Positions 1-64,000 of a stretch of 64,000 bases of DNA are shown here, one piece after another. The position numbers and the translations under genes are program-made. Numbering within the stretch: the stretch's first letter is position 1; the number at the start of each line of letters is the position of its first letter. The notes beneath the pieces are model-generated. The model worked only from the letters and a program-made list of their open reading frames with translations. It did no database searches and had not been told where the DNA came from. This stretch comes from Macrostomum lignano. Its lineage: Eukaryota. The stretch is taken from positions 62,001-126,000 of the forward strand of contig NIVC01002521.1 of the NCBI GenBank assembly GCA_002269645.1, in the 5' to 3' direction.

Positions 1-423
1 TCGTGCTTAGGACTTAGCCAGGATTAAGAGCGTCGTACGCCGATTCCCACCCCAACCAGCTCAGCGTCGTCCGCTTGGCTGGAGACCATCGTGCGTCGAT
101 CGGCCTGATCCCAGCAAACTCTGCGTCGTACGAGAATAGGTTGGACGACCGTAGCACTAAAGGGTCAGTACACCAACCCGGGTAAGACAGAGAGCCTCTG
201 GATTCTTCCCCCTGCTTCATCACAAGATCTTAACGAAAAGTATAATCCTAGCACAGAAGAGGAGGTACATATTGAAAACACGAAAAAAACAAATGAGAGA
301 ACCTTGAAAACCAAAAAAAGATAGTAGTCAAGAGCCAAAGAGAGATGATGATGAGGATAGCTCGGATAGGAATACTCTCAGTGAAAGTTGTGCCGTGCTG
401 TGGCAGTGAGGGCTCCCCCGGCC

Positions 424-425
424 TC

Positions 426-503
<78 letters not shown>

Positions 504-545
504 TCTCTCTCGCTCTCACTCTCCCCCCCTCTCTCTCTCACTCTC
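424..545. repeat. (CT)n microsatellite
   Basis: Long nearly pure CT dinucleotide run; it explains the spurious ER/SL-repeat ORFs in the track. Confidence 0.97.
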
Positions 546-552
546 TTTTCAC

Positions 553-593
553 TTGCCCTGACGAAGAAATATAATAATTTCGAAATATCAGCA
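553..593 (+). ncRNA. Hammerhead-ribozyme-like motif 1 (degenerate, Penelope/retrozyme style)
   Basis: CTGACGA-A-[GAAAT ataata ATTTC stem]-GAAA; flanks TTGC/GCAA could form stem I; stem III is only minimal. Confidence 0.35.
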
Positions 594-850
594 ATTACTT
601 TTTACTTTTTACTTTTTATTATTCTGTGTTGACTCAGTTCATTTTGTTCTTTATTATTTGTTTTCACTTATTCAACCTTAGAGGGCCATCTGGGCCCACT
701 GTATTGCGCAATCTTGCTTTAGCCAACCAGTTTTGAAATTTAGAGTCTTGCCTCATAGTTGATGTACATACAGTATGCACATGAGCGATCTCTCCCCCCA
801 CTTTTCGCTTATATTTATTTGTCGGCTTCTCACAATAATTATACTCATTT

Positions 851-893
851 TTGCCCTGACGAAGAATTTCGTATTCGAAATGTAGTAGGGCAT
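851..893 (+). ncRNA. Hammerhead-ribozyme-like motif 2
   Basis: Shares TTGCCCTGACGAAGAA with motif 1, 298 bp upstream; GAAT/ATTC stem II, GAAA, and downstream GGCA pairing with TGCC; cleavage-site register imperfect. Confidence 0.4.
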
Positions 894-1030
894 AATTTTA
901 GGAACGGGAATTATTGCGGGTTCAAATATGCTTTTCGCCTACCATCAGTAGTTTTAAACCGGGGAATTAATATTAGAGCGGGGTAAATCGCTATTTTGGG
1001 GGTTCCTTTAGAACTACAGAGCAGTTGGGC

Positions 1031-1072
1031 TCTTGGGAAAGCATCCCGTACTTGCTTGCCGTATAGTACGGC
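1031..1072 (+). other. Putative SL-gene upstream flank / target remnant at the left edge of the LINE array
   Basis: TCTTGGGAAAGCATCCCGT also occurs at 13996-14014. It ends in CCGT(A), the recalled first bases of the SL exon, and is followed by GCCGTATAGTACGG, which resembles GCCGTAAAGACGG. Confidence 0.5.
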
Positions 1073-2722
1073 AGCTGCACTCGTCGGAGATGGGCCTGGC
1101 AGTGGCCGGGCGGGCGCCAGCCTGGCCGCGCCGGGCTCCCGGACGGCAGCAGGAAATGGGCAGCCAGGTGATCGCGGAGCGGCCGGCGCGTCCGGCCCTG
1201 CGGTCCCAGGCGGCCCTCGAGCCCAGAGCAACGGTGGCGGCAACGTCGGCGGTGCGGGGCGGGGCGGCGGTCGCCGTTCCTACCCTGCAATAGCGGCGGC
1301 TCAAACAGGACAGCAGGACGTACCACGGCCTAACAGCAACAGGAGCACCTACAATAACAATGTGGTACCTGTTGTTTTCAATACAGCAGCCGAAGTCAGT
1401 CAGATCGACTTTCTCAAATGGCTCGCGGCCAATTTTCAAGGTACGGCCCGAGCCACTTTTACCAAAAAACTAACACATGAAGTCGGTTACCTAGTATTTC
1501 CGGCCACTCCAAGAGACCACCAGGTCTTCCTGCGCGGGCCCCTGCGCGAGCCCCAGCTCGTCGGGGGGCCGGTGGAGAGGCGACTACCGAAAGCCAGACC
1601 GGATCCAAGATCTAGGCAAGCAGCGCCACGGCGACCAATGACCCAGGCGGTACATTCCTTTGTCGTACGTGGTGTGCCTCCGTAGGTTGAGCCAGCCGAC
1701 TTCAAACAGTACCTGCAAGAAAGTGCAGGGCTGAGTGTAATCTCAGCAAGCCGCATCACAGCAAAAAGAGACAATAAGCCTACCAACTTAATTCGTCTGT
1801 TCGTCCGTAACAAGCAGACCGTTGACGCATGCCTTGCGTCTGGCATCATAACGGATTTCACGACTTACAAATGCGAGCCTAAAAAGACCGCAACGCCGGC
1901 ACGTGCACCGCAATGCCAAAATTGCCAGCGCTTTGGTCATCACGCACAGCGGTGTAAAGCGACCAAGCGTTGCAGGATCTGTGCGGCCGATCACCATTGG
2001 CGTGACTGCGACAGCCAAAACGCTACTAAATGTGCAAACTGCGGCGAGCCGCATCGAGCGAATTACCGAAACTGCCAGGTGGCGGTAGACTGTCATGAAG
2101 CGGCCCAGAGGCGTGCGGCTGCCGATGCAGCGGGCGCCCAAGAACAAGCCGCAGCCGCGACGGACAGGTCGACCGCTCCTCCACCCTTTGCGGCAGCAGC
2201 GGCAGCGGCAGCTATAGCACCAGCATCGGCAGCGGCAGCAGCGGCGCCACCCGCCCCCGCACTAAGACCAGCGCCGGCAGCAGATCCGAGATTGGTCGAC
2301 GCCGCAGCACGGGCGCCAACGGCGACAGGGGGCGACGATGACACGTCTTGGCTCACAGGCCCTGGCCTCCCTAGCCGGAAGCGCCCTGTGCGCGAATCGG
2401 CCGACCCGGAGTTTCGATCAACTGTGCCGAAATTAACTTCAAACAATAGCGTGCCGCCGAATACCAGCATACAGTAGAATCTCTAATCCCAGGACTGGTG
2501 AGTGGGCTACTGCCTCTCCTGGTCCAAGCACTCTCCGAGGTGCTTACGACGCTCTGGCCGAGTGCAGCCGAACGGCCGCCTGCTACCGAAGGCTCTGGTG
2601 AAACAGTGCAGGACGTAGTAGGAAGGGTTCTGGCCCGTACACTTCAAGGAGCGTCGTTAGGCCACCAAGGTTCTGGTCAGCTGCCAGGCGCTCCCCAGCG
2701 TTGGGCGGGTGGCCAGACCTAG
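1071..2722 (+). pseudogene. LINE A1 ORF1 (gag-like, PRE_C2HC-like plus 3 CCHC), 5'-truncated, premature stops
   Basis: Collinear with intact ORF1 16342-19293; in-frame TAG at 1683 and 2475; CQNCQRFGHHAQRC-type knuckles at about 1910-2075. Confidence 0.9.
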
Positions 2723-2740
2723 GATATTATAGGATAATAT

Positions 2741-5082
2741 ATGTTCGGTAATAACGGGCACAATAGCTCAAACCCCACTGCCTCAGGGCTTAGGATCGCA
2801 CACCTGAACTGCAGGGGGATTATACCGAAACTAAAAGAACTCAGACTCTGGGTCTCAGACCAGAAATTAGACATTGCTTTGTTCTCTAAGACCATCCTGA
2901 AAAATACCCAAGTATGCACCTTTCCGGGCTATGCAGCAGTGCGGTTTGACCTTCCGAATGCGAAGCGTGGACTCCTCCTCGTACACACCCCTCGGGTTAA
3001 GGCACTGGTCTTTTAACGAGGCTGTCCTCGGCAAAGCACTCGCTCATCATGGGAGACCTTAATGCTAGACACACCTTTTTGGGGGGCGAAAGTCGCAACA
3101 ACAGAGCAGGACAACAGCTTCATGATTGGCTCTGCGGCGATCCATCCCAACGCCCTACCGTTCTCAACCAACCAGGCCAGTTCACTAGAATAGCCCACCG
3201 GCAAGGCGTTGTGTCCCGGAATGTGCTCGACCTCGGGTTAGCCTCCGGCGACCTAGTCTCATATGTTCAAGACTTTAAAGTGGGCTCTGACCTGGACAGT
3301 GACCATCTCCCAATCATACTCACCCTGGCGAGTAACTCCCCAGATTGGCAAGGGCCGGAGAAGGCTCGAAACTTTGCTAAAGCTAACTGGGAAAAGCTCC
3401 AAAACTCCCTGATGGAAAAACTGGTAGACGCGTGGCCTCCAGACCTTAGTACTAGGCAGCAGATTGATGCGGAGGTTGACCTCATCACGAACGCGATCCA
3501 GAAAACCATCGAGGATAATTTCCCGGTCAGAAAAGGCCGTAGAGCCCTCCCCCAGAGGATCATTGCCATGATCAAGGAGAGGAGGAAGCTCCGGCGTCTG
3601 TATCACAGTACCAGGGACGACAATTTTAGGCTGCTCGCGATTAGAAAGGCGAAGAAATTAAAAGGCGCTATTTATTCGTTTGAGCAAGGCCAGTTTACCC
3701 AATTGTGCGAGAAAATAGTTGAAAAAAGTCAATGCCGCAATGTCAAGGACTTCTGGCAGGACACAAAAAAATTGAGGGGCGCAAAAAGGGCACCACTATT
3801 CCGTCCATGAACAATGGCGCCACCCTCGCACATACTGACTCTGACAAAGCGGACATGCTGGCGAGTGCGCTAGATGCCAAAATGCGCCCGATCCCATCAA
3901 CTGATAAAGAACTGAAGAAGCGGGTTGAGCAGGCTATGAAGCTCCCCCTCTTTAGACCTGTCCCCCAGGCGCAGAACCGTACATGGGCCACCACCTGGAG
4001 GCTCCGTTCTCTGTCACAGACACCCTCTGGGAGCTGGACCACCTAAAAGTAGACAGTGCTCCGGGCCTTGACAAAGTTCCCAACTGCGTCCTTAAGCATG
4101 GCCTAGAGCCCATTGCGGCTAACCGCATTACGAAACTCTTTAACGATTGTTATTGTACGGGCATCTTCCCATCGCAGTGCAAAAAACCGGTGGTGACGAT
4201 GATCCCCAAACCGGATAAACCGCCTGAGTCCCCGGGATCCTACCGGCCCATCAGCCTGACCTCCTGCCTCGGCAAGTTGTTCGAGAAGTTATTGGTGAGG
4301 AGGCTGATGAAACATCTTGAGGACCAAGGTATCCTCGGTGCGGACCAGTGCGCCAACAGGAAGGTCCGTTCGACATACGACAATCTTGTCCCCCTCGTTC
4401 AAGACGTTCAGGTGGGCAAAGCCAAACTAAAAAGATTGCTGGCCATTCTCCTCGACGTACAAGCGGCGTTTGATTCGGTGTGGTACGACTACCTGAGGTT
4501 CAGAACCTACGAAGTCAACACACCGGATGCCCTCGTCAGGATCTGCTCTGACTATCTAGCAGACAGGCTAATGCAGGTGAAGGTTAACGGAGCACTTAGT
4601 CAGCCGTACGAGTTGCAGGCGGGTGTCCCACAGGGTGGCATCCTGAGCCCTTTCCTTTACCTGCTTTTCATCAGCACCATGCCTCGGCCGCAACAACCAA
4701 ACCTTAAGCGAAGCCAATTCGCCGACGACATGGCCATCTGAATATTATTGGACCCAGTAACCTCAATAAGCTCCAAAAAATCCAAAACCTAGCTCTCAGG
4801 ATCTGCTATGGTGCCCCCAGTTACACCCAGGTAGCCTACTTACATGAGCTGGCAGCCATGCCTATGGTGGCAGACAGGATTCGCGCCCTAGGCGTGGGTG
4901 GCTCACCAAAGTGAAGGCTGCTGGGCACCATGACTTCCACATAGAACCGGAACTCCCTAGAGCTGCCCGAAACCGCCCCCCCCCCAGTGCTGAACCTGCT
5001 TTGGGACAGCCTGAAGAGAAGGCAAGCAAATAGACAAGCAGCTGCGAATGCGGCGGCCCGTGCGGCCCAGAACCCGCCCTAG
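2741..5082 (+). pseudogene. LINE A1 ORF2 (AP endonuclease plus reverse transcriptase), with deletions and frameshifts
   Basis: HLNCRG, GDLNARH, SDHLPI, YRPISLTSCLGK, LDVQAAFDSVW, GVPQGGILSP, QFADD; internal deletions near 3008 and 4740 relative to copies A2/B1. Confidence 0.92.
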
Positions 5083-5450
5083 ATCTGCTAGTTCAGCTGT
5101 TCCAATATATGGGTGCGCCCCCAAACAGTGGCTTGCCCCTCTTTCTCCTCTATGAGGATCAATCCTCTGTCAGCGCACAATCAAACAAACCAAAATATTC
5201 AATAGGCGTAGAATAATGCGGCGAGTGCTGGACTAGGTGGCGGTGCCTACGACCCAGTAACTATACAGTAAGAATTGCTGTGCCTACCTGTTAGTACTGC
5301 TGATGATACTGTGATCCGACGTATACCTTTTCCTGACTCCGCCTCTCTTTACCTTTTTACAATCCAATTATTTTAAACTGCAAATGCTTCTTTTACACCT
5401 GGCTTTTGCCTTGCTTATATTTTTACTCTTATTTTTATCCTAAGCCAAAT

Positions 5451-6310
5451 GTAACAGTAACAGTAATAAGTATTCGGCGCCTCAGCCATTGATTAGGCTC
5501 TTACGCCACTAGATAGAAATTGATTCCAGGTTGGGAGTGTACTTATGTACACTGAGATCCTAATTGGAGCTAAGAGGACTGTACAAAGGGCAAATGACAA
5601 ATCAAAAACCTCCCCGGGGGACAGTGACAGCGGAACGACATACCAGTCAGGAAGCCCGTGCCCAAAAAACCTGGTTAGATAGACCCCTTGTCAATTAGGG
5701 TTGGCCCGAAGGCCGAGAGCCGTGGCTACCATGCTGGGGCTGACCACCCACCACCCCCGGGTACTCAAGCCAAACATAACAAAACCTCCCCGGGGCCAGA
5801 GGGGGTTGAGTGAACCATTCAGGGAAGCCCGTGCCTTTTCCAGGGTTAGAAAGGCCAAAACACCGGTCATAAGACCGCCCCCACGGCCGTGGCCACCCGA
5901 AGGAGCCTCCCCCCCCAACTAAACCCCGGGTACTCTTGCCAGACAGTCTCTTATCTTTGAAGCGGCAGGAGGGCTAATCGCCGGGACTATTTCACCCTTT
6001 GCTTCGCCAACCCGCCATTTCTATTGTGACCGTGCCAACGGTCTCGTCCTGCTCAGACTCAGTCCTGGTTCTGGCACACTCCAGCTTTAATAGGGTCGCT
6101 GGCTGTTCGCTCAGAGGGCACTTGAGGGAGTCCGTCAAAGCACCAACTGGAACAGGTATAGGCCTGCCTTCCTATACAGCTACCCACAGCCCTTCCTGAT
6201 CCACTATTACCCTCCATCCCAGCCTACTCACTCATTACAAGCTTTCAGCCAGGCAGAGACAAGTTTCACGGGGGTACTGCGGTTAGGCGCCTTTATGCGA
6301 GACAAAACCA
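5451..6310 (-). mobile_element. SINE-like non-coding retroelement, copy D1
   Basis: 16-bp target duplication TTATCCTAAGCCAAAT (5435-5450 and 6311-6326); minus-strand 3' tail TTATTACTGTTACTGTTAC; high identity to 13154-13995 in inverted orientation. Confidence 0.8.
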
Positions 6311-6674
6311 TTATCCTAAGCCAAATATAGAAATAATGCTTCTTACATAAACTTTTAGTTATATGTGCCAAGCAGGCCAATCCAATATATTTCGTGTAGG
6401 GGCTGCTACTAGTAGTAGTTCCTGCCGCATAGCTATTATATTATATTTTTACCAAATACAAATATTTGAATACTGATTTAAAACCTTCGCGCTGATTCCC
6501 CTTTCGGTCCAAAATATCTTTGTGAGGACCCGTCCCAATTTCTGTAGAGTTCCTTCCTCTATCAGTTGCGACCACTTCTTTGTTTTTATTCCTAAATGTA
6601 AATAATTAATTTAAATCGAATATTTTAACTCTCGTATAACCAATACTTAGCAAATTTTTTTTAATTTAAATATA

Positions 6675-6743
6675 TCGGCAGAGCCCTACCCGGGCTGAAC
6701 CGAGGTGTCTTCAGCACCACTCGTTTAACAACAACGACGGTCC
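6675..6743 (+). promoter_or_regulatory. LINE 3'-terminal double hairpin, (AAC)n tail and GACGGTCC target remnant
   Basis: TCGG-CAG-AGCCC-loop-GGGCT-GAA-CCGA, then GGTG..CACC, then AACAACAAC GACGGTCC. Confidence 0.8.
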
Positions 6744-6747
6744 TGCT

Positions 6748-9365
6748 GTGTTAGAAGGAGCTGGCCAAGCCGGCTCCGAAGACCCCAACGCAGCCGCAGC
6801 AGCATCTGAATTTGATTCTGCCTCCGTGGCGGATTCTGCGCGCGACGTCAACGTTGACCTAGATGCCGAGGACATTAGCTTACCTTACGAGAACCCAATC
6901 GCTTTTCCAAGAGGCGCAGACAAGTCCGGCATGATAACTAAATTGCCCAGCCAAGACGTCCGCCTGGTCTACTATCCAAATATGCTACGCAGTGTTGCCA
7001 CCGATGTTTATGACAGGCTAGTTCAAGACCTTCTTCCAATAGCTGTGAGACATCGGCCCCAGGAACAGCGTCGAGTTGTGTGGTATGGCCCGGAGTATTT
7101 TTATTCCGGTGTCCCGCTTGGCGCTAACCTGAAGTGGCACCCATTAGTAGAAGATAAACGAGATTATCTAGAGCTCAATGCAGACATAAACGCACCTAAA
7201 TTCAATAGCTGCCTCATCAACTTTTACGAATCGGCAGATGATTGTATACCATATCATGCCGATAACGAGCCAGAGCTTGGCCAAGACCCCTTCATTGCTA
7301 CGGTCTCCTTCGGAGCCGTGCGCCAATTCTTGGTCAAGAATAACGAGGTTAAGCGTGTAATTGCCCAATTTGAGACCAACCCCGGCTCGGTGATCGTAAT
7401 GTCGGGAGCCTGTCAGCGAAGATGTAAGCACAGTGTCCCAGGAGTCGGCGTCCAGGAGGGTGTACGCATCTCACTCACCTTTAGGGTGACCCATCCACCT
7501 GGCGTCGGCACACCGGGGCACGGAGGCGCGACAGCGGCAGCAGCACCCGTCGGGGATGGGCCTGGCAGAGGCGGGGCGGACTCCGGTCCTGCTACGTCGG
7601 GCCCCCGGACGAGCGTGGCGACCGGGCAACCAGGCAGCAGTGGGGCGGCCGGCGCGCCCGGCCCTGCTGGGCTTGGCAGTTCTCGCAACCAAGTCCAAGA
7701 CCGTAGCAGCAACGTTGGTGCGAGGCGCGGTGGCGCAGCTCAACGGCCTAACATCCAAGGGCGCTCATATGCGTCAGCTGCGGGTTAGAATATTAATAAT
7801 TAAATTAGGAATAATAATAATAATGCTGCACCAGGCCGGCAGAATGTAGTGCCGGTCGTCTTTACCTTCGACGGCGACACCGGCGACAGCAGCTTCAGCC
7901 AAATTAGCTTCGTCAAATGGTTGGCGTCAAACTTCCAGGGCAACGCCCGAGCTACGCTGATCATCAGATCTTCCTCCGAGGGCCGCTGAGGGAGCCGAAC
8001 ATAAATGGTTGTTGTACTCTATTCTACCTTGCGCCCTGCGCCCTTGTCAATTTGTAATGTACATCAAACTAATGTACATCCACAATACTCAAGTGCACGT
8101 TGCTCTCGGAGCGAACCCTTAGACTTCAAATATATAAATCGCATTCAATGCCCAAATAGGGGCTAACTTCTTATTCAGCAAATTCTACTGGCCTCGCGTC
8201 GATTACTACAATGGTGTACCAGTTAACCGTAGACTGCCTAATGCGAGAACAACGTATAACAGACCCGCTGACCGGCCACCTCCAGTCTAATCGGTGCACT
8301 CGGTAGTAGTCCGGGGAGTGCCGGTCGAGATTGAGATGCCGGCGTTCATTCAGCACCTGCGGGAGGACGTGGGCTTGAAGATTATCTCCGCGAGCCGCAT
8401 CACGTCACGAGCGCGCAACGAGCCGACTCACCTCGTCCGCCTATTCCTACCAAATAAAGCCACTGCGGATGCTTGCCTGGCGACAGGCATCGTATCGTAG
8501 TTCACGAGGTATGCCTGCGAACCAAGCAAGACGGCTGCTCCGGCTAGGGCGCTCCAGTGCCATAAATGCCAGCGTTTCGGCCACAGCGCAAATAGGTGTC
8601 GTGCTGCTCCGCGATGCAACATCTGTGCAACATCGAGTGCCCAAATCCGGACGCGGCCAAATGTGCGAACTGTGGCGAGGCCCATCGAGCCAATCACAGG
8701 AACTGCCCTGTAGCTGCTGAAAAGCACAGCCAGGCGGCCCGGCGCGCTGCAGCCTACCAAGCCGGCGCCCGGGAAGCCACGGCAGCAGTGCAAGCAGCAG
8801 CTTTGCCACCAGTATTAGCAGCAGCAGCGACTGAGCGAGCTGCACCAACAGCAGCGCAGGCGACGGCAGCAGCCGCAGTAGCAGCAGCGCCACCCGCCCC
8901 CGCACTACGACCAGCTCCGGCGACTGCGCCTAGACCAATCGAGACCGCTGCACGGGCGTCAACGGCCACGGGGGGATCCGCACCGACGACGATTCGTACT
9001 GGCTAACCGGCCCCGGCCTCCCTGGTCGAAAGCGCCCTGTGCGCGACTCGGTTGACTCAGTGACCCAGACGGAGTTGCCAAGTGATCCGCCGCCAAGTAA
9101 TGACGTACTGCCTAACATGCTCGCTGCCATGGAAGCTATGGTGAGTGGGCTCTTACCCAGGCTGGTTCAAGCGCTTGTAGAGGTGCTTACGATCCTCTTG
9201 CCGAGCCAGGCCGAACGGCCGCCTACTACTGAAAGCACCGGTCAAACGATGCAGGACGTAGTAGGTAGGGTTCTGGCCCGGGCCCTTGCAGGAGGGTCGG
9301 AAGGTCACCAAGGTCTCGGTCAGCTGCTTGGCGCCCTCCGGCGACAGGCGGATGGCCGAACCTAG
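6748..9365 (+). pseudogene. LINE B1 ORF1 with AlkB-like 2OG-Fe(II) domain (about 6958-7488) and CCHC knuckles; disrupted
   Basis: NSCLINFYE, YHADNEPELG, KHSVPG, RISLTFR motifs; stop at 7786, a roughly 55-bp deletion near 7960, and a solo LTR at 8010-8210. Confidence 0.9.
8010..8210. mobile_element. Solo LTR (201 bp)
   Basis: TGTTGTA...TACTACA termini, exact 5-bp duplication ATGGT (8005-8009 and 8211-8215), absent from the matching position of copy B2; internal TATATAAA. Confidence 0.85.
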
Positions 9366-9382
9366 AATGAAATAAATTAACA

Positions 9383-12256
9383 ATGTTCGGTAATTACGGG
9401 CACGATAGCTCTAACCCCACTGCTTCAGGGCTCAAGATCGCCCACCTAAATTGCAGGGGGATAATACCGAAACTAAAATAACTCAGGCTCTGGGTCTCAG
9501 ACCAGAAATTAGATATAGCGTTGTTCTCTGAGACCATCCTGAAAAATACCCAAGTATGCACATTTCCGGGCTATGCTGCAGTGCGGTTTGACCTTCCAAA
9601 TACGAAGCGCGGACTCCTCCTCGTAAACACCCCACGGGTCAAGGTAGCTGATGTCCAGCTCTCGTATGACAACATCAATCATGAGGTTCTTACCTGCACA
9701 GTCACCCCTCCTGACGGCGCTTGCCCTGCTTTCAAGCTGGCCTTGATCTATCGGTCTCCATCGCCGGACAACCTTGATGTCGGTCTTTTGACTCGGCTGT
9801 CCACGGCCAAGTACTCTCTTGTTATGGGTGACCTCAACGCCAGGCACAACTTCTTGGGGGGGGGGCGAAAGTCGCAACAACAGGGCTGGCCAGCAGCTTC
9901 ATGACTGGCTCTGCGGCGACCCTGCCAATCGTCCCACCGTTCTAAACCAACCAGGTCAGTTCACTAGAATAGCCCACCGACAAGGCACGGTCTCCCGGAA
10001 TGTGCTGGACCTAGGTCTGGCCTCCAGTGACCTTGTCCCCTACATCCAGGACTTCAAAGTGGGCGATGACCTGAATAGTGACCACCTTCCAATTATTCTC
10101 ACCCTGGCGAGCAACTCCCCAGACTGGCAAGGGCTAGAAAAGGCCCGAAATTTTGCAAAAGCCAACTGGGAGGAGCTCCAGAATAGCCTTATGGAGAAAA
10201 TGATCGACGCGTGGCCCCCAGACCTTAGAACAAGGCAGCAGATTGATGAGGAGGTTGAAGTCATCATGAACGCAATCCAGAAAACCATCGAGGATAATGT
10301 CCCGGTCAGAAAAGGCCGTAGAGCCCTCCCCCAGAGGATCATTGCCATGATCAAGGAGAGGAGGAAGCTCCGGCGTCTGTACCATAGCACCAGGGACGAT
10401 AACTTCAGGCTCCTCGCGAATAGGAAGGCAAAGGAAATAAAAAGCGCCATTCATTCGTTTGAGCAGGGCCAATTCACTCAATTGTGCGAGAAAATAGTTG
10501 AAAAAAGTCAGTGTCGGAATGTCAAGGACTTCTGGCAGGACACAAAAAAACTAATGGGGCACAAAAGGGCACCACTATTCCGTCCCTGAACGATGGCGCC
10601 ACCCTCGCACACACAGACTCCGACAAGGCTGATATGCTTGCGAGAGCCTTAGATGCCAAAATGCGCCCGATTCCATCTACGGATGACGGACTGAAGAAGA
10701 AGGTTGAGCAGACTATGAAGCTCTCACTTTTCAGACCTGTCCCACCGAGCGCGGAACCGCACATGGGCCACCCCCTGGAGGCTCCTATCTCTGTTACAGA
10801 TACCCTGTGGGAACTGGACCATCTCAAAGTAGACAGTGCTCCGGGCCTGGACAAAGTTCCCAACTGCGTCCTGAAGTATGGCCTAGAGCCCATTGCGGTT
10901 ACTCGCATCACCAAATTGTTCAATGACTGCTATTGTACGGGGATCTTCCGATCGCAGTGGAAAAAAGCGGTGGTGACTATGATTCCCAAACCTGACAAAC
11001 CGCCTGAATCCCCGGGATCCTATCGGCCAATCAGTCTGACCTCCTGCCTCGGCAAGGTGTTCGAGAAGCTTTTGGTGAGAAGGCTGATAAAGCATCTTGA
11101 GGGCCAAGGCATCCTCGGTGAGGATCAGTGCGCATACAGGAAGGTCCACTCGACCTACGACAACCTTGTCCGCCTCGTCCAAGACGTCCAGGTTGGCAAA
11201 GCCAAACTCAAAAGATTGCTGGCCATTATCCTTGACGTACAAGCGGCGTTTGACTCGGTGTGGTACGACTTCCTGAGGTTCAGGATGCATGAATTCGACA
11301 CGCCGGACGCCCTCGTCAGGATCTGCTCTGACTATCTAGCAGACAGGCTAATGCAGGTGAAGGTCAACGGGGCGCTCAGCCAGCCGTACGAGCTGCAGGC
11401 GGGCGTCCCCCAAGGCGGCATTCTAAGCCCCTTCCTCTACCTGCTCTTTATCAGCACTATGCCTAGGCCGCAACATCCAAATCTTAAACGCAGCCAATTC
11501 GCCGACGACATGGCCATCTGGGCCTCGGCGGACTCCTTTGCTGGCCTCAAAACGCTCCTGCAACCCTACCTTGACCAAGTTTGGAACTGGTGCGGGGGGC
11601 AGGGGATCAAGATCAATGCCGGCAAGAGTCAGGCGATTGCGTTTAATTATAAGCCAACCCAGCGGCTCGATCTGCGCCCCAAGTTGAACCTGGGCGGCAC
11701 GAGCCTTGAATACCAAGAAGAAGTCCGGTTCCTTCGCATGAACCTGGACTTCAGGCTGACACTGAACTCCCATATTGAAAGGGTGGTCACCCATGGCCGG
11801 GCGCTTGCCTTGTCGATTAACCGCATTGCTAAGCTAACCCGGCTAAGCAGCAATACCCTAAAAATGCTATATAGGGCCTACGTGGAGAGCGTGCTGACAT
11901 ACGGCGCCCCCGTACTCAACATCATTGCCCCAAGCAACCTCAATAAGTTGCAAAAGATCCTAAATCTAGCCATTAGGATTTGCTACGGTGCCCCGAGTTA
12001 TACGCAAGTAGCCTACCTTCACGAGCTAGCGGCTATCCCCATGCTGGCCGGTAGGATCAGAGCCCTTGGTGTAGGATGGCTGACGAAGGTGAAGGCCGCG
12101 GGACACCATGACTTTCAAATCGAGCCGGAGCTTCCTAGGGCGGCTCGTAATCGTCCTCCAGTGCTGAACCTCCTGTGGGACAGCCTAAAACGGAGGCATG
12201 CCAATAGGTTAGCTGCAGTGAATGCGGCGGCCCGCGCGGCCAACAACCCGCCCTAA
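9383..12256 (+). pseudogene. LINE B1 ORF2 (APE-RT), near full length with a stop and homopolymer frameshifts
   Basis: All APE and RT motifs present (FADD); TAA near 9479, frameshifts at the G-run (about 9855) and A-run (about 10565); no RNase H and no C-terminal CCHC seen. Confidence 0.93.
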
Positions 12257-13153
12257 GCTGACCCCTATTCAGGCTCAAAACTAGATTGCGCGAGCTAAGC
12301 CATCGGCTTCCCCCCCTTCCGACTTCTAAGTCCTCTTCGCCTTTCAACATCCTTCAGTATCCATAAAACCACAAAAAATGCTTGCTTACTTCCTTGACTT
12401 CTTCCCCCCGTCTCCTTGATAGCCGTGTGTCAGCGCAGAAAACTTATAACCAAAACTTGCTACTAAATATGAAAATTAGGCGAGTGCTTGACTGGTTGGG
12501 GAGAGGCCTATAAACCAGCAGTAAATTGGGGGTTTAAACGAGAACTTTCTTACCTGTGATCGCCTCCTTTTGCATTGTGTCGCACCGCCGTTTTTCTTTT
12601 CTTTTCTTTTGTATTTAATACTGCTGTTTTATTTTATAATCCAATATTTACACGCGCGCCTTCTACAACTTGGCCAAATGCGTTTTTTATCCGGCTTTTG
12701 CCATTTTACACCCAAAAATTTTTTTTTATTCTATACCCAATATTCTTTTATTTACGTGTTTTTACTCGTTAATGCCGTACCATACCTACTAAATTATTTT
12801 CTCAAATGGCTGCTACTTATAGTAGCGTCTTTAACATACTTCAAACATTTCTTTTATTTTTCATTCATTATCAATACCAATAACAGTTTTATCTCTCAGT
12901 AATGCCAATATTGACTGCACTACTCCCCTTACTGTATGGTCCAGATCTTTGTGAGGACCCCCCTCTCTATCAGAATTCCCTCTATTTTTTTAGTGCAAAA
13001 TATTTTATTCTCCGAATGTAAATATCAATATATATATATCGAATTTTTAATTTCCTGTACCAATACTCATAATTTTAAAATAATAATACATCGGCAGAGC
13101 CCTACTCGGGCTGAACCAAGGTGCCCCTTCTTAGCACCGTCGTTTAAGAACAG

Positions 13154-13995
13154 AGGCGCCTAACCGCAGTACCCCGTGAAACTTGTCTCTGCCTGGCCGA
13201 AAGCTTGTCATGAGTTAGTAGGCTGGGTTGGAGGGTAATAGTGGATCGGGAAGGGCTGTGGGTAGCTGTATAGGAAGGCAGGCCTATACCTGTTCCAGTT
13301 GGTGCTCTGACGGTCCCCCTCGGAGTGCCCTCTGAGCGAACAGCCAGCGACCCTATTAAAGCTGGAGTGTGCCAGAACCAGGACTGAGTCTGAGCAGGAC
13401 GAGACCGTTGGCACGGTCACAATAGAAATGGCGGGTTGGCGAAGCAAAGGGTGAAATAGTCCCGGCGATTAGCCCTCCTGCCGCTTCAAAGATAAGAGAC
13501 TGTCTGGCAAGAGTACCCGGGGTTTAGTTGGGGGGGGGAGGCTCCTTCGGGTGGCCACGGCCGTGGGGGCGGTCTTATGACCGGTGTTTTGGCCTTTCTA
13601 ACCCTGGAAAAGGCACGGGCTTCCCTGAATGGTTCACTCAACCCCCTCTGGCCCCGGGGAGGTTTTGTTATGTTTGGCTTGAGTACCCGGGGGTGGTGGG
13701 TGGTCAGCCCCAGCATGGTAGCCACGGCTCTCGGCCTTCGGGCCAACCCTAATTGACAAGGGGTCTATCTAACCAGGTTTTTTGGGCACGGGCTTCCTGA
13801 CTGGTATGTCGTTCCGCTGTCACTGTCCCCCGGGGAGGTTTTTGATTTCTCACTTCCCCAATGCACAGTCCTCTCTCTAGCTTAGGAACCTAGTGTACAT
13901 ACGTACACCTCCAACCTGGAACCTAAATTTACCTAGTGGCGTAAGAGCCTGTTCAATGGCTGAGGCGCCGGTTTTACTTATTTTAGTTTAGTTAG
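13154..13995 (+). mobile_element. SINE-like non-coding retroelement, copy D2
   Basis: Reverse-complement match to 5475-6290; same 5' boundary AGGCGCCTAACC; 3' tail TTTTACTATTTTAGTTTAGTTAGT; two diverged internal repeats of about 170 bp. Confidence 0.8.
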
Positions 13996-14014
13996 TCTTG
14001 GGAAAGCATCCCGT

Positions 14015-16170
14015 CCTGAGCCTACCGTGGTACAAGCAGCTCCGACGACAACTCAGTCTGCACCGTCAGCAAGCAGCTCCTTGTCTACCGTGACCAAGCA
14101 GACCGTACCAACTGCCAGTAGTTTTGAGCCAGCCTCAACTGTAACAAAGATGAACAATCCTGCCTCCAATGCTGCCAACGGTGAGAGGGGCTTTACTCAG
14201 GGTGACGTGCTCGAGGTGGTTCTCGGAGCACTCAACCGGATCATGGAGATCGAACCGGGGCGTCTGCTCACTGCCTGGGAAGCAAGCCAGCTTGCTATTC
14301 GGGTAGTGACGGAAGTCCTGACGACCTTCCTGAATCCCGGAAGAGTGCCCGCTGTCAGGGCAGGTGAAGCTAAAGCCACTTCGGTGAGCGGAGGCGGATC
14401 TGAGTCCTGAAATAAATATCAAACTACTTAATGGCTTTCGATAATAAATCTCCCAACAGTACGCTTAATATAGGACACCTGAACTGTAACAAATTAAGCA
14501 ACAAAATGCACAAATTATTATGTGGTTGCACAATGATAACATTGACATTGGTCTTTTCTCAGAAACTGATCTTAAAATAATGATAAATTTTATGCACAAG
14601 GTTATGCCATCTGCTTCCAACCTCTGCTTAAACTTGGTCAGGACTTGATTCCATATCATGATTCTGTTACATTCTTGGCATCACACTCGACAAGGATCTT
14701 AACTATAGGCAACACATTTCAAAGACTGGTGGCATCTCGATCGCCAAACTCGAGGCTTTGAGAAGAATCGCTCGCAACACGAGAATCTCCCAACTTGCGC
14801 TTCGACTTTTTTATAGGTCCTACATTTAAAGCAGCATGACCTATGGTGCTCCAATTCTGGTTAACACCTCTGATGTTATCATGCAGAGTCTTCAGCGGCT
14901 CCAGAATCAGGCACTGAGGGTTGTGCTTGGTGCCCCTAAATACACCAAAATTAACTACCTACATGAAACCACCAAGATGCCTAGGCTCAGGAAGAGGATA
15001 TGGAACCTAGGCCTTAGGTGGTACAAAAAGGTTCTGCTCACAGGAGTGCACGGCTTTCACTCTGATAAAAAAATCTGGAGCATACCAGGGTTTAGAGAAC
15101 CAGTCACGACTAAATTCAGGAAAGCCATTAATCAAACACATCAATATTAAAAAACTCACATTGAGCCGTTCCTGGGTGAGATCCTCTCATGGTTGATTGA
15201 TCCTGTAGTGCTGTAATTAACTGCAGCGTGCAAATCTGTTCGTACATATCAAAAAGTTTTACTATTTGGGACATAAAATCCTGCCATTCTTGATCCCATT
15301 CTTGTCCTTCCTTTCTTTGGACATCCCTAAGGACTTCCTAAGGAATCCCTAAAATTTAAAGTGTTAATTCCCTTATCAAGCGTCTAAGCCTTCTATTTTT
15401 CTTCCCCTCAGCTGCCAGCAACTCTGTAAGTTTGTATTAATTCTTATTTATAGGGTTAAATAGCTCTCTTGACTATTTAACCTTTTACCCATAAGGGCCT
15501 ATAGTAAACTAGTTTTATTATTTGTGGACCCTAAGTCCCTACCTACTTCTAACTCTTATTTGTATAAGCTAGAGCTTTGCATACTCTCTCTTTTGAGGTA
15601 TTTCTCAGCTCTGAGCCTTACTTACTTTTTCTAAAATATTAATTTCTAATTTTACACTATTTAAATAGGAAAAATCTAAATTAATTTCTCTAAGCCTCAT
15701 ATTTAATTCTAAAATTTTTATTTAATTATCATAAGCTGCAGCTCTATTAGATCTCTCTTCTGAGACCAGGCTCAGCTTCTAACTCCAAAAACTAACCTAG
15801 CTAATAAATTTTTCAAATTTACACTAATTACATACGCTAAAATTTAAAATATTAATTTTGCAGTAGACCCCTGCTCAAAATTTTTCAATAATCTAATAAC
15901 TTTGCCTAGGCCACCTAAGCTTCCTTTTTAAGTTGCTAAGTGGTCCTACATCAGTTTCTAAATAGCTAAACTTAACATAGAAAAAAGCAAAAAATCAAAA
16001 AAAATTAAATTGTAATTATAAAATAAAATACTACATACAGTAATTAATTTATTTACTTATAGCATACTGTAATTCATTTACATTATTTATTAAATTGTTG
16101 CCAGCAGCATCCTTGCCTCTTCTTTAATTAAAATTGCAAAACTAGGTATTAGGAAATCCTCTTCTTTCTT
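14015..16170 (+). mobile_element. LINE family C copy C1 (5'-truncated, about 2.1-kb internal ORF2 deletion)
   Basis: ORF1 C-terminus (14027-14410); ORF2 start MAFDN..IGHLNCNKL at 14431 joined near 14612 to the post-RT region; collinear with copy at 43077-46010; right boundary approximate. Confidence 0.85.
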
Positions 16171-16341
16171 CCTCTTGGAGACCGTCTGCGCGCGCGCAAA
16201 ATACCTGCAAAGCAAAATTCCAAATTGCAATAAGGCCTGCGACTCTAACTGCTCACTGCTCTGCCTTCCACTAGCTCTTACCTTTGTGAAAAGAGCAAAT
16301 AGTTTTATTTTATTTTATAGTTAATAATTATATTAGCAGAC

Positions 16342-19293
16342 ATGAGCAGGCAGATCCCGCCTACTAAACTTACAAAACCCTCTGGGCTACCTGCGGCCAA
16401 GCGTGCTGACAACCGCTCATCGGTAGATAAGATGGAGGCCTTTGGCCGAAATCTCCTAGGCCTAGGAAAAAAACCAGCACGGCCAGCTGCCGGTCCTTCT
16501 GGTGCTGCAACTACCGCTGGAGCAACGAGCGCAGTTAGCAAAGTGCCCAACAGCAACAGGGCCTCCAGGAGCAGCGCGGACAGCATCCCGCCGGATGCCC
16601 CGTACAGCCAAGCAGCCATTAGCTGTCCGGCTGGCATGGACTGTGCACCAGCACCGCCATCGGACACGCCACCATCTCCTAGGGAAAAGGCTGAGGCAGT
16701 TACGCCGGCTTCAATGCCAAATCCAGCCGAAGTACCTAAGGTACAATATTCCAATGACAACGCATCTACTAGACCAAAGTCTCCGGTGCTTGCAATCCCA
16801 GCAGAGCAGCCAAAATCACCAGAAGGCGCCATCTCCATATCGTCGGCAAGTAGCTCTGGCTCTGCGACTGTGTTGGAAGGTGCTGGCCAAGCCGGCTCCG
16901 AAGACCCCAACGCAGCCGCAGCAGCATCTGATTCTGCGTCTGAGGCAGACTCCGCGAACGCCGGCTGTGTCGATCTCGATGCTGAGGACGCAAGCATACC
17001 GTATGAGAATCCAATAGGCTTTCCAATAGGCGCGGACAAATCGGGGCTACAAATCAAGCTGCCTAGTCAAGACGTACGACTGGAGTACTATCCGAACATG
17101 CTCCGCAGCGTAGCCGCCGATGTCTACGACCGGATAATCCAAGATCTCCTGCCTATCGCGATACGTCACCGGCTTCAGGAACAGCGACGAGTGGTCTGGT
17201 ACGGGCCGGAGTACTCTTACTCTGGAGTTCCGCTCAGCGCCAACAAAAAATGGCACCCGCTAGTCGAGGACATGAAGGACTACCTCGAGCTCAACGCGGA
17301 TATTGGTGCTCCAAAATTTAATAGTTGCCTCATTAATTTCTACGAAACGGCTGATGACTGCATTCTATTCCACGCCGATAACGAACCTGAACTCGGCAGG
17401 GACCCTTTCATCGCTACGGTCTCCTTTGGTGCAGTACGCCAATTCCAAATTAAGAATAATGAGGACCAACGAATTGTAGCGCAATTTGAGACTAAGCCCG
17501 GCTCAGTAATAGTGATGTCCGGTGCATGCCAACGTAAGTGCAAGCACAGTGTCCCAGGAGTCGGCGTCCAGGACGGGGTACGCATATCGCTCACCTTTAG
17601 GGTGACATATCCACCAGGCGTCGGCACACCGGGACACGGAGGCCCAACTGCAGCAGCTGCACACGTCGGAGACGGGCCTGGCAGTGGCCGGGCGGGCGCC
17701 AGCCTGGCCGCGCCGGGCCCCCGGACAGCGATGACCAGCGGGCAGCTAGGAGATCGCGGAGCGGCCGGCGCGCCCGGCTCTGCGGTCCCTGGCGGCCCAC
17801 GAGCCCAGGGCAACGGCGGTGGCAATGTCGGCGGTGCGGGGCGGGGCGGCGATCGCCGGTCCTACGCTGAAATGGCGGCGAACAACAACCAAGATAGATC
17901 ACGGCCCCCGAACAATAACAGGGGAAGTAGTAATGTGGTACCAGTAGTGTTCAACACTGCGGCAGAAACGAGTCAAATTGATTTTCTAAAGTGGCTCGCG
18001 GCCAACTTCCAAGGGTCGGCCCGGGCTACACTCACCAAGAAGTTGACCCATGAAGTCGGCTTCCTCGTGTTTCCGGCTACTCCGCGTGACCACCAGTTGT
18101 TCCTGCGTGGGCCTCTGCGTGAGCCCCAGTTCGCGGGGGGGCCGGTGACGAGGCGCTTACCAAAGGCTCGACCGGACCCAAGAGCTAGGCCTGCTGCGCC
18201 ACAGCGACCAATGACCCGAGCGGTCCACTCGTTCGTGGTGCGCGGCGTGCCTCCGGAGGTCGATGCCAGCGACTTCAAGCGGCACCTGCAAGAAAGCGCT
18301 GGTCTTAATATCATATCAGCTAGCCGTATCACTGCTAGGCGAGACAACAAGCCTACTAACCTAATCAGAATCTTTGTCCGTAACAAACAGACAGTGGACG
18401 CCTGTCTAGCTACAGGAATCGTCACGGATTTTACAACATACCAGTGCGAGCAGAACAAGACCGCAGCTCCGGCACGAGCACCGCAGTGCCAAAACTGCCA
18501 GCGCTTCGGTCACCACGCCCAGAGGTGCAAGGCGGCCAAGCGTTGTCGAATCTGCGCGGCCGAGCACCACTGGCGAGACTGCGACAGCCAGGACGCGGTG
18601 AAATGTGCCAACTGCAAGGAGCCGCACAGAGCAAACTACCGCAACTGCCAGGTGGCGATCGATTGCCACAGTGCGGCCCAAAGGCGTGCGGCTGCCTACG
18701 CAGCGGGCGCCCGAGAAGCCGCGGCAGCAACAGACAGTTCGACCGCTCCACCACCTATTGCAGCAGCAGCGGCGGTAGTAGCATCAGCAGCATCAGCAGA
18801 GGCAGCGGCAGCAGCGGCGCCACCCGCCCCCGCCCCCGCACTGGCACCAGCTCCGGCAGCAGCACCGAGATGGGTCGACGCCGCAGCACGGGCGACAACG
18901 GCGACAGGGGGCGACGATCCGTTTTGGCTCACCGGCCCTGGCCTCCCTAGCCGAAAGCGCCCTGTGCGCGAATCGACCGACTCGGAGACGCAGACAACTG
19001 CGCCGGATGAATCCTCCAGCAATGACACGCCGCCAAATGCCAGAGAAGTCTCCCAGCTTCAGGAACTGGTGAGTGGGTTCCTTCCCCTCTTGGTCCAGGC
19101 ACTAGTAGAGGTGCTGTCGACTCTCTGGCAGAGCCCGGCTGAACGGCCGCCTACTACCGAAAGCTCCCGTCAAACGGTGCAAGACGTAGTAGGTAGGGTT
19201 CTGGCCCGGATCCTCGAAGGCGAATCGAACAGTCACCAGGGTCTTGGTCAGCTGCTTGGCGCCTCCCGGCGACAGGCGGATGGCCAGACCTAG
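16342..19293 (+). CDS. LINE ORF1p, 983 aa: low-complexity N-terminus, AlkB-like 2OG-Fe(II) dioxygenase, G/A linker, PRE_C2HC-like region, 3 CCHC zinc knuckles
   Basis: Uninterrupted ORF. AlkB at about 17074-17604 with NFY, H-A-D, distal H (KHSVP) and R-ISLTF-R; knuckles CQNCQRFGHHAQRC, CRICAAEHHWRDC, CANCKEPHRANYRNC. Confidence 0.95.
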   Translation: MSRQIPPTKLTKPSGLPAAKRADNRSSVDKMEAFGRNLLGLGKKPARPAAGPSGAATTAGATSAVSKVPNSNRASRSSADSIPPDAPYSQAAISCPAGMDCAPAPPSDTPPSPREKAEAVTPASMPNPAEVPKVQYSNDNASTRPKSPVLAIPAEQPKSPEGAISISSASSSGSATVLEGAGQAGSEDPNAAAAASDSASEADSANAGCVDLDAEDASIPYENPIGFPIGADKSGLQIKLPSQDVRLEYYPNMLRSVAADVYDRIIQDLLPIAIRHRLQEQRRVVWYGPEYSYSGVPLSANKKWHPLVEDMKDYLELNADIGAPKFNSCLINFYETADDCILFHADNEPELGRDPFIATVSFGAVRQFQIKNNEDQRIVAQFETKPGSVIVMSGACQRKCKHSVPGVGVQDGVRISLTFRVTYPPGVGTPGHGGPTAAAAHVGDGPGSGRAGASLAAPGPRTAMTSGQLGDRGAAGAPGSAVPGGPRAQGNGGGNVGGAGRGGDRRSYAEMAANNNQDRSRPPNNNRGSSNVVPVVFNTAAETSQIDFLKWLAANFQGSARATLTKKLTHEVGFLVFPATPRDHQLFLRGPLREPQFAGGPVTRRLPKARPDPRARPAAPQRPMTRAVHSFVVRGVPPEVDASDFKRHLQESAGLNIISASRITARRDNKPTNLIRIFVRNKQTVDACLATGIVTDFTTYQCEQNKTAAPARAPQCQNCQRFGHHAQRCKAAKRCRICAAEHHWRDCDSQDAVKCANCKEPHRANYRNCQVAIDCHSAAQRRAAAYAAGAREAAAATDSSTAPPPIAAAAAVVASAASAEAAAAAAPPAPAPALAPAPAAAPRWVDAAARATTATGGDDPFWLTGPGLPSRKRPVRESTDSETQTTAPDESSSNDTPPNAREVSQLQELVSGFLPLLVQALVEVLSTLWQSPAERPPTTESSRQTVQDVVGRVLARILEGESNSHQGLGQLLGASRRQADGQT

Positions 19294-19310
19294 AGCAATA
19301 AAGAATAAAT

Positions 19311-21119
19311 ATTTTCGGTAATAACGGGCACGATAGCTCGAACCCCACTGCCTCAGGGCTAAAGATTGGCCACCTAAACTGCAGGGGGGTAATACCGAAA
19401 CTAAAAGAACTCAGGCTCTGGGTCTCAGATCAGAAATTGGATATTGCATTGTTCTCTGAGACCATCCTGAAAAATACCCAAGTATGCACTTTCCCGGGCT
19501 ATGCTGCAGTGCGGTTTGACCTTCCGAATACGAAGCGCGGACTCCTCCTTGTTCACACCCCACGGGTTAAGGTAGCTGACGTCCAGCTCTCGTATGACAA
19601 CATCAACCACGAGGTCCTTACCTGCACAGTCACTCCTGTTGACGGCGCATGTCCTCCTTTCCAACTATCTCTGGTCTATCGGTCCCCGTCGCCGGATAAC
19701 CTCGACACTGCACTCTTGACGAGGCTGTCCTCGGCTAAATACTCGCTCATCATGGGAGACCTCAACGCTAGACACAGCTTCTTGGGTGGTGAAAGTCGCA
19801 ACAACAGAGCAGGGCAGCAGCTCCATGATTGGCTATGCGGCGATCCATCCCACCGCCCCACCGTTCTCAACCAACCAGGCCAGTTCACTAGAATAGCCCA
19901 CCGGCAAGGCGTTGTGTCCCGGAATGTGCTTGACCTTGGGTTAGCCTCCGGTGACCTCGTCCCATATGTCCAAGACTTTAAAGTGGGCTCTGACCTGGAC
20001 AGTGACCATCTCCCAATCATACTCACCCTGGCGAGTAACTCTCCAGATTGGCAAGGGCCGGAGAAGGCTAGGAACTTTGCCAAGGCAAACTGGGATGAGT
20101 TCCAAAACTCTTTGATGGAAAAACTGGTACATGCGTGGCCTCCAGACCTTAGTACTAGGCAGCAGATTGATGCGGAGGTCGACATCATCACAAACGCGAT
20201 CCAGAAAACCATCGAGGACAATGTCCCGGTTAGAAACAGCCGTAGAGCCCTCCCCCAGAGGATCATTGCCATGATCAAGGAGAGGAGGAGGCTCCGGCGT
20301 CAGTACCACAGTACCAGGGACGACAATTTTAGGCTGCTCGCGAATAGAAAGGCGAAAGAAATAAAAAGCGCTATTCATTCGTTTGAACAAGGCCAGTTTA
20401 CCCAAATGTGCGAGAAAATAGTTGAAAAAAGTCAATGCCGGAATGTCAAGGACTTCTGGCAGGACACAAAAAAATTGATGGGGCCTAAGAAGGGCACCAC
20501 TATCCCGTCCTTAAATGATGGCGCCACCCTCGCACATACTGACTCAGACAAAGCTGATATGCTAGCGAGAGCACTAGATGCCAAAATGCGCCCGATGCCA
20601 TCGACTGACGAGGATCTGAAGAAGAGGGTTGAGCAGGCTATGAAGCTCCCCATCTTTAGACCAGTCCCCTCGGGCGTAGATCCACACATGGGCCACCCCC
20701 TGGAGGCTCCTTTTTCTGTTACAGACACCCTCTGGTAGCTGGACCACCTAAAAGTTGATAGTGCTCCGGGCCTGGACAAAGTTCCGAACTGCGTCCTTAA
20801 ATATGGCCTGGAGCCTATAGCAGTCACCCGCATCACTTAACTCTTTAATGATTGCTATCGTACGGGCATCTTCCCATCGCAGTGGAAAAAAGCGGTGGTG
20901 ACGATGATTCCTAAACCTGACAAACCTCCTGAATCCCCGAGATCCTATCGGCCCATCAGCCTGACCTCCTGCCTCGGCAAGGTGTTCGAGAAGTTATTGG
21001 TGAGGAGGCTGATGAAGCATCTTGAGGGCCAGGCTATCCTCGGCGCGGATCAATGTGCGTACCGGAAGGTTCACTCAACTTATGATAACCTTGTCCGCCT
21101 CGTCCAAGACGTCCAGGTG
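19311..21119 (+). pseudogene. LINE A2 ORF2, 5' part (APE plus N-terminal RT)
   Basis: ATT in place of ATG at 19311; APE motifs; stops at 20736 and about 20837; interrupted at VQV by the transposon. Confidence 0.92.
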
Positions 21120-24100
21120 CACAGCGCGCAGGAGCTGCGTGTAAGGGTTAAAAAAATCAAGTACAAAGCGACCTGCTTTATTGTGTTCACCATTACCTGG
21201 TAAGTATTTTTCTAGAGTTTTTAAAAAATCTGCCGATGTCAAGCTCCACAATCAGTAAATTATTTAATTAGCATTAATTGCATGGCGAAAGGTCTAAACA
21301 AGTCATGATTTTTATCCAAGGACCATTGATTTTTTAAGCTAGGGTCGTTGCACTATTACATGCATGTTATGTATAGTGTATTATATAATTTTTGTGACAG
21401 TTTATTGTATAAATTCGTGTGCATAGCCTAGAATTGGAAACAATTTATAGTGTTAAATAAATAGAAAGTAAGTTACACATAGTAATAGAAAAGTATAACT
21501 AAAAAACAGTAAGAAATACAGATAGGCGACAAATTTATGTCTTTTCAAATTGTAGAAAATAATTTTAGTTCTTGGTGTAGCCACAGTTGGAGTAAAGCTG
21601 AGAGAAAATTTGTGGCAGAATGTCCATAGACTATTTCGTGCCATGAGAGTCTAAAACACTGCATGACATGAGAAGCCTTGCTGTGAAGTTTCAGGGGTTG
21701 ATTTGTCTATGACCAGACCTCAAAATAGAGAGCTCCAACTGTAACCTCACCAAAAATTAAACAAAAAACCTGAATTTGTCCCCTATTTGTCAAAACAAGA
21801 CTTCTGGTGCACCAATCGGTTTTAAAGTAACTCGGATATTATTGCACCTTCAACAGAACTGCTTACAGCACAGTAGCCCATTTTACAGATGCCGCGAGCT
21901 GTACACCGTGATGCACCTAAGCAAACGCCGAGCATACTCCGGATGAGTTGCATCCACCTTGAAGCGTTGACTCCACATGTCGCTGAAGTCGCGATGTGCC
22001 GACTCCATCGCCTGCTCAGACCAAAACCCAAGGCCTCGGCGACACCCATATTGTACTGCCATCGCTTCCAAAAACTGCGGCACGTGGTCAATGAGGGCAT
22101 GGGCCTTCGGAGTGATGTTGATGGCCAGAGCGTGGTATGCCGCCTCGAACTCTTTGACTGCTGTATCATAGCCTTCAAGCAGTTGTTGGCCGAAGCACTT
22201 CTGCTGGACAGCTCGCAGGCAGCTGAATGCATGGGCGACAGGCACTCCGCTGAAGGCAGCATGGTCAGCGAGGATCTGGCGCAGGCTGTCGACTCCACCA
22301 AGCAGTCGGTCGCACTCATTGCCATTGAACTGGCTGCCGTGATACGGTGAGCGCCGTACGTGAAGAGCCTCAGCCCACTGTGCACCACGGACTCCGTCGG
22401 GACCCAATGCTGTCAGGCGCTGCTCAAGCTCGTCGTACAGCCTGTTGACAAGGCCTAGCAGCAGGTGGAGCTCCATGGGTGGCACGGCTTCTAGCGTGTT
22501 TGAACTGTCTGGCCAATTCAGCAGTGGTTGCCTGATGCAGTTGTGGAATGGCTCTCCTGATGGCTTTGAGCTTCGTTGCCCCTCGATGCGCTGATACTGG
22601 GCAGCTTGGCTGCGAATAGAGCCAAAAGTCCGCAATCTGACACTGCGATGGGGATTGGCGAACTCTTTTCGAGGCGTCTCGCACCACGGGCAGGGATGGG
22701 CGCTGCTGGCGCTCTGCAGTCCAAGAAGCACATTTGCAAGTTTCATGTCCACGGAGCTGCAGAAAGACACGTCTTCTAGGTTCAGCAGATTGAGCACAGT
22801 TTGCACGTTCTCATAGTACTCCGGTACTTTTTCAACTGCTGCGATAATCAATAGCTTCCTTACACCACCTTCGGCAAAAGGGCTGCTGCCGGCCTCGGTG
22901 ACACCGCCTAGTAGAACAGATGACTGCTCCCCGGACCGGACCAATGTCATGCAAACTTTAAAAAAGCCGCGTCCTCCATCAATACCAATCTTAAGCAGGA
23001 AGCTGCCAGGATCAGGATCCATTCTCCGCCGTGCCAGCACGTAGCCCACCAAGCCAGAGACGTTGGAGCAGAACACAACAGTCCGCGTTTCAAATTCGCC
23101 CGTGCTGCAACGGACTGGGACTGACTCTGTTGCATAAAATGGATCCAACTCGCTATTCAATTCTGCCAGGCGATGCAGGAGGTTTGGCTCGATCGAACTG
23201 CGACCCTTCCACTCACGGAAGAACTGGGCCGCCTGTCTGGTTTGCCGACCACTCAAACCGATCGCATCCTGCATCCTGGCAATCTCACTAGCCGGCACTG
23301 ATTTGTCACCAAATGCACCCGCGGAGCACCTGCTACTCTGAGCGGACACGCTTAGCGTGATTGGGCGGCCTCGAGTTGCCAGCCGAATAGGCGAATCGCC
23401 ACCTGCGTCTGTTAACTTGGCTTTGAGGACGTCACTAGCATGAATTTCTGAACCACGCGGATCACGTGACAGCTCAGAGCAGATGTTATTTAGCCAGCGA
23501 GATTGCGTACAGGTGTGGCTAAGACCCCTGCCAATGGTGGAGTGACATCTCTGGCAGATGGTGATGGGACGAGCAGGTGGCACCTCCTTGTTTGGCGAAT
23601 CGGTTTTCGGTCTGCCAAGGCGATGCGGCTCCGGCTTCCAGGTGCCGAGTCCTTTGCCGATTGGACTTTCTCTGGCAATCTCACAGAGACAGCAGCTGCA
23701 CTTCGGGTGGCCCCTTGTTTCCTTTGTCGGTACGACTTTTGAAAAATCAAAAGGGGCAGGAAGAGCTTCAGAAGTTCGATTCCCCCGTTCAATATCCAGC
23801 AGCAGACCCTGGCATCGAGCACACAGAGCAGCTGGGAGAAACTCGTTCTTCAAATCGTAGTTTGCATAAAAGTACCGCTGGATGCGAGGTAGAGCTGCTT
23901 TGCCAATGCGCTGCATGCCTGACCCGCGCTTAAAGCACACAATGCAGACCTTCAGCCGGTTCTCTTCGTGAGATTTTGAGTAGTTTGGCATGGTGGTGTT
24001 CAGTTCAAGGCTTTTCAATTCCTAAATGCTGAGATGAGCTGATTTATGATAAATTAATCATTTATATAGCTCAAAAACAAAAAATCTGCCTGTCTGAGAG

Positions 24101-24491
24101 TGACGCTAAATGCACTCCATTTTTTCGGTGACGCAACTGACGCTACACTGATAGAGGTTGATCATGCGCACTTAGGGGTGTACGGCGCCTCAGCTTTCGC
24201 TATTCGTCATGCATGTACACTGTGCCTTGGGGCTTGGGGGTACGCACTCATGGGTGTGTATTTTGCCTTTAATTTAAAAAATCAATGGTCCTTGGATAAA
24301 AATCATGACTTGTTTAGACCTTTCGCCATGCAATTAATGCTAATTGAATAATTTACTGATTATGGAGCTTGACATCGGCAGATTTTTTAAAAACTCTAGA
24401 AAAATACTTACCAGGTAATGGTGAACACAATAAAGCAGGTCGCTTTGTACTTGATTTTTTTAACCCTTACACGCAGCTCCTGCGCGCTGTG
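21120..24491 (-). mobile_element. Chapaev/Transib-like (RAG1-fold DDE) DNA transposon, copy 1, 3372 bp
   Basis: 218-bp TIRs beginning CACAGCG (21120-21337 and 24274-24491), 5-bp duplication AGGTG; removing the element restores the LINE RT frame. Confidence 0.92.
21883..23991 (-). CDS. DDE transposase, 702 aa from the first ATG
   Basis: N-terminal H-x7-CxxC...CxxC Zn motif; KIGIDGG, DMKLANVLLG..HPCPWC, MELHLLLG, FNGNEC, ITPKAH..HVP, SEQAMESAH, matching the Transib/RAG1/Chapaev motif order. Confidence 0.9.
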   Translation of the reverse strand: MPNYSKSHEENRLKVCIVCFKRGSGMQRIGKAALPRIQRYFYANYDLKNEFLPAALCARCQGLLLDIERGNRTSEALPAPFDFSKVVPTKETRGHPKCSCCLCEIARESPIGKGLGTWKPEPHRLGRPKTDSPNKEVPPARPITICQRCHSTIGRGLSHTCTQSRWLNNICSELSRDPRGSEIHASDVLKAKLTDAGGDSPIRLATRGRPITLSVSAQSSRCSAGAFGDKSVPASEIARMQDAIGLSGRQTRQAAQFFREWKGRSSIEPNLLHRLAELNSELDPFYATESVPVRCSTGEFETRTVVFCSNVSGLVGYVLARRRMDPDPGSFLLKIGIDGGRGFFKVCMTLVRSGEQSSVLLGGVTEAGSSPFAEGGVRKLLIIAAVEKVPEYYENVQTVLNLLNLEDVSFCSSVDMKLANVLLGLQSASSAHPCPWCETPRKEFANPHRSVRLRTFGSIRSQAAQYQRIEGQRSSKPSGEPFHNCIRQPLLNWPDSSNTLEAVPPMELHLLLGLVNRLYDELEQRLTALGPDGVRGAQWAEALHVRRSPYHGSQFNGNECDRLLGGVDSLRQILADHAAFSGVPVAHAFSCLRAVQQKCFGQQLLEGYDTAVKEFEAAYHALAINITPKAHALIDHVPQFLEAMAVQYGCRRGLGFWSEQAMESAHRDFSDMWSQRFKVDATHPEYARRLLRCITVYSSRHL

Positions 24492-25148
24492 AGGTGGGCA
24501 AAGCTAAACTAAAAAGGATTCTGGCCATCCTCCTTGACGTGCAAGCGGCGTTCGACTCAGTGTGGTATGACTACCTGAGGTTCAGGATGCATGAAGTCAG
24601 CACGCCGGACGCCCTCGTCAGGATCTGCTCTGACTACCTAGCAGACAGGCTAATGCAGGTGAAGGTAAATGGGGAGCTCAGCCAGCCGTACGAACTACAG
24701 GCGGGCGTCCCCCAGGGTGGCATTCTGAGCCCCTTCCTGTACCTGCTCTTTATCAGCACCATGCCTCGGCCAATACAACCAAACCTCAAGCGAAGCCAAT
24801 TTGCCGACGATATGGCCATTTGGGCCTCGGCGGACTCCTTTGCTGGCCTCAAGACACTCCTGCAACCCTACCTGGACCGCGTGTGGAAGTGGTGTGGGGG
24901 GCAGGGGATAAAGATCAACGCCAGCAAGAGTCAGGTAATCGCTTTCAATTATAAGCCAACTCAGCGACTCGATCTTCGCCCCAAGCTGAAACTTGGAGGC
25001 ACGAGTCTTGAATACCAAGAAGAGGTCCGGTTCCTTGGCATGAACCTGGACTATCGGCTGACCCTTAACTCGCATGTTGAAAGAGTAGTCAGCCACGGCC
25101 GGGCGCTTGCCCTATCCATCAACCGCATTGCCAAGCTGACCCGGCTAT
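24492..25148 (+). pseudogene. LINE A2 ORF2, 3' part (RT core, C-terminus deleted)
   Basis: LDVQAAFDSVW, GVPQGGILSP, QFADD; jumps into the 3'UTR after AKLTRL. Confidence 0.92.
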
Positions 25149-25560
25149 TTCACACCCCAAATGCTTTTATTTATGGACCTACCATTGTACATATTACAAA
25201 TAACAAACTAAATTATTTTATTGCCTGGCTACTACTTAAAGTAGTCATATTTAACTATTGCCAATATTTTTTTTAGTACTTTAAATTTTCATCCAATAAT
25301 GCGTGCACTACCCCTACAGTATGGTCCAGATCTTTGTGAGGACCCCCTCTATTCAGAATTCCCCCTATTTTAGTGCAAAATATTCTTAATGTAACAAAAT
25401 GTAAATATTTTATTTTATATACCAAATAGTAAACATTAACTCGTTTTTTAATACTTCGCAAACTAAATTCGCCTCTATATTTTTAAATAAATCGGCAGAG
25501 CCCATCTCGGGCTGATCCGAGGGTGCCCCAATTTTCACCCACTCGTTTAACAACAACAAC

Positions 25561-25571
25561 AAAGACGGTCT
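25561..25571 (+). other. Target remnant AAAGACGGTCT (putative SL exon 5' part)
   Basis: Directly follows the (AAC)4 tail; identical 11-mer at 25925 and 27228. Confidence 0.75.
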
Positions 25572-25924
25572 TCCGTAGGTTTAGGAGTAACTCCTCACTC
25601 GGACCGCTTTCTTAGCATTTCGCTCTCCAAATTCTGTTTTTTCGCGCACTCCCGAGGACCTGTCTGCTGGGGGGTGGCCTGGGTGGACTCGGTCCTAGCA
25701 CCGTCCCTGATTCCACTGTTGGTTTGGCGGTGTCTTGTACCATAGACTTGAGGTCCCTCGCCCTTTCCCTAGCTCTAATGCTGGGGCCCAACTAAATTGG
25801 TGATTGGGTATCTCGGGTTCACAGTCTTATCTGTGCCCTTGGTAGTGCCCTCTGCGGCAGAGCCCCTCCCAGGGCTGATCCGCGGGTAGCCCCGTAGCTT
25901 CCCACCCCGTTTAACAACAACAAC
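25572..25924 (+). mobile_element. Short 3'-end-only LINE copy E1
   Basis: Clearly homologous to 26875-27227; same terminal hairpins and (AAC)4 tail. Confidence 0.85.
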
Positions 25925-25937
25925 AAAGACGGTCTCT

Positions 25938-27227
25938 GACTGTTCTTACCCTGGTTGCCTCTCTGGCAGCTTGTCTAAGGGTTGTGCGCAATCCGATTGG
26001 CTATGCCAATTTCTAAGGGTCCGCCCCGGAGCGGCTGTGCCCATCTAAAAATAAACCCTATTTTTCTTAGGTGTACATTCCAAATCTGGCCCTCGGCCTT
26101 GGTTTAGGGGGGGTGGTGCCCGGAGTGAGTTGGTTCTCTGGACTGCAGTGTGGCTAGGACGGGACTGAGCCCCCCGGTCGAACCCGCCCTGCAGGAAAGA
26201 AAATGACCAATTCACAAAGGTGTACGGTAGACCCAGTAGCATGCCAGCCCTGAGGCTGAGCACCCGGGCTGCAGGCCGGCAAGCTGCCTGCTTTAGGGCT
26301 ATGGTGCTCCTCCCCACTGCCATTCTTTTTTTCTGAACTGGCATCCCAGCGCTGTTTTATCCCTAGCTTTGTGCCTTTGTGGCTTTTATTATTTTATTCT
26401 TTTATCTGGCCACTAGAAGCCTTCCAATCTACGGAGTTTTGAGCTCTGCCCTTGCCCGGTCCATCTTGCCCTGTCCTCGGGTCCATCTCCTGGCTCCTGC
26501 TGAAAGGTCCCTGCTTGCGTGTCTCTGGCTCTCATCCTGACAGTGGATTGGTGTCCTGGGAAGGATGTTCGTCCCGAACCGGGGACAACCGGCTGAGTCC
26601 GGAGTCCTCTTGCCCTGGGTGCCTCTTCTCCCGACCCCTTGGCCTGGCCCCCAATAATGAGCTGGATAGGCGATGCCCTTGGGCTGGTAGCAATAGAGGT
26701 GGACGGTCTTCCCGCCTGGAGTCTCCCCCTCGGATACAAGCCTTCCAGACTCACTCCAAAATAGAGCTGGGTAGTGAAAAGCCTTGAGGCTTGAGGCCTA
26801 CAGTTGCGAGATGCTGTATAGGATCGCTCTTGGTAATTAGCTGCCCAGACTCGCTCCAATAGTTTAAGCCTTTTCCGTAGGTTTAGGAGTAGCTCCTCAC
26901 TCGGACCGCTTTCTTAGTAGCTTTTCGCTCTCCAATTTTTCTGCGCACTCCCGAGGACTCGCTAGCTGGGGGGGTGGCCTGGATGGACTCGGTCCTAGCA
27001 CCGTCCCTGATTCCACTGTTTGGGTTGGCGGTGTCTTGTACCGTAGGCTTGGGTCAACTCGCCCTTTCCCTAGCTTTGAGCTGGGTCCAATCCCAATGTA
27101 TTCAAGGGGTATCTCGGGCCCTGGACAGCTAATGCCTTGGCCCCTGGTAGTGCCCCCCAGCGGCAGAGCCCACCCCGGGCTAATCCGCGGGTAGCCAAGC
27201 TTCCCACCCTCGTTCAACAACAACAAC
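25938..27227 (+). mobile_element. 3'UTR-only LINE copy E2 (subfamily E, GC-rich UTR, no coding remnant)
   Basis: Lies between two AAAGACGGTCT remnants; terminal hairpins and (AAC)4 tail. Confidence 0.8.
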
Positions 27228-27238
27228 AAAGACGGTCT

Positions 27239-29610
27239 GGAGTATTACCCGAATATGCTCCGTAGCGTAGCCGCCGATGTCTATGACCGGCTGATCCAAG
27301 ACCTCCTGCCTATCGCTATACGTCACCGGCCTCAGGAACAGCGACGAGTGGTTTGGTTTGAGCCGGAGTACTCTTACTCTGGAGTTCCGCTCGGTGCCAA
27401 CAAAAAATGGCACCCGCTAGTTGAAGACATGAGAGACTACCTCGAGCTCAACGCGGACATTGGTGCACCAAAATTTAATAGCTGCCTCATAAACTTTTAT
27501 GAAACGGCTGATGAATGCATACCTTTCCACGCCGATAATGAACCCGAACTCGGCAGGGACCCGTTCATCGCTACGGTCTCCTTCGGTGCAGTACGCCAAT
27601 TTCTAATTAAGAACAATGAGGACCAGCGAATAGTGGCGCAATTCGAGACAAAGCCCGGCTCAGTGATAGTAATGTCCGGGGCATGCCAACGCAAATGTAA
27701 GCACAGTGTCCCAGGAGTCGGCGTCCAGGAGGGTGTACGCATTTCTCTCACCTTTAGGGTGACATATCCACCTAGCGTCGGCACACCGGGGCACGGAGGC
27801 TCGACCGCGGCAGCAGCACCCGTCGTGCAAGGGCCTGGCAGAGGCGGGGCGGACTCCGGTCCTGCTACGCCGGGCCCCCGGACGAGCGCGGCGACCGGGC
27901 AACCAGGCAGCAGTGGGGCGGCCGGCGCGCCCGGCCCTGCTGCGCTTGGCAGACCCCGCAACCGGGACCAAGTCCAAGACCAAAGCGGCAACGTTGGTGC
28001 GGGGCGCGGTGGCGCAGCACAGCGGTCCAACGATCAAGGGCGCTCCTATGCGTCAGCTGCGGGTCAAGGCAAAAATAAAAACAATCAAAATAATAATATT
28101 AATAATAGTAATGCTGTACCTGGCCGACAGAACGTTGTTCCCGTCGTATTTACCTTCGACGGCGACACCGGCGACAGCAACTTCTCCCAAATTAACTTTC
28201 TAAAGTGGTTGGCGGCTAATTTTCAGGGCAACGCCCGAGCCACGCTGACCAGGCCAACTAGCTCGAAGAACGGCTACCTAGTTTTCCCAGCGACGCCCAG
28301 AGATCATCAGATCTTCCTTCGAGGGCAGCTGAGGGAGCCAAACTTCAATGGCGTAGCGGTCAACCGTAGGCTGCCAAACGCCAGACCAACGCATAATAGA
28401 CCCGCTAACCGGCCACCTCCAGTCCAATCGGTGCACTCCGTGGTTGTCCGGGGAGTGCCGGTTGAGATCGAGATGCCGGCATTCATCCAGCACCTGCGGG
28501 AGGACGTCGGTTTGAAGGTCATCTCAGCAAGCCGCATTACGTCGCGTGCACGCAATGAGCCGACCCACCTCGTCCGCCTATTCTTACCTAACAAAGCCAC
28601 TGCGGACGCTTGCCTAGCAATGGGCATCGTTTCGCAGTTCACGACGTATTCCTGCGAACCCAGCAAGACAGCTGCTCCGGCAAGGGCGCTCCAGTGCCGC
28701 AAATGCCAGCGCTTCGGCCACAGCGCGAACAGGTGCCGTTCTGCTCCGCGCTGCAACATCTGTGCGGCGGCGCATCGCTGGCAAGAGTGCCCGAACCCGG
28801 AGGTAGCAAAGTGTGCAAACTGTGGCGAAGCCCATCGTGCTAACCACAGGAACTGTCCGGTAGCTGCTGAGAAGCACAGCCAGGCGGCCCGGCGAGCTGC
28901 AGCCTTTCAAGCCGGCGCCCGGGAAGCCATGGCAGCAGCAGCTCCGCCACAGGCACAAGCAGCAGCAGTAACTGAGCGAGCTGCACCAATAGTAACGTCG
29001 GCGGCGACGGCAGCAGCAGCAGCAGCAGCGCCACCCGCCCCTGCACCACGACCAGCCCTGGCGACGGCGTCAAGACTGACCGAGACCGCTGCGCGGGCGA
29101 CAACGGCCACGGGGGGCACTGACGACGACTCGTCCTGGCTAACCGGCCCCGGCCTCCCTGGTCGAAAGCGCCCTTTGCGCGACTTGGTCGACTCCGTGAC
29201 CCAGACGCAGCCGCCAAGTGACCAGATGCCGAAAAATGACCTGCCACCAAATATGCTAGATGCAATTGAAGCTATGGTGAGTGGGCTCTTTCCCAGACTG
29301 GTTCAAGCGCTCGTAGAGGTGCTTACGATCCTCTTGCCGGGCCGGGCCGAACGGCCGCCTACTACTGAAGGCACCGGTCAAACGATGCAGGACGTAGTAG
29401 GTAGGGTTCTGATTCGGGCCCTAGCAGGAGGGTCGGAAGGTCACCAAGGTCTCGGCCAGCTGCTTGGCGCCCCTCGGCGACAGGCGGACGGCCGTACCTA
29501 GAATGAAACAAAACAACAATGTTCGGTAGTAACGGGCAGAACAGCTCCAACCCCACTGCCTCAGGGCTCAAGATCGCCCACCTAAATTGCAGGGGGATAA
29601 TACCAAAACT
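27239..29610 (+). mobile_element. LINE copy B2 (5'-truncated at the start of AlkB; cut off at the start of ORF2)
   Basis: Starts at LEYYPNM; ORF2 stub from ATG 29519 ends abruptly at 29610. Confidence 0.9.
27255..29501 (+). CDS. LINE ORF1p, open 748-aa frame (AlkB-like domain plus subfamily-B gag)
   Basis: FHADNEPELG, KHSVPG, RISLTFR; CRKCQRFGHSANRC, CNICAAAHRWQEC, CANCGEAHRANHRNC; the true N-terminus is lost by truncation. Confidence 0.9.
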   Translation: MLRSVAADVYDRLIQDLLPIAIRHRPQEQRRVVWFEPEYSYSGVPLGANKKWHPLVEDMRDYLELNADIGAPKFNSCLINFYETADECIPFHADNEPELGRDPFIATVSFGAVRQFLIKNNEDQRIVAQFETKPGSVIVMSGACQRKCKHSVPGVGVQEGVRISLTFRVTYPPSVGTPGHGGSTAAAAPVVQGPGRGGADSGPATPGPRTSAATGQPGSSGAAGAPGPAALGRPRNRDQVQDQSGNVGAGRGGAAQRSNDQGRSYASAAGQGKNKNNQNNNINNSNAVPGRQNVVPVVFTFDGDTGDSNFSQINFLKWLAANFQGNARATLTRPTSSKNGYLVFPATPRDHQIFLRGQLREPNFNGVAVNRRLPNARPTHNRPANRPPPVQSVHSVVVRGVPVEIEMPAFIQHLREDVGLKVISASRITSRARNEPTHLVRLFLPNKATADACLAMGIVSQFTTYSCEPSKTAAPARALQCRKCQRFGHSANRCRSAPRCNICAAAHRWQECPNPEVAKCANCGEAHRANHRNCPVAAEKHSQAARRAAAFQAGAREAMAAAAPPQAQAAAVTERAAPIVTSAATAAAAAAAPPAPAPRPALATASRLTETAARATTATGGTDDDSSWLTGPGLPGRKRPLRDLVDSVTQTQPPSDQMPKNDLPPNMLDAIEAMVSGLFPRLVQALVEVLTILLPGRAERPPTTEGTGQTMQDVVGRVLIRALAGGSEGHQGLGQLLGAPRRQADGRT

Positions 29611-30600
29611 CGGAATCCGAAAAAAAGTCTTACTTTTATAGGAATCCGAATGTTTCGGATTCGGAAATTTTTTTCCGAATATTTCCGAATGTGCTTCTAA
29701 AATTCAAATCTAAAATAAATATTACAAATCAAGAAACCAAAGCATGCAACCCGTTAAATAAAGAAACTAAAAACTTAAAAGAAAGAAAATTAAAAGGCAA
29801 AGAGCAAAATCTATCACGTTATTCTTTTTTTCTACGATTGTCTATTTTTGCAGCAATATATGTTTAAAAAAAGTTAAATATGTAAATTTAATAAACCTAG
29901 GGACCCGTAAGACAATAAACCTAAAGTTACGGAAATATTTTGGTAATTTTTGTTTAAGTGTAATAACAGGTTTTTTCAAAATGCAAAACTGCAACTGCAC
30001 GGGTCACTGTATATATATATATATGTCACTCATTAGCTATAGTCAGTAAGTAGTACTAGAATTAGAATTTGAGCTGTAATTAGAATTTGTTTTGAATTTA
30101 GATTAGATTAGACCTAGGTCCTAGATATAAGCATAAGAGTTAGTTATGGCTTTTCGACTCTCTCGCACGAAGTCATCCATCCATGTTTTTTTACTATCTC
30201 CGAGGATCGACTTTCTGCAACATGCAAATCATGTAAAAAAGTAATCTCGAGAGGCACTATTGCAGCAAAAGCTACAAATAGTGGTATGATAGCTCATATC
30301 AAGTCTCAGCATCCAGAGCTTGAAAATGAGCGTCAGAATATGGAGAGTTTGCGAAACTCTGAAGATGGTTTTCTTTCTTGTTCTAATTCTAATTCTAATA
30401 AACCTGCTGCTACTGCTACTATCCAGTGCCAAGATGGTGCATCTGAAGTAATAGAACTAGATGCAGCCACTGGTGTTGATTATCTGCCACCAATCAAAAA
30501 GGTGCGCCTACATCAGGCAACTTTAGAAGAATGCCAATAACGCCTTATGGCAAAACTCTCGCAAGTTCCACCAGAGCAATTGACTAATGCAATAGGTAGG
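29611..30600 (+). mobile_element. hAT-like transposon 5' remnant with BED zinc finger pseudogene (about 30146-30540)
   Basis: Clustered GGAATCCGAA/TTCGGATTCGG subterminal-type repeats; frameshifted ..ATCKSCKKVISRG..SGMIAHIKSQHPE (BED C2H2). Confidence 0.65.
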
Positions 30601-30852
30601 TAGTTTGGTTTTTGTTATTTTATTATTAATAAATATAAATTTTGTAAACTAACAAATGCTATAATATTTAATAATTTATTTGGATTGAATTTTTTATGTA
30701 AAATTAAATAAATATAATAAATATAATGTATAATGAAATGAATGATATAGTAGTAAATAAATATAAGAATAGTAATTATAAAGCAAAAGCATAGCCATAG
30801 AGAATTATATATCTTTAAATTATTATATATAATAATATAATTGTTAACTAAT

Positions 30853-31280
30853 AGAGGGACCCAGCGAGCTGACACCTTCCTCATGCCGAGGTGATCGTGC
30901 AAGATAGTAATGACGCTTGAATCCGAAATTCCAACATGTTTTTCGATTTCCCGAATCGTCACTCGGTGGTCTGCATCGAACAGCTTTCGGACACTGGCCA
31001 CAGTCGTGTCCGAGATGGACGAATTTGGACGGCCTTCACGTTCATCATCGTCCAGCTCCAGACAGCCGGAGCGGAATCGACCGAACCACTTGTACACCAT
31101 CGTCTGGGATGGGGCTTCACTCTCAAGGGCCTTTTGAAGCGTCTGCAAGCATTCGGAGGCAGACAGACCAAGCCGGAATTGGACCAGAATTGCGACTCGC
31201 CTGTCGCGCTCAGTCAGGCGCAGCACTGGAGCGGGGGTTTCATCACTTCTTCGGCCACTGCGTCGCAAAATTTTGGCCAA
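30853..31280 (-). pseudogene. Mariner transposase N-terminal fragment (HTH domains through WVP)
   Basis: VYKWFGRFRSG..LDDDEREGRP, DHRVTIREI, ILHDHLGMRKVSARWVP; homology stops after WVP, no catalytic domain. Confidence 0.9.
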
Positions 31281-31844
31281 ACTGGCTGAAAATTTGTGTG
31301 AAAGGTGCCAATATCTGAAGGAATAAGTTAATAAAATTTTGTTTGATTCGCTTGAAGATAAGTTTGGTTTTCCGCGAACTTGTCACGGACTCCACGAACA
31401 TGATTGCTCATGGCGAAGGGACGCGTCAGCATGGGGGTGCAACCTTCCTACTGCCATTCTGTGCCAAGACTCGCTAACACCACCTACTGCACGCACTCAC
31501 GGACCCGCCGCACGCACTCACACAGACGGGCTTCGCACGGGGAGAGGCCATTAGCTTACCCAAACTTCCTTATGCTTTGCCACCCCGGGAGAAAAAGGCT
31601 TAGCAAGCCATGAGTAAAATGATGGTGAAAGAGTGAATAATGATGGAGTTAGTTAATAGTAAATAATTAGGCCCGTAGGCAAATAATCAGGCAATTAGGA
31701 GGCTTCACTGTTGAGTAAAAGTACAGCAAAAGATACGGTATCACACCTGGCTCAGCTCTCTAATCAAGCAATGGAAAATAGGCAAACCCCGGATAAGCAA
31801 AGGCAATCAGAGCACAAATAAGTAATAGGAACTTACCGGCAGCT

Positions 31845-31849
<5 letters not shown>

Positions 31850-31881
<32 letters not shown>
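31850..31881. repeat. (AG)n microsatellite
   Basis: About 15 AG units. Confidence 0.9.
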
Positions 31882-31886
<5 letters not shown>

Positions 31887-33166
31887 TGACCGAGGGCGGC
31901 TGAAGGCTGCAGTCAGGCAGGCAGTTAAGCGGCGATGCGCTGGGGCGACGATGCGCTGATGTAGATCAGGCGATGCTGATGATGCTGGGCGGTGTCAGAC
32001 CGCTGGCCGATAGGCGAGCTCACTTGGGGAGCTGAAGATAACTTGGCGGTAACAGACCGCGGACCGGCAGGGGTTCGTCTTTTAGACGGGAAAGTCAGAC
32101 CAATGTCTGACCGCAAGTCCAAAGAAGGATGAGGAGACGAACATGTGGCAAAAGTCCTACGACATCTGAGGATTCTCATGCCGAAAACCGCTTCCTTATA
32201 TAGCCCTCCCAGCCGCCGCTCCAAGGTCGTTTCCATGACTCCCTCTCTCTGATTGGCTGCCTATGAGAAGCATGAGAACGGCATAGCAACATGAGAAATG
32301 GGAGAACTGCGCAATCCGGAGGTGGGGTGGGGGATAATTGGCGCAGCGGGAGCTCGCGAAAGTGTTGCGCAAGCAAACATTGGGAACAATGGGGCTGGGG
32401 TCGAGAACAAAGGAATTGGAAATCGGGGATAATTGGGGAGAATCGAAAACAATAGAAAAGCTAACATTGGAGAAAAGGTGATAATTAGGTGCGAAAACGA
32501 GAACAATAGAAAGAGAAAATCGGAGAAAATGTGATAATTGGTGGGGGTAAAGAGAACAAAAGAATCAAAAACGAGAACAATAGAAGCGGAGGTGGGGTGG
32601 GTGTCGCATGAGAAATTTGGGGAGGAGAACAATGGCATGAGAAAAGGTTGCGCAAGAGAGGGGGTGAGTCATCGATGAGTCATCGAGGGGAAGAAGGGGT
32701 CACACGACTTGCGTCACCGTTTGGCAGTTTGAGAAGGGATGGCGTGACGGTGAGCGCACAAAATACTGTAAGTAGACGCAGAGAAAGGGAGGACAGCGCA
32801 GGAAAATGGGGCGAAAAGGGGCAAAAAGAGGGGAGACAGGAAGAGAGCATAGAGAATAGGGAGGCGCGCAGGGGAGATAAGGTAGAGGGGGAGGTACAAA
32901 GAGGGAGGGGGAGCTCCGGAAAGGCAAGTGTGGCGGCAGGGGAGACGGAGCCAAGGCAGCAGGGGGGGGGGGGTGCAGCAGAGCGGGAGTCTCCAGGCCT
33001 GGTCGAAGACTTGGCCTAGTCTCAACAGCTCTATGCAGGGGGTGCACGGCGATAGGAGGCACTTTCGAAAAAGTTCCCCTGCCCTATCCCGCGACCAGAG
33101 CGTGGTTACATCATGACCAAAATTGTTAAACCAGAAGCGTTAATTCTAACCTAAAAGTAAACTAAT

Positions 33167-36100
33167 ATGGAAGCTAATGACTTAGTAGAAGCACTGGCTG
33201 AAGGAATTAGAGACAGGCTAGACATTAGGAAGCACATTAGGATCCAAAAGTACACGCCTAATCAGGATATAGACGTGTGGATTCAGGTTTTTGAGCAGAG
33301 GTGTATCGCAGATGAGATACCCCCAGCTGAGTGGAAGAATGAGTTGCTGTCTAACCTGGATGTCTAGTCAGCGTTTGCTATAGTAACAAGGCTAAATTTA
33401 GACCCTAATCTTCCATATGTACAATTTAAGGATAGACTAATTGAGCGGTTTACGCATGTAGGCAGTGCTCAAGAAGCTAGGGAGGAGTTCCGAAGCAGGT
33501 TCCAGTGCAAAACTGAAAGCACTGATGACTACGCTGGGAAGCTAACAGAGCTAGCATGCAGGGCGTTTCCCCATCTAACTAACAATCAGAGACAGGAAGA
33601 GGTGGTGGAACAATTCATCAGAGGTTTTAGGGTTGCCCCAGAGACTAGAGAAAAGCTACTGCTAGCCCAGGCGAACTCGCTTCAAGAGACACGTCGAATC
33701 TTGCGACGCATCGAAATGGCGTACGCCATGTCTCGCCGAGGTAGAGACCCGCAGCAGTGTAAGGCAACTGGAGGAGACGAGGCTGAGGATAGCTTGAAGG
33801 AGTTGGTCCGCAAACAGGGCGAGGCGCTAGAAAATCAGCAGAAGGTGCTTCAGGAGTTACTCCGGCACCACCAGGGTGTTGAGCAAAAGGTCAAGCAGCA
33901 GCAGCCGTCAGGTCAGCCGCAGCAAGGCCAGAATCAGCAGAGGCGTCCCCCAGTTAAGTGTAACAGGTGTGGCAAGCTAGGTCACTTAGCTAAGAATTGT
34001 AGACAGCCACATCGGCAGAACTAGCTTAGGTACCCGGCTCAGCAGCAGATGCAGTATCAGCAGCCGCAGTATCAGCAGCCGATGTACCCTCAGCAGCAGA
34101 ATTCGGGAAACAGAATAGACGGAAGCGTCAGAGGCAGCGCTTTCCAGCAGTAAATTCCTCACAGTCTGTAGCCTCACAACCTGTAAAAAGCAGCATTAGT
34201 TTTTCTGTAAATAGTGAATTGAATTCTTCAGTGTATAACAGTAGGCATGCTTAATCATTTAATCAATCATTTAATCAGCCAAACATTTATTCTCAGCACT
34301 TTTCAAACGCACCACAACAGCAACCTTATTCTAGTGAGCAGCAGCTAAAACAACCAAAAAAATGAACAAACTAAAAAGCAAATTTACGATCCGTACATCA
34401 CTGGCAGCATTTTAAATAAGGAAATAGTTTATCTATTAGACACTGGGAGTAATAGAAATATCTTAGGACGCAAAACCTGGAAGCATCTTTTCACTGGCAA
34501 GAATAGGCATCTAATTAAGCATTGGGACAATAGAATTGTTTCTTTTATGGCAGAGCCTATTCCAACTAAGGGTTTCGTAGCTATTAAGGCAACATTTGGC
34601 GATTTTGAAGAAGTTGAGTTTTTCTTATGTGACGCAGATGTAGACAATGTAATAGGTGTGACGTTTGTCCAAACATATTGTACTACTACTAACTTCGATG
34701 CAGGAATGCTGATGCTGACCATGAAACAAGGAACTAGAATTCCGCTTCGATCAACCAGAGCTAAGCCTCAGGTTAGGAGAATCTATGTCGCAGAAAAGAC
34801 GACAGTTTCAGCCAATAGTTCAGGATTAGTCAAAGTCAGATTAGCAGCAGGTAGTGAAACTAATTTCGGAGTGCCATCAGTTGTTGAGCCACTCAGATCA
34901 GGATTAAAAACTAGAGCAGAGAAAGTAACTGGAGTGCCAAGTTTAGTAACTCTAAGACAAGGGGAAGCTTATTTAGAAGTGATTAACACCAGTTCACAGG
35001 AAGCTAGAGTACCAGCATCAGCATTAGTAGGGATGGCTAAACCGCTCTTAGCTAGCGAGCTAAACTATCTCAAGGAACAGCCAGAAGAAGAGCAGAATAG
35101 GAGCACGCAGTCTTGCGGAAGCAGAGAAAAGATTAGTCAGGTATTTACAAGAGAAGTCAGAAGACTGGATTAGTGGGATTAACATAGGAACTGAACTGAC
35201 TCAGGAGCAGAGACAGAAGGTGATCGAAGTCGTCAAGGAACATTCAGCAGCTTTCTCGCAGCACGAGTTAGACTTAGGCAGAACGCATTTAGTCACTCAT
35301 GAGATTATCTTGAAGGACAACAACCCAGTTCAGATACCAGCTAGGAAGATTCCACCTCATTGGAACAAGGAGGTAGATGAACAGTTAGATCTCATGTTGG
35401 CTAGAGGTATCATTAGGCCTAGTTACTCGCAGTACTCGACTCCATTAGTCATAGTAACTAAGAAAGACGGTTCGCTGAGATTAGTTAACGACTATCGAGC
35501 ACTAAATAACAAATCGGAGTACTTTCCGTACCCAATAACTAATATCAATGAAACATTCTCATGTCTCCATGGAGCCAGTCAATTTTCTAAGTTAGATCTA
35601 TTTTCGGGATATTATCAGATAGCTCTTAAGGAAGAAGATAAGTGCAAGACTAGCTTTCCAACTTTACATCGAGGCTCGTTTGAGTACGAAGTTTTGCCAA
35701 TGGGATTGCAAGGAGCCCCAGGAATTTTTCAAAGGTGCATGAACTTAGTTCTTAAGGACATTGCACCAAAGTTCGCCATAGCTTACTTAGATGATGTAAT
35801 AGTTTATAGTACAGACTTTGAATCGCATTTAGAACACCTGAAAGAAGTGCTCAAGAGACTAATCCAAGCTAACATGAAACTAAAGGCTAAGAAATGTCAC
35901 CTGTTCAAATCTGAATTACAATATTTAGGACACGTCATAGGCAAAACAGGAATTAAGAGAGATGCGTCGAAATTAGAAGCAATTAGGAACTGGCCGAAAC
36001 TTAAATCTGTGACAGAGCTTCGAAGTTTTCTCGGACTCTGTAATTATTATCGAAAATTCGTTAGAGATTTTGCCGAGGTAGCAGCACCACTCTGTAAGCT

Positions 36101-38500
36101 AACAAAGAAGAACATCAAATGTATCCAGGACAAATTGACCAGGATTCATGATGAATGCTTCGAGTTGTTGAAGGAACGGATGTGTTCCGAAGAAGTGTTT
36201 GCTTACCCAGAGTTTAATACAGACCCCCAAGTTTATTTTGTGTTAGACACTGATGCATCAGATGTCAGAATTGGGGCGGTCTTGAATCAAGTTCAGAGCG
36301 ACGGCATAGAAAGACCGATCGCGTATTATAGTCGGAAGATGAGGCAGTCAGAAACTAGATATCCGATCACGAGGAAGGAGCTTCTAGCGATTGTTGACTC
36401 GCTGAAGTACTTTAGATTTTACCTCGTCGGAAAACGTTTTAAGGTGCGCACTGATCACTAACCTGGTTGCTTCGCCAAACCGAACAGACAGGAATTTTAG
36501 GTCGTTGGATCGAAAGACTTTCCGAATTTGATTTTTAGATAGAACATAGGAGTGGCCCTAAACATGTGAATGCTGACGCTCTGTCCAGGATCCCTGATCC
36601 TCAACCGGAAGAGATGTCCCCACATGCCAGGTCGCTAAGCTGTAGGGCAACTGTGAATACAGACCCAGCATCAGCTTTTACTGTCAGCTCAGGCAATTCC
36701 GCGTCCGCTGAAACCTGTAGCTCGAGCAGTGGAGTTCCGTCATGCTGTTCGTCACAAGACACTGTCACGAACCAACACAATACTCCGATCTTTAGTAGCA
36801 GTAGGCTAGACAATAGACAGGGACAGGAGCCTAAAACCGGAAATCCGCCTGCATGCAATGTCCTGCTCAGTGACTATCTCCGTAGCCCAGTTTGCCGTGA
36901 CCAGTTGATCGCAGCACAGCTAGCCGATCCGGAGGTAGGCTTTGTTAGAAATTTAATTGAGTGACTTGCCTAAACCGAAATTTCAAGAACGACTAGAGTT
37001 AACCCACGACTGTAGGAACCTCTTAGGTTACTATGAGTTGCTCAGGATTGAGGACGGTGTACTCAAAGTAGACTTATCTATGGGGCAGACTGATCCAAAG
37101 GTAGTGTTGCCCAAGTCTCTGGATAGTGAAATCTTTCACCAATTCCATGATTCACCTTTAGCGGGACACCTAGGTCGAGATAAAACTTATCAGAGAATTA
37201 AAATTCGATTTTGGAGGCCAGGATTAGCAACAGCAGTTGAGCGCTACGTAGCCAAATGTAAATCGTGCTTAGAAAGTAAGACTAGAAGAAGAATTAAGGC
37301 ACCAATTCAGAACAATCCTGTAGTCGAATCGTTCGGTAGATTACACATAGATCTGATAGGACCTATTGGCCAAACTAGCAAATCAGGAAAAAAATAAGTA
37401 CTTTCAGTCATAGACAGCACTAGCAAGTTTCCATTCGCATTCGCAATTAGGAATCAGAAGGCAAAAACAGTTATTAAAATTCTACAAGAACGAGTTTTCG
37501 CTGATTTTGGGATTCCACAATGGATTCACACAGACCAGGGAACACAGTTCACTGGTAGGGCCTTTAAGAAATTTTTAGACCTCTATGGAATTAGACACAC
37601 TCGAACCACTAAACCACTAGTTATTATCCGCAGAGCAATGGCTTAGTAGAAAACCTTTATAAGCAGATTAAATCAATTCTCACCTGTTTACTGGAGAAGG
37701 AGCATTCCAACTGGGACGTTCTGTTGCCAGGATGCATAACAGCTCTGAGAACTAGCACGAACACCGCAACAGGATTTAGTCCACACTATTTAGTCTTTGG
37801 ACGAGAGGCCAGAATGCCCTGTGACAATGAGCTGAACGAGCCGAAACAGTTCCAGGATTCGCCATCTTATGTCCAGGAACATCAGCAGAATCTGCAGGAA
37901 GGCCAAGAACTAGCAAGAAAGAGATTAAAAATAGTGCAACAAAACCGTGAGCAGGAGTACTCTAATAAGCCTAAGCCGAAAACATTGCCTGTAGGAAGCT
38001 TAGTATTTATCAATAATCCAGTAATTGCTAACACAGAGGCTAACAAATTTCACAGAAAGCAAAGGGCAGTTTACGAAATTGTAGAACAACTATCAGAAGT
38101 AGTCTTTAAGATCAGAACCAGTTACAAAAAAGAAGAAAGCTAGAAAGGAAGAACTTATCATGCATAGGGACAATTTAATGAAAGTACCACAAGCAGATTA
38201 TCAGGAAGAAGCTAGTACTAAGCCAAAGGAGCAGAAGAAACAGTACAATAGGGAACAGTTAGCCAATAGTCAGCCGAATGTGTACAATGACTCAGAAAGC
38301 GACGATGAGTACGAGGACGCAGTGCAGTTTATGCCAGTGCAGCATCAAAATAATGAGCAGTTTATGCCAGTGCAAAATCAAAATAATGTGCAGTTAGTGC
38401 CAGTAACAAATCAACACGTGCAGCGTCAAAAAAAAAATCAAAATAATTTAGTAGGTGTACAAGGTGTACAAGACGTTGTTGAACCCATTTAACCTCTTAC
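33167..38500 (+). mobile_element. Decayed Ty3/Gypsy retrotransposon internal region (gag-PR-RT-RH-INT)
   Basis: Gag with CNRCGKLGHLAKNC; protease LLDTGS (about 34435); RT YLDD; RNase H TDAS..KELLAIV; integrase HHCC, HIDLIGP, TDQG, PQSNGLVE; several stops and frameshifts; no matching LTR pair found. Confidence 0.93.
34105..34111 (+). promoter_or_regulatory. Putative -1 gag-pol slippery heptamer G GGA AAC
   Basis: Sits at the end of the Q-rich gag frame in the canonical phase; the -1 frame stays open for about 45 codons. Confidence 0.55.
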
Positions 38501-38562
38501 AGCCTAAAACTAATTAACAATGGCCGACGCCCCTTTGCGAGTGTACGCTAAAAAGAAGATCT

Positions 38563-39357
38563 ATGGATAGAAAAGGAGGAATGACGGCCAAGAAGAAAAC
38601 GAACCTCCACGAATTAGGGCTGTCCATGACGCAAGCACGAAGGTCATCGAGGAAGAACATAAGAGGCGGAAGCTGGAACCAAGAGAAGAGGACAGTTGAG
38701 CCGGAAGGAGGATTAGTCGTAGATGTGAAACTAGAAGAGTTCGAGAGGGCGACAAAACAAGAAGAGGAGAGATTTCGAAATGAGATGGCGCTCTTCATGG
38801 AGGAGATTCGGCAGCACGAAGAGGGAGTAAGCCTCATTGACGAGTCAGACGAGACAACCAAATGCCAACCGGTACGCCAACCAGAGGAAGATCAGCCTGG
38901 GCCTGCGTTAGACTCGAGCCACGACATCAATTACGAGACTCTGCTCAGGGTGGATACCAGTGAGGAGCCGCGCACGGAGAACAACCCGGCCGAACAGCAG
39001 ATGAGCCCCGGGGAGCAAGAGGCTAAGTTTCGTCAGTGCCGGCGCGCTCTCAAAAAGAAGATCTTGCGAACAGGTAAAACCGGCCAGTTCGAGCGCAATC
39101 TACTGGAGGCCTGTGCCGCATTCCTGACCACTGCCACGGAAGACGAGGCCATCAAATGCTTCGAAATGGCATGTAGCTACTGCCTGCAATATGCAGGAAG
39201 TAGGGCCCGAGGACCGAGATGCATGAGGGCCACAACAGAACTACTCGAGTACCTGGCGGAACAGTTTGATCCGATCCATAGAATGATACCCATCAATGGG
39301 CTTCTATACCTGTCGGCGCAGAATACGGCGAACCTACGGCCGGTACACACCGATTAG
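38563..39357 (+). CDS. Uncharacterised 264-aa ORF downstream of integrase (possible Gypsy accessory ORF)
   Basis: Open ATG-to-stop frame; basic N-terminus, acidic coiled-coil middle, Cys-containing helical C-terminus; no TM segment. Confidence 0.5.
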   Translation: MDRKGGMTAKKKTNLHELGLSMTQARRSSRKNIRGGSWNQEKRTVEPEGGLVVDVKLEEFERATKQEEERFRNEMALFMEEIRQHEEGVSLIDESDETTKCQPVRQPEEDQPGPALDSSHDINYETLLRVDTSEEPRTENNPAEQQMSPGEQEAKFRQCRRALKKKILRTGKTGQFERNLLEACAAFLTTATEDEAIKCFEMACSYCLQYAGSRARGPRCMRATTELLEYLAEQFDPIHRMIPINGLLYLSAQNTANLRPVHTD

Positions 39358-40730
39358 TAACACATTAATAACTGAATTAATAACAGACAATTCCACATAT
39401 TTTACTATCTCTTGGAACGGAATCTTATTTACATTGGCTGCTATACGCGTTTTCTCTGGGGCCTTTGAGTTTGTGTTCTCACTTTCTTGAGATAGATGTC
39501 TAGCGGTCTAAGGTTCTTACAGCTCTTAGTCTCTCCTATCGGGCCGTCAGAGAAAACCGTATAAACTGACGGGATCTCTTAGTATCTAAGCTGAGTTCGA
39601 TTCTGTCTAGTATTTTCTCTAGGCAATAGTCAGGACAAATAACTGATTCAAGACTTGGATTTGTGCCAACTGGATAATCCAGAAACTAATTCAAATGGAG
39701 CGGTTCAAGATCGAAAACTGCGCAGAAAAAAAACGAAGCGCCGCTCCAGTTTGAGATGAGCGTCTATTTGTACCAATTAGCATTTTTGGCCTCCCCCGCC
39801 GCCGGTGGGGTGTCTTCGCGTTGTTAGCAACGGCGGGGGGTTTTGAGCAATAACAAACTGGGACTCAGTCCCCTAATTGTACATGAATTTAGTTAGTTCT
39901 AATAGGTTGCTAAGTGTGAAGGTTAGAGATTATTCGGGCTTTCGCAAATCTATGTGTTGAGTTGGATTAAATTTGGGATAGAAAGATTATGGAAAAAGTG
40001 CTTTGTTTTCCGTCTCTACACTCTGCCCATGAATGATTAAACAGTCCTCTGTTTCTCTCGGTTGTCAGGCAGCTTGGGGTTGATCTCGCCTTCTTGGGCA
40101 GCTTCGGGTTGGGTAGGAGTCTCTAGGTGGGCCTCACGTTTTCTCCCTCAGGGTGCGCCAGAAGATGCCGCGTGCCGCGTTGTTCTCTAAGTCAGGCCGC
40201 TGCTCAGTTTGCTTTTCCCGGCCGGTTTAGTCGCCATTGTGCCTGCGGCGGGGTGACGCTACTAACTGGAATGGAAAGAGGCTTTATTAGATTCGGCTAT
40301 TCACATTGACTTGACAGTTGATTAATTATCTTAAAGCTGCTTCTGTTTGCTCTTCTAATAGCTATCTAGGGGTTCCATTGTACTCTTCTGCCTCGCCCTT
40401 CACTGCGCCTGGGCTTTTCATAAATTTCTAGCTATTTTCTAACTTAGGGTCAAAACTTCAGATTTCTAACTCTTATATGATTCCCCCTTTTTTCGAAATC
40501 CTTGTGCTAACAAGGATTTGATCAATCGACATCAGGACTAAACGACATTGCAGGTACTTCAATTATCAAATATAAGGCGTTAGAAATCTGTAGACGAGTC
40601 AAACGTTAGTGGGCAGTCGTTAAATGTTCAAGCATTATTTCGGGGACGTAGATAGTTAAAGGTTGAAAGAGGTTAAACCTGGGAAATTAATTGAGGGAAA
40701 ACAGTTCACAGTCGTATCTAGGGGCCGCAT

Positions 40731-41051
40731 TTAGTCATCTTCAAATTGAACGTTGCCGCTTCTGGCCCATAGATACTGACGATATCCCTGCAGTGTGGGC
40801 CAGGGTCGGATGGTAATGGAGGCCTTGTAGTCGCCTCCCCTCCACGGTATCTCCGTGGGGGTCAACTCGCGTCCCCACTCGGCGTCGTTGTCAACGGTTT
40901 GGGTGGCCATTGAATGGCCCCCATCTATGTCACTCTCGGCGACCTGTGTTTGCGCATCCTTTTTGATGCACTTGTGGACGTGGAGATTTACGTCCACAAA
41001 GGCTTCGCCGGGTCGCCGGGCATAAGCTTCTTTGGGTGAGTAAGTGGCCAT
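40731..41051 (-). CDS. Uncharacterised 106-aa ORF
   Basis: GC-rich coding-like island within AT-rich flanks; no recognised motif. Confidence 0.35.
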   Translation of the reverse strand: MATYSPKEAYARRPGEAFVDVNLHVHKCIKKDAQTQVAESDIDGGHSMATQTVDNDAEWGRELTPTEIPWRGGDYKASITIRPWPTLQGYRQYLWARSGNVQFEDD

Positions 41052-41387
41052 GGGAATGCGCTGAAATTAAGCAAGAGTGTGCTATTGATTTTCAATAGTA
41101 TTGGTTTCAGCGTGTATCGTCCTTGGCCCAAAGCTTCGCTTAGCGGTCGGCTGTACATTAGATCTATCCCCTGCGTACATGGGGTGGTGGGTGGGCGAGG
41201 CGCGCGGGGTGAGGTTTTAGAATCTGAAGTTGGGGTCCCGCTCGCTCCTAACGAAAGAGGGGGGGGGGGCTCTTTCTTTCCGCGGCTGGTGATGGTTCCT
41301 TTTCTTTTTAAACTCCGGCGCAAGGGAGTGGGGCCCTAAGGGTGAACTATTCAATCGATTCTTGTCCCGCGACTATACTGCTCAATA

Positions 41388-41651
41388 ATGTCTGAATTTA
41401 CGGTAAGGCGCTTGATGCATCTAGTTAACGATCTAAAGGAGCGTTTGCGGGCCGTGGAGGGCCGCTCTGTGAGCCTGGAACACCGCCTCCTTCATCTCGA
41501 AGCTCGAGTGGCTGCTCAGGGTGGCGGTTTGGATACTCTTCGCAGCTGGCTGGGCGGAGTTGGGGGCAGCGGCCTTCTACTGTTTCTGGTGCTGGTATTA
41601 GTGCTGTTCTGCTATCTGCGTCGCCAACGCTACCAGGGCCTACCTGCCTAG
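41388..41651 (+). CDS. Small coiled-coil plus C-terminal TM protein (87 aa)
   Basis: Heptad LVNDLKERLRAVEGRSVSLEHRLLHLEARV, Gly linker, hydrophobic LLLFLVLVLVLFCYL, then RRQR. Confidence 0.45.
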   Translation: MSEFTVRRLMHLVNDLKERLRAVEGRSVSLEHRLLHLEARVAAQGGGLDTLRSWLGGVGGSGLLLFLVLVLVLFCYLRRQRYQGLPA

Positions 41652-43076
41652 TAAGTGAAGAGATTTCATAAGACTATTGAATAACAATATATTTAGGGAT
41701 TCTATTTTGTATGTCATTATAGGAGGTTGCGCGCCTGTCGAGTTAAGCGGCTAAATATGTTTGCTTGCGCCTCCTTTTGATTTCAATTAGCCTTTCAACT
41801 TTACTGGCTTTACTGTTCAATCGAAAGTTTAGAACACAAGTTTTTGTTCGAACGATAGTTGTTAGGCCGCCAGTTTGCTCGCTCGCAAGTTGGCCCATTT
41901 CTACTTTTCCGCACTTATATTTATACAACAAAATTTGCCTCAGTCAGCGTTATTTCAAACCAATAGCAATTGCAAGAAAGTCTGGGAACTATTTTTTTGG
42001 TGCAAAAGTTTGGATGTCTGCGTGCCAGTTTCATGTGAACAGCGAAATCGGACACCGCCGTTGTGCGTCATTCGGCGGCTCCACCAGTGTTGCAGCTGTA
42101 TCGATGTCGCAGATTTTGGGCGCTGATCTCAGCAGTTTTCGTGAGAACCAGACGTTCAGGCGTTCTTAGTGCAAGCCAAGTTCAGCCGGCTAAACTTTTC
42201 TAACTTTCACTTGTGCAACAATTGAGCGTTGGGACGCACAATGAACTCCTGCTGAACTGGTCTTGCTGTCCTGAGCCGATCGGCTGATTGTTGCGTACTG
42301 CTGAGATCGTTGATGCTGCTGCTGCTGATGGTGCAAGCCGAGCTACGTTGGGTGTCTTAGACAAAAGCTAGCGTCCGCAACGTTGGGGCCTACTTCATAA
42401 CTTTGGTCCCCTCGCTCCAGGCTCACATTGGGTCCTCTCGTTGCCGTCCAGCCTCGCCAGGTGACTCGACCAGGTGACACGACCAGGTGACCTAGCCTAT
42501 CCCCGTTCCTAGACTTATGAGCATTTTCTTATGGCTCATAGTCATAAATATGATTATCAGCCGGCTAATATAAGTGTCGGAGGGCGTGGAATATCACGGC
42601 GTTGAGAGTAAAGCGTGACATGGTGAATATATCGAAAGATAAAATTCAGGTACAAAAATTATCAGAATAAGGAATATTTGTGGATACAGTTTGTTTCCGG
42701 GTTAATGTGGTTAGTGTTAGATTATATAGCGTTGTAGCTGGCTTCAAAAAATTCACTTTCGTTTGGTCTAGTCTTGTCTCAAGAATAGGCCGCCCTGCTG
42801 TGAGGCTGCATTGAACAAATGAGCGTACCTGTGGGTGAAGGTGCCTCAGGGATGAGGCGAATTGGTATCTCACCAATTCGCTACAACCCGAGAGCAGGGC
42901 TTCATCCCTTGTATTATCATTTTTGTTCTCTTGCAGCCAGACCCTTCCTAGTACCTTAAGGGTCTGGGTTTGATTCGCCTGCTGCTGTCAACGCTATGTA
43001 AAAATGAGGCCATTGTAGGTTGGCAGGTGAATGTGAGATTGTGAAGAAAGCCCTGAAGAAAACATCTTAATACATC

Positions 43077-45871
43077 ATGGCTTTCGATAACGAATCTCCC
43101 AATAGTACACTAAGCATAGGACACCTGAACTGTAACAAACTAAGCAACAAAATGCATGAGATTATTATGTGGTTGCACAATGATGATATTGACATTGGTC
43201 TCTTCTCTGAAACTGATCTTAAAAACAATGATAAGTTTTACGTTCAAGGTTATGCCATAATCAGGTATGACACTCCTGACTGTAGAAGGGGACTGGCTAT
43301 TGCCTACAAGAATAACCTAAAAATCTCAAATGTTCATAAATATTGATGTCACTCCCAATAATAATCCCTGTAGCACTTTTAGGATCTCCCTTCTCTACAG
43401 AGCCCCCAATCCTGACAACATCAGCACTACTCTGCTTGAGCAGCTGCTCTCCCGACCCAGATCCTTACTCATTGGAGATCTCAACTGTAGACACGCTAGG
43501 CTAGGTGGGGACGGTGTAGATAACTACCCGGGCAAACAGTTGTACGATTGGCTCGACAATCACTTGAACCCCCCCCTTTATCCTCAACTCCTTTGGTGAC
43601 TGCACCAGGATTTATAATAGAGGAGGCAACACGGTTGGAAATGTTCTAGATCTAGGTATCTGTTCCCCTGACTTTATTAACTCTGTCAGTGACGTCCTTG
43701 TGGGCGACGACCTCGACAGTGATCACCTACCTATTATTATCAGGGTCTTCATTGACCCCAGTTCTAAGGTTAAATCTAGGCCTCCTAAGAGTTTTTGGCA
43801 CACTGACTGGGAGGCATTTAAGTATACTCTTCAAGATAAGCTAGAAAACTGTAGCATGATTCGTTCTCGAATCTCTACTTCTGAGGACCTAGACAACGTG
43901 GTTGACAAGCTCACGGAAAAAAATCATGAAACAATTGAAGAGGTGGTCCCAGACAGACCCGAGAGAACAGCTACCTCCAGACATTGTAGAAAAGATCAAG
44001 AACAGAAGGAAGCTTCGAAAACTTTTTAAAAAGACCAGAATTGACGCTTTTAGAGTACAGGCAAATCAAGCTGCTAAAGAAAACAGAAATGCTATTAGAA
44101 TGCATAGGTATAGAAAATTTGAGAATTTGTGTCAGAAAATTGCTAAAACTAGCTATAGGAAAGAACCGCGTCAATTCTGGATTGACATCACGAAAATGAC
44201 CGGACAATCCATCAAACAGCGTTGACCTAAACTGAGCAAGAAACTGCAAAATTGTTTCAAGACTTCCTCGAGGACCAAATGCAGCCCCATTCGGACACCA
44301 AATCCCTTCTCTATAAAAAGGTCATTTCTAAGGAAAATCATGAGAATTTCCGGCCCCATGATTACATGGTCAGAGCTCTGACCTACCACAGGGACAGGGC
44401 TGACCCTGATGATCTTGATAAGGAAGATATAGAATCTGACATCCTTAACATCCTAGATATTGACGTCCTCATGGAAACTAAGAATCTCAGGTCTGGGGGA
44501 GCCCCTGGCCCTGACCAGATCCCAAATATTGTCCTTAAACGGGGGCTTGGTCCGGACTCTGTCAGAACCATCGCAAAATTTTCAATACGAGCTGTCTTCT
44601 AGGCTATTTTCCCAAGGCCTGGAAGCGGGCAACTATCAAAATGATCCCAAAACCTAAGAAATCTAGACATGAAATCAACAACTACAGGCCAATCAGCTTA
44701 ACCTCCTGCTTGAGTAAACTTTACGAAAAGATAACTGCTAGGAATCTTAGAATTATCTTAGAAAACAAGGGCATTATTAATGAAGACCAATGTGCGTACA
44801 GACAAGATCACTGTACGTTTGACAACATTGTGCGACTCACAGACGATATACTAAAAATGAAGCAATGGAGACAAGTGTCACTCGGTGTTTTCTTTGACGT
44901 CAAGGGTGCCTTCGACGGTGTCTGGCACAGCTATCTCAGGTATAGTCTCCTGAAGAGTGACCTGCCGCACAACATGATCAGGACCTTGTCCAGCTACCTA
45001 GAAGATAGGGAGATCTTCATCCAGGCTGGGGGGGGGGCGATCAGCAAAGGTTTCAAGCCCGCTGCAGGTGTTCCACAGGGTGGAGTACTCTCTCCGCTAC
45101 TATTCATCATTTATGTCAGCACGATCCCCATCTCGCGTGACATCAAGGTTAAGAAAAGCCAGTTCGCAGACGACCTGACCGTCTGGGCGAGCGCCAGAAC
45201 ATCTGCGATTGCGGCCAAAAAGTTGAACAGCTACCTTGTTGTCCTTAAAAATTGGCTTGACGACATTGGTATTTCCATTAATCCCACCAAAAGCAAGGCG
45301 ATGGCCTTCTTCAGGTACAAGAGTAATTGGTCCACTGGCCCCGCCAAACCTCCGCTTAAACTTGGTCAGGACTTGATCCCATATCATGATTCTGTTACAT
45401 TCCTTGGCATCACACTCGACAAGGATCTTAACTAATAGGCAACACATCTCAAAGACTGTTGGCATCTCCATCGCCAAACTCGAGGCTTTGAGAAGAATCG
45501 CTCGCAACACGAGAATCTCCCAACTTGCGCTTCGACTTCTTTATAGGTCCTACATTGAAAGCAGCATAACCTATGGTGCTCCAATTCTGGTTAACACCTC
45601 TGATGCCCTCATGCAGAGTCTTCAGCGGCTTCAGAATCAGGCACTGAGGGTTGTGCCTGGAGCCCCTAAACACACCAAAATTAATTACCTACTACATGAA
45701 ACCACCAAGACGCCTAGGCTTAGGGAGAGGATATGGAACCTAGGCCTTAGGTGGTACAAAAAGGTTCTGCTCACAGGAGTGCAAGACTTTCACTCTGATA
45801 AAAAAATCTGGAGCAGACCAGGGTTTAGAGAACCAGTCACGACTAAATTCAGGAAAGCCATTAATCAATAA
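43077..45871 (+). pseudogene. LINE family C ORF2 (APE-RT), copy C2, frameshifted
   Basis: IGHLNCNK, FSETD, GDLNCRH, SDHLPI, PGPDQIPN, YRPISLTSCL, FDVKGAFDGVWH, GVPQGGVLSP, QFADD; 3'UTR matches C1 to about 46010. Confidence 0.92.
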
Positions 45872-46587
45872 CATTAATATTAAAAAATTCACCTCAAGCC
45901 GTTCCTGGGTGAGATCCTGTCAGTTGATTGATCCTGTAGTGCCGTAATTAACTGCAGCGTGCAAATCTGTTCGTACATATCAAAAAGTTTTACTACTTAG
46001 GACAAAAAAATATTGCCGTACTACAGAACGGCGCCAAAGGTTATCCCCTGCTTTCCAAAGGGTACTAGCATGAGCTAGGCTGCATAGCCCTCTCTATTCA
46101 CAGCTCCCTCAGGCCAGGGGACGTTTTAAACCTGGAACCCCAAACCAGGTGGACCAATAGGCCCTTAACTCTGTCTGAGTGAGCTGATATTCACTCCTGT
46201 AGGGTTCGGATCGCTATTTATAGTTTCAAAAATTTGACTTGACTATTACGGAAACTTCGTTTTCGTTAACTTACTCATAGTAGTGGCATTCAGACTCAAC
46301 TATATTAATCAACAAAAATTTCGAACAGATTTGCACCTGCAAAAATACTCACTAGGCTTTGTGATTCTTTGTGACTTTTATGTAAATACCTATTTCAATA
46401 TCAACTGTTTTACCTATTTTAATTGCTTAATTTGTTTTATAGAATACTTGTAATCTCTTATTTGTTTTATTGAATTCTGTAAATTTTTTTAAGATTGATT
46501 ATCTATTTGTTTTATTCAAAATCGAAACTTTATACCAATACTAATCGTGAATCCAAATTATATCATTAGCGTAAGGGCCCTTGAATA

Positions 46588-49500
46588 CACAGCGCGCAGG
46601 AGCTGCGTGTAAGGGTTAAAAAAATCAAGTACAAAGCGACCTGCTTTATTGTGTTCACCATTACCTGGTAAGTATTTTTCTAGAGTTTTTAAAAAATCTG
46701 CCGATGTCAAGCTCCACAATCAGTAAATTATTTAATTAGCATTAATTGCATGGCGAAAGGTCTAAACAAGTCATGATTTTTATCCAAGGACCATTGATTT
46801 TTTAAGCTAGGGTCGTTGCACTATTACATGCATGTTATGTATAGTGTATTATATAATTTTTGTGACAGTTTATTGTATAAATTCGTGTGCATAGCCTAGA
46901 ATTGGAAACAATTTATAGTGTTAAATAAATAGAAAGTAAGTTACACATAGTAATAGAAAAGTATAACTAAAAAACAGTAAGAAATACAGATAGGCGACAA
47001 ATTTATGTCTTTTCAAATTGTAGAAAATAATTTTAGTTCTTGGTGTAGCCACAGTTGGAGTAAAGCTGAGAGAAAATTTGTGGCAGAATGTCCATAGACT
47101 ATTTCGTGCCATGAGAGTCTAAAACACTGCATGACATGAGAAGCCTTGCTGTGAAGTTTCAGGGGTTGATTTGTCTATGACCAGACCTCAAAATAGAGAG
47201 CTCCAACTGTAACCTCACCAAAAATTAAACAAAAAACCTGAATTTGTCCCCTATTTGTCAAAACAAGACTTCTGGTGCACCAATCGGTTTTAAAGTAACT
47301 CGGATATTATTGCACCTTCAACAGAACTGCTTACAGCACAGTAGCCCATTTTACAGATGCCGCGAGCTGTACACCGTGATGCACCTAAGCAAACGCCGAG
47401 CATACTCCGGATGAGTTGCATCCACCTTGAAGCGTTGACTCCACATGTCGCTGAAGTCGCGATGTGCCGACTCCATCGCCTGCTCAGACCAAAACCCAAG
47501 GCCTCGGCGACACCCATATTGTACTGCCATCGCTTCCAAAAACTGCGGCACGTGGTCAATGAGGGCATGGGCCTTCGGAGTGATGTTGATGGCCAGAGCG
47601 TGGTATGCCGCCTCGAACTCTTTGACTGCTGTATCATAGCCTTCAAGCAGTTGTTGGCCGAAGCACTTCTGCTGGACAGCTCGCAGGCAGCTGAATGCAT
47701 GGGCGACAGGCACTCCGCTGAAGGCAGCATGGTCAGCGAGGATCTGGCGCAGGCTGTCGACTCCACCAAGCAGTCGGTCGCACTCATTGCCATTGAACTG
47801 GCTGCCGTGATACGGTGAGCGCCGTACGTGAAGAGCCTCAGCCCACTGTGCACCACGGACTCCGTCGGGACCCAATGCTGTCAGGCGCTGCTCAAGCTCG
47901 TCGTACAGCCTGTTGACAAGGCCTAGCAGCAGGTGGAGCTCCATGGGTGGCACGGCTTCTAGCGTGTTTGAACTGTCTGGCCAATTCAGCAGTGGTTGCC
48001 TGATGCAGTTGTGGAATGGCTCTCCTGATGGCTTTGAGCTTCGTTGCCCCTCGATGCGCTGATACTGGGCAGCTTGGCTGCGAATAGAGCCAAAAGTCCG
48101 CAATCTGACACTGCGATGGGGATTGGCGAACTCTTTTCGAGGCGTCTCGCACCACGGGCAGGGATGGGCGCTGCTGGCGCTCTGCAGTCCAAGAAGCACA
48201 TTTGCAAGTTTCATGTCCACGGAGCTGCAGAAAGACACGTCTTCTAGGTTCAGCAGATTGAGCACAGTTTGCACGTTCTCATAGTACTCCGGTACTTTTT
48301 CAACTGCTGCGATAATCAATAGCTTCCTTACACCACCTTCGGCAAAAGGGCTGCTGCCGGCCTCGGTGACACCGCCTAGTAGAACAGATGACTGCTCCCC
48401 GGACCGGACCAATGTCATGCAAACTTTAAAAAAGCCGCGTCCTCCATCAATACCAATCTTAAGCAGGAAGCTGCCAGGATCAGGATCCATTCTCCGCCGT
48501 GCCAGCACGTAGCCCACCAAGCCAGAGACGTTGGAGCAGAACACAACAGTCCGCGTTTCAAATTCGCCCGTGCTGCAACGGACTGGGACTGACTCTGTTG
48601 CATAAAATGGATCCAACTCGCTATTCAATTCTGCCAGGCGATGCAGGAGGTTTGGCTCGATCGAACTGCGACCCTTCCACTCACGGAAGAACTGGGCCGC
48701 CTGTCTGGTTTGCCGACCACTCAAACCGATCGCATCCTGCATCCTGGCAATCTCACTAGCCGGCACTGATTTGTCACCAAATGCACCCGCGGAGCACCTG
48801 CTACTCTGAGCGGACACGCTTAGCGTGATTGGGCGGCCTCGAGTTGCCAGCCGAATAGGCGAATCGCCACCTGCGTCTGTTAACTTGGCTTTGAGGACGT
48901 CACTAGCATGAATTTCTGAACCACGCGGATCACGTGACAGCTCAGAGCAGATGTTATTTAGCCAGCGAGATTGCGTACAGGTGTGGCTAAGACCCCTGCC
49001 AATGGTGGAGTGACATCTCTGGCAGATGGTGATGGGACGAGCAGGTGGCACCTCCTTGTTTGGCGAATCGGTTTTCGGTCTGCCAAGGCGATGCGGCTCC
49101 GGCTTCCAGGTGCCGAGTCCTTTGCCGATTGGACTTTCTCTGGCAATCTCACAGAGACAGCAGCTGCACTTCGGGTGGCCCCTTGTTTCCTTTGTCGGTA
49201 CGACTTTTGAAAAATCAAAAGGGGCAGGAAGAGCTTCAGAAGTTCGATTCCCCCGTTCAATATCCAGCAGCAGACCCTGGCATCGAGCACACAGAGCAGC
49301 TGGGAGAAACTCGTTCTTCAAATCGTAGTTTGCATAAAAGTACCGCTGGATGCGAGGTAGAGCTGCTTTGCCAATGCGCTGCATGCCTGACCCGCGCTTA
49401 AAGCACACAATGCAGACCTTCAGCCGGTTCTCTTCGTGAGATTTTGAGTAGTTTGGCATGGTGGTGTTCAGTTCAAGGCTTTTCAATTCCTAAATGCTGA

Positions 49501-49958
49501 GATGAGCTGATTTATGATAAATTAATCATTTATATAGCTCAAAAACAAAAAATCTGCCTGTCTGAGAGTGACGCTAAATGCACTCCATTTTTTCGGTGAC
49601 GCAACTGACGCTACACTGATAGAGGTTGATCATGCGCACTTAGGGGTGTACGGCGCCTCAGCTTTCGCTATTCGTCATGCATGTACACTGTGCCTTGGGG
49701 CTTGGGGTACGCACTCATGGGTGTGTATTTTGCCTTTAATTTAAAAAATCAATGGTCCTTGGATAAAAATCATGACTTGTTTAGACCTTTCGCCATGCAA
49801 TTAATGCTAATTGAATAATTTACTGATTATGGAGCTTGACATCGGCAGATTTTTTAAAAACTCTAGAAAAATACTTACCAGGTAATGGTGAACACAATAA
49901 AGCAGGTCGCTTTGTACTTGATTTTTTTAACCCTTACACGCAGCTCCTGCGCGCTGTG
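46588..49958 (-). mobile_element. Chapaev/Transib-like DNA transposon, copy 2, 3371 bp
   Basis: Same TIRs and identical translated ORF set as 21120-24491 (offset 25468); flanked by a 4-bp AATA duplication. Confidence 0.92.
47351..49459 (-). CDS. DDE transposase, 702 aa (identical to copy 1)
   Basis: Translation in the ORF track is identical to 21883-24018. Confidence 0.9.
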   Translation of the reverse strand: MPNYSKSHEENRLKVCIVCFKRGSGMQRIGKAALPRIQRYFYANYDLKNEFLPAALCARCQGLLLDIERGNRTSEALPAPFDFSKVVPTKETRGHPKCSCCLCEIARESPIGKGLGTWKPEPHRLGRPKTDSPNKEVPPARPITICQRCHSTIGRGLSHTCTQSRWLNNICSELSRDPRGSEIHASDVLKAKLTDAGGDSPIRLATRGRPITLSVSAQSSRCSAGAFGDKSVPASEIARMQDAIGLSGRQTRQAAQFFREWKGRSSIEPNLLHRLAELNSELDPFYATESVPVRCSTGEFETRTVVFCSNVSGLVGYVLARRRMDPDPGSFLLKIGIDGGRGFFKVCMTLVRSGEQSSVLLGGVTEAGSSPFAEGGVRKLLIIAAVEKVPEYYENVQTVLNLLNLEDVSFCSSVDMKLANVLLGLQSASSAHPCPWCETPRKEFANPHRSVRLRTFGSIRSQAAQYQRIEGQRSSKPSGEPFHNCIRQPLLNWPDSSNTLEAVPPMELHLLLGLVNRLYDELEQRLTALGPDGVRGAQWAEALHVRRSPYHGSQFNGNECDRLLGGVDSLRQILADHAAFSGVPVAHAFSCLRAVQQKCFGQQLLEGYDTAVKEFEAAYHALAINITPKAHALIDHVPQFLEAMAVQYGCRRGLGFWSEQAMESAHRDFSDMWSQRFKVDATHPEYARRLLRCITVYSSRHL

Positions 49959-50103
49959 AATAGGGCTGAAGCGCTCGTACCTATAAAATGAAAAAATGAA
50001 AATGAGATTACACAACCAAATTCAACAGCCAGCTTGACTCAAGCCTTCCCAAACTACCTTTGTGATTTTTACCTTCCCGATTTGATCTAATTAAAAAGAT
50101 TAA

Positions 50104-51008
50104 ATGGCCTCCGACGACGAATTTAAACGACTAGAAGAAGAGCTTGCTCTGTCAGACAGCAACGCGAGTGAATTCGATCATGAGGAAGAAGAGAATGAGC
50201 CTTGCCCCCCTAATCGTCAGCCGACTCGCCCAAGCAAACCCGGACCGAAACCAAAGATCGCGTCAGTTGTCACTCGCCCCCCAGCTAAACCGATTAGCAG
50301 CTCGCCCCAGAAGCGCAAACGACTGCTGGAGCGCCAAGCCACCGCCCCGTGGAGCCCTCGGCCGACATTGTCCGCCGCCAGCCCTCCGGCTCCCGCGCCG
50401 CCCAAGTTCTGCCCCCAAGTGAGGCGCCGCCCATCATTCTCCGAGTTCGAGAGAAGCCAGTCACTAAACAGGAGCCCAGAGAGCGCTCCAGGTCTCCGGC
50501 AAAACCCATCGTCCAGCCGGCTCCGCAGTATGGCGTAAGGCCACCCCATCAGGCCAGGCCAGGACCGTCGAATCCTGTGCCAATCGATCTGCGTGTGCAG
50601 ATCCCGCCATTGATGGCCAATGCAGTGCCACGCCAGCCTCCACGTCAAAAAATAGGCGAGGATTTTAACCGAATCATTTCGGAGATGCCAGAATTCCGCC
50701 GTGCTCAGTTTAGGCAACAGATTGTAACGCTTAAGGTCTACTTAGTAAAGGTTGGCATATTTCGCCTTGACGGTCGCATGTTCCCACAGAGAGTAGAAGT
50801 CACCGTCGCCATAGAAGAGCTGCAGCGCATGCAGCTGGCGCAAGCCATCGCTGACTGGCGCCGCGCCACCAATCATGCTCTGCACGATCTGACTAGAGGC
50901 AACAGACAGTACAATCGAGATAATGTGGCCACCGAGGTGTATTGGCTGGGCCAAAGCTTCGGTTGGCCCGATCCGGATGTCCTACCGTGCAATTTCCGGT
51001 GGAACTAG
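50104..51008 (+). CDS. Uncharacterised protein, probably one frameshifted gene (acidic/Pro-rich N-terminus, helical C-terminal domain)
   Basis: Two overlapping + ORFs (50104-50538 and 50349-51008) in a GC-rich island followed by an AT-rich UTR-like region. Confidence 0.45.
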
Positions 51009-53232
51009 CTGAAGAAGCATTATTATTGCATGACATTTAAACATTTATTTTCTGCGAAAAATCACTCACAATTTTTATAACAGCTTTGTGCCTAGTAAAA
51101 ATTTGAAATTTTTTTTTGCATTTTTGTTGTCTTTTTCTTGCATGCATTCGTTGCCTAATAAATTTGCTGCTGCGTAATCATTTATCATCTATTTTTCTTT
51201 TATAGCCTGCTTTTATACATGTAATAAGAATTTTGTCTCACTATTAAACATTCGAAAAATTCTTCAAGGAAAGCCAGTTGATGCAGCAGTAAATCATTGA
51301 GTTATCTTAAATGCCTTAGTACTCGTTAAACTCGTTACACAAATTGTATGCTCTCTCTTAACCGAAGTATTCTATTTATTTTGTCTATTAAGAACTGTCT
51401 TAATAATGTATCTTGCCATAATCTGCATACAACACATAATATATAGCATAAATTTGTTTAAAATTGTCCGCCATTTTCACTAAAATTAGTATAAATACGA
51501 GCAAAATAAATCGATAGAGAGCCGAACTTCTGTGGCCGCCTCTTTGTAGTAGGCTTTGCCTTTCGGCCAAAATGAACAGTTGTTCTAAAAATAGTAAAGG
51601 TATAAAAGGACTCTGTGTCATTCTTTTGAAGGCGCCCGCCTTTCCCCTTCCCCAAGAGGTCTTGTTCAGCTTTAAGCGTACAACCGCCTCTCCCCTCTTC
51701 CCTATAAGGCATTTGTTCAGCTATAAGCGTACAGCCCTTTTCCCTTCTCCCCAAGAGAACGTACAGTCTCTTCCCGAGTAATTATCTCAAACCCCCCTTT
51801 CCAGTTGAGCAGGCGTACCGCCTTTTTCCCCTTTTCCCCAGATCTCTAATTTAACCTGGCGATCTGCCAACTCCCCATCCAGACGCACTGTCTGCCCAGG
51901 TCTTTGCCTATCAAGAGGCCCTTCCCTTAAGATTACTCTACCTCCCTATTCCATTAGACTTTCCGTACCCACTTAACTCCCCCTACTATTAGGCGCCCGG
52001 CCCTCATTCAATTCCCTATTAAGCGCATCCCTCCTATGTCAGCATCCCTTATCAGTTATTAGAATTCCCTTTAGTGCGCCAGTTTCCCAGGCAACTCTGA
52101 TCCATCGCGAAGCCCTTATTCCCCTTCCCCTCTCTAGATATCCGGACTGAGTAGAAATATAGTGTCTTGCCGCTCGGACACACCACGCCACGAGGAGCAA
52201 CTTAAGGCTTACTCCTGTTAGTAGTAGTAATTGCATATTGCATATTGCATCCCAAATCCTAAGAAATTCCCGAAAATCCCCGGCAACCCCAGACCCCTCT
52301 TATAGCAAATTCGGTTACAGCAGTATAATTGTTAAACAGAGAGCCAAGAAGTCTGTAACACTTACAACCACTCATCTAAAGGGGATAACATCAGTCTACC
52401 ACCACCCCCTCCCTAGAACAACATAATCTAAGGGCGAGAAGTAGCGGAATCTCATTTAAGTTACATGACATAATTATTAGTATGCATCCAAAAAACTGAA
52501 AGGCCAAAATCATTTTCAATCTGGCCTTCACTTGAGGCCAAAATCATTTGTATTTCGGCCTTTTAAAGAGCCAAATTTTATCGCAAACTGGCCTTTACTC
52601 AAGACTGAATTCTTTCCTCGGCTAGCCTCCGCTCAGTAAAAATGAAAATCAACCCCCCACGCACGCGACGCCCACAGCCATGTGTACTGAGAGGCCAAAC
52701 CCCCAACCCCCACTAAGCAGCCACTCACCCTACTCTAGACAATACTATCGATTTTTCCTTGTGGATCGTACATTCTAGAAACTTCTAGAAACCGTCACCC
52801 CAGCTGGCTATATTAAACTAGAAGCATAAACAATAAACAACCCAGACCTCTTCGCTACCATGCATGCCATCTTTTGCGACAGACCAAAAACGTTTAAAAG
52901 AACTCGAAGCTAAGTTAGAACAGGAAAAGAGAAAGGCAAAAATATTACACAGCGATAGTGATATAGCTAACTTAAACATTAAAGAAATATTTAGAACTTG
53001 GAATAGATCTTCCTAGAAAAGGAACAGGGATTTCTTGAAGTAAAGGTAAGACTCAAATCTGTGTACTTTTATCTGTGCATTTGTCTGGTAATTTTTATTG
53101 TTATTTATATCATTGTTTCATTTCTTACAATTTGAAGGCTGTAATTCATCTGGAAGAAAAAATCCGCTTGAAATAACAAGAGTTAGAGAACAGAGTGAAA
53201 TCGGAAAATATCCCCGATGGGCTTGACTGCAA

Positions 53233-53721
53233 TGTTTGGACACCCTGAGTGACGTCAGTCACGAGGTCTGGAGCACATTGGGACTTTGCCCAGAGGTCCT
53301 GAGTGACGTCAGTTCTAAAAATAGAACGAGTCACGAGGTCTTGTGCAATGGGACAGAGGTGAATCCCGAGCTATAAATAGGACCCCTCTCCCCTTGTTTC
53401 CGTCAAGGAGTTTTCTGGTTGAGTTTTCGATCTTCCGATTCTAAGCTTGAATCTAAGTCACTCGTTCTCTAAGTGTCTGTCTTGCGTACAACATCTCTCT
53501 GCTATTGGTCTGAATGAAACCTAACTGAAACCAACCCGAATCTAAGAGAGACTAACACAGCCCTCCCTGTGTCAACCAAGCCCGGCAGGTGCTGCTGACG
53601 AGACGCCTAGCACGTTGAGCTGCAAATCTGCACTTGGTGCTGTGTTCGTTGACTTCGTTATTTCGTTCCGGAGGGAAGCTCACCTCACCGAAGGCCGAGA
53701 CCTAAAGGAACTGGTGGCAGC
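53233..53721 (+). mobile_element. LTR-like sequence with adjacent primer-binding site
   Basis: TGTT start, duplicated TGAGTGACGTCAGT and GTCACGAGGTC motifs, TATAAATA at 53372, ends ..GGAAC then TGGTGGCAGC (53712-53721), complementary to a tRNA-Leu 3' end as I recall it. Confidence 0.5.
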
Positions 53722-55093
53722 ACTACCTACGCTACTGAGAGCTAAGAGAACTTCCCACTGAAGAGGCTCGAGACTTAAGGTAATCTTAAGGGCCTAAACC
53801 GGGAAGAAAACAGCGTTCTACTTCCCTTGGGATAGAAATAGTAATCACCGGATGCTGATGTGAAATGCCTGTCTATCTTATATACATCAAGACTAAAGTA
53901 TGGGTCTGTTGCTCTTCTCTTTGTGTCCTTCTCTAGCTCTCCTGGTAAGTAAAGGAAGCGAAAGAATTCAGTAAGAATGTCCGGAGAATATTTTCCTGGG
54001 AGCTTTGGATAGTGAGGGTTGGGAATCATGTTTTGATTCAACTGTGTCTTGTTTGATGGCAGTGATTGGTTTCAGGTTTGTCATTCGAGATCTTCATTTC
54101 ACTTCATTGTTCAGTTGATTAAACAAGGGGTGGGGTCCTATCGACCTGGTCCATGGTTTATGGTGTAGAACAATTATCTTAACAGTTGGGTCGCATGTAT
54201 ATTTAATGAAAATAACAAAGGGTTGGGTTCATCTTTAATTACATGCTGTAACCATTATGAATTATTTGTTTTCTTCATCTTCAGGTTCCCTCTAGCTTTT
54301 GGCTCCAAAGAGGCGAAGCCAATGAAGATGGCGTGTCCAATGATCCGCCTTCTGAGCCGACTGCGATAAGTACGCCTGTTACTACTGCGATAAACTCAAA
54401 CAGCCACGCTGCCGCGGTTGCCTCTCCTGCAATGGCATCTAATCGCGAGCTTCTGGTCCCGAATATTATCACGCCGGACGGAGTTTGCACGCCGCTCCCT
54501 TACGTGACGTGACGCCTTACGACCGAGCTAGCCAGAGGAGTGCAGAGCGGTCCCTGCCGCTTCTAATTGTAGAATTATTTAGTGTAACATTATAAGATAG
54601 TTAAAGTTAATAAAGTACATTATTATAGCTCTTCTATCATTTTCATTAGATTCATTTTAGGTCGTAATTAAACTTAGCGTTTTAACAAATCATTTTATTA
54701 ACGTAAATACGTAATATACGTAAATAATTTGTGCTTTTATAGACTTTTTTACGTTTTAAAAACTTAAATAAATTTATTTTATAGCTTTATTGCTTTCAAA
54801 TTGCCATAAAACGAATTTTCATAAAACTTGCCCCCGATTTTTGGATTTCGCCATTTAATGATCTATTAAGTAACTATCATCTATTACCTTATTTAAGGTT
54901 GTAATACTTAGGACTGCTGTTCGATGCAATCAATTATGTTCAATTCCAGCACCCAAGCAGCCTGGCTGGCTAGCCGTGGTTTGGCCACTCGGCCACGTTC
55001 TGATACTTGACGGCGCTGCCTAGCGAGTTATTGCATCCTACCATAACAGATCAGCACATTCCATCCACAATTGACTCCTTCGTCTTAAGCAAA

Positions 55094-55222
55094 TACCCTT
55101 CAGAATCCACCCCTTCGTCTTTACCCTCCAGAATCCACCCCTGGGTCTTTGCCCTCCAGAATCCACCTCTGGGTCTTTACCCTCCAGAATGCACCCCTGG
55201 GTTTTTACCCTCCAGAATCCGC
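55094..55222. repeat. 28-bp tandem repeat, about 5 units
   Basis: CAGAAT(C/G)C recurs at 55101, 55129, 55157, 55185 and 55213. Confidence 0.9.
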
Positions 55223-58200
55223 CCACAGAATCTACAGCAATATGTAACGAAGACAACAAAACTAACCAGCCAAAAACACCTTTTGCACTCATTTAGATTC
55301 TGCCCGATTGCTACGAGGGCTTCCAGCGCGCTCTGCCGTTGCCGAAGTTCTGGGCTGCCGGCTTTCTTTGTCCAGCCGGACCTGGGGCCCAGGATTTACA
55401 ACGCCTATGGCCTGACCGCTGCGACGCCAATGGGGCACAAGTTCAGTGAAAACAGAATCACAATATACTAAATCTCTAAGTTAACTGACTAAAAATGACA
55501 CTTAAATCTTTCGCTACAGCTACCATAAATTAATTCTGGTAAAAAATACTGTGTCTTTTCTTCGATTTCTGGGTTCTTTGCTTTCATTTTGATTTGTTTT
55601 TTGCGTTTCTCTGTTCCAAGCGCTTACTTTTAGTTATGTTTTGATATTAGAATACACACACAGGTGCAGTCACACGATTTTTGCCGAATTTTTCGGACAA
55701 GTTTGTAGATAAGTCGTTTACGTTGTACATTTTTGAGAGTTTGGCTTGCCTTCATGGTTTGACTTATTTTTTGGGGGAGAGGGACCATAGGGGAATGAGA
55801 GATTATCATAGACAGCCAGATACACACAGACAGACAGACATTAAGACGGAGTCTCTCCTCCCTCAAGTTAACCTTCAACAGCTTGTTTGGCAAGAGTACT
55901 TTATTTATTAATTCATATAAATACAATCCGTTTAGATTTAAACTGATATATTCTAACGAAATATTCTAACGGCAATGTTGCAGTTTGTTTTGCGTAATTA
56001 TTTTTACTTTTGAATACACGCTAACGTATCACGAAGTTATGAACAATCAAATAAGTGAACATTAACAGGACTATAACATCGCTCATTTGTCACTGAATCC
56101 TCAAAAGTAGATTGGCAGCAGGTACAACCTCAGCAGGTGGGATTATAAATGATGGTGCAGCTGGACATCCTGCCATGACTTGCGAAATATTGTAAATCTT
56201 AAGCAATTCTAGGTTTGGGAAATCTTGAGCAGTGTAAAAGATTGCTGTCTTCCTCCCTCACTAAAACTTGCCCTAAAGTGTCTATGGCCTTTTCAGATGA
56301 CGTGGCATGACAAGTCAGCACGAGTTTAAACCCTCCGTGACACGTTGGCGTGTATTCAAAATTAAAAATAATTACGCGAATTTTCAAACTGCAACAAACC
56401 AACTCTTATACATGAAACTAAAGGAAGTCAAGTCGTCAAGTCAAGTTAACTTGTCACACGCTGTTGCACCTACTCATCTAACTGAGCGTCTGCTACAGAG
56501 TTCAGCATAAAAATTTTTGTTGGCTTCCAAAAAATGCGAATAAAAATTAAATATTAGTTTAAATATCTCTGCTAAAAAGTTTAAAGCGGTTCTCATTTCT
56601 CCTGTAACCCTACTTTAAATAAAGTATGCTTTTTCTTCTTCTATTCTTTTACCTCTTCTGCCTCCGATGAAAATTTCTAGCTTTTGATAAAAAAATTGCT
56701 TTCAATATAATTCGACCCTAGCTCAAACTTATGATTTTGCTTTTCGGTTATCCTGCTTCTTGGTTGGATTGTTCTTGCATGGCTTGCCAGTTATGAATTA
56801 GGAAATGTAATTAAAAAAATCAATAAAGCTCTCCAATGCTGTAAACTGATTTTGTTGTATTCGGGAATACAACAAATGGCATACTGAAAACATTATAAAA
56901 CGTTTAGCTGTAGTCACTTACTTACCTACATGTACATGTAATTTGCTATAGTAACTTTATACTATTTGCATGTATGCGACAGAACGTCCAGATTAAGATT
57001 AGAGAAAGCATAGTCTACAACTCAATATGTATGCATAATTCTGGGAACTGTCCGTATGTAAATTACGAATTTGTATGTAATTCGAATTCTGTTCGCGGCT
57101 ATATACGAAGGAAAATCTTTTTCCTTCCTGCCGTGCTCAAGTATATATATATGTATATATACATATATACGACGGGGCTAAAGTATGACTCAACAGACTA
57201 GACTCGTGTCTAGACAGACCATAAAGTTCATGTAAACGTCTGAACGCCTAGTTAGGGCCCTAGCCCTAAGCCCTAGCTGAGACTGCAAAAAGTCGAGACA
57301 GTAAAACTGCAAAAGGACTTTTAACATGTTTGTCATACAGACAGATAAACAGACATACAGACGGCTTTTGCAGCAGCTACTTATCTACATGCACCTAGGC
57401 GCTGGGTAAATGTTTTAGCAGGCAAAATTTAGAAAAATTTTAGCAAGCCTGTTTTTTCTGTCTCCGCAGTGTAATGTTTGATGGATATTAGCCTCCAAAA
57501 ATTATAAAATTGCATGGCCAATGTACTGCTAGAGGTCTTGAGAAAGTGTCTGAATAATTTTACTTTACTTTAAAACTGTATTAAATGCATGACATTTAAC
57601 AATAACAATAGTATCGCTGCGTTCCCATATGAACTTTAGAAATCATAAATTTACGATACATTAAATAAAAAAGGTAATTAGTTCCTGTTGTCAACAGCTA
57701 CGGAAAAAATTAATAACAAAACTAAACTTACTTTTCGATTTTATAACTTGTTCATGATAGAAGCAGGAGAGTTTCTAACTTTTATCACAATACCTTTAAA
57801 ACTGAAGACTTTTTACCAGACAAAAAATGTATCTAAGGTAGTACAACAGTTAAACTTTCAAATAAAGAATATAATTTTTTTAAAATACGATACATTAATA
57901 CGGTACCGGTATATAATGGATCTTCGACTTCAATGAAAATAAATATGACAGGAACTAAATGTGCTTCACCCCAAGTGTTACAAAAGATTACTGTGTTTAA
58001 TATTAGCACTGCTAGACTCAAACCGTGCCAAAAGATAAACAAGCCAATAAAATAAAGACCATGAGTCCATGACTTCATGAGAGTTACTTTAGGCCTGCAA
58101 CAGCCACACTAATGGACTGCCACATCGCTAACTTGCAGGCGGTTGAGCTTACCCTTCAGACTACTGCTGATATTAGCAGCAGTGTGAGCTGCGAGCGCGT

Positions 58201-58628
58201 GCACGCAAGGGCATCAAGACGCACCCTGTGCATCTTAGTTTAGGCTATTGGCTAACCCAATATCAATTTGGCTTATGAGTGGCTCTCCAATACATTATCG
58301 CGAGCTTAATCACTTAAATTCTACAATCCCAAAATGAGCTACTGATTTAAAGTACTACGATTACAGACAAAGTATGGGTGCTAATACTAAAATTAAAAAA
58401 AATAATTTCCACTGTTTTTTTATTTATGATCGAATAAATAATACTTTTTACTCTTTCGATACTACTTTTCTAATACGTGTATTTTCATCAATTAAACCAG
58501 CAATCCTCTAATCCTTATAATAATCCTCATTACCATAATTTAACGTTTGTTCACTTAAATTTTAATTTATGCTTTTCTGCATGTTCTACTTTTTTACACG
58601 CACAATATTTACATTAAGATAATATTTT

Positions 58629-58700
58629 GTCTAGCAGGATTCGAACCTCAAACCTTCTAATTTCAAGTCAGGCCCACTGGCCACTCGACCAATTTTTAGC
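58629..58700 (-). pseudogene. tRNA-like sequence (SINE head or tRNA pseudogene)
   Basis: A box TGGTCGAGTGG, B box GGTTCGAATCC, CTGA-CTTGAAA-TTAG anticodon arm (TGA); acceptor and T stems do not pair and there is no long variable arm. Confidence 0.55.
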
Positions 58701-59348
58701 GGTGTCTATTTTTAGCACTCAGACAATTCCCAGAGTTCTCATTCCCGTCCGCGGGTGCACTCGACCAGCCCACCCTAGCCCACACGGACCAATAGCAGCG
58801 TTCCTTGGCATATCTAGCGTACTATCACTGTGCGCACTGTGTGGACTCTCAAGGACTAGCCTGTGTGGGTCCACACGTGGACTCACTAGCTTGCCACATA
58901 TTTTTTGTTAAGTGGATTGTCTGGCTAGCCCACGGCTGTTAGGTGCCTCCGCCGTCCGAGCCTCTCCCCATGCGTCATTCTATTTTTAGACTGAGGGTTT
59001 CGCGAACCCCGTGTCCCGAGCCGAACCCTCCCCCTTGTGCAGCCTTGTGCGCACAAGCCCAAATTTGGCATGCTTTTTTCACTAGTGGCTTGAGGCGACT
59101 GTCGGCGCTTTGAACAAGCTACTCTCTCCCCCTATGTTTAATCAATATCTGTTGTGCATCATTATTCGCACTTTTTGGGCTGCCGTTCCATGATCAAGCC
59201 ACGGAATGCCCAAACGCTCCACCCTCCGCGTTCTATATCAATGCTTGCAGGCCGTTGTCTGAATTTTCTCCTCAGAACCGCCTCGTGAGGACTTGTCGAG
59301 AGCCTTCTCCAAGTCTAGCGCTCTAGCGCCGGTTAACAGCGAAGCAAA

Positions 59349-59480
59349 GCTCCTGAGCAGGTCTTGGTAGAGAAAAGCATCGCTAGAAGCAGCCGCAAGC
59401 TCCTGAGCAGGTCTTGGTAGAGCATTGCGGCGCTCAAGCAGAAAGCACGCTCCTGAGCAGGTCTTGGTAGAGCATTGCTA
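59349..59480. repeat. 50-bp tandem repeat (3 copies of a 24-bp invariant core)
   Basis: GCTCCTGAGCAGGTCTTGGTAGAG at 59349, 59399 and 59449. Confidence 0.9.
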
Positions 59481-60412
59481 GTGCTATAGCTCTGGTTTCC
59501 AGCATACCCTATCGGCAGGAAATCAGTTGGCTAAGGCCATTCTGCTGTTGTCCATTCGCGACACAGGCGCGAATAAGAGTGAGAGTGAGTGTGCAGTCGC
59601 AGCACTCGTGCGCGATTCTAAGAAATAGCTGATAGCTTAGTTAGCGTGAGTCTATTGCTGCTTCGGGCGCATAGACCATTCCTCGCCGCCCATCTGCGCG
59701 AGACTTAGCTGTTAGGTTAGTACGAGTTAGGGGTCCTCTGAGAGCTAAACTCAGACACGCTCAAGCGCGGACATTGTCAGTGCCAGGACTGCGCCGCTCA
59801 GGCCATTGCTACCATTGAGTCCTGTCACTTGGACATTGAAATATCTGAGACTAGTTGTTCTAGCGTTATTTATTTGCGTAGAAACCAATCAGACCCCTTC
59901 ATTGCGGATCCTACGGTTCCCACGCTGGAGGCAGCACTACCCTTGATCCTAGATTTCTCTTCAGTCTCAGCCCCCGTAAGAGTGTTCGCTAAGGTTGTCC
60001 GGGACGACAGCAGTCCACCTAGCCGGAGCAAACAAAAGCTCAGCTACTACACTGGTGTTAGCGGTGGGATTCCAAGGCGGTTAGGTTTTCTATTGCACGC
60101 ACCCAGTAAAGAAATAGGCAGACTGCTGAAAGAAATAGGAGAAATAGAAGAAATTTGTTTCTAGCGGACGCTCGATATCGCATTGTATCTTTGTAAGTAA
60201 ATCCTGACTTACTTTAAACCATTTTCTGTAACCTTCAGTTGCATTTTAATATTTAATATTTAATATTAACTATTTAAAACAGTCTACTTATATATTTGTA
60301 GACAAAATGTTTAATGCAACTACAGCCAGAATCACCACGCAAGATCTGACAGGTTTTATCGGTTCCATCGATCAAATTTATTGTTAAGGAGCATAAGGAT
60401 GACGTTAAAGAC

Positions 60413-60916
60413 ATGGTTCGAGAACTTTGGGCAAGATTATCTAAAGATGAAGAAAGGCATCTGCGAGTCAGTGAAGAAATGAAAATACGGAAGATGAAGG
60501 AGAAAGCCACGGATTTATTCCATAAACTTCAAAGTTCGCTTCAATATGAGAACGAGCAAGCGGCTCAGGCAGAGGTAATTAGTGAGGGGGAGTTAGAAGC
60601 CATCTGCAACGACATCACACGCCGAGGTCCTGTTGACAATGGGGTGCCGGAACTGCATGAAAACTTGGTTAAGCAGGACCAAATTTACAACCGGCGAACT
60701 TGGGTGGCAGCATTTTTTCTTGGAAAAGTGTATGACCAATTTATTATGAGGCATCAGCAGACATTAACAAGCCTGGCGGAACTGTTCAGCGTGAGTTACT
60801 ACCACGTGCAATCCCGCAATAACATCTATACTCTGGTGACCGAGCTTCTACGGCTCCGCTTTTGCTCTGTTTCGGCTACATTCCTGCATGACAACTCTAG
60901 GACAATTCGGATGTAG
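60413..60916 (+). CDS. Uncharacterised helical protein (probably an exon of a spliced gene starting near 59829)
   Basis: 167-aa open frame; GTAAGT donor at about 60192 and CTTCAG acceptor at about 60238 upstream. Confidence 0.4.
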   Translation: MVRELWARLSKDEERHLRVSEEMKIRKMKEKATDLFHKLQSSLQYENEQAAQAEVISEGELEAICNDITRRGPVDNGVPELHENLVKQDQIYNRRTWVAAFFLGKVYDQFIMRHQQTLTSLAELFSVSYYHVQSRNNIYTLVTELLRLRFCSVSATFLHDNSRTIRM

Positions 60917-63900
60917 AGATCTCCAAACACAGTAGCCTACTAAAAGTAGTAACAAAAAATTATGAACACAAATTTAAAAATAGCCATGTGTCATACTCTA
61001 TTTTTAGTAATACCAGTCATATCACGCAAACAGCGAGTGGCTATGCTATTGTTCGAAAAAACCGGTTCTCGACATCTATTTTTAGAACTTCCAAATATGG
61101 TAAATGTTAGCCTGAATGTAACTCAAGTCTCACCCCTTTCTATTCAAAAACCCCATCAAAAAACCGGTTTTGAGCGCAAGGTCGACTTAAGGCCGAAAAA
61201 TTGTGTATAAATACAAACGCAAAATCCGAGCTGAAATCTCAGACTCGGAGCAGCCTCTGAAGATCTTGAAGCTTGCTAGAGCAGCTAAGCGAGGCCATAT
61301 CTCTGAGGAAATACCTACCGTTCGGTAAGCTCTGGTTAGAGCCTTTGTTATTGATTTTGAGAGCGATTTATTGCCGGCCGTTACTGTCCAGTCGATTTGA
61401 CTGAGTTCATTGAATTTGAGGCCTCCCGTTTTTCTAAGGGATTGGATAGGATCTGCGGACCGATTCCGATACCCTTAGAGGATTATCGATTGATTGATTT
61501 TGGTTATCCTAGATTAACCGATAGGAGCACACGACTCCGATTCCGTTATTTCTAGAAGAAGACGCCCTTCTTGGACGACCTCGTTGTTAATACAGAAGGT
61601 GATTTTATTACAAGGGCGCATCGTTGATATTGATTACTGAGCTTAAGGCCTATATTGATTTGCATTCGAGAAATACTGCGACGTCGCCTGATTGGATTGT
61701 CACGCTCTCATTCGGCCGATTCGAGGCTTCAAGAAGATTCCTCCGAAGAAAAGAAGAAGATTTGAAGAAACGAGCTCGGAGAACCTGCACTACAAAGAAG
61801 AGGAGCCCGCAACAGTAAGTGATCACTGATTTTGTTCCCAGGCTTAAGTGTCTGGAAGTGGGAGTTTTCGGGAGACTGATCACCTCCCGAATCAACTCTT
61901 CACGGAGCGAAAGATGGTGGCAAACGGATGCAGCAGATTGGCTAGATCCGACTCCCCCAACAAGACCTCCACTAGCGGCTGAACTTCAAGAGCTTCTCGA
62001 TGAGCACTGAGGTATGTGAAATGACGGAATACACCGTGTGTATTATTGGCCCTTCCAATGTGTAAAATTGCTTTAAAAGTTTCATTAGTAAATAAAAGTT
62101 GTCACACGTCTGTTTGACTGTTTTGTGCTTTACAACTCTGCATTCCATTTTGTACCTTTCAATTCAATAAAAATATATATACGAGCGTATATTCAAACTA
62201 ACCACTATAGTTATAATCATGCTGTGTCAGTTAGTGAGGCCACAGTCCCATGCAGTAAAATTGTGCTCGTTTTTGTCGTGAAAAAGCTTTGTTATTTTTA
62301 TCTTAGAATTCCTGCTTTGCAAGTCTTCCAAGTAATCAATTATTATTGGTATCCATTACGTACATTTACAACCTTCCGGAAATGTCTAAATGGTTCGTGC
62401 TGGGGGCGTAGTTGTGACCTTAAAAATAACGCATCTGTAACGTATCAATATAACTCAATTTGGGACGCCTCCGTTACGTCCCGATACGTACAATTGTTAT
62501 ACGGGAGCTGGAGTAGCCTGTGCTCGACTGTTTTGTTTAATCATTTCCGCTGCTAATAAACTAATTATTACAACATACTCATACCTATTTATTTTCTCAC
62601 ATTATTTTTTCTTAATCATATTTACACTTACGTGCATTTATTGCTTGCATTTTTCGCACCCGTCCACAACCATGTTCTTATAAGCGTATTAATTTACCCA
62701 TATACACTCGCTTGCAATTAATTATTCAATTAATTAATATTAAATTAATAAAGCGTTCAGTACGACTTTGCTTTTGAAAGATTACAAAGGATCTGTGATA
62801 ACTCCACATCCTGAAGGTAACAGGCTTGAAGACAACACAATGGACGAGTGTAAATCGAAACCTAACATCGCTAAAAAGTATGGTTGAAATTCAACAACTT
62901 TACGTTTGTGGGCTGGAAGGATATGGTTAATACAAATCAAATCTTGAGATACAGTCTACTCCACTGTGAAAGTAGTGGTATCCAGGCTTGGAAGTCGTCT
63001 TGATCTCCGGTTAAATCCGGATGAGTTTTAAACTGATTGCATGCCAATCATTGGTCAGCATATAACCACGACTTAGCTTATCGAGCTGATAAACTATCAC
63101 CAAAAGACGAATTACGTATGAAACATGAAGCAGACCGAAATATAATTTAAGGCTTAGGAAAGATTTTTCGTAAATCGATCACACACAAACCTACTTAGAT
63201 AGATAGAATAGATAAATAGATTGGGGTTTGTAAAATTTAGACCTATTAAACTTATAAAAAATAACCTAGGACCAAAGAGTAGGAGCCTACAGTCTGGTAT
63301 GCAAAATTGGGCTGTCGGATACATACTCTATACACCTATGTTTAAACTAGTATGGCACCACAAAGCGAATGTTGTGACACCCAAAAAAGGCAAAAATTTA
63401 GGCAACATAGTTTATGGTGCATCAAATTCTAAATAGCAGACAAACTAAACTTACCTGACATCTAAATTCTTGAAATAAAACAAATAAACTAGAGTAGTGG
63501 CATGCAAAACAGTTTAGATATGACCTTATGGCTTGGCTTACGAAGTACAAGGGGTGTTGCAAGTTTCTGAACTGTGTTCCCTGTGGACAGCAGGATTGTT
63601 TAAATAAGTGGAATTTTAGCTACTATTGTCTTGCACATTTTTTCTGTTGTATAAAGTATATGACCAGTTATATGTCCACGGACAGGTAGTAGAAAATATT
63701 TTTAAATGCACTTAAATGTAACTATACCGGTAATACCGGTGTATTAACAATATTTTTATTATAATAAAAGCATTTGAGCATGTATATTTATCAATTTAAG
63801 ATCGAAATATCCATACAGGTACATGTAGAGATACAGAGCAATACAGAGAAAATAACGATGCAAAATTTAGATCACCTCACAGGAACAAAGTAAGCTAAAA

Positions 63901-64000
63901 ATGTTATAAGGTTTACAACCATCTTACCACAAGTTGATGAGAAATTAAATTTTGATGATTCCACGCTTGACTACAACGTAACATTTCTGTGAATTTACAA

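What the first reader, a model, noticed from the sequence alone, without database searches (positions are those of the whole stretch)
16342..19293. LINE ORF1p fused to an intact AlkB-like RNA/ssDNA demethylase domain
Seen: the 983-aa ORF1 places a complete 2OG-Fe(II) fold (N-x-Y, H-A-D, distal H, R-x5-R all intact) ahead of a standard PRE_C2HC-like region and three CCHC knuckles. The domain recurs in copies B1 and B2. Established: AlkB/ALKBH2/3 and the AlkB domains of plant flexi/closteroviruses oxidatively remove m1A/m3C from single-stranded nucleic acid, related enzymes remove m6A, and m1A blocks reverse transcriptase. Inference: the element packages its own 'eraser' into the RNP to repair or demethylate its template or evade host RNA marking. 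AlkB has turned up sporadically in mobile elements, so novelty needs a literature and Repbase check.
Basis: partly seen in the sequence, partly recalled or inferred. Interest (0 to 1): 0.92.

Follow-up and report, generated by a model that had tools for sequence, protein, structure and literature searches.

The report
LINE gag protein carrying AlkB demethylase
A lineage of LINE retrotransposons, found here and in the flatworm Macrostomum, has an ALKBH3-like nucleic-acid demethylase built into its RNA-binding ORF1 protein and has kept it intact under strong selection, which suggests that methyl lesions or marks on the element's own template limit its copying.

Summary
Window 16342-19293 (+) is an intact 983-aa LINE ORF1. 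Residues ~236-425 are a complete AlkB-type dioxygenase domain (Pfam PF13532, E 2.4e-23). The best sequence and structure match is human ALKBH3, and every catalytic motif is present. Behind it lie a disordered linker, two RRM folds and three CCHC knuckles, followed by an endonuclease/reverse-transcriptase ORF2 that is broken in this copy.

The fusion is not a one-off. Two more copies in the window carry it. So do predicted proteins of Macrostomum lignano and contigs from several unrelated sequencing runs, including a full-length element with both ORFs open (L002). AlkB-bearing elements form one clade on the RT tree (support 100) and on the AlkB tree (support 85-90). Catalytic residues are invariant across lineages only ~30% identical, and dN/dS of the domain is about 0.05.

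Most likely mechanism (inferred): an eraser tethered to ORF1p removes m1A/m3C-type lesions from the element's RNA or single-stranded DNA, so that reverse transcription reaches the 5' end.

I found no paper describing AlkB in a LINE ORF1. Plant-virus AlkB domains and an orchid Ty3/Gypsy ALKBH5-like ORF are the precedents. I rate it a new variant of a known kind. Repbase and Dfam could not be checked.

The parts
16342..19293 (+). ORF1 of LINE copy A, 983 aa, intact: disordered N-terminus, AlkB domain, Gly/Ala/Pro linker, RRM, RRM, three CCHC knuckles, Ala/Pro-rich stretch, C-terminal helix
17047..17616 (+). AlkB (ALKBH3-like) 2OG/Fe(II) dioxygenase domain, aa ~236-425
   Evidence: PF13532 E 2.4e-23. 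ALKBH3 E 3e-25. Foldseek ALKBH3 E 1e-15, TM 0.79.
17335..17379 (+). N332-x-Y334 (2OG/substrate pocket) and H344-x-D346 (iron ligands)
   Evidence: Invariant in 7 ORF1s at ~30% identity.
17542..17601 (+). Distal iron-ligand H402 and the R414-x5-R420 2OG-binding motif
17944..18156 (+). RRM-like domain 1 (aa ~535-605)
   Evidence: beta-alpha-beta-beta-alpha-beta in the model, pLDDT ~90. Foldseek matches tandem RRM proteins.
18226..18453 (+). RRM-like domain 2 (aa ~629-704). This region aligns to PRE_C2HC of an arthropod relative.
18487..18648 (+). Three CCHC zinc knuckles (aa 716-769)
   Evidence: Conserved in the alignments.
19320..21119 (+). ORF2 of copy A, first part: AP-type endonuclease and start of RT. 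There is no ATG where relative L012 has its start codon, and there are two in-frame stops.
   Evidence: PF14529 and PF00078. Frame read. Junctions.
21120..24491 (-). Not part of the LINE: a 3373-bp DNA transposon with 218-bp terminal inverted repeats, inserted into the RT
   Evidence: Second copy at 46588-49959 is 99.97% identical.
24492..25276 (+). ORF2 of copy A, rest of the RT. About 900 bp of the C-terminal part is missing relative to copy C.
   Evidence: PF00078 E 1.2e-23. blastn layout.
25293..25571 (+). 3' UTR and conserved 3' tail of copy A (stem-loop, (CAA)n, GACGGTC)
6746..13152 (+). Copy C: 5'-truncated at aa ~177, intact AlkB domain (6931-7500, ORF 6748-7788), interrupted gag, ORF2 with a 581-aa RT ORF (10511-12256)
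27239..29610 (+). Copy B: 5'-truncated at aa ~247, open 748-aa ORF 27255-29501 with AlkB (to 27773) plus gag. Cut off just after ORF1.
1069..6745 (+). Copy D: 5'-truncated at aa ~436, so no AlkB. gag, ORF2 and 3' tail are present. It abuts copy C head-to-tail.

Best explanation
This is a copy of an endonuclease-type LINE. Its ORF2 is decayed but its ORF1 is open. The lineage acquired an ALKBH3-type Fe(II)/2-oxoglutarate demethylase once and fused it, through a long flexible linker, in front of a standard two-RRM plus three-CCHC ORF1 protein.

Shown:
- the domain's identity and completeness;
- its fixed position in ORF1;
- its presence in a monophyletic LINE lineage across several genomes;
- strong purifying selection on it.

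Inferred mechanism: ORF1p coats the element's own RNA in cis, which holds the tethered dioxygenase on that RNA. There it oxidatively removes N1-methyladenine, N3-methylcytosine and similar Watson-Crick-face methyl groups. These lesions stall reverse transcriptases. Removing them should raise the share of target-primed reverse transcription events that reach the 5' end, that is, full-length and still mobile daughters. The same activity could clean the single-stranded cDNA.
For: Identity of the domain:
- PF13532 E 2.4e-23.
- PDB sequence scores: ALKBH3 96 bits, far above ALKBH2 at 48 and E. coli AlkB at 21.
- The model matches ALKBH3-ssDNA crystal structures best (TM 0.79). ALKBH5, ALKBH6 and E. 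coli AlkB are seven orders of magnitude weaker in E-value.

Catalytic competence:
- N-x-Y, H-x-D, the distal H and R-x5-R are invariant in seven ORF1s that share only 28-34% identity overall.

Selection:
- dN/dS of the AlkB segment is 0.065 (A-B) and 0.047 (B-C).
- Within one ORF pair, AlkB gives 0.059, against 0.54 for the adjacent linker and 0.45 for the C-terminus.

Family trait:
- AlkB and gag lie in one protein in P0001, P0002, P0003, P0005, P0153 and P0155.
- L002 is a full-length element: an 843-aa AlkB-ORF1 plus a 948-aa EN-RT ORF2, both open. L012 is similar.
- RTs of AlkB-bearing elements form a clade with support 100.
- Their AlkB domains form one clade with support 85-90.

RNA-binding context:
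- Two RRM folds plus three knuckles.

Established knowledge:
- ALKBH3 acts on 1-meA/3-meC in ssDNA and RNA.
- Plant-virus AlkB domains repair these lesions in RNA (PMC2553587).
- m1A and m3C block reverse transcriptases (my own knowledge; this is the basis of AlkB-treated tRNA sequencing).
Against: - No activity, substrate or RNP data exist.
- m1A and m3C are rare in long RNAs, so the size of the benefit is unknown.
- The window itself shows that three of the four copies are 5'-truncated, so the domain does not abolish truncation.
- Specificity cannot be read from sequence. Some AlkB relatives, including one potyviral AlkB (PMC9452765) and the orchid Gypsy protein (PMC9289625), act on m6A.
- The hairpin that carries the R-E-D motif in ALKBH3 is two residues shorter here and reads R-H-R, so nucleic-acid handling may differ from ALKBH3.
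Confidence: 0.55

Rival explanations
1. Epitranscriptomic counter-defence. The domain erases a regulatory mark (m6A, or enzymatically written m1A) that the host places on transposon RNA to target it for decay, sequestration or chromatin silencing. The benefit would be escape from surveillance rather than lesion repair.
For: - The orchid Ty3/Gypsy AlkB protein is an m6A demethylase in vitro (PMC9289625).
- A potyviral AlkB removes m6A (PMC9452765).
- m6A affects L1 and ERV RNA fate in mammals (PMC7873242, listed; text quoted).
- Strong selection on the domain is equally compatible with this reading.
Against: - The domain is ALKBH3-like, not ALKBH5/FTO-like, in both sequence and fold. The known m6A mRNA erasers belong to the ALKBH5/FTO branches (my own knowledge).
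- Nothing is known here about an m6A system in the host.
Confidence: 0.2
2. DNA-directed role. The enzyme works on single-stranded DNA at the integration site or on the first-strand cDNA, removing 1-meA/3-meC that would block second-strand synthesis.
For: - ALKBH3 prefers single-stranded DNA as well as RNA, and the best structural matches are ALKBH3-ssDNA complexes.
- CCHC knuckles and RRMs bind ssDNA as well as RNA (one search lists RRM-ssDNA complexes among the matches).
Against: The cDNA is newly made and short-lived, so it has little time to acquire lesions. ORF1 proteins are mainly RNA-bound (established knowledge for L1 and I factor). There is no specific evidence here.
Confidence: 0.15
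3. The domain acts on host RNAs (for example tRNA m1A/m3C) to alter translation or stress responses in favour of the element. Alternatively, it serves only as an extra nucleic-acid-binding module without catalysis.
For: ALKBH3 demethylates tRNA in human cells (my own knowledge). The domain sits on a ~100-residue flexible linker, so it could reach other RNAs.
Against: Invariant iron and 2OG ligands across ~30%-identity lineages argue against a purely non-catalytic role. Cis-preference of ORF1 proteins makes host RNAs a less likely main substrate.
Confidence: 0.07
4. Artefact or accident: an assembly chimera, or a host ALKBH3 gene or pseudogene that a LINE happened to land next to.
For: None beyond the a priori rarity of such fusions.
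Against: - The same junction, in one continuous frame, occurs in three diverged copies in the window, in M. lignano proteins and in independent assemblies.
- The domain is under selection together with the element.
- The RT and AlkB trees agree.
Confidence: 0.02

Closest known systems
Human ALKBH3 (PDB 2iuw, 8jnk, 8jnr, 9ncz)
   Same: Same fold and the same iron/2OG ligands. It is the best sequence match (92-96 bits, ~33% identity over ~190 aa) and the best structural match (TM 0.79). The best tree found places the transposon clade together with animal ALKBH3.
   Different: - It is a domain inside a 983-aa transposon protein, not a free-standing ~286-aa enzyme.
- The R-E-D hairpin is shorter and reads R-H-R.
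- It lies outside the sampled animal ALKBH3 clade, which includes a Macrostomum sequence, P0020, so it is not a recent copy of the host gene.
- Activity is untested.
AlkB domains in replicases of plant RNA viruses (Flexiviridae, Closteroviridae, some potyviruses): PMC2553587, PMC544882, PMC9452765
   Same: A selfish RNA-templated replicon carries its own AlkB, fused into a larger protein. The proposed role is to keep the RNA template free of methyl lesions or marks. Structures are similar (Foldseek E 1e-10 to 1e-16).
   Different: Only 15-29% identity. There the domain is fused to a replicase polyprotein, here to a gag-like RNA chaperone. The hosts are plants versus an animal, and the replication is RNA-to-RNA versus reverse transcription into the genome. 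The acquisition was independent.
Orchid (Phalaenopsis) Ty3/Gypsy elements with an ALKBH5-like ORF (PMC9289625)
   Same: A retrotransposon lineage that fixed an AlkB-family demethylase. There the protein binds RNA and is catalytically active in vitro.
   Different: That is an LTR element with a separate extra ORF. Its domain is from the ALKBH5/ALKBH9-10 branch (m6A), and it is a recent, genus-restricted acquisition. Here the element is a non-LTR element, the domain is in-frame within ORF1p and of the ALKBH3 branch, and the lineage is old (RTs are down to 38-41% identical within the clade).
Type I ORF1 proteins of Jockey-superfamily LINEs (RRMs plus three CCHC), including type IC with an N-terminal PHD finger (PMC4120745)
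   Same: The same core: two RRMs, three CCHC knuckles, upstream of an APE-RT ORF2. An accessory module sits N-terminal to the RRMs.
   Different: The accessory module is an enzyme (AlkB) rather than a PHD reader. AlkB is absent from that paper's catalogue of ORF1 domains.
Esterase-containing ORF1 (type IV) of CR1/L2 LINEs (PMC4120745 and references there)
   Same: It is the only other enzymatic-fold domain listed there in a LINE ORF1 (my reading of PMC4120745). It shows that ORF1 can recruit catalytic modules.
   Different: A different fold and chemistry (SGNH-type hydrolase, lipid or membrane role proposed). There the esterase replaces the RRM/CCHC part rather than preceding it.

Membership tests
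AlkB family of Fe(II)/2OG dioxygenases (Pfam PF13532) | Significant match to the family profile above the curated threshold | tested here: met
   83.8 bits against a cut-off of 31.2, E 2.4e-23. Copies B and C score 80.5 and 78.6 bits.
AlkB family of Fe(II)/2OG dioxygenases (Pfam PF13532) | Iron-binding facial triad H-x-D...H | tested here: met
   H344, D346 and H402 align to the ALKBH3 ligands. They are invariant in 7 ORF1s.
AlkB family of Fe(II)/2OG dioxygenases (Pfam PF13532) | 2-oxoglutarate binding: N-x-Y and R-x5-R | tested here: met
   N332/Y334 and R414/R420.
AlkB family of Fe(II)/2OG dioxygenases (Pfam PF13532) | Double-stranded beta-helix core with an N-terminal nucleotide-recognition extension | tested here: met
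   AlphaFold model with domain pLDDT 70-85. Foldseek TM 0.71-0.79 to ALKBH3 over ~190-207 columns. This is a predicted, not a solved, structure.
AlkB family of Fe(II)/2OG dioxygenases (Pfam PF13532) | Oxidative demethylase activity | not testable with these tools
   Needs an enzyme assay.
ALKBH3 subfamily | Closer to ALKBH3 than to other AlkB branches, and falls in the ALKBH3 clade | tested here: inconclusive
   - Scores: ALKBH3 96, ALKBH2 48, E. coli AlkB 21 bits. ALKBH3 also ranks first by structure.
- In the quick tree the transposon clade lies outside the starred animal ALKBH3 clade, among poorly resolved ~200-aa proteins; the one checked (P0125) sits on a gene-dense, probably bacterial contig.
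- A tree that forces transposon plus animal ALKBH3 together has a likelihood 68.6 units higher, p-AU 0.83.
- Overall it is best read as sister to ALKBH3, not shown to be nested in it.
ALKBH3 subfamily | R-E-D hairpin motif linked to the single-strand preference of ALKBH3 (my own knowledge) | tested here: not met
   The aligned segment reads R275-H-R277 and the hairpin is 2 residues shorter.
Non-LTR (LINE) retrotransposon with AP-type endonuclease | ORF2 with an endonuclease and an RT domain downstream of ORF1 | tested here: met
   PF14529 and PF00078 in copy A pieces and in copy C. Intact 946-948-aa ORF2 in relatives L002 and L012.
Non-LTR (LINE) retrotransposon with AP-type endonuclease | 5'-truncated copies and a defined 3' tail | tested here: met
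   Copies B, C and D are truncated at different points. A conserved stem-loop/(CAA)n/GACGGTC tail is present. A similar tail occurs in L002.
Non-LTR (LINE) retrotransposon with AP-type endonuclease | Assignment to a named clade (CR1, L2, Jockey, I, ...) | not testable with these tools
   - No reference RT set (Repbase) was at hand.
- The nearest outside RTs are <=34% identical, and some are labelled 'jockey' by NCBI.
- Neighbouring clades include RNase H-bearing elements.
- A non-poly(A) stem-loop tail points to the 'stringent' CR1/L2-like type (my inference).
Type I LINE ORF1p (RRM plus CCHC) | One or two RRM folds followed by three CCHC knuckles | tested here: met
   Two beta-alpha-beta-beta-alpha-beta units with pLDDT ~90. 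Foldseek matches tandem RRMs of HuR, NONO, U2AF65 and Sxl. Knuckles by pattern and conservation.
   No hit at E<=1 in aa 508-983. There is only indirect support: relative P0008 carries PF07530 at the part that aligns there. Sub-threshold zf-CCHC hits in P0153 are too weak to count as support.

The most novel reading that the evidence does not exclude
An old animal LINE lineage has depended for a long time on a built-in ALKBH3-type eraser. (Within the clade, RTs are down to ~38% identical and AlkB domains ~30-40%.) This would mean that Watson-Crick-face methylation of the RNA template, whether damage or a host-written mark, is a real and selectable barrier to target-primed reverse transcription in vivo. 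If the methylation is host-written, this would be the first sign of an RNA-methylation defence against LINEs together with its counter-measure.
Probability: 0.35. Interest if true: 0.8.

Novelty: new variant of a known kind. Interest (0 to 1): 0.66.

Why it matters
ORF1 proteins of LINEs are thought of as RNA chaperones with a small set of accessory modules (coiled coil, PHD, esterase). A conserved nucleic-acid repair or demethylation enzyme inside ORF1p adds a new functional class.

It also gives a natural experiment on an open question: do base methyl lesions or marks on the template limit retrotransposition and cause 5' truncation? The system is directly testable with an enzyme assay, a catalytic mutant, and counts of full-length versus truncated insertions.

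It parallels the independent recruitment of AlkB by plant RNA viruses and by an orchid LTR element. That points to a recurring pressure on RNA-templated selfish elements.

Practically, dozens of 'Fe2OG dioxygenase domain-containing' proteins in the Macrostomum proteome are probably transposon ORF1s rather than host genes.

Tried and rejected
- **Word-index protein search.** Searching with the whole ORF1 and with aa 236-432 returned nothing. Low-complexity words and <50% identity defeat it. The exhaustive HMMER search was needed.
- **Exact look-up of the two window ORF1s.** Not on record, so the source genome could not be named. No M. lignano protein is more than 73% identical to the window. 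The host is therefore given only as 'Macrostomum-like'.
- **Naming the neighbours of the transposon AlkB clade.** The clusters carry no names. One neighbour (P0125) sits on a gene-dense, bacterial-looking contig.
- **The free quick AlkB tree.** It suggested a bacterial-like neighbourhood. The constrained search found a better tree that places the transposon clade with animal ALKBH3. I therefore do not claim a bacterial origin.
- **Pfam search for PRE_C2HC or zf-CCHC in the C-terminal half.** No hits. Fold prediction replaced it.
- **LINE clade assignment.** No reference set was available, and the names are generic.
- **Literature.** Eight searches found no AlkB-in-LINE report. Two leads, the tubeworm and krill genome papers, concerned host ALKBH2 only.
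- **Chimera or host-gene explanation.** Rejected; see the rival explanations.
Full report

Yes. The ORF listing returns one ORF at exactly 16342..19293 (+), 983 aa.

Pfam finds a single domain, PF13532 (2OG-FeII_Oxy_2), at aa 273-420 with E 2.4e-23, 83.8 bits against a gathering score of 31.2.

Against all PDB sequences the best matches are four human ALKBH3 entries (E 3e-25, aa 246-430). ALKBH2 follows at 1e-10. With the domain alone the order is ALKBH3 96 bits, ALKBH2 48 bits, E. coli AlkB 21 bits.

- N332-F-Y334
- H344-A-D346
- H402 in KHSVP
- R414-ISLTF-R420

An AlphaFold model of aa 200-800 was built on a seven-sequence alignment. The AlkB part has pLDDT 70-85. Foldseek ranks ALKBH3-ssDNA crystal structures first (E 1e-15, TM 0.79), then ALKBH2. 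ALKBH5, ALKBH6 and E. coli AlkB come only at about 1e-8.

**2. The rest of ORF1**

- The N-terminal ~235 residues and aa ~426-530 are Ala/Gly/Pro/Ser-rich and predicted to be disordered.
- A second model, of aa 521-783, has mean pLDDT 79.6. It shows two beta-alpha-beta-beta-alpha-beta units. Their best structural matches are tandem RRM proteins: HuR, NONO, U2AF65, Sxl and PABP.
- Three CCHC knuckles follow at aa 716-729, 735-747 and 755-769.
- Pfam gives no PRE_C2HC or zf-CCHC hit here, even at E<=1. A pseudoscorpion relative (P0008) carries PF07530 at the part that aligns to aa ~632-700.

This is the classical type I LINE ORF1 (two RRMs plus three CCHC) described for Jockey-superfamily elements. 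That catalogue lists CCHC, RRM, PHD, coiled coil, CTD, esterase and zf/lz modules, and no AlkB (PMC4120745).

**3. The element and its copies**

ORF2 follows ORF1: an endonuclease (PF14529, 19437-20738) and an RT (PF00078, 20895-21203 and 24494-25276).

Copy A is dead as an autonomous element:
- It has no ATG where the relative L012 has its ORF2 start.
- It has two in-frame stops.
- A 3373-bp DNA transposon with 218-bp TIRs is inserted at 21120-24491.
- About 900 bp of the ORF2 C-terminus is missing relative to copy C.

Three more copies lie in the window:
- **D** (1069-6745) is truncated behind AlkB.
- **C** (6746-13152) is truncated at aa ~177 and has an intact AlkB domain.
- **B** (27239-29610) is truncated at aa ~247 and has an open 748-aa AlkB-gag ORF.

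All three AlkB domains keep every catalytic motif.

**4. Is it selected?**

Pairwise dN/dS over 185 AlkB codons is 0.065 (A-B, dS 0.46) and 0.047 (B-C, dS 1.5). A-C is saturated at synonymous sites, with dN 0.079.

Along the A-B ORF pair:

| Region | dN/dS |
|---|---|
| AlkB | 0.059 |
| linker | 0.54 |
| RRM2 | 0.11 |
| knuckles | 0.08 |
| C-terminus | 0.45 |

Divergence that accumulates after insertion is neutral. Such low ratios therefore mean that most of the divergence arose in active lineages in which AlkB function mattered to the element.

**5. Is the linkage confined to this locus?**

No. An exhaustive HMMER search of 1.84 billion representative proteins gave 14 hits below 1e-30. The best carry AlkB and gag in one polypeptide in the same order:

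| Protein | Length (aa) |
|---|---|
| P0001 | 757 |
| P0002 | 843 |
| P0003 | 962 |
| P0005 | 892 |
| P0153 | 688 |
| P0155 | 861 |

Their sources are Macrostomum lignano and Logan assemblies of runs SRR31628392-437. The M. lignano entries (PAA49615.1, PAA54533.1, A0A1I8GKP7 and others) are named only 'hypothetical' or 'Fe2OG dioxygenase domain-containing protein'.

- L002 is a 9-kb contig with an open AlkB-ORF1 (843 aa) and an open EN-RT ORF2 (948 aa).
- L012, from SRR24204725, has AlkB-gag followed by an open 946-aa ORF2 that is 57% identical to the window's RT.
- In a seven-sequence ORF1 alignment at 28-34% identity, the invariant columns are concentrated in AlkB: NSCL-N-Y, H-x-D, E-x-ELG, the distal H, and R-x2-LTFR.

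**6. One acquisition, and from where?**

RTs of AlkB-bearing elements (window C, L012, P0182, L013, L002) form a clade with support 100 among 75 RTs. They are 38-57% identical to each other, against <=34% to anything else found. For L013 the contig ends before the AlkB position, so its membership rests on the RT alone.

In a 138-row AlkB tree all transposon-linked domains form one clade, with SH-aLRT 85, or 90 when P0015 is included. The clade has three sub-lineages, and M. lignano has members in two of them.

Animal ALKBH3 (human, a crinoid, and M. lignano P0020) forms a separate starred clade. The free quick tree put the transposon clade among unresolved ~200-aa proteins; the one whose contig I checked (P0125) is gene-dense and looks bacterial. 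A search constrained to keep transposon and animal ALKBH3 together found a tree 68.6 log-likelihood units better, p-AU 0.83.

The best current reading is a single, old acquisition of an ALKBH3-type gene. It is not a recent copy of the host gene. The exact donor is unresolved.

Viral AlkB domains are structurally similar but only 15-29% identical.

**7. Mechanism**

*Shown:* an apparently catalysis-competent ALKBH3-type domain is tethered by a flexible linker to an RRM/CCHC RNA-binding protein of a LINE. It has been maintained by selection across a whole lineage.

*Inferred:*
- ORF1p binds the element's RNA in cis. This is established for L1 and I-type elements, not tested here.
- That places the dioxygenase on the template.
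- There it removes m1A/m3C-type methyl groups that stall reverse transcriptase.
- This would raise the yield of full-length cDNA.

This is the rationale demonstrated biochemically for plant-virus AlkB domains, which repair m1A/m3C in RNA (PMC2553587).

Alternatives:
- Erasure of a host-written mark such as m6A, as for the orchid Gypsy ALKBH5-like protein (PMC9289625) and a potyviral AlkB (PMC9452765).
- Action on single-stranded DNA during integration.
- Action on host tRNAs.

The ALKBH3 affinity makes lesion-type substrates more likely than m6A, but sequence cannot settle specificity. The ALKBH3 R-E-D hairpin is altered here to R-H-R and is two residues shorter.

**8. Novelty**

Eight full-text searches of PMC open access and bioRxiv found no description of an AlkB domain in a non-LTR retrotransposon.

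Precedents exist for plant RNA viruses and for one LTR retrotransposon lineage. LINE ORF1s are known to be modular, with PHD or esterase modules.

The sequences themselves are already in public databases as unannotated flatworm proteins. Repbase and Dfam could not be consulted.

I therefore rate this a new variant of a known kind. It is of real interest to transposon and RNA-modification researchers, but it is not categorically new.

Noticed in passing
6676-6745, 13092-13152, 25493-25571, 25855-25935, 27161-27238; also the L002 3' end: All copies of this LINE end in a conserved ~80-nt tail. It has a stem-loop (CGG-CAG-AGCCC / GGGCU-GAx-CCG, with a U-A to G-C compensatory change between copies), then (CAA)n, then GACGGTC. 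There is no poly(A). L002 from another organism has a similar tail. This looks like a 'stringent' 3'-end recognition signal.
   Followed up: partly
6745/6746, 25571/25572, 27238/27239: Head-to-tail arrays. The 5'-truncated copies C and B begin immediately after the GACGGTC end of a preceding tail. Copy A's tail is followed directly by a ~365-bp non-autonomous unit. That unit (25571-25935, repeated at 26873-27238) ends in the same tail and looks like a SINE-like parasite of this LINE. The pattern suggests insertion into the element's own tail, or microhomology priming on (CAA)n.
   Followed up: partly
17080-17783 vs 27237-27940, and the gag parts of A, B, C and D: ORF1 is a mosaic. The AlkB segment of A is closest to B (87-90% nt, dS 0.45). 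The RRM/CCHC segment of A is unalignable to B at nucleotide level (dS >3) and instead pairs with D, while B pairs with C. This points to recombination or template switching between subfamilies, as reported for ORF1 modules in PMC4120745.
   Followed up: partly
21120-24491 and 46588-49959: Two copies, 99.97% identical, of a 3373-bp DNA transposon with 218-bp terminal inverted repeats. It carries a 711-aa ORF on the minus strand (21883-24018) with no Pfam hit even at E<=1. It is very recently active, and its transposase family is unidentified.
   Followed up: partly
14027-14410 (and 14403-15278, 43049-43258, 45347-46009): This is the C-terminal end of an ORF1 from a second sub-lineage of the AlkB-LINE clade: 41% identical to the C-terminus of M. 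lignano P0013, E 2e-15. It is followed by ORF2-like remnants that recur elsewhere in the window. The genome therefore holds at least two lineages of the clade.
   Followed up: partly
L011 (Logan SRR19430222), gene 2120-5158: P0156 is a 1012-aa protein with an AlkB domain at aa 530-665. In the tree it is sister to the transposon AlkB clade. It has no detectable gag, and the next gene carries HTH_animal/DUF8422. It may be another kind of mobile element or a domesticated copy.
   Followed up: no
30615-31280 (-) and 33602-34024 (+): A mariner/Mos1-type transposase N-terminus (HTH_48, E 6e-9), truncated, and a separate small ORF ending in a CCHC knuckle (zf-CCHC, E 1e-5). The window is a transposon-dense region with no obvious host gene.
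   Followed up: partly
L001 3585-3590; L004 3108-3114: In two relatives the ORF1 stop and the ORF2 start are adjacent (UAGAUG in L001, UGAAAUG in L004). This suggests ORF2 translation by termination-reinitiation. Other members have spacers of 48-430 nt.
   Followed up: no

What the first reader, a model, noticed from the sequence alone, without database searches (positions are those of the whole stretch)
25549..27238. Head-to-tail LINE array punctuated by the 5' end of the flatworm spliced-leader exon: apparent SL-gene targeting by an APE-type LINE
Seen: immediately after the (AAC)n tails stands AAAGACGGTCT (25561, 25925, 27228) or GACGGTCC (6736), followed each time by a differently truncated next element. 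At 25925 the match runs AAAGACGGTCTCTGACTG. From memory, the Macrostomum lignano SL is CCGTAAAGACGGTCTCTTACTGCG... (17/18 identical) and the planarian SL1 starts GCCGTTAGACGGTCTT. Established: repeated target-primed insertion at one site gives element-TSD-element arrays. The SL-targeting retroelements I know (NeSL, CRE, SLACS, CZAR) use restriction-like endonucleases. Inference: this APE-RT family nicks at CCGT^AAAGACGG with an approximately 11-13-bp duplication, which would be an independent origin of SL targeting.
Basis: partly seen in the sequence, partly recalled or inferred. Interest (0 to 1): 0.93.

Follow-up and report, generated by a model that had tools for sequence, protein, structure and literature searches.

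The report
LINE array spaced by spliced-leader fragment
A flatworm-type jumping gene (an APE-type LINE) and its short partner sit head to tail, and every tail is followed by the same 11 bases, which match part of the Macrostomum spliced-leader exon; this suggests, but does not prove, that the family lives in spliced-leader genes.

Summary
(AAC)4+AAAGACGGTCT occurs three times exactly (25549-25571, 25913-25935, 27216-27238). An older junction reads (AAC)3+GACGGTCC (6727-6743). Each follows the conserved, structured 3' end of one LINE family or its short partner.

The 11-mer equals nt 5-15 of the spliced leader (SL) published for three Macrostomum species. One junction matches nt 5-22 at 17/18. 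ORF2 is APE+RT with no restriction-like nuclease. The closest named ORF1 relatives are Macrostomum lignano proteins.

New support: complete copies, and a related M. lignano LINE in a tandem array, begin with T(1-3)CCGT, which is SL nt 1-4. The two termini therefore rebuild an SL site cut at CCGT^AAAG.

No remainder of an SL gene exists in the window or in 28 kb of M. lignano.

Best model (about 0.5): source copies sit in SL genes and their RNA carries SL flanks. Arrays then arise by re-use of the carried 11-mer or by template jumping.

In passing: ORF1 carries an intact ALKBH3-like dioxygenase, which I did not find reported for LINEs.

The parts
1..6735 (+). LINE copy A. Its 5' end lies outside the window. 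ORFs are broken and the 3' UTR is long. It ends in the 3' module (6676-6726) and (AAC)3 (6727-6735).
   Evidence: Self-BLAST, profile of 3' ends, sequence.
6736..6743 (+). Older spacer GACGGTCC, equal to SL nt 8-14 plus one mismatch. It lacks the AAA.
6744..13152 (+). LINE copy B, 5'-truncated inside ORF1 (aligns from C ~16864). It has the AlkB domain, a broken ORF2 and a degenerate tail (GTTTAAGAACAG). It is followed not by the 11-mer but by an inverted copy of A 5465-6292 (13154-13982).
16140..25560 (+). LINE copy C, nearly full length; the 5' end at ~16140 is approximate. ORF1 is 16342-19293, with an AlkB-like domain at ~17158-17601 followed by an RRM-like region and CCHC knuckles. The APE part of ORF2 is 19437-20738. 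The RT is split by a DNA transposon (21120-24491) and resumes at 24494-25276. The 3' module is 25493-25548 and (AAC)4 is 25549-25560.
25561..25571 (+). Spacer AAAGACGGTCT (SL nt 5-15), first copy.
25572..25924 (+). Element D, a 353-bp non-coding partner. Its 5' end TCCGTAGGTTTAGGAG resembles the full-length 5' end of the M. lignano LINE. Its last ~70 nt are the LINE 3' module plus (AAC)4.
25925..25935 (+). Spacer AAAGACGGTCT, second copy. With the next 7 nt (CTGACTG) it matches SL nt 5-22 at 17/18.
25936..26872 (+). X: 937 bp, non-coding, unique in the window. It is either genomic flank or sequence carried at the 5' side of E'. It is not a recognisable SL gene.
26873..27227 (+). Element E', a second copy of the short partner (82.6% identical to D), with the same 5' start (TTCCGTAGG) and (AAC)4. 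Its 5' flank (...AGTTTAAGCCTTT) lacks the 11-mer.
27228..27238 (+). Spacer AAAGACGGTCT, third copy.
27239..29610 (+). LINE copy F, 5'-truncated inside ORF1 (aligns from C 17080). ORF 27255-29501 carries the AlkB domain. The copy breaks off at 29610, at the start of ORF2, against unrelated AT-rich DNA, so its 3' end and downstream flank are not in the window.

Best explanation
The window holds copies of one APE-type LINE family (ORF1 = ALKBH3-like dioxygenase + RRM-like region + CCHC knuckles; ORF2 = APE + RT). It also holds a 353-bp non-autonomous partner that shares the LINE's structured 3' end and (AAC)n tail.

I propose that source copies of this family sit in spliced-leader RNA genes, inserted between SL nt 4 and 5 (CCGT^AAAGACGG). 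They would be transcribed from the SL gene start and read a few bases into the downstream half of the SL exon. The retrotransposed RNA would then be CCGT-element-(AAC)n-AAAGACGGTCT(...), so every new copy takes both halves of the SL site with it.

A copy landing outside an SL gene still deposits the 11-mer. The next element joins there in one of two ways. Either the endonuclease or primer annealing re-uses the carried 11-mer, or the reverse transcriptase jumps from the end of one RNA to the 3' end of another. Either route gives element-11-mer-element arrays.

Shown: the anatomy, the APE+RT type, the identity of the spacer to SL nt 5-15 (17/18 to nt 5-22 at one junction), the CCGT 5' termini, and the missing 11-mer at the free 5' junctions.

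Inferred: residence in SL genes, co-transcription, and how the arrays were built.
For: 1. The spacer is SL nt 5-15 of three Macrostomum species. A spacer defined independently by its position after the tail matches an SL 11-mer on either strand with P about 1.6e-5. The 7-nt extension at 25936 matches at 6/7 (P about 1.3e-3).
2. The closest named ORF1 relatives are M. lignano proteins.
3. Complete elements start with T(1-3)CCGT: D at 25571, E' at ~26873, and the M. lignano LINE at each array unit. CCGT is SL nt 1-4. In M. lignano the termini read TTTCCGT...(AAC)2 AAAGA, which rebuilds SL nt 1-9.
4. The tail plus 11-mer (23 nt) is identical in three junctions of elements that are 14-30% diverged. 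It was therefore laid down at each insertion, not inherited by duplication.
5. The 11-mer is absent upstream of C and of E'. This fits a motif carried at the 3' end of the RNA rather than a duplication on both sides.
6. The 3' stem-loop is conserved with compensatory changes between LINE, partner and M. lignano copies. This fits sequence-specific recognition of the RNA 3' end by the RT.
7. ORF2 is APE+RT only.
Against: - No SL gene remainder (nt 23-44, splice donor, Sm site) is seen next to any copy, in the window or in 28 kb of M. lignano.
- The M. lignano relative carries only AAAGA after its tail, not the full 11-mer.
- The base before CCGT is T in the elements but G in the assembled M. cliftonense SL.
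- The host species is inferred, not identified: no window protein is in the collection.
- The 5' end of C is placed by a weak alignment (p about 0.02).
- Only one genomic region of this family could be examined. The closest homologues in other samples (57% identity) lack the 3' module.
Confidence: 0.5

Rival explanations
1. The 11-mer is a target-site duplication made by repeated target-primed insertion at a single SL-derived site, so each insertion is flanked by it on both sides.
For: It explains element-11-mer-element junctions simply. The leftmost M. lignano unit is preceded by AAAGA, the same bases that follow each tail. The A/B junction lacks AAA, as if priming slid on the target.
Against: The 11-mer is missing at the 5' junctions of C and E'. 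Both would need a target deletion. Three separate arrays within 21 kb would need three pre-existing copies of the site. No CCGT-11-mer or 11-mer-CTTACTGCG context is present.
Confidence: 0.15
2. The 11-mer is simply the family's own fixed 3' terminus. Its core AGACGGTCT is a palindrome, and a complementary AGACCGTCT lies in C's 5' UTR at 16177. The SL match would then be coincidence, with arrays formed by RT template jumping or by homing to the element's own end.
For: The motif always follows the tail and never appears alone. It is followed once by unrelated DNA (X). AAAGA after the tail is conserved in the M. lignano relative. C's 5' UTR carries AGACCGTCT, and a 57%-identical relative has GGAGACGGTCTGC.
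Against: It needs a 1.6e-5 coincidence with the SL of the very genus that holds the closest relatives, plus the 6/7 extension and the CCGT 5' termini. In known LINEs with microsatellite tails, the repeat is the very end of the element (my knowledge).
Confidence: 0.2
3. The array is a product of tandem or segmental duplication, unequal recombination or misassembly, and the spacer is an arbitrary junction that was copied along.
For: The M. lignano array consists of 99.3-99.6% identical full-length units with a 6457-bp period, which could be unequal crossing-over.
Against: In the window the neighbours are different elements of different lengths and 14-30% divergence, yet the 23-nt junction is identical.
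Confidence: 0.05
4. The SL fragment comes from trans-splicing of element transcripts before retrotransposition. This was proposed for partial-leader loci next to LINE/LTR elements in parasitic flatworms (PMC12582326).
For: 597 partial-leader loci associated with mobile elements were reported there.
Against: Trans-splicing would place the 3' end of the leader (...TTATTGCATG) at the 5' end of a transcript. Here the fragment is nt 5-15, it follows a 3' tail, and the same fragment precedes differently truncated elements.
Confidence: 0.03

Closest known systems
R1-clade and Tx1-clade target-specific APE LINEs (R1Bm, TRAS1/SART1; Keno in U2 snRNA genes)
   Same: APE-type endonuclease N-terminal to the RT. 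The same sequence flanks independent copies and the elements form head-to-tail arrays. The proposed target is a multicopy small-RNA gene. TRAS1 EN is the best isolated endonuclease structure hit (E 9e-13). PMC4640811 states that APE-type target-specific LINEs belong to these two clades, and that Keno (APE) and Utopia (restriction-like) hit the same U2 site independently.
   Different: The target would be the SL exon, which I did not find reported for an APE LINE. Clade membership was not tested. ORF1 carries an AlkB domain. No copy here is flanked by both halves of an intact target gene.
SL-exon-specific retrotransposons: CRE1/CRE2, SLACS, CZAR (trypanosomatids) and NeSL-1 (nematodes)
   Same: Insertion inside the spliced-leader exon of a multicopy SL RNA gene. 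Use of the SL gene promoter by such elements is from my own knowledge and was not checked here.
   Different: Those encode a restriction-like endonuclease C-terminal to the RT (PMC4640811). This family has an N-terminal APE domain and no such nuclease, and it occurs in a different host phylum.
Stringent LINE/SINE pairs with a shared 3' stem-loop and short-repeat tail (eel UnaL2/UnaSINE1; from my knowledge)
   Same: The LINE and its non-autonomous partner share only the ~70-nt structured 3' end and a short-repeat tail, here (AAC)n.
   Different: Those insert without site specificity and have no constant sequence after the tail.
Partial SL leader loci next to LINE/LTR elements in parasitic flatworms (PMC12582326)
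   Same: Partial leader sequence is physically associated with retroelements in flatworm genomes.
   Different: There the loci were discarded and ascribed to trans-spliced element transcripts. Here the 5' part of the leader follows the 3' tail, which that explanation does not produce.

Membership tests
APE-type non-LTR retrotransposon (LINE) | N-terminal apurinic/apyrimidinic-like endonuclease followed by a reverse transcriptase in ORF2 | tested here: met
   PF14529/PF03372 and PF00078 in window copies and in the intact M. lignano ORF2. A profile of the family matches L1 ORF2p over residues 3-769, and also TRAS1 EN, APE1 and ExoIII.
APE-type non-LTR retrotransposon (LINE) | 5'-truncated copies sharing a common 3' end with a simple-repeat tail | tested here: met
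   B and F are truncated inside ORF1. Five 3' ends share one module plus (AAC)n.
Target-specific LINE | Independent insertions flanked by the same target sequence on both sides | tested here: inconclusive
   The 3' side is constant at 4 junctions. The 5' side shows it only where another tail precedes. C and E' lack it. Termini CCGT...AAAGACGGTCT rebuild SL nt 1-15.
Target-specific LINE | Copies found inside the multicopy target gene, with the rest of the gene on either side | tested here: not met
   No SL nt 23-44 or other SL gene parts in the window or in 28 kb of M. lignano. The genome-wide test was not possible.
R1 or Tx1 clade | Placement of the RT within the clade in a phylogeny with reference elements | not testable with these tools
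   No reference set of classified RT sequences was available. The only hints are the best named hits labelled 'jockey' and the TRAS1 EN match.
CRE / NeSL SL-specific retrotransposons | Restriction-like (PD-(D/E)xK) endonuclease C-terminal to the RT | tested here: not met
   Only APE and RT domains were found in the intact 926-aa ORF2 and in window ORFs.
CRE / NeSL SL-specific retrotransposons | Insertion at a fixed position of the SL exon | tested here: inconclusive
   The termini imply nt 4/5 of the Macrostomum SL, but no occupied SL gene was seen.
LINE with a non-autonomous partner sharing its 3' end | Shared, structured 3' end with otherwise unrelated, non-coding body | tested here: met
   D and E' share ~70 nt with the LINE and have no coding similarity. 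The stem-loop shows compensatory changes in 3 of 9 pairs.
AlkB / ALKBH3-like 2OG-Fe(II) dioxygenase (ORF1 domain) | HxD...H iron triad and RxxxxxR 2-oxoglutarate motif in a PF13532 fold | tested here: met
   PF13532 at E 1e-22 to 2e-23. Best solved relative is ALKBH3, E 1.9e-24. H-A-D, H-S-V-P and R-I-S-L-T-F-R are intact in B, C and F.

The most novel reading that the evidence does not exclude
An APE-type LINE lineage of macrostomid flatworms, together with a short non-autonomous partner, integrates at nt 4/5 of the spliced-leader exon. It is expressed from the SL RNA gene's own promoter, so its RNA begins with SL nt 1-4 and ends in SL nt 5-15. It also carries an ALKBH3-like nucleic-acid demethylase in ORF1. 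This would be a second, independent invention of SL-gene parasitism with a different nuclease, combined with an element-encoded demethylase.
Probability: 0.35. Interest if true: 0.8.

Novelty: new variant of a known kind. Interest (0 to 1): 0.6.

Why it matters
Target-specific LINEs show how a selfish element can persist by hitting multicopy genes. How APE-type nucleases acquire long, specific targets is still studied in only a few cases (R1Bm, TRAS1, SART1). An APE LINE aimed at the SL exon would parallel the Keno/Utopia case, where APE-type and restriction-like elements hit the same U2 site, but for a different gene and phylum.

It would also give a new sequence-specific endonuclease and RNA 3'-end recognition pair in a flatworm that can be made transgenic. 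In addition, it would reinterpret the 'partial leader' loci next to LINEs that were discarded in flatworm SL surveys.

Separately, an intact ALKBH3-like domain in a LINE ORF1 suggests that the element removes base methylation from its own RNA or cDNA. In the papers I could search, that idea has been documented only for an orchid Gypsy element and for plant viruses.

Tried and rejected
1. Scans of viral and metagenome contigs for AACAACAACAAAGACGGTCT. All but two hits lie in one conserved phage coding sequence (...YLNNNKDGLGLSG...). The other two are single chance hits, so nothing related was found.
2. Search for closer family members by ORF2. The best hits are 57-58% identical Logan contigs (L001-L003). 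They lack the 3' module, the tail and the 11-mer.
3. Whole-ORF1 search failed, probably because of low-complexity regions. A trimmed query worked.
4. Exact look-ups of 15 window ORFs. None is in the collection, so the source genome and further copies could not be reached.
5. Organism identification through the DNA transposon protein.
6. P0123 has no contig on record. P0124 is a phage/bacterial AlkB and is irrelevant.
7. X (25936-26872) as an SL gene. No Rfam match, an unremarkable fold (z = -1.67), no ATG|GTAAG donor, and similarity to the SL stops after 18 nt.
8. AGACCGTCT at 16177 as a degenerate duplication upstream of C. Rejected, because C's 5' UTR aligns with the D and M. lignano 5' ends from ~16143, which puts the motif inside the UTR. 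That alignment is weak (p about 0.02).
9. AGACAGTCTCTTA at 5941 and 13493, and the 10-mer at 51023. Both are within chance expectation for a 64-kb window.
10. Rfam and tRNA scans of the whole window found nothing.

Full report
OBSERVATION. The motif is there as described. AAAGACGGTCT occurs exactly three times (25561, 25925, 27228, + strand) and nowhere else, even with one mismatch allowed. Each copy is preceded by exactly (AAC)4. A fourth junction at 6727-6743 reads (AAC)3 GACGGTCC. At 25925 the sequence continues AAAGACGGTCTCTGACTG.

ANATOMY. Self-comparison resolves the following pieces.
- A (<1-6735) and B (~6744-13152) are LINE copies. B is truncated in ORF1.
- 13154-13982 is an inverted copy of part of A's 3' UTR. 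It abuts B's degenerate tail, so B gives no information on what originally followed it.
- C (~16140-25560) is nearly full length. Its RT is split by a 3.37-kb DNA transposon at 21120-24491.
- D (25572-25924) is 353 bp.
- X (25936-26872) is a 937-bp stretch with no match elsewhere in the window and no coding similarity.
- E' (26873-27227) is 82.6% identical to D.
- F (27239-29610) is a LINE truncated in ORF1. It breaks off against unrelated DNA, so the downstream end of this array is not in the window.

A profile of the 3' ends finds exactly these five ends and no solitary one. D and E' share only the last ~70 nt with the LINE. That shared part folds into a two-helix stem-loop, with compensatory changes in 3 of 9 pairs among LINE copies, partner copies and an M. 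lignano relative. D and E' are therefore copies of a non-autonomous partner that uses the LINE's 3' recognition element.

THE ELEMENT. ORF2 carries Exo_endo_phos_2 and RVT_1. A profile of the family aligns to human L1 ORF2p over endonuclease plus RT, and to TRAS1 EN, APE1 and ExoIII. The intact 926-aa M. lignano ORF2 shows only these two domains. The family is thus APE-type, with no restriction-like nuclease.

ORF1 is unusual. It has a PF13532 2OG-Fe(II) oxygenase domain (E about 1e-22 in B, C and F) that is closest to human ALKBH3 (E 1.9e-24). The HxD...H and RxxxxxR motifs are intact. An RRM-like region and CCHC knuckles follow.

HOST AND SL. The trimmed ORF1 query returns four hits. The top three are Macrostomum lignano proteins at 48-50% identity.

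The same sequence was assembled for M. cliftonense (with a 5' G) and M. hystrix (PMC10468722 supplement).

The spacer is SL nt 5-15, and the D/X junction matches nt 5-22 at 17/18. The spacer is defined by its position after the tail, independently of the SL. The relevant chance is therefore about 1.6e-5 for the 11-mer and 1.3e-3 for the extension. SL 11-mers occurring somewhere in a 64-kb window would not be remarkable in themselves; about one is expected. No window protein is in the protein collection, so the host is inferred to be a macrostomid, not identified.

THE M. LIGNANO RELATIVE. The two M. lignano ORF1 genes lie on NIVC01002892.1. I obtained 28.4 kb of that contig.

It holds three full-length units of a related LINE (ORF2 62.7% identical to B). 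The units are head to tail with a 6457-bp period and 99.3-99.6% identity. The junction reads ...CGGCAGAGttcttcggaaCTGA...CACCTCGTTTTAACAAC|AAAGA|TTTCCGTGGAGGGATACTCTTAGGAG. The leftmost unit is preceded by ...TTTTACT|AAAGA. There is no GACGGTC and no SL sequence in these 28 kb.

Two points follow.
- First, the 5' start of D and E' (T/TT+CCGTAGGTTTAGGAG) resembles this full-length 5' end (TTT+CCGTGG...TTAGGAG). D and E' therefore look like complete elements rather than random truncations.
- Second, complete elements begin with CCGT, which is SL nt 1-4, and their tails are followed by SL nt 5 onward. The caveat is that the two families are homologous, so this is not fully independent evidence. 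Also, the base before CCGT is T in the elements and G in the assembled M. cliftonense SL.

A target-site duplication should flank each insertion on both sides. Two 5' junctions can be tested because no tail precedes them.

E' is preceded by ...AGTTTAAGCCTTT. C is preceded by AT-rich DNA ending ...TTGCAAAA. C's 5' UTR aligns with D and with the M. lignano 5' end from about 16143 (p about 0.02). This places the nearby AGACCGTCT (16177, the reverse complement of the spacer core) inside the UTR. Neither junction has the 11-mer.

The motif thus behaves as something attached to the 3' end of the upstream element. Moreover, neither the window nor the M. lignano locus contains any other part of an SL gene. 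X is not a recognisable SL gene.

MOST LIKELY MECHANISM (confidence about 0.5). Source copies reside in SL genes at nt 4/5. They are transcribed from the SL start and read through into the downstream exon half. The RNA, and hence each new copy, carries CCGT at the 5' end and AAAGACGGTCT after the tail.

Three elements from diverged subfamilies all have exactly (AAC)4 plus the 11-mer. This argues that reverse transcription starts downstream of the tail on a templated sequence, and that the tail is not built by slippage.

Arrays at ectopic loci then arise in one of two ways: re-use of the carried 11-mer as a landing site, or template jumping from one RNA to the 3' end of the next. I cannot separate these two here. 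The older A/B junction ((AAC)3 GACGGTCC) is read as a decayed or slipped version.

RIVALS.
- Pure duplication at one site (0.15) needs deletions at both free 5' junctions.
- An intrinsic palindromic terminus with a coincidental SL match (0.2) explains the 3' association and the conserved AAAGA. It must, however, accept a 1e-5-level coincidence with the SL of the genus that holds the closest relatives.
- Duplication or recombination (0.05) fits the M. lignano array but not the window, where neighbours are different elements.
- Trans-spliced element transcripts (0.03; PMC12582326) would give the 3' part of the leader at a 5' end, not nt 5-15 after a tail.

COMPARISON WITH THE KNOWN. According to PMC4640811, SL exons are targets of elements with restriction-like endonucleases (the CRE and NeSL clades). 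APE-type target-specific LINEs belong to the R1 and Tx1 clades. Keno (APE) and Utopia (restriction-like) hit the same U2 site independently.

I found no report of an APE-type SL-targeting LINE, nor of one in flatworms. If the model is right, this is a new target for a known kind of element, and a second example of two nuclease types converging on one small-RNA gene. Clade membership could not be tested.

VERDICT. The SL origin of the spacer is well supported. SL-gene targeting is plausible but not shown, and the duplication mechanism is not supported. The finding is a new variant of a known kind, with interest 0.6.

Noticed in passing
window 17158-17601 (C), within 6748-7788 (B) and 27255-29501 (F); L022 10001-11146; L001 2-330: The LINE's ORF1 carries an ALKBH3-like 2OG-Fe(II) dioxygenase domain ahead of the usual RRM-like/CCHC part, and the iron and 2-oxoglutarate motifs are intact. 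It is also present in the M. lignano relative and in a 57%-related Logan contig. My literature searches found AlkB domains only in an orchid Gypsy element, not in LINEs.
   Followed up: partly
window 21120-24491 and 46588-49958: Two 99.97% identical copies of a 3.37-kb DNA transposon with 218-bp terminal inverted repeats starting CACAGCG and short duplications (AGGTG; AATA). One copy splits the RT of LINE C. Its 702-aa ORF has no Pfam or PDB match but 3340 homologues in the representative library, so it is a widespread, unclassified transposase.
   Followed up: partly
L022/L023 (M. lignano NIVC01002892.1, 88611-107289): Three head-to-tail, 99.3-99.6% identical full-length units of a related AlkB-LINE with a 6457-bp period and an intact 926-aa ORF2. 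The array's right end is beyond the fetched DNA.
   Followed up: partly
window 13154-13982 (-) versus 5465-6292 (+): A 95%-identical inverted copy of part of A's 3' UTR is joined directly to B's degenerate tail. The origin is unknown: a rearrangement or a twin-priming-like event.
   Followed up: no
window 16175-16187; L002 5496-5508: C's 5' UTR has GGAGACCGTCTGC, whose core is the exact reverse complement of the spacer core AGACGGTCT. A contig of a 57%-related LINE from another sample has GGAGACGGTCTGC 2.4 kb downstream of its ORF2. It is unresolved whether this is a conserved 5' UTR element able to pair with the 3' end, or chance.
   Followed up: partly
window 25493-25548, 25855-25912, 27161-27215, 6676-6726, 13092-13152; L022 16113-16170: There is a conserved 3' stem-loop (CGG...AGCCC-loop-GGGCU...CCG). 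The inner helix changes to AGUUC/GAACU with a UUCG loop in M. lignano, and the outer pair switches between U-A and G-C. It is a likely RT recognition element.
   Followed up: yes
window 14403-15278, 43049-46009, 30615-31280, 35220-36461: The rest of the window is a mosaic of other mobile elements: a second, unrelated LINE family, a mariner-like HTH ORF, and an LTR-retrotransposon RT-RNase H. No host gene, tRNA or Rfam RNA was found.
   Followed up: no
L004-L021 (viral and metagenome contigs): The 20-mer AACAACAACAAAGACGGTCT is conserved within one phage coding sequence (...YLNNNKDGLGLSG...). This is a coincidence unrelated to the LINE.
   Followed up: yes
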